Shown: in pieces, positions 1 through 51,848 of the stretch
How positions within the stretch are numbered: the first letter of the stretch is position 1
Layout: each line of letters begins with the position of its first letter
The notes under the pieces: generated by a model
What the model was told of the DNA's origin: nothing
The model's database searches: none
What the model saw: only the letters and a program-made list of their open reading frames with translations
Source: Candidatus Eiseniibacteriota bacterium
GTDB taxonomy: Bacteria > Eisenbacteria > RBG-16-71-46 > JABDJR01 > JAWXBZ01
Assembly: GCA_034440375.1 (NCBI GenBank)
Contig: JAWXBZ010000067.1
Coordinates: 1-51,848, forward strand
DNA length: 51,848 nucleotides
Direction of reading: 5' to 3'
Program-made: the position numbers and the translations under genes

Positions 1-2341
1 CCCGCCCCTGGTCGTTCCCCTGTTTGGCAGTGATCCGCGGGCGCTCGCGATCAATGCCGCCGGCAACCGTGTCTATGCCTCCATATTCGAATCAGGGAAC
101 CGGACGAGCATTCTCACGACCGCCGAAGTCGGCGCGGGTGGTGGTCCGCCTCCTCCGGGTCCACCACGGAACCCGAGCCTTCCACCCGCGCCCGCCGTCG
201 GCCTCGTGATCCTGTGGAACGGACTGAACTGGGTGGATGAAACCGGCACCCGGGCATGGCAGACCCTGGTGTCGATTCCCTACACGCTGCCGGACAACGA
301 CCTGATTGAGCTGGACGCAAATATCACCATGCCGACCCCGCGCTATCTGACCGGCGTGGGCACGTTGAACTACAACCTGACGGTCCACCCGGTCACGGGA
401 GTGGTCTACGTGCCGAATTTCGAGGCCTTTAACATCAGCCGATTCGAGCCAAACCTGCGCGGGCGATTCGGAGACTACCGGATCACCCGGATCGATCCGG
501 CCGGCGCGGGAACGGTGACCCCGGTGAGCCTGAACCCGCATATCAATCGCACCGTCACTCCCGGACCCCCTTCGGAAATTGCCCTGTCGCTCTCGCAGGC
601 CAACGGTGGCGATTGGGACGCCGCCGGGAACAACCTCTACCTGGCGGCAATCGGCTCTGGAGCCCTGGCGATCCTGAACAGCGCCGGGCAGGTAACAGCC
701 CGGATCGCAGTCGGCGACGGGCCGACGGCTGCCGAAGTCGACGACGCGCGGAACCGCGTCTACGTAATGAATCGATTCTCGAACCGCGTGGCCATCGTCA
801 GCACGGTGAGTCAGGCCGTCGTGGGCGAGGTGTCGCTCGGCTATCAACCGGAACCGCCGGCCGTGACCAACGGACGTCGATTCCTCTATGACGCTCGCCA
901 GAGCTCCGGCCACGGCGACCTGGCCTGCGCCTCGTGTCATGCGTTTGGCACACTCGATGGGCTGGCCTGGGACCTCGGGGACCCCACGGGGACCGAGAGC
1001 CCGGCGCCACCTGGATTTCCCCCCTTCCATCCGATGAAAGGGCCGATGAGCACGCAGTCACTCCGGGGACTGGCCTCCACGGAACCCTTTCACTGGCGCG
1101 GTGATCGGGCCGATTTCACCCGATTCAATCCGGCGTTCGTTTCGCTCATGGGCCTGGCTGACACGCTCGCCACGCCCGACATGCAGGCCTACACCGACTA
1201 CATCATGACGATAGCCTACCCGCCGAACCCAAATCAGAATCTCGATCGAACGCTTCCAAATCCTCCGCCACCCACGGGCAGTCCCGAACGGGGCCGGATC
1301 CAGTTCACCACCGTGCCACATGACGGCCCACTGCGCTGCCAGACATGCCATAACAGCGCTCCACTGAATCAGCCGTTCCTCGTGTCGCCGGGAACCAACG
1401 GCCTCCTGATCCCCGGCCCGGCACTTCAGGAAAGCCAGGCGTTCAAGGTGCCGCAGCTCCGGAACATGTACGAGAAGCGCGGATTCATGGACGCAGCCGG
1501 TCCGCAGAAGCAGGGATTCGGCTTCCTTCACGACGGCTCCATCGACAACCTGTTCAACTTCCTTCTGGCCCCGGTCTTTCAGTTCGCCAACAATCAGGAA
1601 CGTCTCGACATGGAGGCGTTCATGCATGCCTTCGACACCGGGATGGCGCCGGGGGTGGGCCTGCAACAGACCGTCGACGGAACGAACCGGAATTTCGGCC
1701 CCGTCATCGCTCGCCTCAACCTCCTGATGGCCCGGGCGGATGCCGGCGACATCGATCTCGTCGTGAAAGGGCGCTCGAACGGAGAATCGCGTGGCTGGCT
1801 ATATTCTGGTGGGGGGATGTACCAGTCCGATGGGTTGTCGGAGCCACTGATCTCCGAAGCCGACCTCCGAGGCGGCGCTACCGCCGGCTCCGAGCGAACC
1901 TGGACCGGCGTTCCGCCCGGCAACGGATCCCGGATCGGTATCGATCGCGATTCCGATACGTACGGGGACCGGCATGAGCTGCAGGCCGGATCAGATCCGG
2001 CGGATCCGAATTCGATCCCCTCTGCCAGCGGGTTGGGCGAGCCGGGTGAGGGCAACCTGGCGGATCGCATGGCCCTGACCGCGACGCCGAACCCGGCGAA
2101 CCGCCTTGGCACGACGATTTCATTCACCCTGGCTGATGCCGCGCCCGTCTCGTTGGAAATCTACGATCCAGGAGGACGACTGGTCCGCCGCTTGATGGAG
2201 AACGAGCGCCAGCAGGGAACGGTGACGGTGCACTGGGATGGCCGCGACCAGGCCGCACAGCTCGTGGCCGGTGGAGTCTATTTCTACCGGCTCTCGGCAG
2301 GCGCGGCCACCCGGACGCGGAAAGTCGTCGTGAGCCGCTGA
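1..2341 (+). CDS. Secreted YVTN/YncE beta-propeller + di-heme cytochrome c peroxidase/MauG-like domain + FlgD-Ig/T9SS-like C-terminal domain (5' partial)
   Basis: The frame of ORF 206..2341 stays open back to position 2 (PPLVVPLFGSDPRALAINAAGNRVYASIFESGN...), so the start lies outside the window. YVTN-like repeats (RIAVGDGPTAAEVD..NRVYVMNRFSNRVAIV), two CxxCH motifs (CASCH, CQTCH), CCP-like motifs (TQSLRGL..PFHWRGDR, FKVPQLRN) and a C-terminal PNP..IYDPGGRLVRRL..WDGRD..GVYFYRL. Confidence 0.8.
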   Translation, partial: PPLVVPLFGSDPRALAINAAGNRVYASIFESGNRTSILTTAEVGAGGGPPPPGPPRNPSLPPAPAVGLVILWNGLNWVDETGTRAWQTLVSIPYTLPDNDLIELDANITMPTPRYLTGVGTLNYNLTVHPVTGVVYVPNFEAFNISRFEPNLRGRFGDYRITRIDPAGAGTVTPVSLNPHINRTVTPGPPSEIALSLSQANGGDWDAAGNNLYLAAIGSGALAILNSAGQVTARIAVGDGPTAAEVDDARNRVYVMNRFSNRVAIVSTVSQAVVGEVSLGYQPEPPAVTNGRRFLYDARQSSGHGDLACASCHAFGTLDGLAWDLGDPTGTESPAPPGFPPFHPMKGPMSTQSLRGLASTEPFHWRGDRADFTRFNPAFVSLMGLADTLATPDMQAYTDYIMTIAYPPNPNQNLDRTLPNPPPPTGSPERGRIQFTTVPHDGPLRCQTCHNSAPLNQPFLVSPGTNGLLIPGPALQESQAFKVPQLRNMYEKRGFMDAAGPQKQGFGFLHDGSIDNLFNFLLAPVFQFANNQERLDMEAFMHAFDTGMAPGVGLQQTVDGTNRNFGPVIARLNLLMARADAGDIDLVVKGRSNGESRGWLYSGGGMYQSDGLSEPLISEADLRGGATAGSERTWTGVPPGNGSRIGIDRDSDTYGDRHELQAGSDPADPNSIPSASGLGEPGEGNLADRMALTATPNPANRLGTTISFTLADAAPVSLEIYDPGGRLVRRLMENERQQGTVTVHWDGRDQAAQLVAGGVYFYRLSAGAATRTRKVVVSR

Positions 2342-2383
2342 CGCAGGCTCAATGCCTCGTGTGAAAGGCGCGTTCGTGCGGGA

Positions 2384-3349
2384 TCAGCCGCCGGTGCGCA
2401 CCTTTTCCCTGAGAGCCTTGATCTCGGCGTCGAAGAGTGCGATTCGTGTCTGAAGATCAGCTTCGTGAGGAAGGTTCGGCGTCAGGTCCTCGAAGACGGC
2501 CGTGGCCGCGGTGACGGCCCGATCGGCAACGGTGAGCTCGAGACGCGAGACCAGCTGACCCCGCTGGCCGGTTCTCATGACCCAAGAGTCGGCGTAACGT
2601 TCACCGTCGTAGCCGGATCCGGGAACATGCCCCACCACCAGGACGTCGATTCCAGGGACCGATTCGGCCAGATGCCTTGCTTCAGGCGGTGCCATGTGGG
2701 CCAGAACGACGACCACGTCACAGCTCTTCGAAAGCGATGCCACGATCGGTGTCAGTGTACGGACCGGATCGGCCAGCTCCCATATGGCCGCGGCATCGTC
2801 GCCCGCCACGCCGGCCTCCTTGCCGGAAAGGAGAACCTCCGGCCCGGTGACGCCGGTGATGCCCACCTTGATGCCACCGATGTTTCGGATCAACTTCTCT
2901 TTGAAGAGGCGTTTGCCGTCAATCCGGATGTTGGCGGAAACGGCCGGTACCCCGAAATCCGACACCAGCGTCTTCAGCCGCAGTGGCCCCTGGAGGAGTT
3001 CCCGTTCCCCGGGGGTCCAGGCATCGCAACCTATTTCGCCCAGCGTCTTCGCCGCGTACGAGGTGACCTTCCACCCTCCGGGCACCCGCGGATTGTCCAG
3101 CTGACCAAAGTCACCGGCGTCGACCGTCAGGACCGCCGGGTTTGCCGCCCGAATCTTCTTATAAACGCTGGCCCGCCGGGCCAACCCGCCAGCCTGATGC
3201 GCTCACCCGCACGGTGACAACTCGCCCCAGATCGAACTCGAAGCCATGATGATGAGCGGCTTCGGCGCGCCGGGTGAGCCACCACAACCAAGGGGGGCGA
3301 GAAGGAGGGCCGACAGGGCGAATCTCGAGAATTTGGTCAGCGGATTCAT
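2384..3349 (-). CDS. UshA/5'-nucleotidase-fold putative selenoprotein (C47-G-U49), exported, possibly a lipoprotein; 321 aa
   Basis: Manual translation upstream of ORF 2384..3184: ATG at 3349 gives MNPLTKFSRFALSALLLAPLGCGG...IMASSSIWGELSPCG-TGA(3205..3203)-AHQAGGLARRASVYKKIR...DAGDF, all in frame. Hydrophobic signal with a lipobox-like LGC; SECIS-like hairpin after the TGA; paralog of the upstream gene. No clear RBS. Confidence 0.85.
3167..3185 (-). promoter_or_regulatory. Putative bacterial SECIS element for the TGA at 3205..3203
   Basis: mRNA GUUGGCCC-GGC-GGGCCAGC forms an 8-bp stem with a G-initiated loop starting 25 nt after the UGA, fitting bacterial SECIS geometry. Confidence 0.65.
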
Positions 3350-3376
3350 CGCAAACGATGATAGCGCATCTGCGGA

Positions 3377-4783
3377 TTACCGGTGATGCAGCCCCGCCGC
3401 GATGGCCTTCTGGAAGCTGAAATCGGGGTCGTTGGCCTTGTCGTGGCAGGTGATGCAGGCTTCCTCGGTGACCTTGGTGACCATGCCGGGGCTGCCGTGC
3501 AGCGTGCCCTTGCCGTGACAGGACTCGCACTGGACGTTTCGCATTTCGACGGCGTCGGTCGTGTCGGGCTTGCCCGCGGCGTTGGTGCGGTACACCAGGG
3601 TCTGGTAGCCTGTCGGATCGCCCCAGCCGGTCACGTGGCACGAAATGCAGGAACGATCCGTCTGCTTGTTTGCCGACACCAGAGTCTGGAAGGCGGCGGC
3701 GTGGGGCCCCTTGGCCCATTGGGTGTAGATATCGGAGTGGCAGCGGGCGCAGACGTCGGTTCCGAGATACTTGTCCTTGCCGCCATTGATGCCTGAATTG
3801 ACTATCGCCTTCTTCCGTGCCTCATCGGCTTCTGTCTTGGCCATGCCGTCGAGAAACTTCTGTATTTCATTTCCGACGCCGGCATCGATCGGATAGCTCT
3901 CGTTCAAGGCATCGGCCGATCCCTTGTAGTCGATGATCTTCCTTGAGGCGTCGAAGGTGAGAGCCAGCTTGGCGGCGTACTGTCCCCGATCGCCGGACCG
4001 CATGATGACGACGTCGCCCACCCGATCGGGGCTTGGCATGTAGCCGGGACGATGGCCGGCGATGATGGCATCGATGCCCGGCACTTCCTCGGCGAGCCGC
4101 CGGGCATCACCGGCGCCCAGGTGGGCCAGGACGATGACGGCGTCCGTCTCTTTTTCCAGGGCCGACACGATCGGCTTCAGGCTCTCGATTGGATCGAGGA
4201 ACTGGTAGTCCTTGGCGCCGAGATTGTTCTGGACGGGCATGCCTTCAAAGATGGTCTTCGAAGTGACCCCGGTGATGCCGACCTTGAGGCCACCGATCGT
4301 CTTGATCACGCGGTCCTTGAAAATCGGCTTGCCGGTGGCGTCCATGAGGTTGGCGGAAACGGCATCGCAGGCCATGACTTCCGCAAACTTGGCGAGGTTT
4401 GCGATCCCGTAATACAACTCGGTCTCGCCCGGCGTCCAGGCGTCGTATTTGAGGCGAGCGAGACCAGCGGCCATGAAGAGGCTGGTCTCCAGTCCGCCGA
4501 CCGCACCGGGCGGCTTCTGAATACCGAAGTCGCCGGCATCCACGACGAGGACGTAGGGATTTTCCTGTCGAATCCGCTGATAAAAACCCGCCCTCCGGGC
4601 GAGCCCGCCTAGCTGATTCTTGTGTCACCCACAGGGGGCGAGCTCGCCGTTTTGGGACGACGTGCTCAAAATGACGAGCTCCGTCGTATTCCCCTGGCTG
4701 AAAGCGTGCCGGGAACCGATCCCGACCGCCAACGCCAACCCGGCGAGGGCCACCACGAGTGCCAGAAGACGCGAACGCGTCAT
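3377..4783 (-). CDS. UshA/5'-nucleotidase-fold putative selenoprotein (C51-G-U53) fused to a C-terminal tetraheme cytochrome c (c554-like); 468 aa
   Basis: ATG at 4783 with GGAGG RBS gives MTRSRLLALVVALAGLALAVGIG..AFSQ (signal peptide)...STSSQNGELAPCG-TGA(4627..4625)-HKNQLGGLARRAGFYQRIR...VDAGDF, in frame with ORF 3377..4543. Four CxxCH motifs: CARCH, CISCH, CESCH, CITCH. Confidence 0.88.
4571..4618 (-). promoter_or_regulatory. Putative bacterial SECIS element for the TGA at 4627..4625
   Basis: mRNA upper stem GGCUCGCCC-GGA-GGGCGGGUU with a G-initiated loop 28 nt after the UGA, plus a lower stem AAUCAGCU/AGCGGAUU. Confidence 0.7.
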
Positions 4784-4845
4784 GACATCCTCCGGTAAAT
4801 AGTTGACTGGATTACAGTTACGCCAAGAACTTCAAGCGCCGTGGC

Positions 4846-4875
4846 AGTATAGCGAAACGGGTCGTGATGGCGCAA
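4846..4875 (-). promoter_or_regulatory. Putative sigma70 promoter of the selenoprotein pair
   Basis: TTGCGC-18 nt-TATACT on the minus strand, about 60 nt upstream of ATG 4783. Confidence 0.45.
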
Positions 4876-4936
4876 GGCCTTTCACGAATGGAGCTTAGGC
4901 CCCCACGAACCCGGTTGTCCTTCCGGAGTTCCCGTC

Positions 4937-7900
4937 CTAGAAAGCACCACCGGGTGAGACCCGTGAGAGAATATCGGACGTTCCCAGCCCCGGCCCACTT
5001 TCCAATTTCAGCTCTGGAAGAGCTTTCACGCTGATTCGAAAATAGAACTCGGATATCCCGGGCGTGGCACTGTAGGAGAAGGCCGCCTGCCAGCAGTGAA
5101 GATCACGGGTCAATTCAAGCCGCTGATACGTCAGGCCTTTCGTGTCGAATGAGTAGGCGTTGGCATAACGCATCCCCCAGTTTTTCGAGAGCTGAAGGTC
5201 GAGGCTGCCATCCAGATTGGCCGTCTCGTCGATCGACGCCGAAGCAGCCCGAGAGCCTGACCAGGAGAATCCGAAGTTGGCCCGCCAGGTCAGCGATTCC
5301 TTTCCCTCTTCATCCAGCCGATCGGTCCCCTTGTAGACATTCGACTGGCGATCGTAGCCCGGTTCGGCCGGCGTGGCCGATTGAATCCCGTCCTCATCCG
5401 ACGCGGGATCAGCCACCTCCTCCCAACCGCTCGCCCCCTGCTCGATCCGGGATCCGGGCAGGCGGCCGGCCAGACCGAGGCTGCTTCGAAAATTGAAGCT
5501 TTGAAACCGAAACTGGTTGTACGGATCGTGGACCGAGTTGAAATTCAGGGTCATCAATTTGATCTGATTCAGATCAAGGAAACTCGATATGTTGCTGGCG
5601 GGGCGGGAGGCACCGTTTCGTGCGGCGAGGAGGTCGTACGTTCCGTTCAACCGCCAGCCAAACAGGTTGACCCGTTTCAACTCGTCACCGGAACGGATCT
5701 TGGCCTGAAATCGGTTTTCGAGCCCGTAACTGATGGTCTGCGCGCGAGCGGCACTGACGCCCGGAAAGCGGTTTTGCGAGACCGTGTCACTATCGACGTA
5801 TCGAAGATTGGGGAAGTCCGGATTGTATGTCAGGGTCACCGACGGGGTGACCGTGTGGCGCAGCGACTCGAGACCGAACAGGTGGGGAGACACGGTGCCG
5901 TAGCCGGTGAAGCTGGTGCGCAATCCCAGTGTCCAGGTGGCGGCGCGGCGAAAGCCCATGAGCGTGTCGGTAGGGGTGAACTCGCGATCAACCCAGAATT
6001 CACTGAGACTCAACTGCGGTCCGAACGTCAGGAACCCAAAAAACTTCCGATTATCGACCGCCGACAGGCGCCAGACACCAGACCGATTGGTTTGACGATC
6101 CACGCTGAATGAGGTGTCGGCAGCCGTGGAATCGGTTTCTGCCCGAATGGACCGGGCCTCCCGCTCGGTCCGACGAAGTTGACCGTTGAAGTTGATGCCG
6201 TAGGTGATGTCCTTGGCCCACGGCAGGAAAGCCGGTCGGCCGACGACCGCTTCCCTCCCCACCGCCCTCGGCTGACGGGTCAGGCTCAGGCTCGGCAAGG
6301 TTTCGTCCAGCAGGAGATCGCGGTCACCGTCGGTCAGGTCCGGATCCAATGCCTTGTCCACCGAGGCGTTCAGCGCCATGGAAATTTGTGCACCGGGCCA
6401 GTTCTTGGTAAAGCCGGCCACGGATCGGACCCGATTGTCGACGCGGCTGCCAATTCCCTGGCCAAGGCCGCGAACCTGGCGGTAGTTCGGATCCTCGAAT
6501 TCCAGGCGGCCGGTGAGTCGCCCACCCTCCCCGACATTCTGGTTGTGCCGGAGCTGAAACTGGTTGATCCCCGACTCGAGGCCGAAGACATGTCCCAGGT
6601 CGATCCGACCGTCCAGCAGTCCACGCCGGGCATAGGTCGCGGTCACCTCACCGATGAACGCGCCCGGATTCTCGTAATAGGCCGTGCGGAAAATGAAATC
6701 GCTGTAGTCATTGGCCGCCCAGTAGTAGCCGAGATTCTCGAAGAATCGATCGCCGCCCGAGGTCAGGCCGAATTCCAGGCGGGGCAGAAGCAACCCCGAG
6801 TGCCGCCCTTTCTTCAACGAGAAGACGTAAAACGGCAGGATCAGAACCGGGATCCGCCCGAGGTACAGGGTGACCGGCCGGGCCACGACCTTGTCGCCCA
6901 GGTAAACTTTCATGCGCCGACTGGTGAAGTGGTAGTGCGGCTCGAGCTCCTTTCCGACCAGATCGCAGGTGGTGTAGCGGCCGGAGCCCACGTTCAGTTC
7001 CGTGTCGGTGACTTTGCGCAGGCTGTCGGCGAAGAGAAAACCCTGATCGTACTGGGTACGGCCGTGATAGATGGTGCCCCGCGACGATTTCATGTCGTAG
7101 GTGACCTCGCGCCCGACCACCTCCTGATCACCTGGTCGAGAGCGGTCAATCAACACGGGCCGCGGCTGGGCCGACAGCTCCTCCTTCTCGGCATCGAAAT
7201 CGATCTCGTCGGCCTTGAGTGTCATGGTTCCGTAGCGGGTCTCTCCACTCCCTCGCAGCTGGATCAACCGTTCCTCGATCCGGAACAGGATCCGATCGGC
7301 GGAATAGTCCACCCGATCGAGCGAGTCGGATGAGGCCTGGCCGCGGTAGAGATAACGACCGGCGGCGCCGCCGGCCAGGCGGACTTCATCGATCTTGTTG
7401 CTGGCAATGCTGATGCGGATCGTGTCGGCACCGGCCTCGACGCGACCGGTGCCGCGGGCCGAGTCGGAGCTGGACGGTGTGTATTCGATCGTTGGTTGGC
7501 CGAGCGCTGTAAGGCCCTCAATCTCCCCGGCCTTGAACTCGACAATCAGGCTGTCGCCGGTGATCAGGCTTCGCTCGCCCAGGAGGTCGAGTTCGATCGG
7601 TCGTCGGTCGAGCCGGGCATGCCCGATCATGACCGCCCGATCGAGACGGGACTCCTCGAATCGGATCAGGAGTGAGTCGCCGGTGACCACGCCGTCCCCA
7701 TCGGCCACGCGGGGCGATCCGAAAAACCAGGCGAGTCCGGCGTCGTCCAGGAAGAGCGCGCTGTCCGCCGTGACCGTCTGTCGCTCCTCGGTGACGACAA
7801 CGGAACCGGCCGCCTCAAGGCTCTTTCCGCTCTCGTCGAGACGAAGACGGTCTCCCTTGATCGACATCGGCTTTTCCTGTCCACGCGACCATTCGAGAAG

Positions 7901-8521
7901 CGGCTCGCCGGTCGCCACCGCCACGCCGGTTGAATCCCAGTCGAGTCGTTGGCCGGTCAGGACGATGCCGCGTTCCGGATCCTCGAACCGGGCCCGCCCG
8001 GTCAGGGCGTAACGACCGGCCGCGCGATCCCATGCGAGGCGCTCGCCGCTCCAGATGCGATCACCGTCCCGGCCGGTGACGCCCCCGTCCAACTCGAGGC
8101 GGTTCCGATCGCGGTCATAGGAGCCGTGCGCCCCTTCGAGGTGGAGCCCCGCCTCATCAATGGTGACGTGGCCGAAGGCTTCGAGGCGCGCCGGGGCACG
8201 ATCATAGGTTGCGGAATCGGCTGTCACGGTCATGGTCAAGTCGACCAGCCGGACGCCGCCCCCCATGGCCGTCCGGTTCTCGCCGGCGCTGTAGTAACCT
8301 CGGGGCGCGGTGACAGCCAGGCTCCCCTGGGTGACGCGGACATCGAGGAGGAGGTGTCGAAGCCCGCCCGCATCCGGGAGGGCGAGCATCTCTCGCGCCT
8401 CGAGATTGAACCCGCCGGACGGATCGAGAAGTGGCAGCACCGGGGCCGCCGCGGCGGGCACCACAAGGCTGGCCAGGGCCGCGAGTCCGGCCAGGAAGGG
8501 GAGGAAGATAGAACGCGTCAT
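4937..8521 (-). CDS. lptD: LPS assembly protein LptD with an extended N-terminal LptA/OstA-like repeat region (about 1194 aa)
   Basis: Signal peptide MTRSIFLPFLAGLAALASLVVPAAAA from ATG 8521. OstA-type repeats (xADSxxY/F, GxPxx), YTTCD..PHYHF..KVVARPVTLY..PVLILPF..RHSGLLLP, and C-terminal RDLHCWQ typical of FCB-type LptD. Confidence 0.8.
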   Translation of the reverse strand: MTRSIFLPFLAGLAALASLVVPAAAAPVLPLLDPSGGFNLEAREMLALPDAGGLRHLLLDVRVTQGSLAVTAPRGYYSAGENRTAMGGGVRLVDLTMTVTADSATYDRAPARLEAFGHVTIDEAGLHLEGAHGSYDRDRNRLELDGGVTGRDGDRIWSGERLAWDRAAGRYALTGRARFEDPERGIVLTGQRLDWDSTGVAVATGEPLLEWSRGQEKPMSIKGDRLRLDESGKSLEAAGSVVVTEERQTVTADSALFLDDAGLAWFFGSPRVADGDGVVTGDSLLIRFEESRLDRAVMIGHARLDRRPIELDLLGERSLITGDSLIVEFKAGEIEGLTALGQPTIEYTPSSSDSARGTGRVEAGADTIRISIASNKIDEVRLAGGAAGRYLYRGQASSDSLDRVDYSADRILFRIEERLIQLRGSGETRYGTMTLKADEIDFDAEKEELSAQPRPVLIDRSRPGDQEVVGREVTYDMKSSRGTIYHGRTQYDQGFLFADSLRKVTDTELNVGSGRYTTCDLVGKELEPHYHFTSRRMKVYLGDKVVARPVTLYLGRIPVLILPFYVFSLKKGRHSGLLLPRLEFGLTSGGDRFFENLGYYWAANDYSDFIFRTAYYENPGAFIGEVTATYARRGLLDGRIDLGHVFGLESGINQFQLRHNQNVGEGGRLTGRLEFEDPNYRQVRGLGQGIGSRVDNRVRSVAGFTKNWPGAQISMALNASVDKALDPDLTDGDRDLLLDETLPSLSLTRQPRAVGREAVVGRPAFLPWAKDITYGINFNGQLRRTEREARSIRAETDSTAADTSFSVDRQTNRSGVWRLSAVDNRKFFGFLTFGPQLSLSEFWVDREFTPTDTLMGFRRAATWTLGLRTSFTGYGTVSPHLFGLESLRHTVTPSVTLTYNPDFPNLRYVDSDTVSQNRFPGVSAARAQTISYGLENRFQAKIRSGDELKRVNLFGWRLNGTYDLLAARNGASRPASNISSFLDLNQIKLMTLNFNSVHDPYNQFRFQSFNFRSSLGLAGRLPGSRIEQGASGWEEVADPASDEDGIQSATPAEPGYDRQSNVYKGTDRLDEEGKESLTWRANFGFSWSGSRAASASIDETANLDGSLDLQLSKNWGMRYANAYSFDTKGLTYQRLELTRDLHCWQAAFSYSATPGISEFYFRISVKALPELKLESGPGLGTSDILSRVSPGGAF

Positions 8522-8546
8522 CGTGATCGACCGGGGCCGGGCGGCG

Positions 8547-9500
8547 TCAACCGAATCGCGTGTCGTCACGACCGGCCACCAGGGCGGCGCCGACAATTCC
8601 GGCTTCGGAACCGAAATGGGCCGGCCGGATCGGGACCGGGTGCTGGCGGGCCACCATCGAGCGTTCCATCAGTGCCTGCCCGGCCGCCGGAACAATCCAG
8701 GCATGAGCCCCGGCAATACCGCCGCCAAGAACGATGAGTCGGGGCTCGAGCAGGTTGACCAGACCCGCGAGGCCCGCGCCGAGGCGGCGCCCGATCTCCG
8801 CGTAGAGGTCACGGGCGCGCTGGTCGCCCGCCTCGGCGCGCTCAAAGACACGTTTCGGATTGTCGGCTCCCTCGGCAGCGAGGCCCATGTCGACCGCGAG
8901 CTGTTCGATCGCGCCCTGGGCGACGAACCGTTCGAGGCAGCCGCGGTTCCCGCACGGGCAGGCCGGCCCATCATGGTCGATCGTCATGTGTCCCAGCTCT
9001 CCGCCCTGGCCGGTTGGTCCGCGATACGGGCGGCCACCCAGGATGAGCCCACCCCCGACGCCGGTGCCCAGTGTGAGGACAAGCGCGTCATCGACCCCGC
9101 GCGCGGCGCCGGCCAGCCACTCGGCGGCCAGAAACGCCGAAGCATCATTGATGAGGCGCACCCGGACGGGCAACCGCGCGGCCAGTTCGTCGCGAATCGG
9201 CACATCGTGCCAGCTCGGCAGATTGGGCGAGGTTCGGAGAATACCGCGGGCGCCGTCGACAAGACCGGCGCACCCGATGCCGAGCCCCGCCAGTTCTTCA
9301 ATTCGCAATCCTGCCGCATCGACGCGTTCGCGGATCGCCAGGGCGATCTGCGCAATGACCCGGCCGGGGTCGGCCGTGGCGTGGTCCCTGAGGACGGTCA
9401 CCGGGCCGTTTGTCGCGCCGTCGTCCAGCCGCACCAGGCCGATCTTGAGGCCGGTACCGCCGATGTCGATGCCGGCGGCGGTGGCCGGCGCCCCCGTCAG
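8547..9500 (-). CDS. ROK family sugar kinase (glucokinase-like)
   Basis: GIDIGGT, NDA, LTLGTGVGGG, GELGH and CPCGNRGCLE motifs. Start is uncertain: CTG 9500 with a GGAG RBS is preferred over GTG 9596. Confidence 0.9.
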   Translation of the reverse strand: MTGAPATAAGIDIGGTGLKIGLVRLDDGATNGPVTVLRDHATADPGRVIAQIALAIRERVDAAGLRIEELAGLGIGCAGLVDGARGILRTSPNLPSWHDVPIRDELAARLPVRVRLINDASAFLAAEWLAGAARGVDDALVLTLGTGVGGGLILGGRPYRGPTGQGGELGHMTIDHDGPACPCGNRGCLERFVAQGAIEQLAVDMGLAAEGADNPKRVFERAEAGDQRARDLYAEIGRRLGAGLAGLVNLLEPRLIVLGGGIAGAHAWIVPAAGQALMERSMVARQHPVPIRPAHFGSEAGIVGAALVAGRDDTRFG

Positions 9501-10642
9501 CTTGGGACTCCGAGGGCCCCGGCCGAAACGGCGACCGGGATGGATTGCCCGCTGTGCCAGAGCGCCAGGCCTCCGGCGGCGTCGAAGAAGTGGCACCGTG
9601 CCGGGTCAAAGTAGAGTTCAAGCACGGAACCCACCGTCGGCACGCGATCGCCGGCCAGCCGGGCCAGGAGTGCATTGGAACCGGACACCAGGTGGACGAA
9701 GGTTTCGCTCCCCATGGGTTCCACCAGCTTGACCGTGGCGGATAGATTGGCCGAGGCGTCCGCCGGTTTCGTCGGCAACAGATCTTCCGGCCGGATGCCA
9801 AGCTCGAGTTCCTTCCCGACGAGCGGCAGCAGGCTGGCCGAGTGCGCGGCCGGGAGCGCAATGCGGAGGTCGCCCGACTGGAAAGCCAGGCCGCCCGGTT
9901 CCAGGTGTCCCTTCAGAAAATTCATGGCCGGGCTCCCGATGAATCCCGCCACGAAACGGTTGACCGGGCGATGATATAGCTGGAGAGGGGCGTCGAACTG
10001 CTCGATCCGGCCGGCCCGCATGACCACGATCCGATCGGCCATCGTCATCGCTTCCACCTGATCATGCGTGACATAGATCATGGTGGCCGAAAGGCGCTGA
10101 TGAAGCTGGTTGATCTCGGAGCGCATCTGAACGCGGAGCGCCGCATCAAGGTTTGACAGGGGTTCGTCAAAGAGAAACACCTGTGGCTGGCGAACGATGG
10201 CGCGGCCCACCGCCACCCGCTGGCGCTGCCCACCCGAGAGGGCGCGGGGTTTTCGATCGAGATAGGGAACAAGGTCGAGCGTCTCGGCCGCAGCCCTGAC
10301 GCGTCGTTCGATCTCATCTTTCGGGATCTTCCGGAGTTTCAGACCGAAAGCCATGTTGTCGTACACCGACATGTGGGGGTAAAGCGCGTAGGACTGAAAG
10401 ACCATGGCAATGTCCCGATCCTTGGGAGCCACGTCATTGACGACCCGACCGCCGATCTGGATGGTGCCACTGGTGATCACCTCCAGGCCGGCCACCATGC
10501 GCAGGAGCGTGGTCTTCCCGCAGCCGGACGGACCGACCAGGACGACCAGTTCCTCGTTGTTCACCGTGAACGAGGCCGCATCGACCGCCTTGACGCCTCC
10601 CTCGTACACCTTCGAAACACTGTCTATGTCGACGCGAGCCAT
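9497..10642 (-). CDS. Sugar ABC transporter ATP-binding protein (MalK/UgpC/MsmX family)
   Basis: GPSGCGKTT Walker A, VFQSYALYPHM, LSGGQRQR signature, FLFDEPLSNLD, YVTHDQVEAM and a C-terminal TOBE region. Confidence 0.95.
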   Translation of the reverse strand: MARVDIDSVSKVYEGGVKAVDAASFTVNNEELVVLVGPSGCGKTTLLRMVAGLEVITSGTIQIGGRVVNDVAPKDRDIAMVFQSYALYPHMSVYDNMAFGLKLRKIPKDEIERRVRAAAETLDLVPYLDRKPRALSGGQRQRVAVGRAIVRQPQVFLFDEPLSNLDAALRVQMRSEINQLHQRLSATMIYVTHDQVEAMTMADRIVVMRAGRIEQFDAPLQLYHRPVNRFVAGFIGSPAMNFLKGHLEPGGLAFQSGDLRIALPAAHSASLLPLVGKELELGIRPEDLLPTKPADASANLSATVKLVEPMGSETFVHLVSGSNALLARLAGDRVPTVGSVLELYFDPARCHFFDAAGGLALWHSGQSIPVAVSAGALGVPS

Positions 10643-11542
<900 letters not shown>

Positions 11543-11564
11543 GCGCGGGCCGAATCAGTAAACA

Positions 11565-12038
11565 TCACGATTTGAGCTCCAGCATCATGACAATGGCATC
11601 CTCGTGGTTATCCGGATAATAGCGCCGCCGGATGGCGATCGGACGAAATCCGTTGCGCAGGTAGAGGCGCTGGGCGCCCATGTTCGATTCTCGAACTTCC
11701 AGGGTGATGATCCGACCCCCCTGCCGCCGTCCCTCATCGACAAGATGATCCAGCAAGTGCTGTCCGGTTCCCTCCCCCTGACGCTCGGGGTGAACGGCCA
11801 GGTTGCCGAGATGAACCTCGTCTTCGATGAACCAGGCCACAAAGTAACCGAGAACAGGGCCCTCCGGCCAGAGCCTTGCCACGCGCGTCAGGGCGGTTCG
11901 GTTCTCCTCCACCTCGTGGCGGAACGACGCCGCGGACCATGGGTCCGAAAATACAGTCCTCTCGATGGCCAGAACCTCGTGCAGCAGTTCGACTGACATC
12001 GGCACAATGTCCAGCCGCGGGGCCGGGCGCGCACTCAT
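11565..12038 (-). CDS. rimI: Ribosomal protein S18 alanine N-acetyltransferase
   Basis: IERTVFSDPWS, NLAVHPERQGEG, TLEVRESNMGAQRLY..GF..RRRYY..EDAIVM; directly follows tsaB. Confidence 0.9.
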   Translation of the reverse strand: MSARPAPRLDIVPMSVELLHEVLAIERTVFSDPWSAASFRHEVEENRTALTRVARLWPEGPVLGYFVAWFIEDEVHLGNLAVHPERQGEGTGQHLLDHLVDEGRRQGGRIITLEVRESNMGAQRLYLRNGFRPIAIRRRYYPDNHEDAIVMMLELKS

Positions 12039-12838
12039 GATTCGTTCGATTCCGCCGTCGGCAAGGGTAACGCCACCGGCCGCGCCGGTTTCCGGGCATC
12101 GGGGGAACGAATGTAGAGAGGCTCAAGGAGGAGCGGCGCCCCCTCCCGGCCAAACTGGCGCCAGCCGAGTGAGGCCAGCAGCCGGACGGCGTCGGGCGGA
12201 CGAGGCGGCGAGACCGACCGAAGGTCAGACAGGCCGCCGGTACCCCCCGGGCTGGACGCTCCCGATTCAATCAGTTCGGCGGCAATGACCGGAAGACCCT
12301 CGCCGCAGATTACCAGTGGCGCCCCGGGGGTCGCGGCACGGCGCAAGGGCTCGAGCAACGAGGAAACTTCGGATGGCGGCATGAGATCGGGACCGGAGAT
12401 CACCTCGATGTCGATGGCGTCGTGGGGAGCCGATCGCCCTCTCGCGAGGAATACATCCCCCCGCCGGGCATCGAGAACGGCTACCCACCCGCACCCCACG
12501 GACTCCGAAACGAGGCGGGCCCAGGCCATCCGGATCGTCGTGGTCGGCACGCCGACCACCGGGATGCCGCGGGCAAATCCGATCCCCTTGGCCGCGGCGA
12601 GGCCGATCCGAAGTCCCGCGAACGAACCGGGGCCGAGCGCCACCGTCACCAGCTCCAGATCTCCGGGTTGCCAATTGGTGTCCCGCAACAGGGCGTCGAT
12701 GGCAACCAGGATGGTTTCAGCCTGGGAGCCCGCCGGTCCGAGTTCCATGGCCGCGATCGCCGAGTCGCCGCGCGAAAGACCGACACCGCCCAGCGTGGAC
12801 GAGGTGTCGATGGCCAGGATCAGCGGTTCGGATGTCAT
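12035..12838 (-). CDS. tsaB: tRNA threonylcarbamoyladenosine biosynthesis protein TsaB
   Basis: ILAIDTSS, GPGSFAGLRIG, LDARRGDVF, EPLYIR. ATG 12838 overlaps the tsaE stop (ATGA). Confidence 0.92.
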   Translation of the reverse strand: MTSEPLILAIDTSSTLGGVGLSRGDSAIAAMELGPAGSQAETILVAIDALLRDTNWQPGDLELVTVALGPGSFAGLRIGLAAAKGIGFARGIPVVGVPTTTIRMAWARLVSESVGCGWVAVLDARRGDVFLARGRSAPHDAIDIEVISGPDLMPPSEVSSLLEPLRRAATPGAPLVICGEGLPVIAAELIESGASSPGGTGGLSDLRSVSPPRPPDAVRLLASLGWRQFGREGAPLLLEPLYIRSPDARKPARPVALPLPTAESNES

Positions 12839-13371
12839 GCCGTGGTACCGGGCAGGTCGAGGCGATCGACCAGCGCCGCCGGCCCTTCGATCCGGATCCG
12901 GCGTCGGTCCGAATCCGCCGCATCGCCATCCGGCCAGTCGATGGCCACCGCGAGCGTGGTGTCGCCGGGCGGATCGGTCATCCGGTCCGGCCATTCGATG
13001 GCCACCACAGCCGGCCCGGACAGCAGATCGGCCAGCCCCAGTTCGTCCAGATCGTGGCCCGGCCTCAGCCGGTACAGATCGAAGTGGTGAAGCGCGCGAC
13101 GCCCCATGTGACGGTGCTCGAGAACAAACGTCGGGCTCTTGACTGGCGTCATCACGCCAAGCCCCTCGGCCAACCCCTGTACAAGGACAGTCTTGCCGGC
13201 ACCGAGCGGACCGGAGAGCTGGATCAAGAGGCCCCGATTGTCGGAAGAACCGGTCGTCGCAGCCGGTACCAGGGCGGCAATCGCCCGCCCCACGCCCCGC
13301 GTGCCTTCCGGGCCGGTCGTGACAAGGACTCGATGGCTCTGGTGGGGCGCGACCACCGCCACCTCTCTCAC
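12835..13371 (-). CDS. tsaE: tRNA threonylcarbamoyladenosine biosynthesis ATPase TsaE
   Basis: LSGPLGAGKT, VKSPTFVL, HFDLYRL, IEWP. Confidence 0.93.
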   Translation of the reverse strand: MREVAVVAPHQSHRVLVTTGPEGTRGVGRAIAALVPAATTGSSDNRGLLIQLSGPLGAGKTVLVQGLAEGLGVMTPVKSPTFVLEHRHMGRRALHHFDLYRLRPGHDLDELGLADLLSGPAVVAIEWPDRMTDPPGDTTLAVAIDWPDGDAADSDRRRIRIEGPAALVDRLDLPGTTA

Positions 13372-14924
13372 CGCCGCGGCACGAGCGTGGCCACCGGAAG
13401 AATCATTTCCTCGAGCGAGATGCCGCCATGTTGGAATGAGTTCCGGTACTGCCGCTCATACTCGTGAAAATGCGTCGGGTAGACGAAGTAATAGTCCTCC
13501 TTGGCGAAGACATAGTTCTTGTTCAGGTAGTCGTTCGGCAGGTTCAAGTCCATGGGGTTCTTGGCGATCAGCGCCAGCTTCTCGTCGGTGACCAGATTGA
13601 CGCCGTATTTGTATCGCAGGTTGGTCGATGTATCCCGATTTCCGTAGATGAGGGCGGCCCTCTTTCCCATGACGGCCCCGTGATCCGTGGTGATGACCAC
13701 CACCGCATCCTGTGCCGCGATCCCCTTCAGGATGTCGAAGATGGCGGAGTGGGAGAACCAGGAGAAGAGGAGACTTCGGAAGGCGGCCTCATCCGGCACC
13801 AATTCTTGAAGGATGGGCGAGTCGGATCGTCCGTGAGCCAGGATGTCGAGAAAGTTGAAGACCAGCGCCACCAGCGGCAGCCGCGAGTAGGATCCGAGTT
13901 CGCGGCGGACATTGTTGGCTTCGTCCGCGTGATAGACCTTGGAGTACTTGACCGGGCCGTTCAACTTCAGTCGCTTGACCTGCTCCTCGAGCAATTCCTT
14001 CTCGAAACGGTTCTTGCTTCGCTCGTCGTTGGAAGCCTCCTGCCAGTACTTCGGAAACTTGGCCGCGATCTCGGCCGGCCAGAGGCCCGCAAAGATGGCG
14101 TTCCGGCTGTAGGGTGTGGCGGTCGGCAGGATCGAGAGGTAGCAATCGGTCTTGATGTCGAACAGCGGCTCGAGCAGCGGCTGGATGGTGTACCACTGGT
14201 CGAGCCGCATGCAGTCGATGACGATGAGATAGACCCGCTTCCCCTTTTCCATGTGGGGGGCCACGAACTTCTTGACGATGTCCACCGACATCAGCGGGCG
14301 CTCGGCGCCGCCACACCACTCGCGATACGCCCGATCGATCCAGTGGCAGAAATCGGCATTCATTTCCTTGCGCGTGTCCAGGTGCGTCTGCTTCAACCCC
14401 TGATCCTCGACCGTGAAGAGTTCCCGCTCGAGGTGCGTCATCCGAATGTACATCTCGACCCAGTCGTCGATGCCGAGCGGTCCCATGCGGGCCTGCTGAA
14501 GCCGGTTGAATTCCTGCACGTAATCGCGGGTGAACTGCCCCTCCACCAGGCGCTTCCCCTCGGTCAGGCGCTTCAGGGCCAGCCAGATCTGGCTGGGGTT
14601 GACCGGCTTGGTCAGGTAGTCGGCGATTCTCTTTCCGAGCGCTTCGTTCATGAGGCGCTCCTCCTCGCTCTTGGTGATCATGATCACCGAGAGGGAGGGG
14701 TCGATCTCCTTGATGGCCGCGAGCGTCCCAAGTCCGCCCAGGCCCGGCATCATCTCGTCCAGCAGAACCACGTCAAACCGTTCCTGGCCGACGAGGGCCA
14801 CGGCGTCCTCGCCGTTCGGAACCGCGGTAACCACGTACCCCTTCGACTGCAGAAAGAGGATGTGAGGCTTCAGAAGATCGATTTCATCGTCGGCCCACAG
14901 GACGCGGACATTGTTCTCGGGCAT
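13368..14924 (-). CDS. porX: PorX-like response regulator (receiver + PglZ/alkaline-phosphatase domain)
   Basis: VLWADDEIDLLKPHILFL, LLDEMMPG, MITKSEEE, YLTKPVNP, IDCMRLDQW, SILPTATPYSRNAIFAG, TTDHG, STNLRYKYG, FQHGGISLEEMILP; adjacent to tsaE as in Bacteroidota. Confidence 0.88.
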   Translation of the reverse strand: MPENNVRVLWADDEIDLLKPHILFLQSKGYVVTAVPNGEDAVALVGQERFDVVLLDEMMPGLGGLGTLAAIKEIDPSLSVIMITKSEEERLMNEALGKRIADYLTKPVNPSQIWLALKRLTEGKRLVEGQFTRDYVQEFNRLQQARMGPLGIDDWVEMYIRMTHLERELFTVEDQGLKQTHLDTRKEMNADFCHWIDRAYREWCGGAERPLMSVDIVKKFVAPHMEKGKRVYLIVIDCMRLDQWYTIQPLLEPLFDIKTDCYLSILPTATPYSRNAIFAGLWPAEIAAKFPKYWQEASNDERSKNRFEKELLEEQVKRLKLNGPVKYSKVYHADEANNVRRELGSYSRLPLVALVFNFLDILAHGRSDSPILQELVPDEAAFRSLLFSWFSHSAIFDILKGIAAQDAVVVITTDHGAVMGKRAALIYGNRDTSTNLRYKYGVNLVTDEKLALIAKNPMDLNLPNDYLNKNYVFAKEDYYFVYPTHFHEYERQYRNSFQHGGISLEEMILPVATLVPRR

Positions 14925-15128
14925 CAATTACCTCGATTGGGAGTGGAATCGGTCGATCAAGTGTTTCACGCCGGACCGGGGGGACGCAACCGGCCCGGCA
15001 GTTGAAACCTTAAGCCTTCATTCCCCCGGAGTCCCCGACGGCCAAAACGAACGATTCACCGATAACCGGCATCCAATGGGCCGGCAATCGACACCGATGC
15101 ACCATTTTCACCTTGATGGAGGACAGGC

Positions 15129-15728
15129 ATGCGATCCCCCCTTCGTGCCGTTTCAACGGCCATTCTGGCAACCTTTCTCGTGTCATTTTCGCAGAGCGTG
15201 GCGGAAGCCGGCCGTACCGTCGTTCACCGGGGGCGTGGCGGCCGAACGACCGTGGTTCACAAGGGACCTCGCCGAACGGTCGTCGTGCACAAGGGCTTCC
15301 CACTGGCGCGGACCTGGCCAACAGTTGTCATTCGAACGCCGATCCGGCCGGTTCGGGTGCTCACCCCCCGCCTTTACCTCGCCCCGGTGTTCTTCGCGCC
15401 GCTGATCGTGGCCACGGCCCCGAAAAACATCAGCTGGGAGGATACCGAGGTCATCGAGAAGAGGGAGGAGTGGGTCGAAACCACGCTGAACGCGGATGCC
15501 AGGGGATCGCGGCTCTTCCTGAACATCGAGGGACTCGCACAGCTGTCGTTTGCCGAAGTCGTCTTCGACAACGGCGAATCCCAGGTCGTCGACTTCGTCG
15601 ACAAGGACGTCAAGGAAGGACGATATCTCCTCCTCGACTTCAAGAACGGACGCAAGGTGGACCATGTCCGGGTGGTGGGTCGCGCGCGGACCGACGAGGC
15701 CGGACTGACCCTGCTGCTCGAGAAGTAG
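15129..15728 (+). CDS. Hypothetical secreted protein with basic N-terminal repeats
   Basis: GGAGG RBS, signal peptide ending VAEA, natural-looking C-terminal domain, followed by an intrinsic terminator. Confidence 0.75.
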   Translation: MRSPLRAVSTAILATFLVSFSQSVAEAGRTVVHRGRGGRTTVVHKGPRRTVVVHKGFPLARTWPTVVIRTPIRPVRVLTPRLYLAPVFFAPLIVATAPKNISWEDTEVIEKREEWVETTLNADARGSRLFLNIEGLAQLSFAEVVFDNGESQVVDFVDKDVKEGRYLLLDFKNGRKVDHVRVVGRARTDEAGLTLLLEK

Positions 15729-15752
15729 GGCGGCGGGTCAGAGACGATGCAA

Positions 15753-15790
15753 CGAGGGGCCGGCAGCACGCCGGCCCCTCGATTTTTCTT
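15753..15790 (+). terminator. Rho-independent terminator between convergent genes
   Basis: Perfect 12-bp stem CGAGGGGCCGGC-AGCAC-GCCGGCCCCTCG followed by ATTTTTCTT. Confidence 0.8.
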
Positions 15791-15831
15791 CTGGTATTAA
15801 CGTCGACACGATGGTGACGTGCCGGCGTGGA

Positions 15832-18800
15832 TCACCGAACGAACAGCATCCGCTCCGTCCGGCTGAAGGCGCCGGCGGTCAGCCGATAGAAGTAGACACC
15901 CGACGGGAGTGCCTGGACCCGCTCGCCCCCGGTCGTTGGAACTCCGACCCCGAAATCAACGGCGTAGCGCCCGGCCTCCTGCTCCCGATTGACCAGCGTG
16001 GCCACGCGACGGCCGCTCAGGTCGAAGACGTCGAGATTGACGGACGCCCTCTCCGGCAGGTCGTACTCGATGCGCGTCGTTCCGGTGAAGGGATTCGGCC
16101 GATTCTGTCGTAGCGCCGCGACGGCAGGTGCAGGTCGCGCGTCGAATGCACCAGATTGATACAAACCGATGCCGACCAGCGCGATGGAATGAGGTGCGAA
16201 CGGGTCGTTGCTGACCAAGGTCAATGTCCCCGCTTCGTTTTGCAGGCTGTCCGGATCGAAGCAGATGGTCAGCGTATCGGACGAGGCCGGTTGAATTGTC
16301 AGGCTGGACCGAACCGGGCTGAAACGATCGGAATCTGACGTGATCGAGGAGATCACCAGCGGCGCGGACCCGTTGTTGTCCAGCGTGATGACAACGCAGG
16401 ACGGTGTCTCGATGGAGACCACGCCGAAATCAACCGAGTCCGGTTCGTTGGCGAGGAGCGGCGCCGTGATGGCGAACTCCGCATCGGACGTGTCGAGAAT
16501 CGGTCCGCCCGTCTCGCGTACGCGGACGCGGGCCGTCGTGGTTGGCGTGTACGGCACGATCCAGTTGTAGCTGCCGGAAACGGCCGGAACCGCCGTGTCG
16601 ATCGGCAACCAACCGCCGCCGGGAGAGGTTTCGTAGTCGATATCCACGTTCGTGATGGTGGTACTAGACCAGGTGATCGGGTGGTTGGTGTTGTACTCCC
16701 ACGCCTCGCCGCCATCCGGAATCAGGACGGCCACTCCAGGCGCCGCCTGGCCGATGCCGGTCAGCGGCACGCGATGCGGCGAATCGGGTGCATTGCTGGT
16801 GATGATCAGCGTGTCGGGATAGCTCCCCGGGGCGCCGGGCGTGAAGGTGACGCCGACCGTGTCGGTGTCCGCCACCGCCACGGAAAAGCTTGTGCGGCCC
16901 GGGAGATAGGCTCCCGAAGTCGTGGTGACGTTCGAGATAATCAACGGCGCGGTGCCGGTGGATTTGATTTCAACCGGCAGCAGGGTGCTCGTCCCGATGG
17001 TGCGGGTTGCGAAATCGAGTCCCGCGGTCAGCAGTTGCGCCCGCGGGGCGGCAATGGTGAAGAAGCTGTTCGACGAATCGACCGGCGCGCCATCCCATGC
17101 ATCGACGATCCGGATCTTGGCCTGGGTCGTGGCGTCGTTGGGTACGGTCCAGTTGAAGGCGTTGACGTAGCCGGTCTGCGTTCCGATCACCTGCCACGGC
17201 TGTCCGGGCGCCCGACGGTATTCTAGACGGGCCAGTGCCACGTTCGTGGCCGTGGTGCTGATGACCCGGTTCTCTCCGGCGGCCCAGACCTCGCCCCCGT
17301 TCGGAGCCAGGACGAGGCATGACTGGTTGCTGGCGGGCGTGTAGGTATACGAGGTGGCCAGCTTGTAGACGCCGCCTCCCTGTTCGGTCAGAACCGTGTT
17401 CCGGTCGGGCATGAACACGGAGTAGTTCGAGCCCGGATTGGCGATAGTCGTGAAGGTGAGCCCCTCGTCGAACGACAGGTAGAGCAGCCCGCCCGAATAA
17501 ACGCCGTAAGCCATGCAGTTCGGATCGTCCTTGGCCGAATCCACTCCCCACGCGGAACCGGTGGTGGCCACGCTCGGCCAGGACGCGCCGGCGTCCTTGG
17601 TGCGGCGAACCCCCCCCGATCCCCAGTGGGTGGCCCAGCCAACGCCCACGTCGAGTCGTGTGGCGGCAATCATGGGGATTTCCGATCCGCTGGTCGTGTA
17701 GTTGAGGGCAAAGGTGGCGCCACCGTTGGTTGAAACGAACATCTGGCCCTGGCCCGAGCTGGTGATGCCATCGCCCACCCAGATCGTGTTGGGCAGGTCG
17801 GGAAGGATCTGGATGTCACATGGGCTGCGAAAGCTCGGCTGGTTGGAAAGGAGCGTGAAGGTGGCGCCGAAATCGTTGGACTGCCAGAGCTTCGCGTCCT
17901 CCGCCCCCAGTATCAGGTGGTTGGGATCGTTGACATCCATCTCCAATGGCACGCCATACTCGGTGAACGGAATCGTTGTGCCGGGCACGTCCGCCCAGGT
18001 GATGCCCCCGTTGGTGGAGCGAGCAATTCGGTCTGATGCGCCGACAGCGGCCACCATCAACATCGAGTCGGCCGGGTGCACGTAAAAGGCATTGGTCTTG
18101 CTTGGCGAGCCGAGCACGGTCGTGATCGTGCCGATCTGCGCCCAGGTGTCGCCGCGGTTGAACGATTTGTAGACCCGCGCCCCGAGGACGCAGTAGAAAG
18201 AGTTCTTGTTCTGGCCGTTCTGGGCGAGCGAGCTGCCGCGGACGGTTCCGGCCACGAGTGGCTGCACCAGGTTCAAGGCCCGCGAGACACCGGTGCCGCC
18301 GGGCGGACTCCAGTTCACGCCGCCATCGGTGGAACGGAGAACGATCCGATTGCTGCGATTGCAGGCCCAGGCCTTGGTGCCGACGACCAGGACATCGGCC
18401 ATTTCGCCCTGGATGGTGTGCTGATGGAACGACCACGAGGTTCCGCCGTCGATCGAGCTGCGCACGAAACCGCCGCCGCCGACCAGAATCACATGGGTGG
18501 CGGAGAGGAGGTGAACGCCGTTGATATCCGACTTGGAATCGAACTTCATGTTCTGAGCGGTCCAGACCGTGCCGCCATCCGTGCTTTTCAGCGCGGTGGC
18601 GTCCTTGCCGCCCGCCCAGAGGACCGGGTTGACCGCGCCGATGGTCGTGGCATCGACCGTGTAAAGATCCTTCGTCGTGCCGGAAGTCAGGGGTGTCCAG
18701 TTGGACCCGCCATCGATGGTCTTCAGGATGGTGCCACCGTTACCGACGACCCAGCCCGTCTGGTCATCCAGAAATTTCAGCGCATTGAGCCGAACCGCCA

Positions 18801-19251
18801 CGCCGCTGGTTTGCGGGGTCCAGTTGATACCGCCATCGGTGGATTTCAGGATGGTGCCGGATGCACCGACGACCCAGCCGATCGAGGCGTTGACGAGCTG
18901 AACACCGCGAAGTTGCGGGGAGCCGGCAACCGTGGCGGTACTCCACGTGCCGCCCGAGTCAGTGGAGCGATGGATCTTGCCGTTGTCCGAGACGAGCAGG
19001 TCGGTCCAGACATTGGTGGCCACGCCGCGGTGGGTATCCGCGCCGAGAGTCTTGCTGGTCCAGGTCAGGCCACCATCGAACGAGCGATAGTAGGCGCCAC
19101 TTCCCCCGACAGCCCAGACATCAATTCCGTCCGGGCTGTAGAGGGCGTGAAAACCATTCTGAGCCCATGCGGCGGGTGCCGAAAGGAAGAGCCCTCCGAG
19201 TGCAAGACCAACGAGGGCTGGAAAAATTCGACCTGGTAACCAACGCGACAT
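15832..19251 (-). CDS. Secreted YCF48/BNR (Asp-box) beta-propeller protein with Ig-like/ASH domains and a FlgD/T9SS-like C-terminal domain
   Basis: Signal peptide; many S/TxDGGxxW Asp-box repeats; two PNGGE/PDGGE Ig-like modules alternating with ASH-like modules (GTAPLIISNV, GSAPLVISSI); C-terminal QNRPNPF..VFDLSGRRVATL..SGVYFYRL. Confidence 0.85.
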   Translation of the reverse strand: MSRWLPGRIFPALVGLALGGLFLSAPAAWAQNGFHALYSPDGIDVWAVGGSGAYYRSFDGGLTWTSKTLGADTHRGVATNVWTDLLVSDNGKIHRSTDSGGTWSTATVAGSPQLRGVQLVNASIGWVVGASGTILKSTDGGINWTPQTSGVAVRLNALKFLDDQTGWVVGNGGTILKTIDGGSNWTPLTSGTTKDLYTVDATTIGAVNPVLWAGGKDATALKSTDGGTVWTAQNMKFDSKSDINGVHLLSATHVILVGGGGFVRSSIDGGTSWSFHQHTIQGEMADVLVVGTKAWACNRSNRIVLRSTDGGVNWSPPGGTGVSRALNLVQPLVAGTVRGSSLAQNGQNKNSFYCVLGARVYKSFNRGDTWAQIGTITTVLGSPSKTNAFYVHPADSMLMVAAVGASDRIARSTNGGITWADVPGTTIPFTEYGVPLEMDVNDPNHLILGAEDAKLWQSNDFGATFTLLSNQPSFRSPCDIQILPDLPNTIWVGDGITSSGQGQMFVSTNGGATFALNYTTSGSEIPMIAATRLDVGVGWATHWGSGGVRRTKDAGASWPSVATTGSAWGVDSAKDDPNCMAYGVYSGGLLYLSFDEGLTFTTIANPGSNYSVFMPDRNTVLTEQGGGVYKLATSYTYTPASNQSCLVLAPNGGEVWAAGENRVISTTATNVALARLEYRRAPGQPWQVIGTQTGYVNAFNWTVPNDATTQAKIRIVDAWDGAPVDSSNSFFTIAAPRAQLLTAGLDFATRTIGTSTLLPVEIKSTGTAPLIISNVTTTSGAYLPGRTSFSVAVADTDTVGVTFTPGAPGSYPDTLIITSNAPDSPHRVPLTGIGQAAPGVAVLIPDGGEAWEYNTNHPITWSSTTITNVDIDYETSPGGGWLPIDTAVPAVSGSYNWIVPYTPTTTARVRVRETGGPILDTSDAEFAITAPLLANEPDSVDFGVVSIETPSCVVITLDNNGSAPLVISSITSDSDRFSPVRSSLTIQPASSDTLTICFDPDSLQNEAGTLTLVSNDPFAPHSIALVGIGLYQSGAFDARPAPAVAALRQNRPNPFTGTTRIEYDLPERASVNLDVFDLSGRRVATLVNREQEAGRYAVDFGVGVPTTGGERVQALPSGVYFYRLTAGAFSRTERMLFVR

Positions 19252-19265
19252 GTGACCCCCGGACG

Positions 19266-21326
19266 TTAGTCGTCGATCAAGCGACCGATGACGGCGATTT
19301 CCGCAATCGCTCCACCCGGGTGCCGGCCGGCTCGGCCAGGACCCCGGCGAAACTGGATGTCGAGGGCATCGATTTGAAGCGCCTCAACGACCACGTGCGT
19401 ACCGGCCGGGGCTAGCGCCCGGGTGACCGTGTCATGGTGGACCGGCCGATCGGCGTGGAGGAACGTGATGTCAGTCAATCGGATACCGGCGTCTTTGTTA
19501 CCGCCCCGATCACTCTCGCTAGAGTAAAGGATGACCTCTCGCACTTCAATGGGAAACGGCCAGGCGAGCCGTACCCGGCCCTTTTCTGGATCCACCAGGC
19601 GGCAGGCCACGTCGTCGATGGGTCCTTTCGCCCGGCGATCGACCAGTGGCCGGGTGCCGAAGCGCGGGTTCATTACTCCCAGGGTTGTGAGGACGGCGGA
19701 GGGTGCCACATTGGTCCAGGTGGCCGACTCGTAGTTCTTCGGCACGGGCATTGCCGAATGGCCGGAGTGGCATCCCACGCATTTCGTACCCGAGCCGAAT
19801 CGGCCGAAATTGAATCCGGGGACATGGGCCGGTCCGCTCGATCCGCGAAGGACGCGCCCGTCGCTATCGATGAGTTGTTCGAACATCGGCGTATCCGCCG
19901 GCATCTCGTGCTCGTGAACCGAACCGGTGGCGGTGAGAGGCGCTTCGCGTACCAGGACGATCGAATCGCCCGGGGCACCTGGACGGTCGAGAACGGCGAA
20001 AAACCGGATGCGAACCCCCCGGGCCAGCTTCGGAGCATCCGGGAACGGCGAGTCGACCTCCCCGTTGGCGAAGACGTTGAGGCAGTCGAACCGAAAGGTC
20101 CAATCGAGATCGTCGAGCGAGGCGCGATCGCTGACGGGTGCGTCGCGCGGTGGCGGCGGCAGATAGACGTCCAGTGCCGGCGAAACCGGCCGCGCAAGAA
20201 AAAGTGCCGGGTCGAGGTCGTCCATTCCCTCGGTGTCGGCGATCATCACAGGCTTCTCACCGGGGCGCCGAACGAGGTAAAGGGCCAGATCGCCGCCGGG
20301 ACCGGGGGCTGAAAAGACGAGCCGATCGTCCGGGAGCGCGCAGGGTGAGATGCCCCTCTCGGCCACCAGAATGGAGCGCGCGAATCCGCCCGGGTAGGCC
20401 ACCAGACGATGCGGACCGGGTCCCCGCGTCTCGCCGGTGGCGTGGGGCATGGAAGCGAGCAACGATCCGCGGTCCGCCTGGACTCCCACCAGGGTGCCAT
20501 CCGACAGCAGGCTCGGCTGGTACGCCATCGTCTCGGTTCGAATGCGCGGCCAGCCCCCCGCCAGCCTCATCCCGTCCCCGTCGGACCGGATGGAGATGGC
20601 GTGCCAGAGGTCCACCGGATCGGCCGGCATTGCGCGGGTCTCGTCCGTTGTCAGCGTATCGGCCGGGACGACCGAGGGGTGGTAGCGATTGAACCACCAG
20701 CGCGCGTAGACCAGTCGTCCATCGCGCGGATCGACCGTCGGCTCCTCGGCCCCGTTCCGGTCCGTCGTCAGGCGGCGGATATCACTCCCGTCGGGCCACA
20801 CCGAATGCAGGTTGGTGGCTCTCACACCCCCCTGCTCGGCGGTCTGCCGAAACCGGGTGCTGGCAAAGGCGATCCGCCCCTCGGGAAGCCAGACCGGATC
20901 GATATCCTCCCGGTCGTCGTCGCCCGGAAGAAGTGGTCGGACCCCATGGCCGGCGGCATCGCAGGTGAAGAGTCGCCAGGGCTTTCCCGGCCCGGCCGTG
21001 CCGGAGAAAACGATGGTGCGGGCATCCCATGAGACTGCGGGATCCGACACATCGAAGAGTGGCGGCTCGCCCGGTCGGGGATCGAGGAAGGGTCGGACTC
21101 GTCCGTTCGCTTCGCGGACCATCAGACGACCGCCATGAGCGAGGAATCGTCCCGACGGCCCGAGGCCGGGCACCCGGCCTGCCGGGTCGGGGGTTCGCGC
21201 CACGAAGAGCAAACGGGGCAGCTGCCGCCGGAGTGGGGCCGGGCGCGCCGCTGTCATGCCGATCAGGGCGAAGATCGACACGATGAAGGCGAAGCGGGCG
21301 ATTGAGCGCGGAGTCATGGTCATCAT
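19266..21326 (-). CDS. Hydrazine synthase alpha-like protein (PD40/TolB propeller + middle domain + one CxxCH)
   Basis: ATG 21326 overlaps the amidase stop (ATGA). Signal peptide; DVSDPAVSWDARTIVFS, DIDPVWLPEGRIAFASTR, DGSDIRRLT, DGRLVYARW, PADTPMFEQLIDSDG and CVGCH. Confidence 0.65.
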   Translation of the reverse strand: MMTMTPRSIARFAFIVSIFALIGMTAARPAPLRRQLPRLLFVARTPDPAGRVPGLGPSGRFLAHGGRLMVREANGRVRPFLDPRPGEPPLFDVSDPAVSWDARTIVFSGTAGPGKPWRLFTCDAAGHGVRPLLPGDDDREDIDPVWLPEGRIAFASTRFRQTAEQGGVRATNLHSVWPDGSDIRRLTTDRNGAEEPTVDPRDGRLVYARWWFNRYHPSVVPADTLTTDETRAMPADPVDLWHAISIRSDGDGMRLAGGWPRIRTETMAYQPSLLSDGTLVGVQADRGSLLASMPHATGETRGPGPHRLVAYPGGFARSILVAERGISPCALPDDRLVFSAPGPGGDLALYLVRRPGEKPVMIADTEGMDDLDPALFLARPVSPALDVYLPPPPRDAPVSDRASLDDLDWTFRFDCLNVFANGEVDSPFPDAPKLARGVRIRFFAVLDRPGAPGDSIVLVREAPLTATGSVHEHEMPADTPMFEQLIDSDGRVLRGSSGPAHVPGFNFGRFGSGTKCVGCHSGHSAMPVPKNYESATWTNVAPSAVLTTLGVMNPRFGTRPLVDRRAKGPIDDVACRLVDPEKGRVRLAWPFPIEVREVILYSSESDRGGNKDAGIRLTDITFLHADRPVHHDTVTRALAPAGTHVVVEALQIDALDIQFRRGPGRAGRHPGGAIAEIAVIGRLIDD

Positions 21327-22711
21327 GGGAGACGGCGAACCGCCACGATTGTACCGCCATGTCGGACAAGGAGCCAAACGGGGAACGTGATACCGGCGCA
21401 GCAACTGACCGAAGCCTCGCTTGGGCCATCGAATGGAGCCAGTTCGGCGACACGCCGGCCGAGGGGGTCAAACAGCGACAGCGCGTGGGGACCGGGAAGG
21501 CTGGATTGAATTGACAGGCGAAGGCCCCCCCCGGCATCCCGGCGCGTAGCCCGGACCAGGACGGGGGGCTTGATGCCAGGGAGGTTCAGATCCGGGAGGC
21601 CCGTCGTGCCAAAGGCCAGGTCCACCAATCCCAGGTGCAGCGCCACCGCCTCAGCCTTGGCATGCCGCTCGAGCGGATCCGATCCGAATAAACCCTCCTC
21701 CAGGAGGTCGTTCAGGTTGCTGGCCTCCGTGAGCACGGCCGGCATCGTGGTATTTCGGAGAACATAGAAGTGAAAGCGCCCGGTACCAGCCGAGTCTTCG
21801 AAGGCGCCGCGACCGGTATAGCCAAACGCATCCACGATGCGGTCGTGCAATTTCAGCGCCATTTCCTGGCAGGCGTCTCCTGGTGGGAGGGGGGCGCCGG
21901 GCATGAGTTCATCACCACAGCTCGAGTTCTGACGGCAGTAATAGGTTTCCGTCCGGTTCGAGGCACCGGTCGGAAGGCCGTTGTGGTGAATCGACAGATA
22001 AAAGTCGGCGCCTCCCTGGGATGCCAGCGCCACCCGGTCCGCCAGCGAAACTTGTTGAGTGGACGAGGTGCGCAGCAGAAAGGATCCGGCGAACCTGGGG
22101 TCATCGACGAGGTCACCGATCAGAAACTGGGCCACGCGCAAATTGACCCACTGCTCGGTGAGCCCGTTCGGCCCGCGGGAGCCAGCCCCATCACCGTTGT
22201 TACCGTTCCAAACACCCGCGCCAAGCCCCCCATGCCCCGGATCCACCGCAACTCTCATTGGCGCGGCGTTTGATGGGCCTGGATGAGATCGACGCTCTTC
22301 GACATCGGCTGTCCGGGCCTGACCCGCCAGATAAGCCAAGCGCCACGCCCCCAGCGCCGAATCCCCGGACCCGGCAACTCTGATCACCGCCCCGTTCACC
22401 ACCACCACCCACCCCGCCTCAATCAACGCGTGCCCGTCATCGACCAGTCGCACGGCGTGTAGCGTATCCCCATCCGCATTCCAGTTGATCGGATGGATCA
22501 ACGGCCCGAGATCGAACGCACGTGTGCCGTCGGCCGAAACGATCCATCCGCGCCAGGCGTCCTCCCGGAAACGGCGCTCGGCAATCCAGGCGTCGTTCGG
22601 CGCGCGCACTGTCTTGAGAGTGACGGGCCCGTTGGGCGGCGCCGCGGCGATCGGGGAGGCCGTAAGGAGCAGGAAAACCCCCAACCAGCGATACAATGGT
22701 GTCGTCATCAT
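21323..22711 (-). CDS. N-acetylmuramoyl-L-alanine amidase (Amidase_3), secreted
   Basis: VAVDPGHGG, LTEQWVNL, SLADRV, LSIHHN and FYVLRNTTMPAVLTE (Zn ligands and catalytic Glu). Signal peptide; degenerate C-terminal domain (LFDPLGRRVAEL). Confidence 0.85.
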   Translation of the reverse strand: MMTTPLYRWLGVFLLLTASPIAAAPPNGPVTLKTVRAPNDAWIAERRFREDAWRGWIVSADGTRAFDLGPLIHPINWNADGDTLHAVRLVDDGHALIEAGWVVVVNGAVIRVAGSGDSALGAWRLAYLAGQARTADVEERRSHPGPSNAAPMRVAVDPGHGGLGAGVWNGNNGDGAGSRGPNGLTEQWVNLRVAQFLIGDLVDDPRFAGSFLLRTSSTQQVSLADRVALASQGGADFYLSIHHNGLPTGASNRTETYYCRQNSSCGDELMPGAPLPPGDACQEMALKLHDRIVDAFGYTGRGAFEDSAGTGRFHFYVLRNTTMPAVLTEASNLNDLLEEGLFGSDPLERHAKAEAVALHLGLVDLAFGTTGLPDLNLPGIKPPVLVRATRRDAGGGLRLSIQSSLPGPHALSLFDPLGRRVAELAPFDGPSEASVSCCAGITFPVWLLVRHGGTIVAVRRLP

Positions 22712-22788
22712 GAAACAGTTCCCGACGGGTGAAAGCGGGTGTGGGCCTGGTTAAAGCTAGTCGAGAGGCGGGTCGAGTCGTCAAGCCC

Positions 22789-24117
22789 TCAGACGGGAAA
22801 TGAGATGACGAACTCGCTTCCCTTTTCCGGCAGGCTCGAACGGAGCTCGATGCGGCCTCCGTGGTAATCCTCGACGATTCGGCGGACGAGCGTGAGGCCG
22901 AGACCCCAGCCACGCTTCTTGGTCGTGAATCCGGGCTCGAAAACGCGGCGCTGATCGGCCGGGGGAATCCCCTTGCCATTGTCCCTGACCGAAATTTCAA
23001 CGGTTTCCGATTCGGGGCGACGCCGTACGCTGACCTCGATCCGGCCGGTCCGGGCATCCGTGGCGTCAATGGCGTTCTTGACCAGGTTTTCCACCACCCA
23101 GCCCATCAGCTCGGCGTTGACGTTGATGAACGGCACGTCCGGATCGAACGACTCGACCAGCGCCAGGCCGAGTCCCGCTTGAGGCAACCGGCGGCGGTAG
23201 TAACCCACCGTGCTGGCGACGATCGGCACGATGTCCTGGGGAGTCAAGACCGGAAGTGAACCGATATGCCCGAAACGGTTGGCCACCTTCCGAAGGCGCT
23301 CCAGATCGGACGCGATCTCCCGTTCGACGTCCTGAAACAGCGCCGTTGGGATTTCCGTAACGCCGTCGGGGCGGGCCCTGGCCTGGTCACCGGCCAGTTC
23401 CAGCCAGCCCATCAGCGAGGAGATGGGCGTTCCGAGCTGGTGGGCCGTTTCCTTGGCCATGCCGGCCCAGATTCGATTCTGCTCGCTGCGGCGCAGGCTT
23501 CGAAACCAGACGATGCCCACGGTGGCGAAGAGCGCCGCTGCGCCGAACAGCAGCCAGGGCACCCAGCGAATTTCACCCACGATGCCGGTGTGTCCGTAGT
23601 GGAGGTAGCCCAGGATTCGCCCGTCCCTCGGACTGATCAACGGTTCGGGGCGGAGTTGCCGGTCGAACTCCGTTACGCGCTGGAGCAGGTTCTTGAGCGC
23701 CGGCCCGGGATTCCTGGGATCGGCGTCGGACAACTCTTTCTCGGGAATGACGATGGCGTCGAGGGCCGGGCTGCCGCGCCAGACACGGGGACGACCGTTT
23801 TCATCGGTGATCACGATCGGGAAGGAGATCGGTCCGATCAGATCACGGTACAGGCTGATCAGCGCACTGTCCGGATACTCATGAACCTGCGCGCTGGAGA
23901 GCGCGATGACGCGGGCCATCACGGCCGAAAGGGCGCGGGTCTGCGCGTTCAGCCGGTTGACGACCCGATTGGTATAGAAGAGGGCAAACGAGGCCAGCAC
24001 CAGGCTGCCGACCACGAGATAACCACGCAGGAGCGTCGCCGTCGGTAACGGGCGCTTCCAGCCCGATCGGAACGACCGCCGGACCGGTGTTCGCTCCTCC
24101 ACGCGTGGCGCCGCCAT
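22789..24117 (-). CDS. Membrane sensor histidine kinase
   Basis: Two TM segments; H-box WAGMAKETAHQLGTPISSLMGW; ENLVKNAIDA, DNGKGI, FEPGFTTKKRGWGLGL. Confidence 0.93.
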   Translation of the reverse strand: MAAPRVEERTPVRRSFRSGWKRPLPTATLLRGYLVVGSLVLASFALFYTNRVVNRLNAQTRALSAVMARVIALSSAQVHEYPDSALISLYRDLIGPISFPIVITDENGRPRVWRGSPALDAIVIPEKELSDADPRNPGPALKNLLQRVTEFDRQLRPEPLISPRDGRILGYLHYGHTGIVGEIRWVPWLLFGAAALFATVGIVWFRSLRRSEQNRIWAGMAKETAHQLGTPISSLMGWLELAGDQARARPDGVTEIPTALFQDVEREIASDLERLRKVANRFGHIGSLPVLTPQDIVPIVASTVGYYRRRLPQAGLGLALVESFDPDVPFINVNAELMGWVVENLVKNAIDATDARTGRIEVSVRRRPESETVEISVRDNGKGIPPADQRRVFEPGFTTKKRGWGLGLTLVRRIVEDYHGGRIELRSSLPEKGSEFVISFPV

Positions 24118-24126
24118 GTGGGGCGA

Positions 24127-25398
24127 TCAGCCTCCCAGTTCCCGGAGCCCGCCGAGGTACGGTACGAGGACTTCCGGCACGCGCACGCGGCCGTCCGCGG
24201 TTTGATAGTTCTCGATGATGGCGATCAGGATCCGCGGCAACGCCAGGCCCGACGCGTTGAGCGTATGAACGAATTCCGGTTTGGCACCCGGCTCGGGCCG
24301 GTAGCGCATCTTCAGACGCCGCGCCTGGAAGGCCTCGAAATTGCTGCATGACGACACCTCGAGCCAGCGATCGGCCCCCGACGCATACACCTCGAGGTCG
24401 TAGCACTTGGCGGCAGCGAACGACGTATCGCCGCTGGCGAGAAGGAGCACCCGGTACGGCAGGTCAAGCCGCTGGAGAATGTCCTCGGCGTCGGCCAGGA
24501 GCTTTTCGTGTTCGTCATACGAAGCTTCGGGCGTCGTAATGCGGACCATCTCCACCTTCATGAACTGGTGAACCCGGGTCAGTCCTTTCGTGTCACGGCC
24601 GTACGAGCCGGCCTCGCGCCGAAAGCAGGGGCTGAAGCCGACATGCCGAATCGGAAGAAGAGCGGCGTCGAGTATCTCCTCGCGGTAAAGATTGGTGATC
24701 GACACCTCGGCGGTCGGGATCAGAAAGAGATCGTCGGTCGTCCGATACATGTCATCTTCCAACTTCGGGAGTTGCCCGGTACCGAAGAGCGATTCGCGCC
24801 GCACCAGAAAGGGGGCGGCCACCTCGGTATGGCCATGCTCCAGCGTGTGGACATCCAGGAAAAAATTGATCAAGGCGCGCTCCAGCTTTGCCCCCAGTCC
24901 CTTGAGGACGGGAAATCCGGGGCCACTCATGCGCGTCCCCCTTGGCATGTCGATCCAGTCGAGGCGCGCCCCAAGCTCTTCATGGGGAACGATCGGAAAG
25001 TCGAAACGGCGCGGCTCCTTCCAGGTCTTCACGATCGTGTTGTGGGCGGCGTCACCGACCGGAACCGAAGCGTGGGCCAGGTTCGGCAACCAGTGAAGTG
25101 CGGTCTCCGCCGCGGCAAGGGCCGGCCCCAGGGCCTCCTCCGCCAACTTGAGTCGATCACCCAGCGCCTTCACTTCGGCCTGCAGCGTCGCGGCATCCTC
25201 CCCGGCCTTTCGCCGCCGGCCAACCTCGAGAGATTCCTTCGTCCGCTCGGCGCGAAGGGTCTCGACTTCGGAAAGCAGGCGCCGGTAGGCCACGTCCGCT
25301 TCGAGGAATTGATCGAGATGGAACGGGTCGCCGTTGCGGGCCAGGATGGCCTCGCGCAATCCGGGCGGGTTCGTTCGAAGATATCGAGCGTCGAGCAC
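24127..25398 (-). CDS. serS: Serine--tRNA ligase
   Basis: GTG 25398 (MLDARYLR) with GGAG RBS; GTGQLPK, LIPTAEV, CFRREAGSYG..RVHQFMKVEM, EVSSCSN, HTLNASGLA. Confidence 0.97.
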   Translation of the reverse strand: MLDARYLRTNPPGLREAILARNGDPFHLDQFLEADVAYRRLLSEVETLRAERTKESLEVGRRRKAGEDAATLQAEVKALGDRLKLAEEALGPALAAAETALHWLPNLAHASVPVGDAAHNTIVKTWKEPRRFDFPIVPHEELGARLDWIDMPRGTRMSGPGFPVLKGLGAKLERALINFFLDVHTLEHGHTEVAAPFLVRRESLFGTGQLPKLEDDMYRTTDDLFLIPTAEVSITNLYREEILDAALLPIRHVGFSPCFRREAGSYGRDTKGLTRVHQFMKVEMVRITTPEASYDEHEKLLADAEDILQRLDLPYRVLLLASGDTSFAAAKCYDLEVYASGADRWLEVSSCSNFEAFQARRLKMRYRPEPGAKPEFVHTLNASGLALPRILIAIIENYQTADGRVRVPEVLVPYLGGLRELGG

Positions 25399-25467
25399 GC
25401 GTCCACTCCAAATGGCAGTCCGGGTCAATCCGTCCAGGGGCGATTCGAATGCGGGAAGTTTAGCAGG

Positions 25468-26460
25468 TCATCGCAGGATTCGCAGAAGGGAGGGAGCCGC
25501 ATAGGTGATCACCAGATCGGCACCGGCGCGGACCAGGCAGGTGGTGGCCTCCACGAACAGCCTCTCTTCGGCCGCGGCATCGCCGGCGGCCAGTGACTTC
25601 AACATCACGTACTCGCCGCTGACGTTGTATGCGGCGATCGGCACATGGAACGAGTCCTTCGCGCGTCGGATGATGTCGAGGTAGGGCAGACCGGGCTTCA
25701 CCATGACGATGTCGGCCCCTTCGTCGATGTCGAGCGCGATTTCGCGGAGCGCCTCATCGGAATTGGCCGGATCCATCTGATAGGGGCGGCGATCACCGAA
25801 GCTCGGCGTGGAATCGGCCGCGAGGCGGAACGGACCGTAGAACGCCGAGGCGTACTTGGCCGAATAGGCCATGATCGGACTGTCGGCATGCCCGGCAACA
25901 TCCAGGGCCTCGCGCAAAGCGCCGATCCGCCCGTCCATCATGTCGCTCGGCGCCACCATGTCGGCCCCGGCCGCCACGTGGGAAACGGCCGTGCGCGCCA
26001 GCAGTTCCAGTGTCGGATCGTTATCGACGGTGCGCTCCCCTCCCCGGTTCGCCGGCGTCAGCACCCCGCAATGTCCATGGTCGGTGTATTCGCACAGGCA
26101 GACATCGGTGATGACTTCGAGGTCGAGGTTTGCCGACCGGATCGCCCGGCAGGCGCGCTGGACAATACCATCCTCGGTCCAGGCTCCTGACCCCGTGGCA
26201 TCCTTCACCTCGGGAAGGCCGAACAGAAGGATCGAGCGAAGCCCAAGTTCCTCCACCGCGCAGCGGCAATCGTCGACCAGCCGGTCGACGGAGTGGTGAT
26301 GCACGCCGGGAAACCCCGCGATCTCCGTCTTCACGCCCGTTCCGGGCACGGCAAAGACCGGCCAGATGAGCTGGTCCCTGTGCGGACGCGTTTCGGTCAC
26401 CATGGCGCGCCGCCGCGCCGAACCGCGCAGACGGCGGGGTCGTTCCTCGGGGAAAGGCAT
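25468..26460 (-). CDS. hemB: Porphobilinogen synthase
   Basis: RPRRLR, DVCLCEYTDHGHCG, APSDMMDGR, YSAKYASAFYGPFR, YQMDPAN, MVKPG, YNVSGEY. Confidence 0.97.
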   Translation of the reverse strand: MPFPEERPRRLRGSARRRAMVTETRPHRDQLIWPVFAVPGTGVKTEIAGFPGVHHHSVDRLVDDCRCAVEELGLRSILLFGLPEVKDATGSGAWTEDGIVQRACRAIRSANLDLEVITDVCLCEYTDHGHCGVLTPANRGGERTVDNDPTLELLARTAVSHVAAGADMVAPSDMMDGRIGALREALDVAGHADSPIMAYSAKYASAFYGPFRLAADSTPSFGDRRPYQMDPANSDEALREIALDIDEGADIVMVKPGLPYLDIIRRAKDSFHVPIAAYNVSGEYVMLKSLAAGDAAAEERLFVEATTCLVRAGADLVITYAAPSLLRILR

Positions 26461-26463
26461 CGG

Positions 26464-27273
26464 TTACCTCGTCGTCTCGTGGTCGATCACAGCTTCAATC
26501 AGTCGTTCCAGCGAACCCCCGCGGCCGGTCGCGACGACGGCGAACCCCAGATCCCGGGCCACGTCGGCCGTGACGGGTCCGATCGCGGCCACCCTGACCC
26601 GACTCCGCTCCCCTACCGGCATCACCCCGGCCAATGCCACGAGAGGCGCGCCGCTCGTCACGATCAGCAGATCGATGGCCGGAACTTCGGAACGAAGCCG
26701 GGCCGCCAGTCGTTCGGCGGCACCCTGAATCATAACCGTTCGATAGACCGGCGCCACGAGGACATGGGCTCCGGTAGCGGCCAGCGCCTCGATCAGTTCG
26801 GGTCGGCCAACCAGCGCCCGAATGAGCAGAACGGTTTGTCCGGCAAGCCCACCGGGCCCGGCATTCAGGAGCTGAGCCGCCAGACCCTCCGAACGCGGGT
26901 CCTCGGCCACCAGTTCAGGAGTCCGCCCGAGCTCAACGAGCGCGCGCGCGGTCGCGGGGCCGATCGCGGCCACCCTGGTCGGGGGGGACCAGCGGGCGGT
27001 CAAATCGACAGTCAACAAAGACGCCTGCTCCGCAAGTCGCCGAACCCCCAGGGCGCTGGTCAGGACGATCCAGTCGACAACCTGGTTGCCATCGAGCCAG
27101 GCGTTGACGGCACTGAGTTCGTCCGGAGCAAGCACCTCGGTCCGGGTCAGCGCCTCGACCAGGACCTGGGCACCGTTTCGCTCGAGACCTTCGGCCAGTT
27201 GGCGGCTGCCCCCCTCCGGAACCAGGACCAGCAAGCGGCGTCCGGCGAGTGCCCGCCCCGCTTCACCGGTCAT
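26464..27273 (-). CDS. hemD: Uroporphyrinogen-III synthase
   Basis: DWIVLTSALGV, AAIGPATARAL, VYRT, AAIGPVTA; lies between hemC and hemB. Confidence 0.88.
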   Translation of the reverse strand: MTGEAGRALAGRRLLVLVPEGGSRQLAEGLERNGAQVLVEALTRTEVLAPDELSAVNAWLDGNQVVDWIVLTSALGVRRLAEQASLLTVDLTARWSPPTRVAAIGPATARALVELGRTPELVAEDPRSEGLAAQLLNAGPGGLAGQTVLLIRALVGRPELIEALAATGAHVLVAPVYRTVMIQGAAERLAARLRSEVPAIDLLIVTSGAPLVALAGVMPVGERSRVRVAAIGPVTADVARDLGFAVVATGRGGSLERLIEAVIDHETTR

Positions 27274-28229
27274 TCCGGTTCGATGACCGCCGAGATTTCG
27301 AGGATCGATCCGGCCCCCTTCGCGAACAGGGCGTGGGCCATGCGGACCCCGAGGCTCGTCGGATCGTCAATCGGGCCGTCCAGCGACTCGCGATGGGCAC
27401 TGCGGCCGTCGAGGGAAATGACCAGTCCCAGGAGATGAAGTCGCGGCGGCGTCCCGTCCGTCACGTGTGCCAGCGCCGCGATCGGCGCGAGGCATCCCCC
27501 GCCGAGAGCCGCCAGCAGGGCCCGTTCCGCCAGGGCCGCCGCCCGGCTTGGCGAATCATCGAGCGCGGCCACCCATTGTTGCGCGACATGGTCCGCCGCG
27601 CGGCACTGGATCCCGAGGCACCCCTGACCCGGGGCGGGCACCATCTTCAAGGTGTCAAGAAACTCGAGGCGCCCGGCCGCTTCGAGCGAGGCCAGCAGCC
27701 CGAGTCGCTCGAGCCCGGCCGCCGCCAGGACGATGCCGTCCAGATCTCCTTCGTCGAGCCGCCTGAGGCGTGTGTCCACATTGCCGCGCAGGTTTGACAC
27801 GTGCGCCCCGGGCCATCGAGCTCGCAGCTGGGCGGCGCGGCGGGGACTTCCAGTACCGAGCCGGGGGTCCGGCCCCGGATTCGAGGGGGGCGGTTCCCGC
27901 CAGATCACCACATCGAACGGGTTCGCCCGTGCGGGCACCGCCGCGATCAGGAGTCCGGGTGTGAGCGCGGTGGGCAAATCTTTCAGGCTGTGCACGGCCA
28001 GGTCGATTCGATCATCGAGAAGCGCCCGCTCGATCTCGGTGACGAACATGCCGACCGTCCCGACGGAATCAAAGGCCACGGAGGGCATCAGATCGCCGGT
28101 CGTCACGATTGGCACGATCTCGATCGTTGCCTCCGGACGAAGCTCCTGCAATTCGGCCAGGATGCCCCGGCTCTGAGCCATGGCCAGGGTGCTCTGTCGG
28201 GAGCCGAGGCGCAGGATGGGCCGCGTCAT
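27270..28229 (-). CDS. hemC: Hydroxymethylbilane synthase (porphobilinogen deaminase)
   Basis: LGSRQSTLAMAQ, TTGD, DLAVHSLKDLP, GTGSPRRAAQL, LRGNVDTRL, LAAAGLERLG, PAPGQG, GGGCLAPI. Confidence 0.96.
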   Translation of the reverse strand: MTRPILRLGSRQSTLAMAQSRGILAELQELRPEATIEIVPIVTTGDLMPSVAFDSVGTVGMFVTEIERALLDDRIDLAVHSLKDLPTALTPGLLIAAVPARANPFDVVIWREPPPSNPGPDPRLGTGSPRRAAQLRARWPGAHVSNLRGNVDTRLRRLDEGDLDGIVLAAAGLERLGLLASLEAAGRLEFLDTLKMVPAPGQGCLGIQCRAADHVAQQWVAALDDSPSRAAALAERALLAALGGGCLAPIAALAHVTDGTPPRLHLLGLVISLDGRSAHRESLDGPIDDPTSLGVRMAHALFAKGAGSILEISAVIEPE

Positions 28230-29317
28230 CGAATGGGCACCCGGTTAAGTCGGTAGCCGAGACAGAGAAAGAGAATGAGGAACAGGAGCAGGCCGGCGGC
28301 GGCGATTCCGGCAGGACGGCGCGCCAGGAGACAACCGGCGGTCGCCGTCAGTCCCGAAGCAAGGAGCACAACCAGGAACGCGCGGCGCCGACAACCAAGC
28401 CAGGTGGCCAGTCGGTGCGTCGTGTGATCGAGCCCCCCCACCAGCGGGGATTGACGGCGGGATAGTCGGGTCACGGTCACAAATGTCATGTCGAAGATCG
28501 GCCAGCTCATGATCAAGGGCAACGCCAGCCACGTGGCGGTTGGGTCCATGAGGGTGGCGGTTGGGTCCATGAGGGTGGCGGTTGGGTCCATGAGGGTGGC
28601 GGTTGGGTCCAGAGCGGTGGCCGTTGTGCCGGCCGCAGAGGCGATCATCCAGCCGGTCGTGGCCAGGGCGGCGCCAAGGAAAAGGCTTCCAGCATCGCCG
28701 AGAAAGATCGAGGCCGGCGGACGATTCCAGAGAAGGAAACCGCCGATCGCTCCCGAGAGGACCAGCGCCACGCTCCGAAGCTCGGGACCACCGGCGAGGA
28801 TGGCCAGTCCACCGGCCGCCGGCAGCGCCGCACCGCCGAGCGCCCCATCCATGTTGTCGAGAAAGTTGCAGGCGTTCATCAAGCCGACCACCCAGAAGAG
28901 TCCGATGATGCCATCCAGGGCGGGTCGAACAAACGGTCCGCCCCCCCCCGCCGAGAGGAAACTGGCCGCGATCACGACCTGGCCGGCCATCTTGGCGGGA
29001 GGCGATAAATTCCGCCAATCATCGAGCAGACCCAGAAGGAAGGCGGCCACAGCCAGATAGAGCAGAAGTGTCGCCGGGGGCACGTTCAGCAGGGTCGCGG
29101 GGCGCCCGGCGACCGTCGTCAGGATCAGCCCGCTGGCGAACAGCCCCGCGATGTAGGCCGAGAGGACGGCCAGGCCGCCAAGGTAGGGAGTCGGTTTGTC
29201 ATGCAGTCGATCTTCCCGCGGCCGGGCCACGAAGCCGATACGCCGGGAAAGCAGGGCCACGAGAGGTGTCAATGCGATCGCGACCCCCAGTGCGACGAGC
29301 GGGCCGGCGTCGTTCAA
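28226..29317 (-). CDS. MraY/WecA/TagO-family polyprenyl-phosphate sugar-1-phosphate transferase
   Basis: PTPYLGGLAV, LGLLDD, MNACNFLDNMDG, WNRPPASIFLGDAGSLFLG, DHTTHRL; multiple TM helices. Confidence 0.9.
   Translation of the reverse strand: MNDAGPLVALGVAIALTPLVALLSRRIGFVARPREDRLHDKPTPYLGGLAVLSAYIAGLFASGLILTTVAGRPATLLNVPPATLLLYLAVAAFLLGLLDDWRNLSPPAKMAGQVVIAASFLSAGGGGPFVRPALDGIIGLFWVVGLMNACNFLDNMDGALGGAALPAAGGLAILAGGPELRSVALVLSGAIGGFLLWNRPPASIFLGDAGSLFLGAALATTGWMIASAAGTTATALDPTATLMDPTATLMDPTATLMDPTATWLALPLIMSWPIFDMTFVTVTRLSRRQSPLVGGLDHTTHRLATWLGCRRRAFLVVLLASGLTATAGCLLARRPAGIAAAGLLLFLILFLCLGYRLNRVPIR
28533..28611. repeat. In-frame 21-bp tandem repeat (3 full copies plus a 16-bp partial copy)
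   Basis: GTGGCGGTTGGGTCCATGAGG at 28533, 28554 and 28575, partial at 28596. Encodes (L/M)DPTAT repeats in the WecA-like protein. Confidence 0.95.
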
Positions 29318-29325
29318 CGCTTGGT

Positions 29326-30411
29326 TCAGTCGTTATCGCCGTGCTGCAGGACACCGACGGCGTCGGCGAGCACAACCGGGCGCTCCGTCGGACGGGACGA
29401 TCGCGGTGACGCGCCGCCATGCCCGCCGGCCATCGTTCCGGCCCGGCGTTCGGCCTCGATATTGGCGATGGTCAGGTCCAGCAATTGATCGAGCGAAACC
29501 TCGGGGCGATAGCCGACCAGGCCATGAATGCGGGAGAGATCGGGAACGCGCCTCGGCATGTCCTCGAAACCGGGACCGAAGGCCTCGTCATAGGGAATGC
29601 ACTCAAGCCTCGACCTGCTTCCGGTCCGCAAAACGATCCGTTCGGCCAGTTCGCGGACGCAGACTTCCTCGTCGGTACCGATGTTGAAGACCTGTCCGTT
29701 GGCATCCGGATGATCGGCCAGCATCAACACGCCGCGGACGACGTCGCCCACAAAGGAGAAGCAACGCGACTGCGTCCCATCGCCGTAGATGGTGATCGGA
29801 CGATCATCGAGTGCCTGCTCGACAAAACGCGGGATGACCATCCCGTAGGAGCCAACCTGGCGTGGACCGCAGGTGTTGAAACAGCGGACCAGCCGAATCG
29901 GCAGCCCCTTCTCACGGTGGTAGGCCAGGGCCAGGAATTCGTCGACCGACTTGGACGCGGCATACCCCCACCGGGTATACCGCGTGGCGCCCAGTATCCG
30001 ATCGTCATCCTCGTGCAGCGGGCCGCCATGACCCTTGCCGTAAATCTCGGACGAGGAAAAGAGGATGACCGGAACATGGCGTGGGGTGGCGGCTTCCAGA
30101 ATGTTTTCCGCCCCGTGAATGTTGTTTTTCAGCGAAAGCAGCGGATTGTCAACGACATAGCGCACGCCCACCGAGGCGGCCAGGTGGAAGATCTGGTCGA
30201 CATCGGCCACCATCCGGCGCACCAGATCCACATCAAGGACGGTGCCTTCGGTAAAGTGAAAACGAGAGTTTTTTTGCAGTTGCTGGATGTTGGCCATTCG
30301 GCCGGTCGCGAGATTGTCGACAACCCGGACATCGTGGCCCCGTTCCAGAAGGGCTTCCGAGAGATGTGAGCCGATAAAACCGGCACCACCGGTGACAAGG
30401 ATTCGTTTCAA
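29326..30411 (-). CDS. NAD-dependent nucleotide-sugar epimerase/dehydratase (extended SDR)
   Basis: ILVTGGAGFIGSHL, FHLAASVGV, SSSEIYG, YAASK, FNTCGPRQ, GDGTQSRCF. Start is TTG 30411 or ATG 30435. Confidence 0.92.
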   Translation of the reverse strand: MKRILVTGGAGFIGSHLSEALLERGHDVRVVDNLATGRMANIQQLQKNSRFHFTEGTVLDVDLVRRMVADVDQIFHLAASVGVRYVVDNPLLSLKNNIHGAENILEAATPRHVPVILFSSSEIYGKGHGGPLHEDDDRILGATRYTRWGYAASKSVDEFLALAYHREKGLPIRLVRCFNTCGPRQVGSYGMVIPRFVEQALDDRPITIYGDGTQSRCFSFVGDVVRGVLMLADHPDANGQVFNIGTDEEVCVRELAERIVLRTGSRSRLECIPYDEAFGPGFEDMPRRVPDLSRIHGLVGYRPEVSLDQLLDLTIANIEAERRAGTMAGGHGGASPRSSRPTERPVVLADAVGVLQHGDND

Positions 30412-30581
30412 CCTGGATCCCCCTGATCGGAGCATGTCTTCGTGGCCGATTGCCACGGATTGCATGCGGGGCCTTTGACGACGTGACGAACAGATTCATC
30501 GGCCCGAAGGCCGGATCGTTTATCAAATTCCGTCGTCTGTGGCCCTCCGCGAATCCCGTAAGTCCTTCAAAATTCAAGGGG

Positions 30582-30611
30582 AACGTACGAGAGGCCCGAA
30601 AAGGATGTCAA
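30582..30611 (-). promoter_or_regulatory. Putative sigma70 promoter for the epimerase-wecA-hem operon
   Basis: TTGACA-18 nt-TACGTT on the minus strand. Confidence 0.5.
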
Positions 30612-30642
30612 GGGGCTACTCTCCAGAACCGGTCGGACCGCC

Positions 30643-30671
30643 TTGTCTCGGTCCTCCTCCAAGTATATAAC
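30643..30671 (+). promoter_or_regulatory. Putative sigma70 promoter for the polysaccharide operon
   Basis: TTGTCT-17 nt-TATAAC, about 60 nt upstream of GTG 30731; back-to-back with the minus-strand promoter. Confidence 0.5.
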
Positions 30672-30730
30672 GTGGCCTGCCGGATGACATCCGGACCTTT
30701 AATTTCATCGAACCAGCCAAGGAGCATCAA

Positions 30731-31534
30731 GTGGCGGAGATCTACATTCCGATTCTGGCCTATCACCGGATAGTCGACGGAGTCGACTCGGGCCTTGCAG
30801 TCACGCCGGAGCAATTTGCCCACCAGCTGAACTGGCTGAAGAATCGGGGATATGTTGGCGTGTCGATGGCGGATGCCGTGGCGGCCCGTGCCGGGCGCCT
30901 GTCAGGGCAGGCCGGCGGTCGCGGCGGCGCCTGGAAGAATTACAAGGCGGTGGCCCTAACGTTCGATCATGGCTACGCCGACAATTTTCGGAATGCATTC
31001 CCGATCCTGAAAGAGCACGGGATTCCAGCCCACTTCTTCCTCGTGACCGGGTTCCTCGACACATCGAACCTCCTCCCGCTTCCGGGCAACCCGAACACCG
31101 ACCCGAAGCGTGATCGCCTGATGACCTGGGACGAGGCGATGCAGTTGAAGGAAGCCGGCATGGGGATCGGCGCGATGAGCGCGCATCATGTCGACCTGAC
31201 CTCCCTCGATGCGGCCGCCGCGAAGGAGGAAATCGATCAGTCACGCGATGCCGTGCGCGGTTTTCTCGGGGATGATCCGGACTACTTCAGCTATCCCTTC
31301 GGGAAGCTGACCCCCGCCCTGAAAGAGTTGGTCAAGGACTCCGGTTTCCGGGGGGCCGTGTACACGCCGGAGGGAAAGACCGGCGGCATCGATCGGTATT
31401 CCCTTCGACGAATCGGCATCCCGCCCGGACTCTCGGACAAGGCCTTCGCCTTCAAGGTCAGCGAACAGGCCGACACGATGCGCGAAAACCCGGCGATGTA
31501 TGCCCTCATGAAGGCGATGGGGAAAGCCTGGTAG
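30731..31534 (+). CDS. Polysaccharide deacetylase (CE4/NodB, IcaB-like)
   Basis: AAGGAG RBS; PILAYHRI, LTFDHGY, AFPILKEHG, MTWDE, FSYPFG. The catalytic motifs are variant. Confidence 0.85.
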   Translation: MAEIYIPILAYHRIVDGVDSGLAVTPEQFAHQLNWLKNRGYVGVSMADAVAARAGRLSGQAGGRGGAWKNYKAVALTFDHGYADNFRNAFPILKEHGIPAHFFLVTGFLDTSNLLPLPGNPNTDPKRDRLMTWDEAMQLKEAGMGIGAMSAHHVDLTSLDAAAAKEEIDQSRDAVRGFLGDDPDYFSYPFGKLTPALKELVKDSGFRGAVYTPEGKTGGIDRYSLRRIGIPPGLSDKAFAFKVSEQADTMRENPAMYALMKAMGKAW

Positions 31535-31624
31535 CCGTGGACGACCCCGCGTACTTGACCACCAGGAGCGTGATGTCGTCTCCCTGCGGCTCCTCCCCGC
31601 GCCACTGCCGATCCGGATGATCCG

Positions 31625-32740
31625 GTGAAGATCGCGATCATCATCAATTCGGCCCCCCCGTTTCCGGTTTCCGGTTCCGAACAACAGGGGATGACGATGG
31701 CGGGCCTGCTGGCGGCGCGCGGTCATGACGTCCGCCTCTTCGCCCGCGCCTACGGCGGCGCGCCGGTCGTCGAGTCGATGGACGGCTACCGGCTGATCCG
31801 CGTGCCGTTCGTGAACTGGCCGGCCCTTCAGTTCCTCTCGCACCGCTGGAACTTCGACCGCCTCTTCGCCCGTCACGCCGCCGATGTCGATGTCATCCTT
31901 GCGTACCAGACCTTTGTGCCGGGGTACCTCGGCGCGCGCGCGGGACAGCGTCACCAAATTCCGATGGTCCTCTGGATCCGCTCGATCATGGACTTCGAAC
32001 TGGCGAAGGTCCAGCGACTGGCCTGGGCCATGGGTCAGATACTCCCCCACTGCCGGCACCTGCTGCTGCAGAGCGAACGACTGCGAGCGCCGTTCCTGGC
32101 GGAGGTCAGGCAGTCGCTCGGACCGCCGATGGCCGATCGAATCGCGCAGCGGATTTCGATTGGTCGCAATGGGGTGGCGATCCACGCGGAGGGGCCTTCG
32201 GAGGGCGATGAACTCCTGGTGGTCGGGCGTCTCATCCCGCTCAAGGATCTGTCGACGCTGATCCGGGCGCTCAGGCTACTGCCGAACCCACCGCCGACCC
32301 GTTTCATCGGCGATGGGCCGCTGCTCGCCGCGCTCGAGAAGGAAGCGACGGGCTTGCCGGTCACGTTTGCCGGCCGCATCGATCCGGCCGATCTTCCGGC
32401 CGAGTACCGCCGGGCGCGAGTCCTGGTCATGACCTCCACCACCGAGGGGATGCCCAACGTCATCCTCGAAGCCATGGCCGCCGGTGTCCCGGTAGTCTCG
32501 ACGCCGGTCGGCTCGATCCCCGACATTGTGAAGCCTGATGAGACGGGATTCCTTTTTCCCGTCGGCGACGCGGAGGCGCTGGCCGCCCACCTCACCCGGC
32601 TGTTCGGCGACCGGGCGCTGCGTGATCGGCTGGCGGCGGGGGCGTTCGCTGAGGCGCGGCGCTATTCGTGGGAGCGGGTGGTGGGTGAGGTGGAAAGACT
32701 CCTCCAGCAACTGTCCCGGCCCTCCGGGAAAGGACAATGA
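31625..32740 (+). CDS. Glycosyltransferase family 4
   Basis: VGRLIPLKD, IGDGPL, EGMPNVILEAMAAGVPVV. Confidence 0.9.
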   Translation: MKIAIIINSAPPFPVSGSEQQGMTMAGLLAARGHDVRLFARAYGGAPVVESMDGYRLIRVPFVNWPALQFLSHRWNFDRLFARHAADVDVILAYQTFVPGYLGARAGQRHQIPMVLWIRSIMDFELAKVQRLAWAMGQILPHCRHLLLQSERLRAPFLAEVRQSLGPPMADRIAQRISIGRNGVAIHAEGPSEGDELLVVGRLIPLKDLSTLIRALRLLPNPPPTRFIGDGPLLAALEKEATGLPVTFAGRIDPADLPAEYRRARVLVMTSTTEGMPNVILEAMAAGVPVVSTPVGSIPDIVKPDETGFLFPVGDAEALAAHLTRLFGDRALRDRLAAGAFAEARRYSWERVVGEVERLLQQLSRPSGKGQ

Positions 32741-35085
32741 GCGGGCTGTTGGAAGCTCCGACCCCAGCGGAGCGACGGTCCGGGGATCGTACGGCCTTGA
32801 ACATCGGGCTGTACGGCATGGCTCAGGTGGCGAATGCCGCACTGGCCCTGATCCTGATCGGCCTGCTCACGCGGACTCTCGGCCGCGCTGGATTTGGGGA
32901 ATTCTCATTCGCTTTTGTCGTCGCTTCGCTCGGGGCCATGTTTGCCGACTTCGGCCTTGGCCCATGGCTGACGCGCGCCGTGAGCCGCAATGCCTCGCAG
33001 GCGGGACCGCTCCTCGACCGGGTCTTGTCGATCCGGTTTCCACTTCTCATCGCATCGGCGGCCCTCCTGCTCGCGGTCATGAGCATCTACCTGGACTCGG
33101 TGGACCGGCTCTGGACGTTGGCCTTGATGATTGGCTACGTCTCCGGGCTCGGCTATTCGATGATCTACGAGAGTGCACTGATGGGAAGGCAGGACGTTCG
33201 CGGCGTGAGCACGGCCCTTCTCGCCGGAAAGGTCCTGGAAATCACCATGGTCCTTCTTGTCATGCTGCTGGCTCCCGCATGGGGACCGACGGCGGCGGCA
33301 GCGGCCATGGCTACTGCGGCTGGATTCCGGGTTGTTGTGGTGCGGATGCTGGTTTCCCGGGCGATTCGAGGCGATGCTCCGACGCCCTTGCCGCCCGAAT
33401 CGTCGGGCATGTGGCAAGTGCTCGGCGGGACGTTTCCGTTCGCCGCCGGCCTCATACTTTGGATGATCTACTCAAAGATCGATGTCCTTCTTCTCGAGCG
33501 AATGGTTCCGACCGATCAGCTCGGCGTCTACACAGCCGCATATCGCGTTGTGGAAGCCTTGTTCCTGATTCCGCGGAGCGTTGTCGGGGTCAATTTTCCA
33601 ATTTTTGCCGACGCGTGGACACGGGATAAACTTGACTCACGCCTCGAAGCCGCCCCCCTGCGGCTTCTTCTCGCGGGTGCACTAACCGCGACGACCACCC
33701 TCGTGATCCTTCCGGAGGACTCGCTTCGATTGCTGTTTGGCAACACCTTCAGCATCGGCGCCGGTGCACTGCGAATCCTGGGTCTGGCACTCCTTCCGCT
33801 ATTCTTGAACCAGTACCAGGCCATGTACCTCGGAGCCACCGATCGCCAGGTGGTTTGGATCAGGCGCCTCGCCATCGCCCTGGTCGGCAATCTTCTCTTG
33901 AACCTGATTCTCATCCCGCGATTCGGGATCGAGGGTGCGGCGGTCGCGACGCTGATTTCAGAAACGGCCCTCCTCGCCTCCTTCGTAGCATCTGATCACG
34001 CGCGCCTGGCCCGAATTCTCTCGATCTCCTGGATTGGGCGACTGCTTCTGGCCACCGCGCTCCTGGCCGCTGCTCTTGCGATCGTGCCCGGCCCGCTTCC
34101 ATGGCGCATCGCCCTTGCCATCACCCTCTTCGCGGGTGCCGGAATAGGTCTTCGAATAATCGACCCGGGATTCCTGCGTATCTTCCGGACGGATACCACC
34201 GACCCTCCCTCGCCGATCGATGCAACCAGCCTCGGTGAACCGAAAAATATGCCACCGACGCCCGCACTCAGCGTCGTCATCCTGGCATTCAACAGTTCCG
34301 CGACATTGTCCGCGACGCTGGAGAGCGTCCATGGAGCCGGCGAAATTCTTGTCATCGATTCGGGCAGCAGCGACGACACGGTCGACATCGCCCGCCGATA
34401 CGGTGCGAGCGTCGCAACTCGGCGGCTGACGGAGGGATGGGCCGCTCAGCGAAATTTCGGTCTGGACCTGGCCCGCGGATCCTGGATCCTGGCGATCGAC
34501 AGCGATGAAATCCTCGACACCGAACTCGCCGCAGCCATCGCCGAGGTCGCGAGGTCGCCGATGGATTTGCCCCGACCCGGCGGCTACTCGATCCGCGTCC
34601 TGAACTATTTTCTAGGCCGACCTCTACGGCACGGCGGACTCGAGCGGGACGATCACGTACGGCTGATTCGACGCGGCGCTGGGCGATGGATCGGTGATGT
34701 TCACGAAGTTCTGGAGGTGGCCGGCCCGATCGGCGTGCTGCCTGGGTTGGTACACCACCACACGGGAGCCACCATCGAGGAGCGCCTGTCCAAGATCGCC
34801 CGCTATGCGCGTCTTCGATCCCGGCAATGGTGCAACGAAGGGCGTCGCCCCTCGGCTGCCCGGACCATCTGGGAACCAATCCGGTTTCTGCTGGGCCGGC
34901 TGGTCATTCGCGGTGGGTGGCGAGACGGTTTGCACGGATTCCTTTGGTGGTGGCTCCAGGCAACCGAGTTGCTGGTGGCGAACTTTCTGATCACGGTCGA
35001 GGGCTTGTGCCCGCCAGAGGCAGAGCCTAAGATTTCCGACAGGACTACGAACGAACCACGCCCGGAGTCACATGTCGGAAACTGA
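32737..35085 (+). CDS. Wzx-type flippase fused to a GT2 glycosyltransferase (WaaE/KdtX-like)
   Basis: About 480-aa polytopic Wzx region (LTRTLGRAGFG, ADFGL, IYSKIDVLLL, LGVYTAAYR, LIPRFGIEGAAVAT), a Pro-rich linker, then LSVVILAFNS..IDSGSSDDT..QRNFGL..IDSDE..VHE; no intervening stop. Confidence 0.85.
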   Translation: MSGLLEAPTPAERRSGDRTALNIGLYGMAQVANAALALILIGLLTRTLGRAGFGEFSFAFVVASLGAMFADFGLGPWLTRAVSRNASQAGPLLDRVLSIRFPLLIASAALLLAVMSIYLDSVDRLWTLALMIGYVSGLGYSMIYESALMGRQDVRGVSTALLAGKVLEITMVLLVMLLAPAWGPTAAAAAMATAAGFRVVVVRMLVSRAIRGDAPTPLPPESSGMWQVLGGTFPFAAGLILWMIYSKIDVLLLERMVPTDQLGVYTAAYRVVEALFLIPRSVVGVNFPIFADAWTRDKLDSRLEAAPLRLLLAGALTATTTLVILPEDSLRLLFGNTFSIGAGALRILGLALLPLFLNQYQAMYLGATDRQVVWIRRLAIALVGNLLLNLILIPRFGIEGAAVATLISETALLASFVASDHARLARILSISWIGRLLLATALLAAALAIVPGPLPWRIALAITLFAGAGIGLRIIDPGFLRIFRTDTTDPPSPIDATSLGEPKNMPPTPALSVVILAFNSSATLSATLESVHGAGEILVIDSGSSDDTVDIARRYGASVATRRLTEGWAAQRNFGLDLARGSWILAIDSDEILDTELAAAIAEVARSPMDLPRPGGYSIRVLNYFLGRPLRHGGLERDDHVRLIRRGAGRWIGDVHEVLEVAGPIGVLPGLVHHHTGATIEERLSKIARYARLRSRQWCNEGRRPSAARTIWEPIRFLLGRLVIRGGWRDGLHGFLWWWLQATELLVANFLITVEGLCPPEAEPKISDRTTNEPRPESHVGN

Positions 35086-36142
35086 TCTCCTTCAATATGT
35101 CGGAATCTTGAGCCGCTGGAAGCGGTTTCTGATAGGCACGATCCTCGCAACCGCCATTGTTTCCGCCGTCGTCTCCTTTTTCCTTCCCAAATACTATGCG
35201 GCCCGTGCCACGATCCTCCCGCCGCAGAGTTCTGAAATCGGGGCCAGTCTTTCATCACTGCTCCAGGGGATCACGCTGCCCGGCATTGGAAACGTGGGTC
35301 CCACCGGGAGCGAAAGTCAGTTGTTTCTGGCCATCCTCGACAGCCGTACCCTCCGAACTCGCCTGATCGAGGATTTCGGCCTCAAGGCACTCTACAAGTC
35401 ACGCACGATGGACGATGCCCTGAAGGCCCATCGCACCCTGGCCAGGGCCGGCCTCACCGATCAGGGCGCCGTCGAGATCATCGTCGAGGATCGCGATCCG
35501 AAACGGGCGGCCGACGAAGCGAATGCCTGGGTCCGTCTCCTGGATGACTTCAACAAGAATTCACGGATGACCTCCGCCGGGAAAAATCGCGAGTTTGTCG
35601 AAGGACGCCTCGATGAAACCCGCCGGCGCCTGGCCGATGCCGAGGACCTGGTGGCCGTTTACCAGAAGTCGAACAAGTCGGTGCCACTCACCGCCGACAT
35701 CGAGCAGGCGGTCGATTCCGGCGCCAGTCTCATGGCGCAACGGATCGCCCTGCTGGTGAGACTCAACCGGTACACGGATATTTATCGAGCCGACGCACCG
35801 CAGGTGCAGCAGGCTCGCGCCGACCTCGCGGCCCTCGATCGCGAAATCGAATTGATGCCCCCCCTGGCCATGGAATTTGCCCGGTTGCTCCGGAATCTCA
35901 AGATCGAGGAACATGTCTTCACGCTCCTGACAGCCCAGTACGAAGAGGCACGCATCCAGGAGGTGAAGGACACTCCAACTCTTCAGATTCTTGACCTTGC
36001 CGTACCTCCCGAACGGCGAAGCCGTCCGATTCGCTGGCTCTTCTGCGCCAGCCTGACCGGGGCGGCCGTCGTGCTCTCCTTTGGAGTTGTTTTCACGGTG
36101 GAATTCATGCGCCGGCTTGGATTCCCGGGCCGAAGTGGCTGA
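35072..36142 (+). CDS. Wzz/GumC-type polysaccharide chain-length determinant
   Basis: N-terminal TM + LPKYYAARATILPP, coiled-coil middle, QILDLAVPPERRSRP + C-terminal TM. Confidence 0.85.
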   Translation: MSETDLLQYVGILSRWKRFLIGTILATAIVSAVVSFFLPKYYAARATILPPQSSEIGASLSSLLQGITLPGIGNVGPTGSESQLFLAILDSRTLRTRLIEDFGLKALYKSRTMDDALKAHRTLARAGLTDQGAVEIIVEDRDPKRAADEANAWVRLLDDFNKNSRMTSAGKNREFVEGRLDETRRRLADAEDLVAVYQKSNKSVPLTADIEQAVDSGASLMAQRIALLVRLNRYTDIYRADAPQVQQARADLAALDREIELMPPLAMEFARLLRNLKIEEHVFTLLTAQYEEARIQEVKDTPTLQILDLAVPPERRSRPIRWLFCASLTGAAVVLSFGVVFTVEFMRRLGFPGRSG

Positions 36143-37574
36143 AAACCTGGCCGGTCGGGTTGGCAGTGAGCCGGGTCACACTTCGGACGAGGGGAAGACT
36201 CCCTCGCACCGGCTGATTGCAATTCTCGCCGTCGCCGTGACGGTCGCCCTCTTCCTGCTTGGCTGGCTCGAGGTTCGGTCGTCCCCTCCGGCCCCCCTGG
36301 CACTGACCGTCGCGGTCATGTGCGCATTTGCGGTCCTCTGCGTCATCCGGCTTGAGGCCGCCTTTCTGAGTCTGCTGGTCCTGACACCATTTTCGGTGCA
36401 GTTCATCGTTCCGGGCACCGGCTCAGCGCTCCAGATCCCGACGGAGCCGATGCTCTTCCTGGCGTTGGGGGTCTGGCTGTTGCGGTCACTTGCCCGAGGT
36501 CACCACACGGTCGCTCAGCCGGCCTTGATCGGAGGCCTCTGTCTCGGGCTTTTGAGTTGCATTCTATCGATCGTGGACACCGAATTCCGATTCAACGCCG
36601 TCAAGGCCACCCTCAATGCAACCTGGTACGGCTTGTACGGCGTATTTCTCATCAATAACCTGTCGAGCCGAACATCGATGCTGGCGCTGATCCATGCCTG
36701 GGTCTGGCCGGCGCTGGCGATTGTCGGATTCAGTGCCTGGAATGTGATGACCGGCAACTACAATCGCTGGGGCGGCTACTATTTCGCCGAGCCGTTCTTC
36801 TATGACCATGGGACCTTTTCAGCCTACCTCTCTTTCATTTGTGCCCTGTCGCTTGCCTTATCCCTCGAACTCACCGGCCTGCCACGTGCCGCGTTCATCG
36901 TGCTGGCCGGGATCACCGGTGGTCAGGTCATTGTCTCCATGACACGTGGCGCCTGGCTCGGCCTTGCGGCACTGCTGCCGTTTCTTGTCATCAGCTATGG
37001 GCGACGCATCCTGCGCCCGGGAAACATCGGCCTGATAGCCGTCGCGGCCTGCCTGGTGACGGTGCTGATCATTCTTACCGGTAGCGAACGGGATATTGAA
37101 AAGCACAGCGGGACGCTGACCCAGGTGGGATACCAGTCGAATTTCGAACGTCTCAATCGATGGTATGCCGGATACCAGATGTTTCGTTCTGATCCGATAA
37201 ACGGAATCGGCTACGGCACATATCAAGATTACTACTTCAATTTCCGACGACAGGCACTCAGCACGGACCAATCACGTCAGCGCATGGGAGTTCACAACGA
37301 ATACCTGCGGGTATTGGCGGAAACGGGCATCGTGGGAGCCCTCGCGGCAACCCTTTCACTTTTCATTCTGACAAGAGTTGCCTGGCGGGCGATTCGCCGT
37401 ACAACCGATCCCCTCATTCGAGGCGTTGCCGTCGGGATGAGCGGGGGGCTGGTGACTTACCTGATTCACGCCATGGTGAACAACTACATCGAGTTCGACA
37501 AGGCCGCGATTCCCGTCTGGACCGCCATCGGGGCGCTGGGTGCGATCGAGCGCCGGCAGCGCCGCCGCGACTGA
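36135..37574 (+). CDS. O-antigen ligase/Wzy_C family membrane protein
   Basis: Polytopic; SMTRGAWLG, SNFERL..W, PINGIGYG, HNEYLRVLAETGIVG. Start placed at GTG 36135, overlapping the end of the wzz-like gene. Confidence 0.85.
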   Translation: MAENLAGRVGSEPGHTSDEGKTPSHRLIAILAVAVTVALFLLGWLEVRSSPPAPLALTVAVMCAFAVLCVIRLEAAFLSLLVLTPFSVQFIVPGTGSALQIPTEPMLFLALGVWLLRSLARGHHTVAQPALIGGLCLGLLSCILSIVDTEFRFNAVKATLNATWYGLYGVFLINNLSSRTSMLALIHAWVWPALAIVGFSAWNVMTGNYNRWGGYYFAEPFFYDHGTFSAYLSFICALSLALSLELTGLPRAAFIVLAGITGGQVIVSMTRGAWLGLAALLPFLVISYGRRILRPGNIGLIAVAACLVTVLIILTGSERDIEKHSGTLTQVGYQSNFERLNRWYAGYQMFRSDPINGIGYGTYQDYYFNFRRQALSTDQSRQRMGVHNEYLRVLAETGIVGALAATLSLFILTRVAWRAIRRTTDPLIRGVAVGMSGGLVTYLIHAMVNNYIEFDKAAIPVWTAIGALGAIERRQRRRD

Positions 37575-37577
37575 TCC

Positions 37578-38696
37578 ATGCGCGTCGGGCTCGACCTTCT
37601 CTCACTCGGGGCGGAGCAGACCGGGATGGCATGGACGGCGCACTGGCTGGCCCGCCATCTCCCCGCTCTTGAACCAGCTTTCACGTTCGTATTTTTCCTG
37701 CCACCCGGCGTCGCACCTCCGGTGGCCGGCGCCAATGTCGAGATCGTCCGTGTCTCCGTCGGCCGGCATCGCGGTGGACGCCTCCTCGCCGAGCAGTGGA
37801 AACTGCCTCGGGCGGCTCTAAGCGCACGGCTCGACCTGCTGCATACAATTGCCTACGGCCCCCCCTGGCTTTATCGCGGGACAAAAATCCTGACGATCCA
37901 TGATCTGGCCTTCTGGATCATGCCGGAGATCGCCCCGACACGCTGGCGCTTGTACTGGAAATGGGCGTGGGGTGTTGCAGGACGCGATTGCAAGGTGTTG
38001 ATCGCCGTCTCGGAATGCACAAAGCAGGATGCCGTTCGCTTTTTGAATCGCCGACCTGAAGAAATTCGCGTTGTGCACTCCGGCGTCGATCCGATGTATG
38101 CACCGGCCCCCGGGAGCGAAGGGCCGTCGGATACCGTCCGGCGCCTCGGCCTGCCCGAATCGTTCGTCCTCAACGTCGGCACGCTCCAGCCGCGGAAGGA
38201 TCTGGACACACTCCTGGACACTTTTGCTCGTCTCGAACCGGGAGGTGCCGATCTACATCTCGTCATCGTGGGAGGGCACGGCTGGGGTTACGGGAGCCTC
38301 AACGAACTTGTATCGCGCCGGGGCTTGAATGGCCGTGTGCACCTCGCAGGGTTCGTGGACCGTGCGGCGATGCCGGATTTATATCGCGCCGCCCGGCTCT
38401 TCCTTTTCACGTCACGATATGAAGGATTCGGATTGCCTCTCCTCGAAGCCATGGCCTCGGGCACACCGGTCGTGACCACCGTCCACTCCTCCATTCCAGA
38501 AGTGGTCGGGGACGCCGCGCTCACCGCCCCGCCGGGCGACTCGATCCGCCTGGCCGATGCGGCCGGTCGATTGTTGACCGACCGGAAGCTCCGCGATGAG
38601 ATGATCCGCCGCGGCCTGGAACGGGCCTCTACCTTCTCGTGGGAGACGGCTGCCGCACGAACACTGGACGTTTACCGCGAGGTTCTGAAATCATGA
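37578..38696 (+). CDS. Glycosyltransferase family 4 (mannosyltransferase-like)
   Basis: LTIHDLAF, IAVSECTKQD, VGTLQPRKDL, YEGFGLPLLEAMASGTPVV. Confidence 0.92.
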   Translation: MRVGLDLLSLGAEQTGMAWTAHWLARHLPALEPAFTFVFFLPPGVAPPVAGANVEIVRVSVGRHRGGRLLAEQWKLPRAALSARLDLLHTIAYGPPWLYRGTKILTIHDLAFWIMPEIAPTRWRLYWKWAWGVAGRDCKVLIAVSECTKQDAVRFLNRRPEEIRVVHSGVDPMYAPAPGSEGPSDTVRRLGLPESFVLNVGTLQPRKDLDTLLDTFARLEPGGADLHLVIVGGHGWGYGSLNELVSRRGLNGRVHLAGFVDRAAMPDLYRAARLFLFTSRYEGFGLPLLEAMASGTPVVTTVHSSIPEVVGDAALTAPPGDSIRLADAAGRLLTDRKLRDEMIRRGLERASTFSWETAAARTLDVYREVLKS

Positions 38697-38806
38697 TCGG
38701 ACCCGGTGTCGATCGGCGCCGGGTACCGCGCCTTCCATTGACAGATTTGTTGCTCCGTTCAACCCGGCTAAACGGTGGTCGTCCCTGTGCCTGAAGGAGT
38801 GAGTTG

Positions 38807-40027
38807 ATGCGCGTTCTCCATCTATCTCCCACCCTTCCGTGGCCTGCCAATTCGGGCGGCCGGATATGTGTCTGGAATCAACTGCGGATCGATGCCCGAT
38901 TTGCCGAGGTGGGCCTCCTGACCTTCGCGGACGTGAGTCCCGACGCGGCGACCATCGAAGCGTTGCAGGAGTACTGCACCGAAGCCGAGATCGTCCGGCG
39001 CCCGAAGTCGCTGGACGGCGTCGTGGGGGGGGCCAGAAGTCTGCTTACATCGACCGCGATGAACCTGGCCAAATACCGTTGGCCCGTTTACAGTGATGCG
39101 CTCCAGAGTTTTCTGGATCGCTGGTCGCCGGATCTCGTCGTGGCGCATCACCTGCACATGGGCCACTACCTTCCGGAGGTTCGCGGAACGGCGACGATCC
39201 TTCGCGAGCACAATGTCGATTCCGACCTGATGGCCCGCTACTCGGAAACCCTTGCCAACCCCGCCATGGCGGGCTTTGCCTCCCGCCAGTCCGATCAGAT
39301 CCGGAATACGGAGGCCCGTCTCTGCCCGAAAGTTACCCGGTGTCTGATGATCACGGGCGACGACGAAGTCAAGCTCCAGGAGCTGGTCCCCGAGGCGCGC
39401 ACGGCCGTCCTGCCGGCGGCGATCGACCCGACCGACTATCAAGCGGTCCCGCCACCGCCGGTCGATGCGCCGCCCCTTGTTGTCGCCGTTGGGAGTCTCA
39501 ATTTCCGGCCGACTGGCGAGGGCATACTCTATTTCACCGAAGATGTCTGGCCTCAACTTCGCCGGAGTTTTCCTGGCGCTCGCTTCCGAATCATCGGTGA
39601 ATGCCCCGAGACGTTGCGTCGGCGACTCATGGCGGTTGTCGGCGTGGAGGTCACTGGTCGCGTTGATGTGGTTCGCCCGCATCTGGAAGGGGCGCACGTC
39701 TTCGTCGTCCCGGTCCGGGCCGGTAGTGGCATGCGCATTCGAATCCTTGAGGCCATGGCGCATCAGATACCGTTGGTCAGTACGACCATCGGCGCCGAAG
39801 GGATCGGTGTGCAGCACGAGCGTCACCTTCTCCTGGCCGACACGACAGATGACCTGGCCCGCGCCGTGACCCGGGTGATCAAGGAGCCGGTCCTGGCCCA
39901 GACATTTCGTCGGGAAGGGCGGCGCCTGGTCGAAAAGGCCTACTCAGTCGAGGCACTGGCACCCATCACCGAACGAATCTACCGCCGCGCGATCGACGAT
40001 GCCGCGGCGACGCAAGGCGTTCGTTGA
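38807..40027 (+). CDS. Glycosyltransferase family 4
   Basis: AAGGAG RBS; PWPANSGGRI, EHNVDS, PVRAGSGMRIRILEAMA..VSTTIGAEGI. Confidence 0.88.
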   Translation: MRVLHLSPTLPWPANSGGRICVWNQLRIDARFAEVGLLTFADVSPDAATIEALQEYCTEAEIVRRPKSLDGVVGGARSLLTSTAMNLAKYRWPVYSDALQSFLDRWSPDLVVAHHLHMGHYLPEVRGTATILREHNVDSDLMARYSETLANPAMAGFASRQSDQIRNTEARLCPKVTRCLMITGDDEVKLQELVPEARTAVLPAAIDPTDYQAVPPPPVDAPPLVVAVGSLNFRPTGEGILYFTEDVWPQLRRSFPGARFRIIGECPETLRRRLMAVVGVEVTGRVDVVRPHLEGAHVFVVPVRAGSGMRIRILEAMAHQIPLVSTTIGAEGIGVQHERHLLLADTTDDLARAVTRVIKEPVLAQTFRREGRRLVEKAYSVEALAPITERIYRRAIDDAAATQGVR

Positions 40028-41199
40028 CGGACCGTCCGCGAGTGCTCTACCTCATCCCTCGATTTCCCTGGCCACCGGATCGCGGTGACCGACTCACCGG
40101 CTTGAACCTCCTTCGTCAGTTCACCCGGTTCGCCGATGTGACCCTGGTGGCGTTTTCCGATGGCGACCCGACAGCCATCGAGGTGGGGCCGCTGCGCAAT
40201 CTGTGTGAGCGGATAGAGGTCGTGCCTCACCCGACCTGGCGCGGCCAGGCGAACATGGTGGCCGCCCTGATGGACGATGTTCCCTTCCAGGTGGCCTTCT
40301 ACCGGTCGCGGCTCATGTCGGATCTGGTCCGCCGACTTCGGGGTGAGAAATTTGATCTCGTTTTCGCGCAGATGTTTCGCATGCACCCATATCTGGCGCC
40401 GTTTACCGGGAGCCTCCGGGTCATGTATCTGGGCGACTCGCTGGCCATGAATCTCCGTCGGGCCATCCCCACCAAGCACGGCATCAAGAGGCTCGCCTTC
40501 CAAATGGAAGCGCGGCGCGTCGATCGCTACGAGGTCGGCGTGATGTCCGAAGTCGACGAGTCATGGGTGGTGGCCGAGGCTGACCGGCTGGATCTGCTGG
40601 CCCGCTCACCCGGGGCCCGTGTCCTGGTTCTTGCGAACGGGGTAGAGGACCGCTGGGGACGGGTAGATCCAACCAGGTCGGGGGAGACCGTCCTGCTTCT
40701 TGGTAACATGGCCGTGGGGCACAATATCGACATGACCACGCACCTCGTGGAGGCCATCTGGCCGATCGTCCGGGCGGCGCGCCCGGGCGCCCGGCTTCTG
40801 GTCGTTGGCCCGGCCGGTCCCAGTGTGAGGCGACTCTCCGCCCGGCCGGGCGTCACCGTGGCCGGATACGTCGAGGACCTCGCGCCGGTTTTCGCGCAAA
40901 CGCGCGTGTCCGTCGCGCCCCTCCGTTATGGCGCCGGCGTCCAGAACAAGGTGCTGGAGACAATGGCCGCCGGCCTCCCGGCTGTTGTGACTTCGATCGT
41001 AAACGAGGGGATCGGCGCGGAACCGGGGAGGAGTATCGATATCGCCGATGAACCGGTGGCCTTCGCGGCATCGATTGCCCGACATCTCTCAAATCCGGAA
41101 GGCGCCGCCCGGATGGGCATCGCCGGACGCGAACATGTGCTCGCCAACTTCAGCTGGGAACCGGCGGGACGGCGCCTGAGGACCCTGCTGGGCATCTGA
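40024..41199 (+). CDS. Glycosyltransferase family 4 (resembles PEP-CTERM-locus sugar transferases)
   Basis: RFPWPPDRGDRL, VAPLRYGAGVQNKVLETMAAGLP. Confidence 0.88.
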   Translation: MTDRPRVLYLIPRFPWPPDRGDRLTGLNLLRQFTRFADVTLVAFSDGDPTAIEVGPLRNLCERIEVVPHPTWRGQANMVAALMDDVPFQVAFYRSRLMSDLVRRLRGEKFDLVFAQMFRMHPYLAPFTGSLRVMYLGDSLAMNLRRAIPTKHGIKRLAFQMEARRVDRYEVGVMSEVDESWVVAEADRLDLLARSPGARVLVLANGVEDRWGRVDPTRSGETVLLLGNMAVGHNIDMTTHLVEAIWPIVRAARPGARLLVVGPAGPSVRRLSARPGVTVAGYVEDLAPVFAQTRVSVAPLRYGAGVQNKVLETMAAGLPAVVTSIVNEGIGAEPGRSIDIADEPVAFAASIARHLSNPEGAARMGIAGREHVLANFSWEPAGRRLRTLLGI

Positions 41200-41230
41200 C
41201 CGCGCCGGGGGCCGTGATAAACTGCGCTCA

Positions 41231-42064
41231 ATGCGCCACGCCTTCACCGTCGACCTCGAGGATTGGTACCACGGTATCCCACTGGATGCCCTGACGCGCG
41301 CCGGCGCCGAGCGGCGCCTGTCAATTGGCACCGACCGCCTGCTGGAACTGCTTGAACGACATCGGGTGTCTGCCACCTTCTTCGTTCTGGGCCCGATCGC
41401 CCGCGAGCACCCCGATCTGTTGCGTCGGATCGTCAGCCTGGGCCACGACGTCGGTTCCCACGGCACATCCCACGACCTTCTCTACACGATGACCCCGGAG
41501 CGCTTCCGTCGTGAGACACGGGATTCGATTCAAGCGATCGAGGAGATCGTCGCCCAACCGGTCGATTCGTACCGCGCGGCCTATTTCTCCCTGACTCGCG
41601 ACTCCTTGTGGGCTCTCGAAATCCTGGCCGAACTGGGGATTCGCTACGACTCCTCGATCATGCCGGCTCACAATTGGCGTTACGGCATCCCTGAATTTTC
41701 CCGGCTGCCGGTCCGCCTCGAAACCGCACACGGCCCGATCGAGGAGTTCCCGATCTCCGTGAGGGAGATCGCGGGTCGAACTGTTCCCGCGGCCGGCGGG
41801 GCCTACTTCCGCCTGTACCCCTGGATGCTGACCCGGAGCAATCTCAAGGCGGCGGAAAGGGCCGGCCAACCCGTCATTTTCTACATCCATCCCTGGGAGC
41901 TTGATCCGGACCACCCCCGGGTCCCCTTCCACTGGAAGAGTCGGATGACTCACTATGCGGCCCTTGACCGCACCCTCCCACGCCTCGAAAAGATGTTGGC
42001 GGAGTTTTCATTCACCACCCTCAAAGGAGCCTTCGGACATGCGATCCCTCGACCAGGTTCATAA
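41231..42064 (+). CDS. Polysaccharide deacetylase family protein (PEP-CTERM-locus type, DUF3473)
   Basis: AFTVDLEDWYH, ATFFVLG, GHDVGSHG, YDSSI, GGAYFRLYP, FYIHPWELDP. Confidence 0.9.
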   Translation: MRHAFTVDLEDWYHGIPLDALTRAGAERRLSIGTDRLLELLERHRVSATFFVLGPIAREHPDLLRRIVSLGHDVGSHGTSHDLLYTMTPERFRRETRDSIQAIEEIVAQPVDSYRAAYFSLTRDSLWALEILAELGIRYDSSIMPAHNWRYGIPEFSRLPVRLETAHGPIEEFPISVREIAGRTVPAAGGAYFRLYPWMLTRSNLKAAERAGQPVIFYIHPWELDPDHPRVPFHWKSRMTHYAALDRTLPRLEKMLAEFSFTTLKGAFGHAIPRPGS

Positions 42065-42716
42065 GTATTTCAACCGTGAAGCGGATCGGTTCGACGCCAT
42101 TTACGACCAGGAGAAACCGGTCACCCAGCAATTGGGAGACTGGATTTTCAGGCGTGTCATCCTTGAACGATATTCGCTGGTCATCAATTCCATCGGCGCC
42201 GGAGAACGCACCCTGCTGGACGTCGGGTGCGGACCCGGTCGATACGGTATTGAGCTCGCGCGGCGCGGTGCCTCACGCTGTCTTGGCGTCGACGTGGCCG
42301 AAGAAATGATCAACATCGCCCGACGCGAGGCATCCGCTCACGGCGTCTCCGATCAGTGCATCTGGCAGACCGGCGATTGGCTCGGCACCCCGATCGAGGG
42401 AACCTTTGATGCGGTGACGGCGATGGGATACTTCGACTATCTGGAAGATCCCCGCGCCCACCTCGAAAAGATGCTGGCCCACTGCGGCGGCCGATTGTTC
42501 GCCAGCTTTCCGAAAAGGTGGACTATTCGTACGGCGCTCAGGCGCGCGCGATTTGGGTTGCGCGGCGGCTTCGTCCGGTTCTACTCCCGGCGGGAAATTG
42601 TCGACCTCTTTCGCGCCGCAGGTGATTTACGCTGCCTCGCACTGGTCGACCTGGGCCGGGACTATATCGCCATCTACGATTGCGGCTCCGAACGCCGGCT
42701 ATCCCTTCGCCACTAA
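42039..42716 (+). CDS. Class I SAM-dependent methyltransferase
   Basis: ATG 42039 after AAGGAG; LLDVGCGPG, GVDVAEEMI, FDAVTAMGYFDY. Confidence 0.88.
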   Translation: MRSLDQVHKYFNREADRFDAIYDQEKPVTQQLGDWIFRRVILERYSLVINSIGAGERTLLDVGCGPGRYGIELARRGASRCLGVDVAEEMINIARREASAHGVSDQCIWQTGDWLGTPIEGTFDAVTAMGYFDYLEDPRAHLEKMLAHCGGRLFASFPKRWTIRTALRRARFGLRGGFVRFYSRREIVDLFRAAGDLRCLALVDLGRDYIAIYDCGSERRLSLRH

Positions 42717-42729
42717 CTCCTGCTCCAAC

Positions 42730-43089
42730 TCACCGTTCTTGACGGCCGTCATCCGGCTCGGCCCGCTGATCGGAAAGGGCACTGACCGGGGCGATCAGGG
42801 TCACGGCCGTCTCCCCAACCCGAAGTCGAAATGCCTCGGAGAGGCCGGACCAGTCGAGCACATCGACAACAAACGGGAGATCCGACTCGCTGAAGGCATC
42901 GCGCAATTCGGTCCAGGCCCGAACGTCGATCGGCCGCTCGGTCATTATGACCAGGTCGAGATCGGAGAGAGGCCGGGCCCGCCCCATGGCCCTGGAGCCG
43001 AATATCCGCACTCCGCATCCCGGTACATGCTGCCGGAGAATTCCCTCCACGATGGCGCGGTGCGCCGGCGTCAGGTCAATGGCCGTCAT
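42730..43089 (-). CDS. Minimal nucleotidyltransferase (MNT) antitoxin, HI0073/MntA-like
   Basis: IFGSRAMGRARPLSDLDL (GSx10DxD), SDLPFVVDVLDW; 119 aa; overlaps the HEPN gene. Confidence 0.88.
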   Translation of the reverse strand: MTAIDLTPAHRAIVEGILRQHVPGCGVRIFGSRAMGRARPLSDLDLVIMTERPIDVRAWTELRDAFSESDLPFVVDVLDWSGLSEAFRLRVGETAVTLIAPVSALSDQRAEPDDGRQER

Positions 43090-43501
43090 TATGGCGGGCC
43101 CTCAGCCGATCAAGCAAAAAGTGGACATCGCGCACGAAATCGTCGATCCCCACCAGCGCTTCCTGCGCCTTCTCTTCCTCGTACGCATGGCTGGTCATGT
43201 TCCGACGCTCGCGATAGTCCTGGAAGGCCACCGGGTCCGATACCAGGCCGGCTTCCGCCGCTCGTCGCATCAGGTCCGAGAAATTTATCTCGCGCAGTCC
43301 GCCGGGGCTGAGCGCGATCATCTCCAGCTGCCGCCGGATGAACTTTGCCGCCAGCTCGTAGGTGAATTCGAAACCCTGGATCGTCGCGGCCCGGAACTGA
43401 CCATGCAACTCGGCATCCGCCAGGCTGGCTTTCGAGCGCAGGTACCTGAGACTTGTTTCGAGCTGTCCCAATGCCTTTTCCAACGACGTCACATCCAACA
43501 T
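43076..43501 (-). CDS. HEPN-domain toxin / nucleotidyltransferase substrate-binding protein, HI0074-like
   Basis: IQGFEFTYELA and RNMTSHAY (Rx4HxY); 141 aa. Confidence 0.88.
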   Translation of the reverse strand: MLDVTSLEKALGQLETSLRYLRSKASLADAELHGQFRAATIQGFEFTYELAAKFIRRQLEMIALSPGGLREINFSDLMRRAAEAGLVSDPVAFQDYRERRNMTSHAYEEEKAQEALVGIDDFVRDVHFLLDRLRARHNDGH

Positions 43502-43747
43502 CAGATCGTACCTCGAGGGGTCGTGAGCGGGGGGAGATCCAGTGTGGCACGACGACGCCCCGAGCTGTCAAGCGGCCCACGGTGTCGCTCGCCGTCAGCC
43601 GGTGTCGGGGCCGGCTCCGCTGGCTCTTCCCTGCCGCGCATGCCGGAGCATCGCGCCACACCACATGCGCGCCGTCCACCGAAGTCTGGAACGGCCGGGC
43701 AGTGGGGCGCGTTTCGGTTGCCGAGGCGCGTGGCCCCATGTTGGACG

Positions 43748-46436
43748 CTAGCGGGTTCGGATCAGGCGGCGCACGACCGCGTAGCCGTCAACGCTGGCAC
43801 GGACGAAATAAATGCCGGACGACACCGCTTGCCCGGACGCGGCGCGCCCGTCCCAGTTTAGGCTGAGGAGCCCGGCCTCCCGGTAATCGTCGTGCAATAC
43901 GGCCACCGTTCGCCCGACGACATCGAATACCTCGACCCGGACCGCTGCCGGCGCCGGGAGGTTTAGACTGACCGCCACCTCTGCCTGGAATGGATTGGGA
44001 CGGCAACGCATCTCCATCCGCGCGCGGCCCGGGTTGGGACCGACCAGCTCGATTGGTCCGTGCCAGCGCTTGCTACCGTCCCGGGTGGACTCGCTGAGCC
44101 AGAAGACGGGTGAATCCCAGCCGGGGCTGGGAAGGCCAGCGATCGGGCCCGCCGGGCACCCGATCATTGACCACGACTCGCTCACCGCCGGCTGTCTCCT
44201 GCCAGAGCCCGAAGGTGGATCCGGCTGACGCGTCGCCCGCCTGCCACTCGATAAGGATTCCGTCCGATTCCCGGACGGCCTTGATCTGGAGCCGCGATAC
44301 GGGGACGTACTGGTAGACGTTCCAGAAGGATCGACCCCAGGGCCCGGTGGGATCGACCCACGAAATGTCGGACCAGTTGTCGCGGTCCGCGTCAATGAGC
44401 CGGAGTAACGTCGGCGGCGCCAGGGTGCGATAAGACTCGTCCAGTTGCAGAGCGCCGTGACCATCCCCACGATAGGAGCTGATCATCAAGTCGCCGAGAC
44501 TGGCGACCACGATGTCCATCAACCCGTCGCGGTTGATGTCAGTTGCCACGAAGGAGTCGGGGACATGCTCCAGCGGCATGTCATACGACTCGATCTCGCC
44601 GTCCCCCAAGGGGAGGCGCAGGATGCGAACGCTCGACTGAGTTGGCGCGAGCAGGAGCAGTTCGGGCGCGCCGATCCCGTCGAGATTGGCAAAGGTTGGC
44701 TGTCGGAGTCCGGCTTCCAGGAGGAACTCGCGCGATTCAACCCATTCACCCGCCGTTAGCCCCCCCAGGAGCAGCAGCCGCCCGGAAATACTTTGATGCA
44801 CGACGGCCTCCGTCCGGCCGTCGGCATCCAGGTCGGCCAGCGCCAGCCCGTCGGGGCTCATGACCAGCGCGGTGGACCCAACCGGAGTGAGATGTCCCGT
44901 CGCGTCGCTCGTCCATACACGCAGCGCCGACTCTGTGGCATCCACCACGATGATTTCCGGCCGGCCATCCTCGTCCAGGTCCTGGACCTCAAGTGTCAGC
45001 GGATACCCGTCGGTGTTCCAACTGCCGATGACACCCCACTGCCCCGCGGATCGACCCATCGTCCGAAGTTGCCGATTCGCCTGGTCGACCAGGACGAACT
45101 CGTCCGTACCGTCCTCGTCAAAGTCGACCGCCCGTCCGACTCCCGGGCTCCCGCCGATCAGAACACTCCCGACGACCTCGAAGTGACCCCAGCGCTCACT
45201 CTCAAGTATGTCCACCAGCCCGGAAGCCCGAGGAATTGCCAGTCGGGAGCGGGCGCCGTCCGCCGCCAGCGGGACCACGTCGACGGCGCCGTCGGGGACT
45301 CGCCAGAACGACTCGAACGGCGCGCAGCGGGGTTCGCTCGACAGGACGACCCCCAGTCGGCCGCTGTAGAAGTCCGCCTCGGGACGGCAACCGACGACAT
45401 CCAGGTATCCGTCCCAGTTCAAGTCGGCGAAGGCCAGCCGGCCCCAGTTCCAGTCGTAACCGGCACTGGATCGCGAGGGGAAATCGCCCGTCCCGTCGCC
45501 CCAGCCGGTAAGCAAGGTGTAGCCGCCGAAGACGAGGTCCTGATGACCATCGGCATCGATGTCCGCGTTGTAGCAACTATGGGGGGACGAGCCGATATCC
45601 GGCACGTGCAGCACCGGAGGCCCAGGCTGGCGATCATGCCGCCCCGAGACGACGAAGCCATTCCCTGACTGGAAGTCCCCCCCGCTCGAGAATCCGATGT
45701 CGTCGACGCCGTCCTCATCGAAATCGCCGGCGGCCGCTCCGGCGGGCGATGGTATAGTCACGCGCCCGCCATACGTGAAGGATCGCCCGCCCTCGCCGTA
45801 GAAGAAATCGAGTCCGGCATTGCTGGCGCCGGCAACATCCAGCCGACCGTCGCCATCGAAATCACCCACATTGACGAAGCCGCCGGCACGGCCGGCCGTG
45901 TTGAAGTCCACCCGCTCCGGAATGGCGTCGGCCACTCCGTACAGGACCGAAAACGTCGGACCAGCCGTGCCCCCGCCGTAGCCCACCAGGACGTCCTGCC
46001 GCCCGTCGCCGTCGAAATCCCCCGATTGAAGGGTCGACGGAACGCGGGTCACTGGTATCAACCAGGTGGTGCCGAAGGTCGCCGATCCGGTCCCCAGGCG
46101 GATCTCCACTTGAGCCTGGGGCCGGCCGAGCACCAGATCGCGGTGATCGTCATCATCGATGTCCGTGAATAGCATCCCGGGCCCCGACACTCCGCTCGCC
46201 ACCGAGTTCGACTCCCGCAGAATGCCTCCGGGCATGACCTGCCAGATGACGATTCGCGGCGTTTGCAGGGTGATCACCTCGACGATTCCATCCTCGTCGA
46301 GATCCGCCACGGCGACGTTTCGGATCGGCTCGGCCGTGGAGTAGAAATTGGGCGTCGGGCGAAGAAAGTCGACGCCCCAGACGGGACCAGTCCAGGGGAG
46401 GCAGGCGAGCATCACCACGGCCATTGGAATCAGCAT
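43748..46436 (-). pseudogene. Secreted FG-GAP/VCBS repeat protein with a FlgD/T9SS-like C-terminal domain, split by a frameshift near 44110-44170
   Basis: ORF 44073..46436 has a signal peptide and more than 10 DxDxDGxxD repeats. The expected tail (FWLSESTRDGSKRWHGPI..PNPF..VFDVVGRTVAVL..WDGRAASG..SSGIYFVR) is in another frame ending at 43748. Could be a true lesion, recoding or an assembly error. Confidence 0.75.
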
Positions 46437-46568
46437 CTGAAGATTCTGACAGATGGGCCGGGTGGCGTCTGCCGGCGTCCGGCATCGGGGACCGAAAGCC
46501 GGCGTCCGGACTGCGGACCCGGAAGTCCCTGGTCACAAGGCCATCTGGAGGCGCCGGGTGGGGCTATC

Positions 46569-47699
46569 TCACTCCGGCGTTCTCTTCCAGATCATGGGCC
46601 GACTGCTTTCGTCGGTCCGGTCAAGAATCGCCCCGGCAGCCCAGATCGAACCGTCCGGAGCTTCGGCCAGCTGCGCGATGCGGGTGCCGGGCAACACGGC
46701 TTCGTACACGCTCGTGCCGCTCATCTGAACAATGATGCTCCCCTCGACGCCGCAGGCAAGGTAGATATCGCCATCCGTGGCGATCAGGATGTCGTTGACG
46801 CGATCCAGCTTTCCGGGTTCTGGGAGAACGATTTCCGTCCAGTCGCCCTCCCGGGACGAGCTGAGCGGGAAGGCCTGGTATTGGTCCTGGGAGCCTGCGG
46901 AGAAATCCGTTTCCGCGCCTCCGAGGAAAAAAGACCCCGATGGCGTGACGGCGACCGTCCGGAATTCCCGGTTGGCGCAGCCGCCGCAGGGAAGTTCCAG
47001 TCGTTCCCAGTCGCCGCCGTCGTTTCGGAACACGACGCTGTTCGGGGACTGGGGAGTGCCGTCTCCTCCGTCGTCGAAACCGCAGGCGATGAAGACGCCA
47101 TCATCGGCGCTGATGTCGACCAGCGCGCGTTCATTGTTGCTTGAGGGGAAAGGAATCGATTCGGGAGTCCATGTATCGGGCGAGCGGCTCACGAACACCG
47201 CGTTGTTGCCCGCGGCAGCGCCGGCGACGCGCACGATGCCCGGGCTCGACGCAAGCGCCAGCCCAAAAATGGCGACGTTGTGACGGCTCCAGCCGCCACG
47301 CTCGTCCAGGATGAAACCGGATTGGATGTCGGACTCCACGCCGGCCATGAGGACTCCCCCATCTGGCGCAAAGCCGACGGCGCTGATCAGCGACTGGGGT
47401 GGGAAAGGGGCTCCGGCCGGCTGCGACCATGTGTCGTCGCTCGCCCGCGTGACAAAGTAGGGAGAAATGAAGGGAGAACGGATGGTCGCGGACGACGTTA
47501 GCCCGACACGCTGCCCCACCGCGAGGCCCAGTGAATCCGAAAAGGCCAGAGAGTAAAGAGCGCCGTGCGAAGGCGCGACAAATATCGTCGCTTCTTCCCA
47601 CTGATCGGACAGGACCTGCGGCTCGGAGTCATCGCCGCAAGATGTGACGACCAGCAGTGACGCCAGGATGAGAGCGTGTACGAAGCGCCTGGTCGCCAT
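46569..47699 (-). CDS. Hypothetical lipoprotein, probable beta-propeller
   Basis: MATRRFVHALILASLLVVTSC lipoprotein signal; recurring W-ended blades (DDTW, GGW, PDTW, GGDW, EGDW, DGSIWAAG). Confidence 0.7.
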   Translation of the reverse strand: MATRRFVHALILASLLVVTSCGDDSEPQVLSDQWEEATIFVAPSHGALYSLAFSDSLGLAVGQRVGLTSSATIRSPFISPYFVTRASDDTWSQPAGAPFPPQSLISAVGFAPDGGVLMAGVESDIQSGFILDERGGWSRHNVAIFGLALASSPGIVRVAGAAAGNNAVFVSRSPDTWTPESIPFPSSNNERALVDISADDGVFIACGFDDGGDGTPQSPNSVVFRNDGGDWERLELPCGGCANREFRTVAVTPSGSFFLGGAETDFSAGSQDQYQAFPLSSSREGDWTEIVLPEPGKLDRVNDILIATDGDIYLACGVEGSIIVQMSGTSVYEAVLPGTRIAQLAEAPDGSIWAAGAILDRTDESSRPMIWKRTPE

Positions 47700-47728
47700 T
47701 CGGACAGGCACGGAGGAACAGTCCGTCG

Positions 47729-49750
47729 TCAGCCGGCGGGCGTCGATGCCGTGACCATCGGCGTGTACTCCGTGATGTACCCCGCCAACGCGGAAGCCGC
47801 CACCGTCAATGGACTCGCCAGGTACATCTGCCCCGGCCCGGAGCGCCCCGGAAAATTGCGGTTGATGGCGCTGACCGTGACCTCGTCGGTGTGCTTGCTG
47901 ACGCCGGGGCCGGCGTTGATGCAGGCGCCGCAGGAGGGTTCGATGACCTGGGCGCCGACCGCCTCGAAGATGGCCATGTAGCCCTTCGCCACACAGTACC
48001 GCTTCACTTCCTGGCTGCCGAACTGGATGAAGAAGCGGACATCGGGGTGCACATGCTTCCCCTGCTCGAGCCCTTCCTTGAGGACACGGGCGTACATGTC
48101 CATGTCGTCCTTCTTGCCGGCGGTGCAGGAGCCGGCGTAGGCGATGTCGACCTTGACGCGGGCCGGTAGCTCATCGATGTGGAGACCGTTGCCGGGGTCG
48201 CCGGGCGTGGCTACGAGGGGGCGCATCGTTCCGGCGTCGATTTCGATGATCTCGGTGTACTCGGCGTCCGGATCACTGAAGAGTCCGTGGAGCGTGGCCT
48301 CCGCGGCCTTCCGGTCCATGCCGCGTGTGGCGACCAGAAAATCGACGGCCTTGGCATCGGGCGCCACGATGCCGGTGAAGGCGCCGACTTCGGCGGCCAT
48401 GTTGGTCATGGTGGCGCGTTCGTCGATGGAGAGTTCCTCCACCGCGCCGCCGCAGTATTCCAGGATCTTGCCGATGGCCTGGCCGCTCTTGACGTAAGGG
48501 TGACGGAGGATCTCCAGCATGAAGTCCTTGGCGGTGACGTTGTCGGGACGCTGGCCATGCACGCGAATCTTGACATTCTCAGGCACGCGGACCCGCACAT
48601 CCTTCGTGATCCAGGAATTGAAGACGTCCGTGGTGCCAACGCCAAAGGCCACGCATCCGATGGCGCCGGAGTGGGGCGTGTGGCTGTCCGAACCGATGAT
48701 CAGCTGGCCCGGCAGTGCGTAGTCCTGGAGCACCTTCGAGTGGCAGATGGCCTCCGAACCGTGCCCACCGGCCAGTTCGCCATGCAACGTGATCCCCTGC
48801 TCGGCCGCGAAGTCCTCCTGCTTCTTCTTGAGCTGCAGGGCCACGTCGAGCAGCCCCTCCTTGATCCGCTCCGGCGTCATGACATCGCCGAGGAAGGTCA
48901 GGTGGTCCCGGAAGAAGACGATCGTCTCCGGGTCATTGACGCGCGCCTCTTCCCCGACGTATCGGTGAAAGAAGTCGGCGGCCATCGGCGTGACGTACTC
49001 GTGGCTGAAGCGAAGGTCGACCGCGGCGAAGCCCGCATCCCCCGGCTTGACGGCCGGGACGCCGACGCGGCCCTTCGCGGCATCGGCCACGAACGCGCGG
49101 GCAAAAATCTTCTCGGCCAGCGTCATCGGCCGGGGGGGGGTATCGATGGCGGGAACGCTGACTTTCCCCTGGAGGCGCGCCACATTGAACGGAAAGAGTC
49201 CGCCGTATTCGATGATCTGGCGGGTGATCTCATCCTCTCCCTCGTAAAATTCACTGAGAGGGATTTCCTCGCCCTTTCGGATCCGTTCGAGGATGCGGAA
49301 GTCGGTCGAGGTCAGGACGCCCAGATTCTGGCAGTTCTGCCGATAGATCCGCTCGATGTTCTCGGCCACCACACACTGGATGCCGGCGCACAGCTCGGCG
49401 TAAGGGCTCTGTTCACGGCTCGATCCCTTGCCCCGTCGCTTTCCTGACACGGACACGGCGAAGCCGCCGGACCGGACCAATCCCCTCTTGCAGGGAAACT
49501 CACCGCCGGCCTTGAGGCCGAGATAGGGAAAGTCGCCCAGCGTCTCATCGAAGTAGTAGCAGATATAAGCCGGCGTGATCTCGTCCGTCGAGATATCATC
49601 ACGGAGCTTGATGGCAGGGTTCCATTCGAGATCCTGGCCGTCGAGCTGGCTCGCAAGGAGAGCGGGGTCTTCGGTGAGAAAGAGAATACGTCCGGCCAAA
49701 GTGACGCCGGCCGGGCGTTTGTGGACGGCGAGCGTCTTGAGGTCGGTCAT
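47729..49750 (-). CDS. Aconitase-family hydro-lyase with an N-terminal swivel (LeuD-like) domain fused to a [4Fe-4S] (LeuC-like) domain
   Basis: ATG 49750 with GAGG RBS; DISTDEITP, GKGSSREQ, IERIYRQNCQNLG, then MTLAEKI, GSDSHT, AKDFML, RATMTNM, GSCT, CGACI, SAINRNFPGRSG, YLASP. Confidence 0.9.
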   Translation of the reverse strand: MTDLKTLAVHKRPAGVTLAGRILFLTEDPALLASQLDGQDLEWNPAIKLRDDISTDEITPAYICYYFDETLGDFPYLGLKAGGEFPCKRGLVRSGGFAVSVSGKRRGKGSSREQSPYAELCAGIQCVVAENIERIYRQNCQNLGVLTSTDFRILERIRKGEEIPLSEFYEGEDEITRQIIEYGGLFPFNVARLQGKVSVPAIDTPPRPMTLAEKIFARAFVADAAKGRVGVPAVKPGDAGFAAVDLRFSHEYVTPMAADFFHRYVGEEARVNDPETIVFFRDHLTFLGDVMTPERIKEGLLDVALQLKKKQEDFAAEQGITLHGELAGGHGSEAICHSKVLQDYALPGQLIIGSDSHTPHSGAIGCVAFGVGTTDVFNSWITKDVRVRVPENVKIRVHGQRPDNVTAKDFMLEILRHPYVKSGQAIGKILEYCGGAVEELSIDERATMTNMAAEVGAFTGIVAPDAKAVDFLVATRGMDRKAAEATLHGLFSDPDAEYTEIIEIDAGTMRPLVATPGDPGNGLHIDELPARVKVDIAYAGSCTAGKKDDMDMYARVLKEGLEQGKHVHPDVRFFIQFGSQEVKRYCVAKGYMAIFEAVGAQVIEPSCGACINAGPGVSKHTDEVTVSAINRNFPGRSGPGQMYLASPLTVAASALAGYITEYTPMVTASTPAG

Positions 49751-49981
49751 CGAATCCTCGGGGCGGAGACGGTCGAAGCGGAATCGAACGGGCGTGGCCC
49801 GGCCGATGATGATTCCCACTCAGGACCCTAGATTAACACATGGAGCGCTGTATTCGGTTGCTCCACAACCCCGCTCTGCGCTATAACTTGTCGCCTTTCC
49901 TTTCAAGAACGCCTGCGGCCGGAAGCGTGTCGGGACCTCCCCGCCAACCGGCCCGTCCAATTGACATGGGAGAAACCATCG

Positions 49982-51848
49982 GTGACGCCTCTCTCCAGTG
50001 ACCTCTCGGCCAGCTTCGACACCTACCTGGGCTCCCAGGGGGAGGCCGTCCCTGACCCGTCACAACTCCTCGAGTTTCGTCTTGCGGTCCGCCGGGCAAT
50101 CGAGGCCGGCCAGGCCGAAACCCTCCGGGCCCATCTGAAATCGCTCCCGTCCGGAACCGGACTGCATGTCAACCGGGTCTACCTGGAAGGGCTGCTCGCT
50201 GCGGCACGAAACGATCTGGCCACCGCGGACCATGCCTGGCAACCTCTGTCGGAAAAGCTGAACCAGGCAAAGGCCTGGCCGGTGCTGGGACGGGTGGCCC
50301 TTGACTGGATCGAGGGGGCCGGAACACCGGCCGGCATACGCTTCTTTATTCGTGCCTGGAAGCAGGGCGGGCGGTCCGCCGTCGATGAAGCGATGCTGCG
50401 CGCCGCCAACGACGTGTTCCCAACCGAGCCCGACATCATCTGGGCCCTGGCCACGACGCTCGACGAGGATGGTTCCAGCCGTGAGAGTCGTCGGCTGCTG
50501 GCAACGGCGCTCAAGCCGCTGGCCGAGCAAAAAGATTCGGCGCGCGTGGAGGAAGGGGTGCTCCGCCTCATCGAAGCGCCCGAGGCCTCCATCCTCCTGC
50601 AGGCACTCGAGGCCGTCGACATCCTCTCTCAGAAAGGCGAGGCCAAGGCGGCCGCGTCGCTGCTCGACAGCCTCAAGGTCACGGCCATCACCCATGGGCT
50701 GGCCGGCCCCGCCTGGGCCATCGCCCGGCGCGGCATGGAGAAGCACCCGAACGAGACCGGCTTCCGACCGTCGGCCGTCGAGTTCCTGAAGGCGGCTCAC
50801 CCCGAAGTGCCGACACTGGACCGGGTCATCGAAGTGACCGGTCTCGATCGCATCGCCATTCCGGCGGCCACGGCGCTCCAGTCGCTCGATCTGGTCCTTC
50901 CCTTCTCGCCCGGTTACTACGTGGAACATTCGGGTTGGGGCCTCGGGCCGATTCGCGACAACGACGGCGAGTTCCTGACGATCGACTTTCCGGGGAAGCC
51001 CGGCCACCGGATGAACCTGGCTTCGGCGACCAAGGTGCTGACCAGCCTGCCGGCGGACGATCTCAAGGTTCTCCTCAGCATCGACAAGCCCGGACTTCTG
51101 GCCCTCAAGGAATCCGATCCGGCAGCGCTGATCGTCATCGCCCTGAAGCGCGCCGGCGGACGGGCGGAGGCTTCCGAAATCCGGAAGCTCCTCGTTCCGG
51201 GCGTTCTCGCCACCGGCGAGTGGGCCGGCTGGTGGAAGAAGTCAAAGACGAGGCTGGTGGGCGATCCCCGCATCGACGGCCGTCAGGCGTTCAGCGAGGT
51301 TTTCCGCCTCCCCGGCCCGGGCGAGGAAATCGAGGAACCGTTTGTATTGCCCCCGTTCGACGAGCCGAAGGGCATCAACCACAATATCGATTTGATCCAC
51401 GACTTCCTGGCTCATCATTCCGCCCAGGAAGACGATCTCAAGGTGCACACGGTGGATCGCGTCGCCCGATGGGCCGAGCGACGGGCGGCCAAGCGTCACG
51501 AGCGGGCCAGGGCCGCACTCCTCCTGTGGCGATGGGATGAAGCCGGCCGCCCTTCGCACGAGGCGACGATCCGCGAGCACTTTGCCGACGACTTCGACCT
51601 GTCGGCCGCCGGTGGCGCCGACGAGCAGCGGGCGTTGCTCGAAATCGGTCTGGCCTCGCCCGAGGTGCGGCCGAATGCCCTTCGACTCGGGCTGAACGCC
51701 CGCTCGGCCGCGGTGCGCGACGCCACACTCCAGGTGCTCCTGTCGGAGCCGGGGCCGGCCCCGATCCAGTTCCTGGCCAATCTGATTCAGGATTCCGTTG
51801 GTTGCACGGATGCCCTCTTCATGACCGCGGACGCCGTTGGGTCGCGCG
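49982..51848 (+). CDS. Probable long-form GreA/GreB family transcription elongation factor, N-terminal region (3' partial)
   Basis: Absent from the ORF track because it runs off the window. Frame from GTG 49982 (GGGAG upstream) reads MTPLSSDLSASFD... and includes FSPGYYVEHSGWGLGPI..LTIDFPGKPGHRMNL..EWAGWWKKSK, a pattern I recognise from long GreA proteins of Chlamydiae/PVC/spirochaetes. The Gre domain itself is not visible. Confidence 0.65.
   Translation, partial: MTPLSSDLSASFDTYLGSQGEAVPDPSQLLEFRLAVRRAIEAGQAETLRAHLKSLPSGTGLHVNRVYLEGLLAAARNDLATADHAWQPLSEKLNQAKAWPVLGRVALDWIEGAGTPAGIRFFIRAWKQGGRSAVDEAMLRAANDVFPTEPDIIWALATTLDEDGSSRESRRLLATALKPLAEQKDSARVEEGVLRLIEAPEASILLQALEAVDILSQKGEAKAAASLLDSLKVTAITHGLAGPAWAIARRGMEKHPNETGFRPSAVEFLKAAHPEVPTLDRVIEVTGLDRIAIPAATALQSLDLVLPFSPGYYVEHSGWGLGPIRDNDGEFLTIDFPGKPGHRMNLASATKVLTSLPADDLKVLLSIDKPGLLALKESDPAALIVIALKRAGGRAEASEIRKLLVPGVLATGEWAGWWKKSKTRLVGDPRIDGRQAFSEVFRLPGPGEEIEEPFVLPPFDEPKGINHNIDLIHDFLAHHSAQEDDLKVHTVDRVARWAERRAAKRHERARAALLLWRWDEAGRPSHEATIREHFADDFDLSAAGGADEQRALLEIGLASPEVRPNALRLGLNARSAAVRDATLQVLLSEPGPAPIQFLANLIQDSVGCTDALFMTADAVGSR

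Follow-up and report, generated by a model that had tools for sequence, protein, structure and literature searches.

Tandem genes for probable UshA-like Cys-Gly-Sec selenoproteins, one fused to a tetraheme cytochrome domain, in a Candidatus Eiseniibacteriota bacterium

UshA-like proteins with a Cys-x-Sec (CxU) motif, assigned to COG0737, have been catalogued as selenoproteins since 2008, when they were listed in the survey by Zhang & Gladyshev (PMC2398784). The same family, represented by the NCBIfam model NF041198 ('UshA-like (seleno)protein', UshA_like_PCGU), is covered by two reviews (PMC9312934 and PMC13188914). A literature search on the family returned catalogue listings alone and no experiment on any member. 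NF041198-type proteins are nonetheless widespread and multi-copy: they match 149 of the 151 genomes searched in the phylum considered here, and they also occur in Krumholzibacteriota, Acidobacteriota, Nitrospirota, Desulfobacterota-type and other metagenome-assembled genomes.

The window analysed here, a stretch of 51,848 nucleotides from a Candidatus Eiseniibacteriota bacterium, contains two adjacent genes of this kind, designated gene A and gene B. A preliminary description of the pair had pointed to UshA-like CxU proteins from selenoproteome surveys, a link that agrees with the published catalogue entries (PMC2398784) and with NF041198; it had also presented the pair as hidden, a claim to novelty that is not supported, as an existing model already describes the family and its fusion to a tetraheme domain. 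Positions 346–519 of the NF041198 profile constitute its cytochrome part, and positions 349–519 match gene A at 3410–3931. Scored with Cys in place of Sec, gene A reaches 277.1 bits, barely over the trusted cut-off of 275, and gene B scores 125.2 bits, under that cut-off. Gene A is a member of the catalogued family, in which fusion to a tetraheme domain is the usual architecture.

Gene A (3377..4783, minus strand) runs from an ATG at 4783 to a TAA ending at 3377 and, with TGA translated as U, encodes an exported UshA-like (seleno)protein of 468 aa. A signal peptide leads into a degenerate domain of the 5'-nucleotidase type that carries C51-G52-U53; this is followed by a long linker helix (residues 301–332) and then by a c554-like tetraheme domain. 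The N terminus, MTRSRLLALVVALAGLALAVGIGSRHAFS, is signal-peptide-like, and residues 1–26 are disordered (pLDDT < 50) in an AlphaFold2 model with a mean pLDDT of 84.5 and a pTM of 0.78. The tetraheme domain (residues about 341–468; 3380..3763, minus strand) is defined by a match to Pfam Cytochrome_C554 (PF13435; 3.3e-11, 44.4 bits against a cut-off of 20.8) and by four CxxCH motifs, located on the minus strand at 3751–3737, 3649–3635, 3529–3515 and 3457–3443 and beginning at C345, C379, C419 and C443. In an alignment of 47 sequences of the family, made up of gene A as query and 46 hand-picked diverse members, the four CxxCH motifs are invariant, as are H361 and H429, and 43 of the sequences have H466.

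Gene B (2384..3349, minus strand) is a heme-less paralogue of 321 aa (TGA again translated as U) that shares 43% identity with gene A. Its ATG, at 3349, lies 27 nt past the gene A stop, the two genes being co-directional on the minus strand, and its terminal TGA occupies 2386–2384. It has the same degenerate domain as gene A, with C47-G48-U49, and ends past the linker-helix region; its translation contains no CxxCH motif and gives no Pfam match. The N terminus, MNPLTKFSRFALSALLLAPLG-C, is lipobox-like, with a Pro at position -3 that we take to be a departure from the usual lipobox. The translations thus contain what the preliminary description had reported, an upstream gene with four CxxCH motifs and a downstream heme-less paralogue with a lipobox-like signal. 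The two genes are probably co-transcribed. A promoter scan found no promoter-like site, and a terminator scan found four terminator-like sites, against 2.0 expected; one of them consists of the gene A SECIS stem and the five U after it, and we attach no meaning to this result.

Similar pairs recur elsewhere, with heme-less copies adjoining a tetraheme copy at the related loci L133, L135, L136, L140, L051, L077 and L083. In a quick tree (SH-aLRT support only), the heme-less tandem copies cluster with their own neighbours, and gene B is taken to be a lineage-specific heme-less duplicate. Gene conversion between neighbours could mimic the repeated duplication seen in this tree.

In standard (table 11) translation both genes begin past an in-frame TGA, as ORFs of 388 aa and 266 aa, the truncation that the preliminary description had noticed. 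The TGA of gene A (4625..4627, minus strand; read as Sec53) stands in the context ...GELAPCG-U-HKNQLGGLARR and that of gene B (3203..3205, minus strand; read as Sec49) in the context ...GELSPCG-U-AHQAGGLARR. Each is the sole internal in-frame TGA of its gene, and both fall in one alignment column. Most database members of the family are called in the same truncated manner, at about 83% coverage. Taken as table 11 reads the DNA, the TGAs would be true stops, leaving two short leader ORFs followed by two N-terminally truncated genes, or else decaying pseudogenes. This we regard as scarcely credible. A gene A product shortened in this way would lack a signal peptide in spite of its four c-type heme motifs; since the hemes of gene A need export and the sole signal peptide lies upstream of the TGA, the arrangement supports read-through. 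The frame 5' of the TGA is conserved across phyla, and the N-terminal extensions postulated earlier are conserved across the related loci.

The codon usage at this position argues in the same direction. Among 81 aligned copies, drawn from 77 of 80 related loci in several phyla, the Sec column holds TGA in 66 and a Cys codon (TGC or TGT) in 15, with no other codon. Cys, the residue that the preliminary description had proposed to look for in homologues at the TGA position, also occupies this column in 16 of the 18 database homologues that are full-length. The other 2 have Val and no Cys pair, which implies that some members function without the motif or are inactive.

A hairpin after each TGA had been proposed as well, and folding identifies both. 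The SECIS-like hairpin of gene A (4584..4606, minus strand) has a 10-bp stem with a GGA loop starting 28 nt past the UGA and overlies the codons for G-L-A-R-R-A, with a folding energy of -23.4 kcal/mol (z = -2.5). Its counterpart in gene B (3167..3185, minus strand), identified by folding together with family conservation, has an 8-bp stem with a GGC loop starting 25 nt past the UGA; the 74-nt stretch around it is unexceptional when taken alone (z = -0.75), and the element itself is conserved in 66 homologous loci. In both hairpins the loop begins with GG, at a distance of 25–28 nt from the UGA. Synonymous sites in the hairpin covary. Over 68 sequences, 83.6% of hairpin cells are paired, against 30–54% with slid partners, and both sides have changed in 52 cells, compared with 19.4 in shuffles, none of 500 shuffles reaching 52. 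The pair that joins the third positions of the Leu and Ala codons illustrates this, occurring as GC 30 times, CG 14, UG 6, GU 4, UA 3 and AU once. An Rfam scan of 2000–5200 gave chance-level matches only, no curated family fitting the SECIS.

The genome also encodes the selenocysteine machinery, on whose presence the preliminary description had made its interpretation depend beforehand: selA (582 bits), selB (332 bits), selD (337 bits, with a further fragment where a contig ends) and tRNA-Sec (selC, at C64:225-322). Genome-wide reassignment of TGA was rejected, as TGA is the ordinary stop of gene B and of a neighbouring 779-aa ORF ending at 2341. Assembly error at the two TGAs was likewise rejected on the agreement of independent contigs. 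Independent metagenome contigs (X4, X6 and X7) keep the gene A TGA although the Gly codon next to it differs synonymously at 4628, and the gene B TGA is preserved in contigs from runs X4, X5, X6 and X7. Of the variant places listed inside genes A and B, 10 of 15 are at third codon positions, and two of the five others are near a contig end; strain variants that keep the TGA and change mostly third positions speak further against true stops. Both TGAs are best read as selenocysteine, as had been suggested at the outset, a reading well supported by the distribution of 66 TGA and 15 Cys codons and by the covarying hairpin.

With respect to fold, a comparison made on gene A alone shows its model to resemble the 5'-nucleotidases: Foldseek matches to CD73, UshA and 2z1a (1ush and 4h1s among the structures) have E-values of about 1e-23 (range 2e-24 to 1e-21), with alignments of about 310 columns and an r.m.s.d. 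of about 3 Å. This resemblance in fold and sequence, together with the label '2',3'-cyclic-nucleotide 2'-phosphodiesterase (5'-nucleotidase family)' carried by some homologues, would be expected if the proteins were still nucleotidases or phosphodiesterases. The active-site motifs make such an activity extremely unlikely. The D-x-H of motif I is lost, with S43 and N45 in gene A, and its His is absent from 47 of 47 family sequences; motif III, GNH(E/D), reads G-E-T-E in gene A and so lacks the Asn-His; and no His is found among the eight commonest residues at the catalytic-His column of the 47 sequences. In addition, the nucleotide-binding C-terminal domain of 5'-nucleotidases (PF02872) has no Pfam match in either protein, being replaced by hemes in gene A and absent from gene B. 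The phosphoesterase metal site is dismantled and the residues for phosphoester hydrolysis are lost, so that the chemistry is likely to be that of a Cys/Sec redox couple connected to hemes.

The CGU loop directly follows the first β-strand, in place of the DxH of the first metal site. It belongs to a P-C-G-U motif near the mature N terminus, with the forms APCGU (gene A) and SPCGU (gene B). Of 47 family sequences, 46 have C51, and equal numbers have G52 and C/U53; the Cys-x-Sec motif is the family's most conserved feature. The position of the loop also admits a different role for it. Four residues that correspond to the second metal site of phosphoesterases, D85, E120, H221 and H244 (gene A numbering), persist in the gene A subfamily and are kept in both gene A and gene B, and the Cys/Sec pair could join them as a metal ligand, so that the chemistry would take place at a new centre, either with a single metal or mixed (Fe, Ni, Cu or Zn, for instance), that is fed by the hemes. 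We consider this rather unlikely. The four residues are found in 28, 28, 27 and 27 of 47 family sequences, far from invariant when compared with 46 of 47 for C-G-C/U, and a family-wide metal site is improbable on that account.

The heme domain raises a further alternative. Its four CxxCH motifs are accompanied by three conserved extra His (H361, H429 and H466), which leaves one heme without a conserved His partner, and Sec53 or Cys51 might serve as the sixth ligand of one c554-like heme, in the manner of Cys in SoxA, TsdA and DsrJ, with catalysis taking place at the Sec/Cys-ligated heme. In cytochrome c554, one heme is naturally five-coordinate and has no His partner, so the His count is explained without a Sec ligand. 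Moreover, the motif is retained where there are no hemes at all, in gene B and in further paralogues of its kind, and we hold ligation of this kind to be very improbable.

Taken as a whole, the data lead us to favour, with reasonable confidence, the reading that genes A and B encode genuine selenoproteins of the UshA-like Cys-Gly-Sec family that function in heme-coupled thiol/selenol oxidoreduction. Both proteins are predicted to be exported, and each is built on a 5'-nucleotidase-type (calcineurin-like) fold. The Cys/Sec pair would alternate between a selenenylsulfide and a reduced state, and that of gene A would trade electrons with periplasmic carriers through the four hemes; by such cycling and exchange the enzyme would act as a heme-coupled thiol/selenol oxidoreductase. 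Candidate substrates are thiols and disulfides as well as compounds of sulfur or selenium. Gene B has no hemes, so the heme wire cannot belong to its own mechanism, and it may act as a partner or shuttle of gene A. A two-subunit module of the kind proposed in the preliminary description would be in keeping with the tandem position of the genes, 27 nt apart, and with the recurrence of heme-less tandem copies in relatives.

The gene directly upstream is lptD, both in this window and in 25 of 80 related loci. The immediate neighbours in the window, lptD upstream and a convergent cytochrome-peroxidase-like gene, supply no redox partner. At 3 of the 80 loci (L056, L069 and L120) the gene does have a redox context, being flanked by a NapH/MauN-type ferredoxin gene and, on its opposite side, by DUF1573/OS_HP2-type, rhodanese and MauE/DoxX genes. 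Neighbour clusters c4, c5, c9, c10, c12 and c13 of the related loci gave no Pfam or NCBIfam match; some of these, as well as c1, c18 and c21, may be antisense ORFs produced by a simple ORF caller in G+C-rich DNA. With regard to genes for thiol oxidation, DsbB was found in none of the 151 phylum genomes searched and VKOR in only 29 of them; in the present genome, which is 93.7% complete, a search for DsbB, VKOR and DsbA (Pfam) found none of the three.

A more specific role for the heme-coupled oxidoreductase can be imagined, in which the family would serve to oxidise (or reduce) thiols outside the cytoplasm in these phyla, where DsbB seems to be lacking. Gene B would be a DsbA-like shuttle acting on envelope proteins and recycled by gene A through exchange between their identical Cys-Gly-Sec motifs, the electrons would go on from gene A to the respiratory chain, and the position behind lptD would reflect a role in outer-membrane biogenesis. 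The searches that found no DsbB and little VKOR, the presence of the family in 149 of 151 genomes, the lptD gene upstream in 25 of 80 loci and the recurrent heme-less tandem copies are compatible with this scheme, which we advance as a speculation with little chance of being right.

In practical terms, the analysis corrects the annotation of two exported proteins that standard gene calling truncates and that are here read as full-length selenoproteins. It also draws attention to a very common, multi-copy, heme-linked Cys/Sec family that is still without an assigned function, and for which the recurrent pairs of tetraheme and heme-less genes and the conserved place behind lptD offer handles for experiments. 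A heme-wired thiol oxidoreductase, if that is what these proteins are, would represent a new coupling of periplasmic thiol chemistry to respiration.

Among described systems, the 5'-nucleotidases UshA and CD73 have in common with gene A the N-terminal fold, the linker helix and the GGxARR and DAGD motifs; gene A differs from them in its SxN and GETE sequences, in the added Cys-Gly-Sec loop and in the lack of a nucleotidase C-terminal domain. The SoxB thiosulfohydrolase (TIGR04486) belongs to the same fold superfamily, is periplasmic and acts on cysteine-bound sulfur species, but it needs an intact two-manganese site, which is lost in gene A; against TIGR04486, gene A gives a weak match of 74 bits and gene B one of 51 bits, far below the cut-off of 550 bits, and no sox genes occur near the pair. 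The cytochrome c554 family (PF13435) resembles gene A in having four CxxCH motifs and three conserved extra His, whereas in gene A this unit is the C-terminal module of a larger protein, with no link to hydroxylamine oxidation seen. Like gene B, members of 'UshA-like (seleno)protein family 2' (NF049981) are heme-less, UshA-like and have Sec near the N terminus; gene A (42.5 bits) and gene B (33.4 bits) score under the cut-off of 140 for that model, and the motif spacing differs, being CxU in genes A and B and CxxU in NF049981 (PMC13188914). The closest counterpart of both genes is the NF041198 family. Gene B shares its motif and domain and, lacking the heme region, stands as a truncated-architecture paralogue outside the trusted cut-off, whereas gene A has all of its features: the P-C-G-U motif, the UshA-like N-terminal domain, the C-terminal four-heme region and the alternation of Sec and Cys.

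Genes A and B lie in tandem on the minus strand, jointly spanning positions 2384–4783, and each extends through a single in-frame TGA, read here as selenocysteine (Sec), to an upstream ATG. Gene A encodes 468 residues (4783, ATG, to 3377, end of TAA) with its read-through codon U53 at 4627–4625; gene B, which starts 27 nt beyond gene A, encodes 321 residues (3349, ATG, to the TGA stop at 2386–2384) with its internal TGA (residue 49) at 3205–3203. Translation bears out much of the preliminary description: the motif contexts GELAPCG-U-HKNQLGGLARR (gene A) and GELSPCG-U-AHQAGGLARR (gene B), four CxxCH motifs in gene A (C345, C379, C419 and C443) and none in gene B, hydrophobic, signal-like N termini in both, and truncated ORF calls, as translation table 11 recovers only the post-TGA parts (388 and 266 aa, respectively). 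The signal of gene B ends in LAPLG-C and is lipobox-like as described, with a proline at −3 that departs from the usual lipobox pattern.

Five agreeing lines of evidence argue strongly that both TGAs encode selenocysteine. Cysteine occupies the Sec column in 16 of 18 full-length database homologues, the exceptions (P0022 and P0069) having valine there and lacking the first cysteine as well. Among 80 related loci from named metagenome-assembled genomes (MAGs; Eisenbacteria, Krumholzibacteriota, Acidobacteriota, Nitrospirota, Sumerlaeota, Desulfobacterota-type and others), 77 provided 81 copies in which the codon is TGA (66), TGC (11) or TGT (4) and never another; in the other three the aligned part stops short of the motif or there is no match at E 1e-5. 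The window's own genome, 93.7% complete, encodes selA, selB, selD and tRNA-Sec. Its selD is in two pieces at contig ends (G000:C122:58742–59509 and C66:7641–7898), with the N-terminal part, which itself carries Sec or Cys in many bacteria, on a separate contig. TGA is also an ordinary stop here, terminating gene B and the adjoining 779-aa ORF. Read-through is supported, too, by the export that the gene A heme domain requires, as the sole signal peptide is encoded ahead of the TGA. Both TGAs are unchanged in contigs from four independent metagenome runs, where strain variation includes a silent substitution in the Gly codon adjoining Sec53 (4628) and a third-position change at 4673, upstream of the gene A TGA; of the 15 variant places listed within both genes, 10 fall at third codon positions, and two of the remaining five are near a contig end.

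The hairpin described after each TGA is likewise present, lying over the L-A-R-R-A codons with a GGA or GGC loop 25–28 nt downstream of the TGA. Across 68 sequences (two from the window and 66 from the loci), 83.6% of hairpin cells pair, compared with 30–54% when partners are slid by 1–3 columns. Double-sided changes occur in 52 cells against 19.4 ± 3.2 in shuffles, with 0 of 500 shuffles reaching 52, counts that overstate independence because the sequences are related by descent. The third bases of the Leu and Ala codons pair as GC (30), CG (14), UG (6), GU (4), UA (3) and AU (1), with 9 unpaired, and such covariation of synonymous sites points to RNA structure. In a simple scan the gene A SECIS stem (4586–4600, minus strand), followed by five U, appears terminator-like; the U run is absent from most homologues.

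Gene A matches the NCBIfam 'UshA-like (seleno)protein' family NF041198 (model UshA_like_PCGU) with 277.1 bits at a cut-off of 275. Profile positions 346–519 match the heme part, so that the tetraheme fusion is the normal architecture of the family rather than a peculiarity of the locus. The preliminary description placed UshA-like CxU proteins in selenoproteome surveys, and a 2008 ocean-sampling selenoproteome does list 'COG0737, UshA-like, CxU' with 76 sequences (PMC2398784); the family is also present in review tables (PMC9312934 and PMC13188914). The available parts of these three sources state no function for it, and a literature search for NF041198 or for metallophosphoesterase-tetraheme-selenocysteine proteins returned nothing further. 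The 'hidden' pair is thus no novelty: the locus adds one further member, together with a duplicate lacking hemes, to a selenoprotein family already catalogued (NF041198; PMC2398784) and without assigned function. In the window's phylum, NF041198 exceeds its cut-off in 46 of 151 genomes and has matches (E ≤ 1e-20) in 149, an upper figure because certain weaker matches are confined to c554-like domains within larger proteins; this tally and those for DsbB and VKOR include one unpublished genome (G015), on which nothing else stated here depends. Most N-terminal-domain matches among those listed have one TGA each. The window's own genome holds further matches without an internal stop at C155:15246–16523 (minus strand), C42:11059–11982 (plus strand) and C180:12661–13278 (minus strand); at least the first, which belongs to a 538-aa open frame, contains both N-terminal domain and heme region, and is therefore a Cys-form paralogue.

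Gene B scores 125.2 bits against NF041198, below the cut-off, has the motif and the domain without hemes or any Pfam match, and stops at roughly the point where gene A's linker helix does. Heme-less relatives with signal peptides occur in Cys form (P0024, 332 aa; P0025, 328 aa). In L133, L135, L136 and L140, four loci from the sister family within the same order, a heme-less Cys copy lies directly upstream of a tetraheme Sec gene, and in L051, L077 and L083 a heme-less copy also adjoins a tetraheme Sec copy, both neighbours carrying TGA in the latter two. In a quick maximum-likelihood tree of 72 hand-picked rows, with SH-aLRT support only and a heme count unreliable for three rows cut by locus ends, gene B clusters with gene A and the gene A orthologue of the sole same-family genome (support 98), and the remaining heme-less copies cluster with the copies beside them. 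The pattern fits local duplication that recurred and was accompanied by loss of the heme domain, or else gene conversion among adjacent copies. No gene B orthologue is found among the two matches of the closest genome (G006).

The Cys/Sec pair would be the active site, cycling via a selenenylsulfide, and the four c-type heme sites of gene A would relay electrons, in one direction or the other, between it and periplasmic carriers; obvious candidates for the substrate are thiols or disulfides, or compounds of sulfur or selenium. Gene context backs this mechanism weakly. In 3 of 80 loci (L056:5714–9332, L069:5947–10257 and L120:5359–9771) the UshA-like Sec gene is part of a cluster of five genes, in the order DUF1573/OS_HP2-(seleno)protein-like gene (SCDCT motif), membrane-anchored rhodanese, MauE/DoxX, UshA-like gene and NapH/MauN-type ferredoxin, which looks like a membrane-linked thiol or sulfur redox module. 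A CCG/4Fe-4S (HdrD/GlpC-like) gene is near the UshA-like gene in 6 loci; the window holds no redox partner of the rhodanese, ferredoxin or CCG kind. A search of 151 genomes of the phylum found DsbB (PF02600) in none and VKOR in 29, and the window's own genome, at 93.7% completeness, has no Pfam match to DsbB, VKOR or DSBA. As many anaerobes share this absence, it only keeps open a broader reading, an improbable one, in which the family would be the extracytoplasmic thiol-oxidising or -reducing machinery of these DsbB-less phyla.

Directly upstream of gene A lies an LptD-like gene (4937–8596, minus strand; 1219 aa; Pfam LptD_2, 3.4e-49, and LptD_N), followed by a ROK kinase gene. The lptD-then-UshA-like order is also seen in 25 of the 80 related loci (L051, L053, L056, L057, L059, L060, L062, L065, L066, L068, L070, L077, L082–L084, L103, L107, L108, L111, L112, L114, L120, L123, L127 and L128), in Eisenbacteria, Krumholzibacteriota and Fibrobacter-labelled MAGs and across at least two candidate phyla, often within a longer housekeeping run (accD, folC-like, ROK, lptD); in four further loci a simple ORF caller places an antisense ORF of ~1,200 aa there. 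The adjacency may be inherited gene order only. Convergent on gene B is the 779-aa ORF (2–2341, plus strand, 5′-open), with two CxxCH motifs (CASCH and CQTCH), a weak match, under the Pfam cut-off, to di-heme cytochrome c peroxidase (CCP_MauG) and, at its C terminus, a FlgD_ig domain such as T9SS-sorted proteins carry. Elsewhere in the window are a BNR/sortilin-repeat protein of 1139 aa with a C-terminal DUF1573 Ig-like domain (15835–19251, minus strand), an ordinary housekeeping run of seryl-tRNA synthetase, hemB, hemD and hemC (ALAD, HEM4 and porphobilinogen deaminase; 24130–28229, minus strand), noted as Ser-tRNA and heme both feed the two proteins, and, within 28229–43858, a ~15-kb polysaccharide biosynthesis cluster (glycosyltransferases, Wzz, a Wzy-like gene, flippase and deacetylases).

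AlphaFold2, given a 47-sequence alignment and no hemes for the heme domain, models gene A (mean pLDDT 84.5, pTM 0.78) as an alpha/beta domain, a long helix (301–332) and a small helical C-terminal domain; pLDDT exceeds 95 over most of residues 31–300, is 77 around the CGU loop and is lower in the heme domain. The latter matches Pfam Cytochrome_C554 (3.3e-11), and in the 47-sequence sample its four CxxCH motifs are invariant, with only three further conserved histidines (H361, H429 and H466). A Sec- or Cys-ligated heme might be considered on that count, and is very improbable; the heme-less copies share the Cys/Sec motif. Residues ~30–340 superpose on CD73, the Thermus 5′-nucleotidase (2z1a) and Escherichia coli UshA over the N-terminal domain and linker of each (Foldseek E 2e-24 to 1e-21, ~310 columns, r.m.s.d. 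~3 Å). In the sequence alignment with 2z1a, the motif I Asp and His become S43 and N45, DAGD is retained, GNHE becomes GETE, and H221 and H244 align with the two later His ligands. Residual nucleotidase activity, which the fold might suggest, is scarcely credible: the motif I position lacks His in all 47 sampled sequences, the motif III Asn and His positions are mostly E/P and R/N, and neither gene has the Pfam 5′-nucleotidase C-terminal domain. A new metal centre built on the remnant ligands is unlikely, D85, H221 and H244 being kept in only 28, 27 and 27 of the 47. In the sample, 46 of the 47 sequences retain C51, 46 retain G52 and 46 retain C/U53; all retain G59. Gene A is an exported protein that keeps the phosphoesterase fold but has its hydrolytic metal site dismantled, the first metal motif being replaced by an almost invariant Cys-Gly-Sec/Cys loop.
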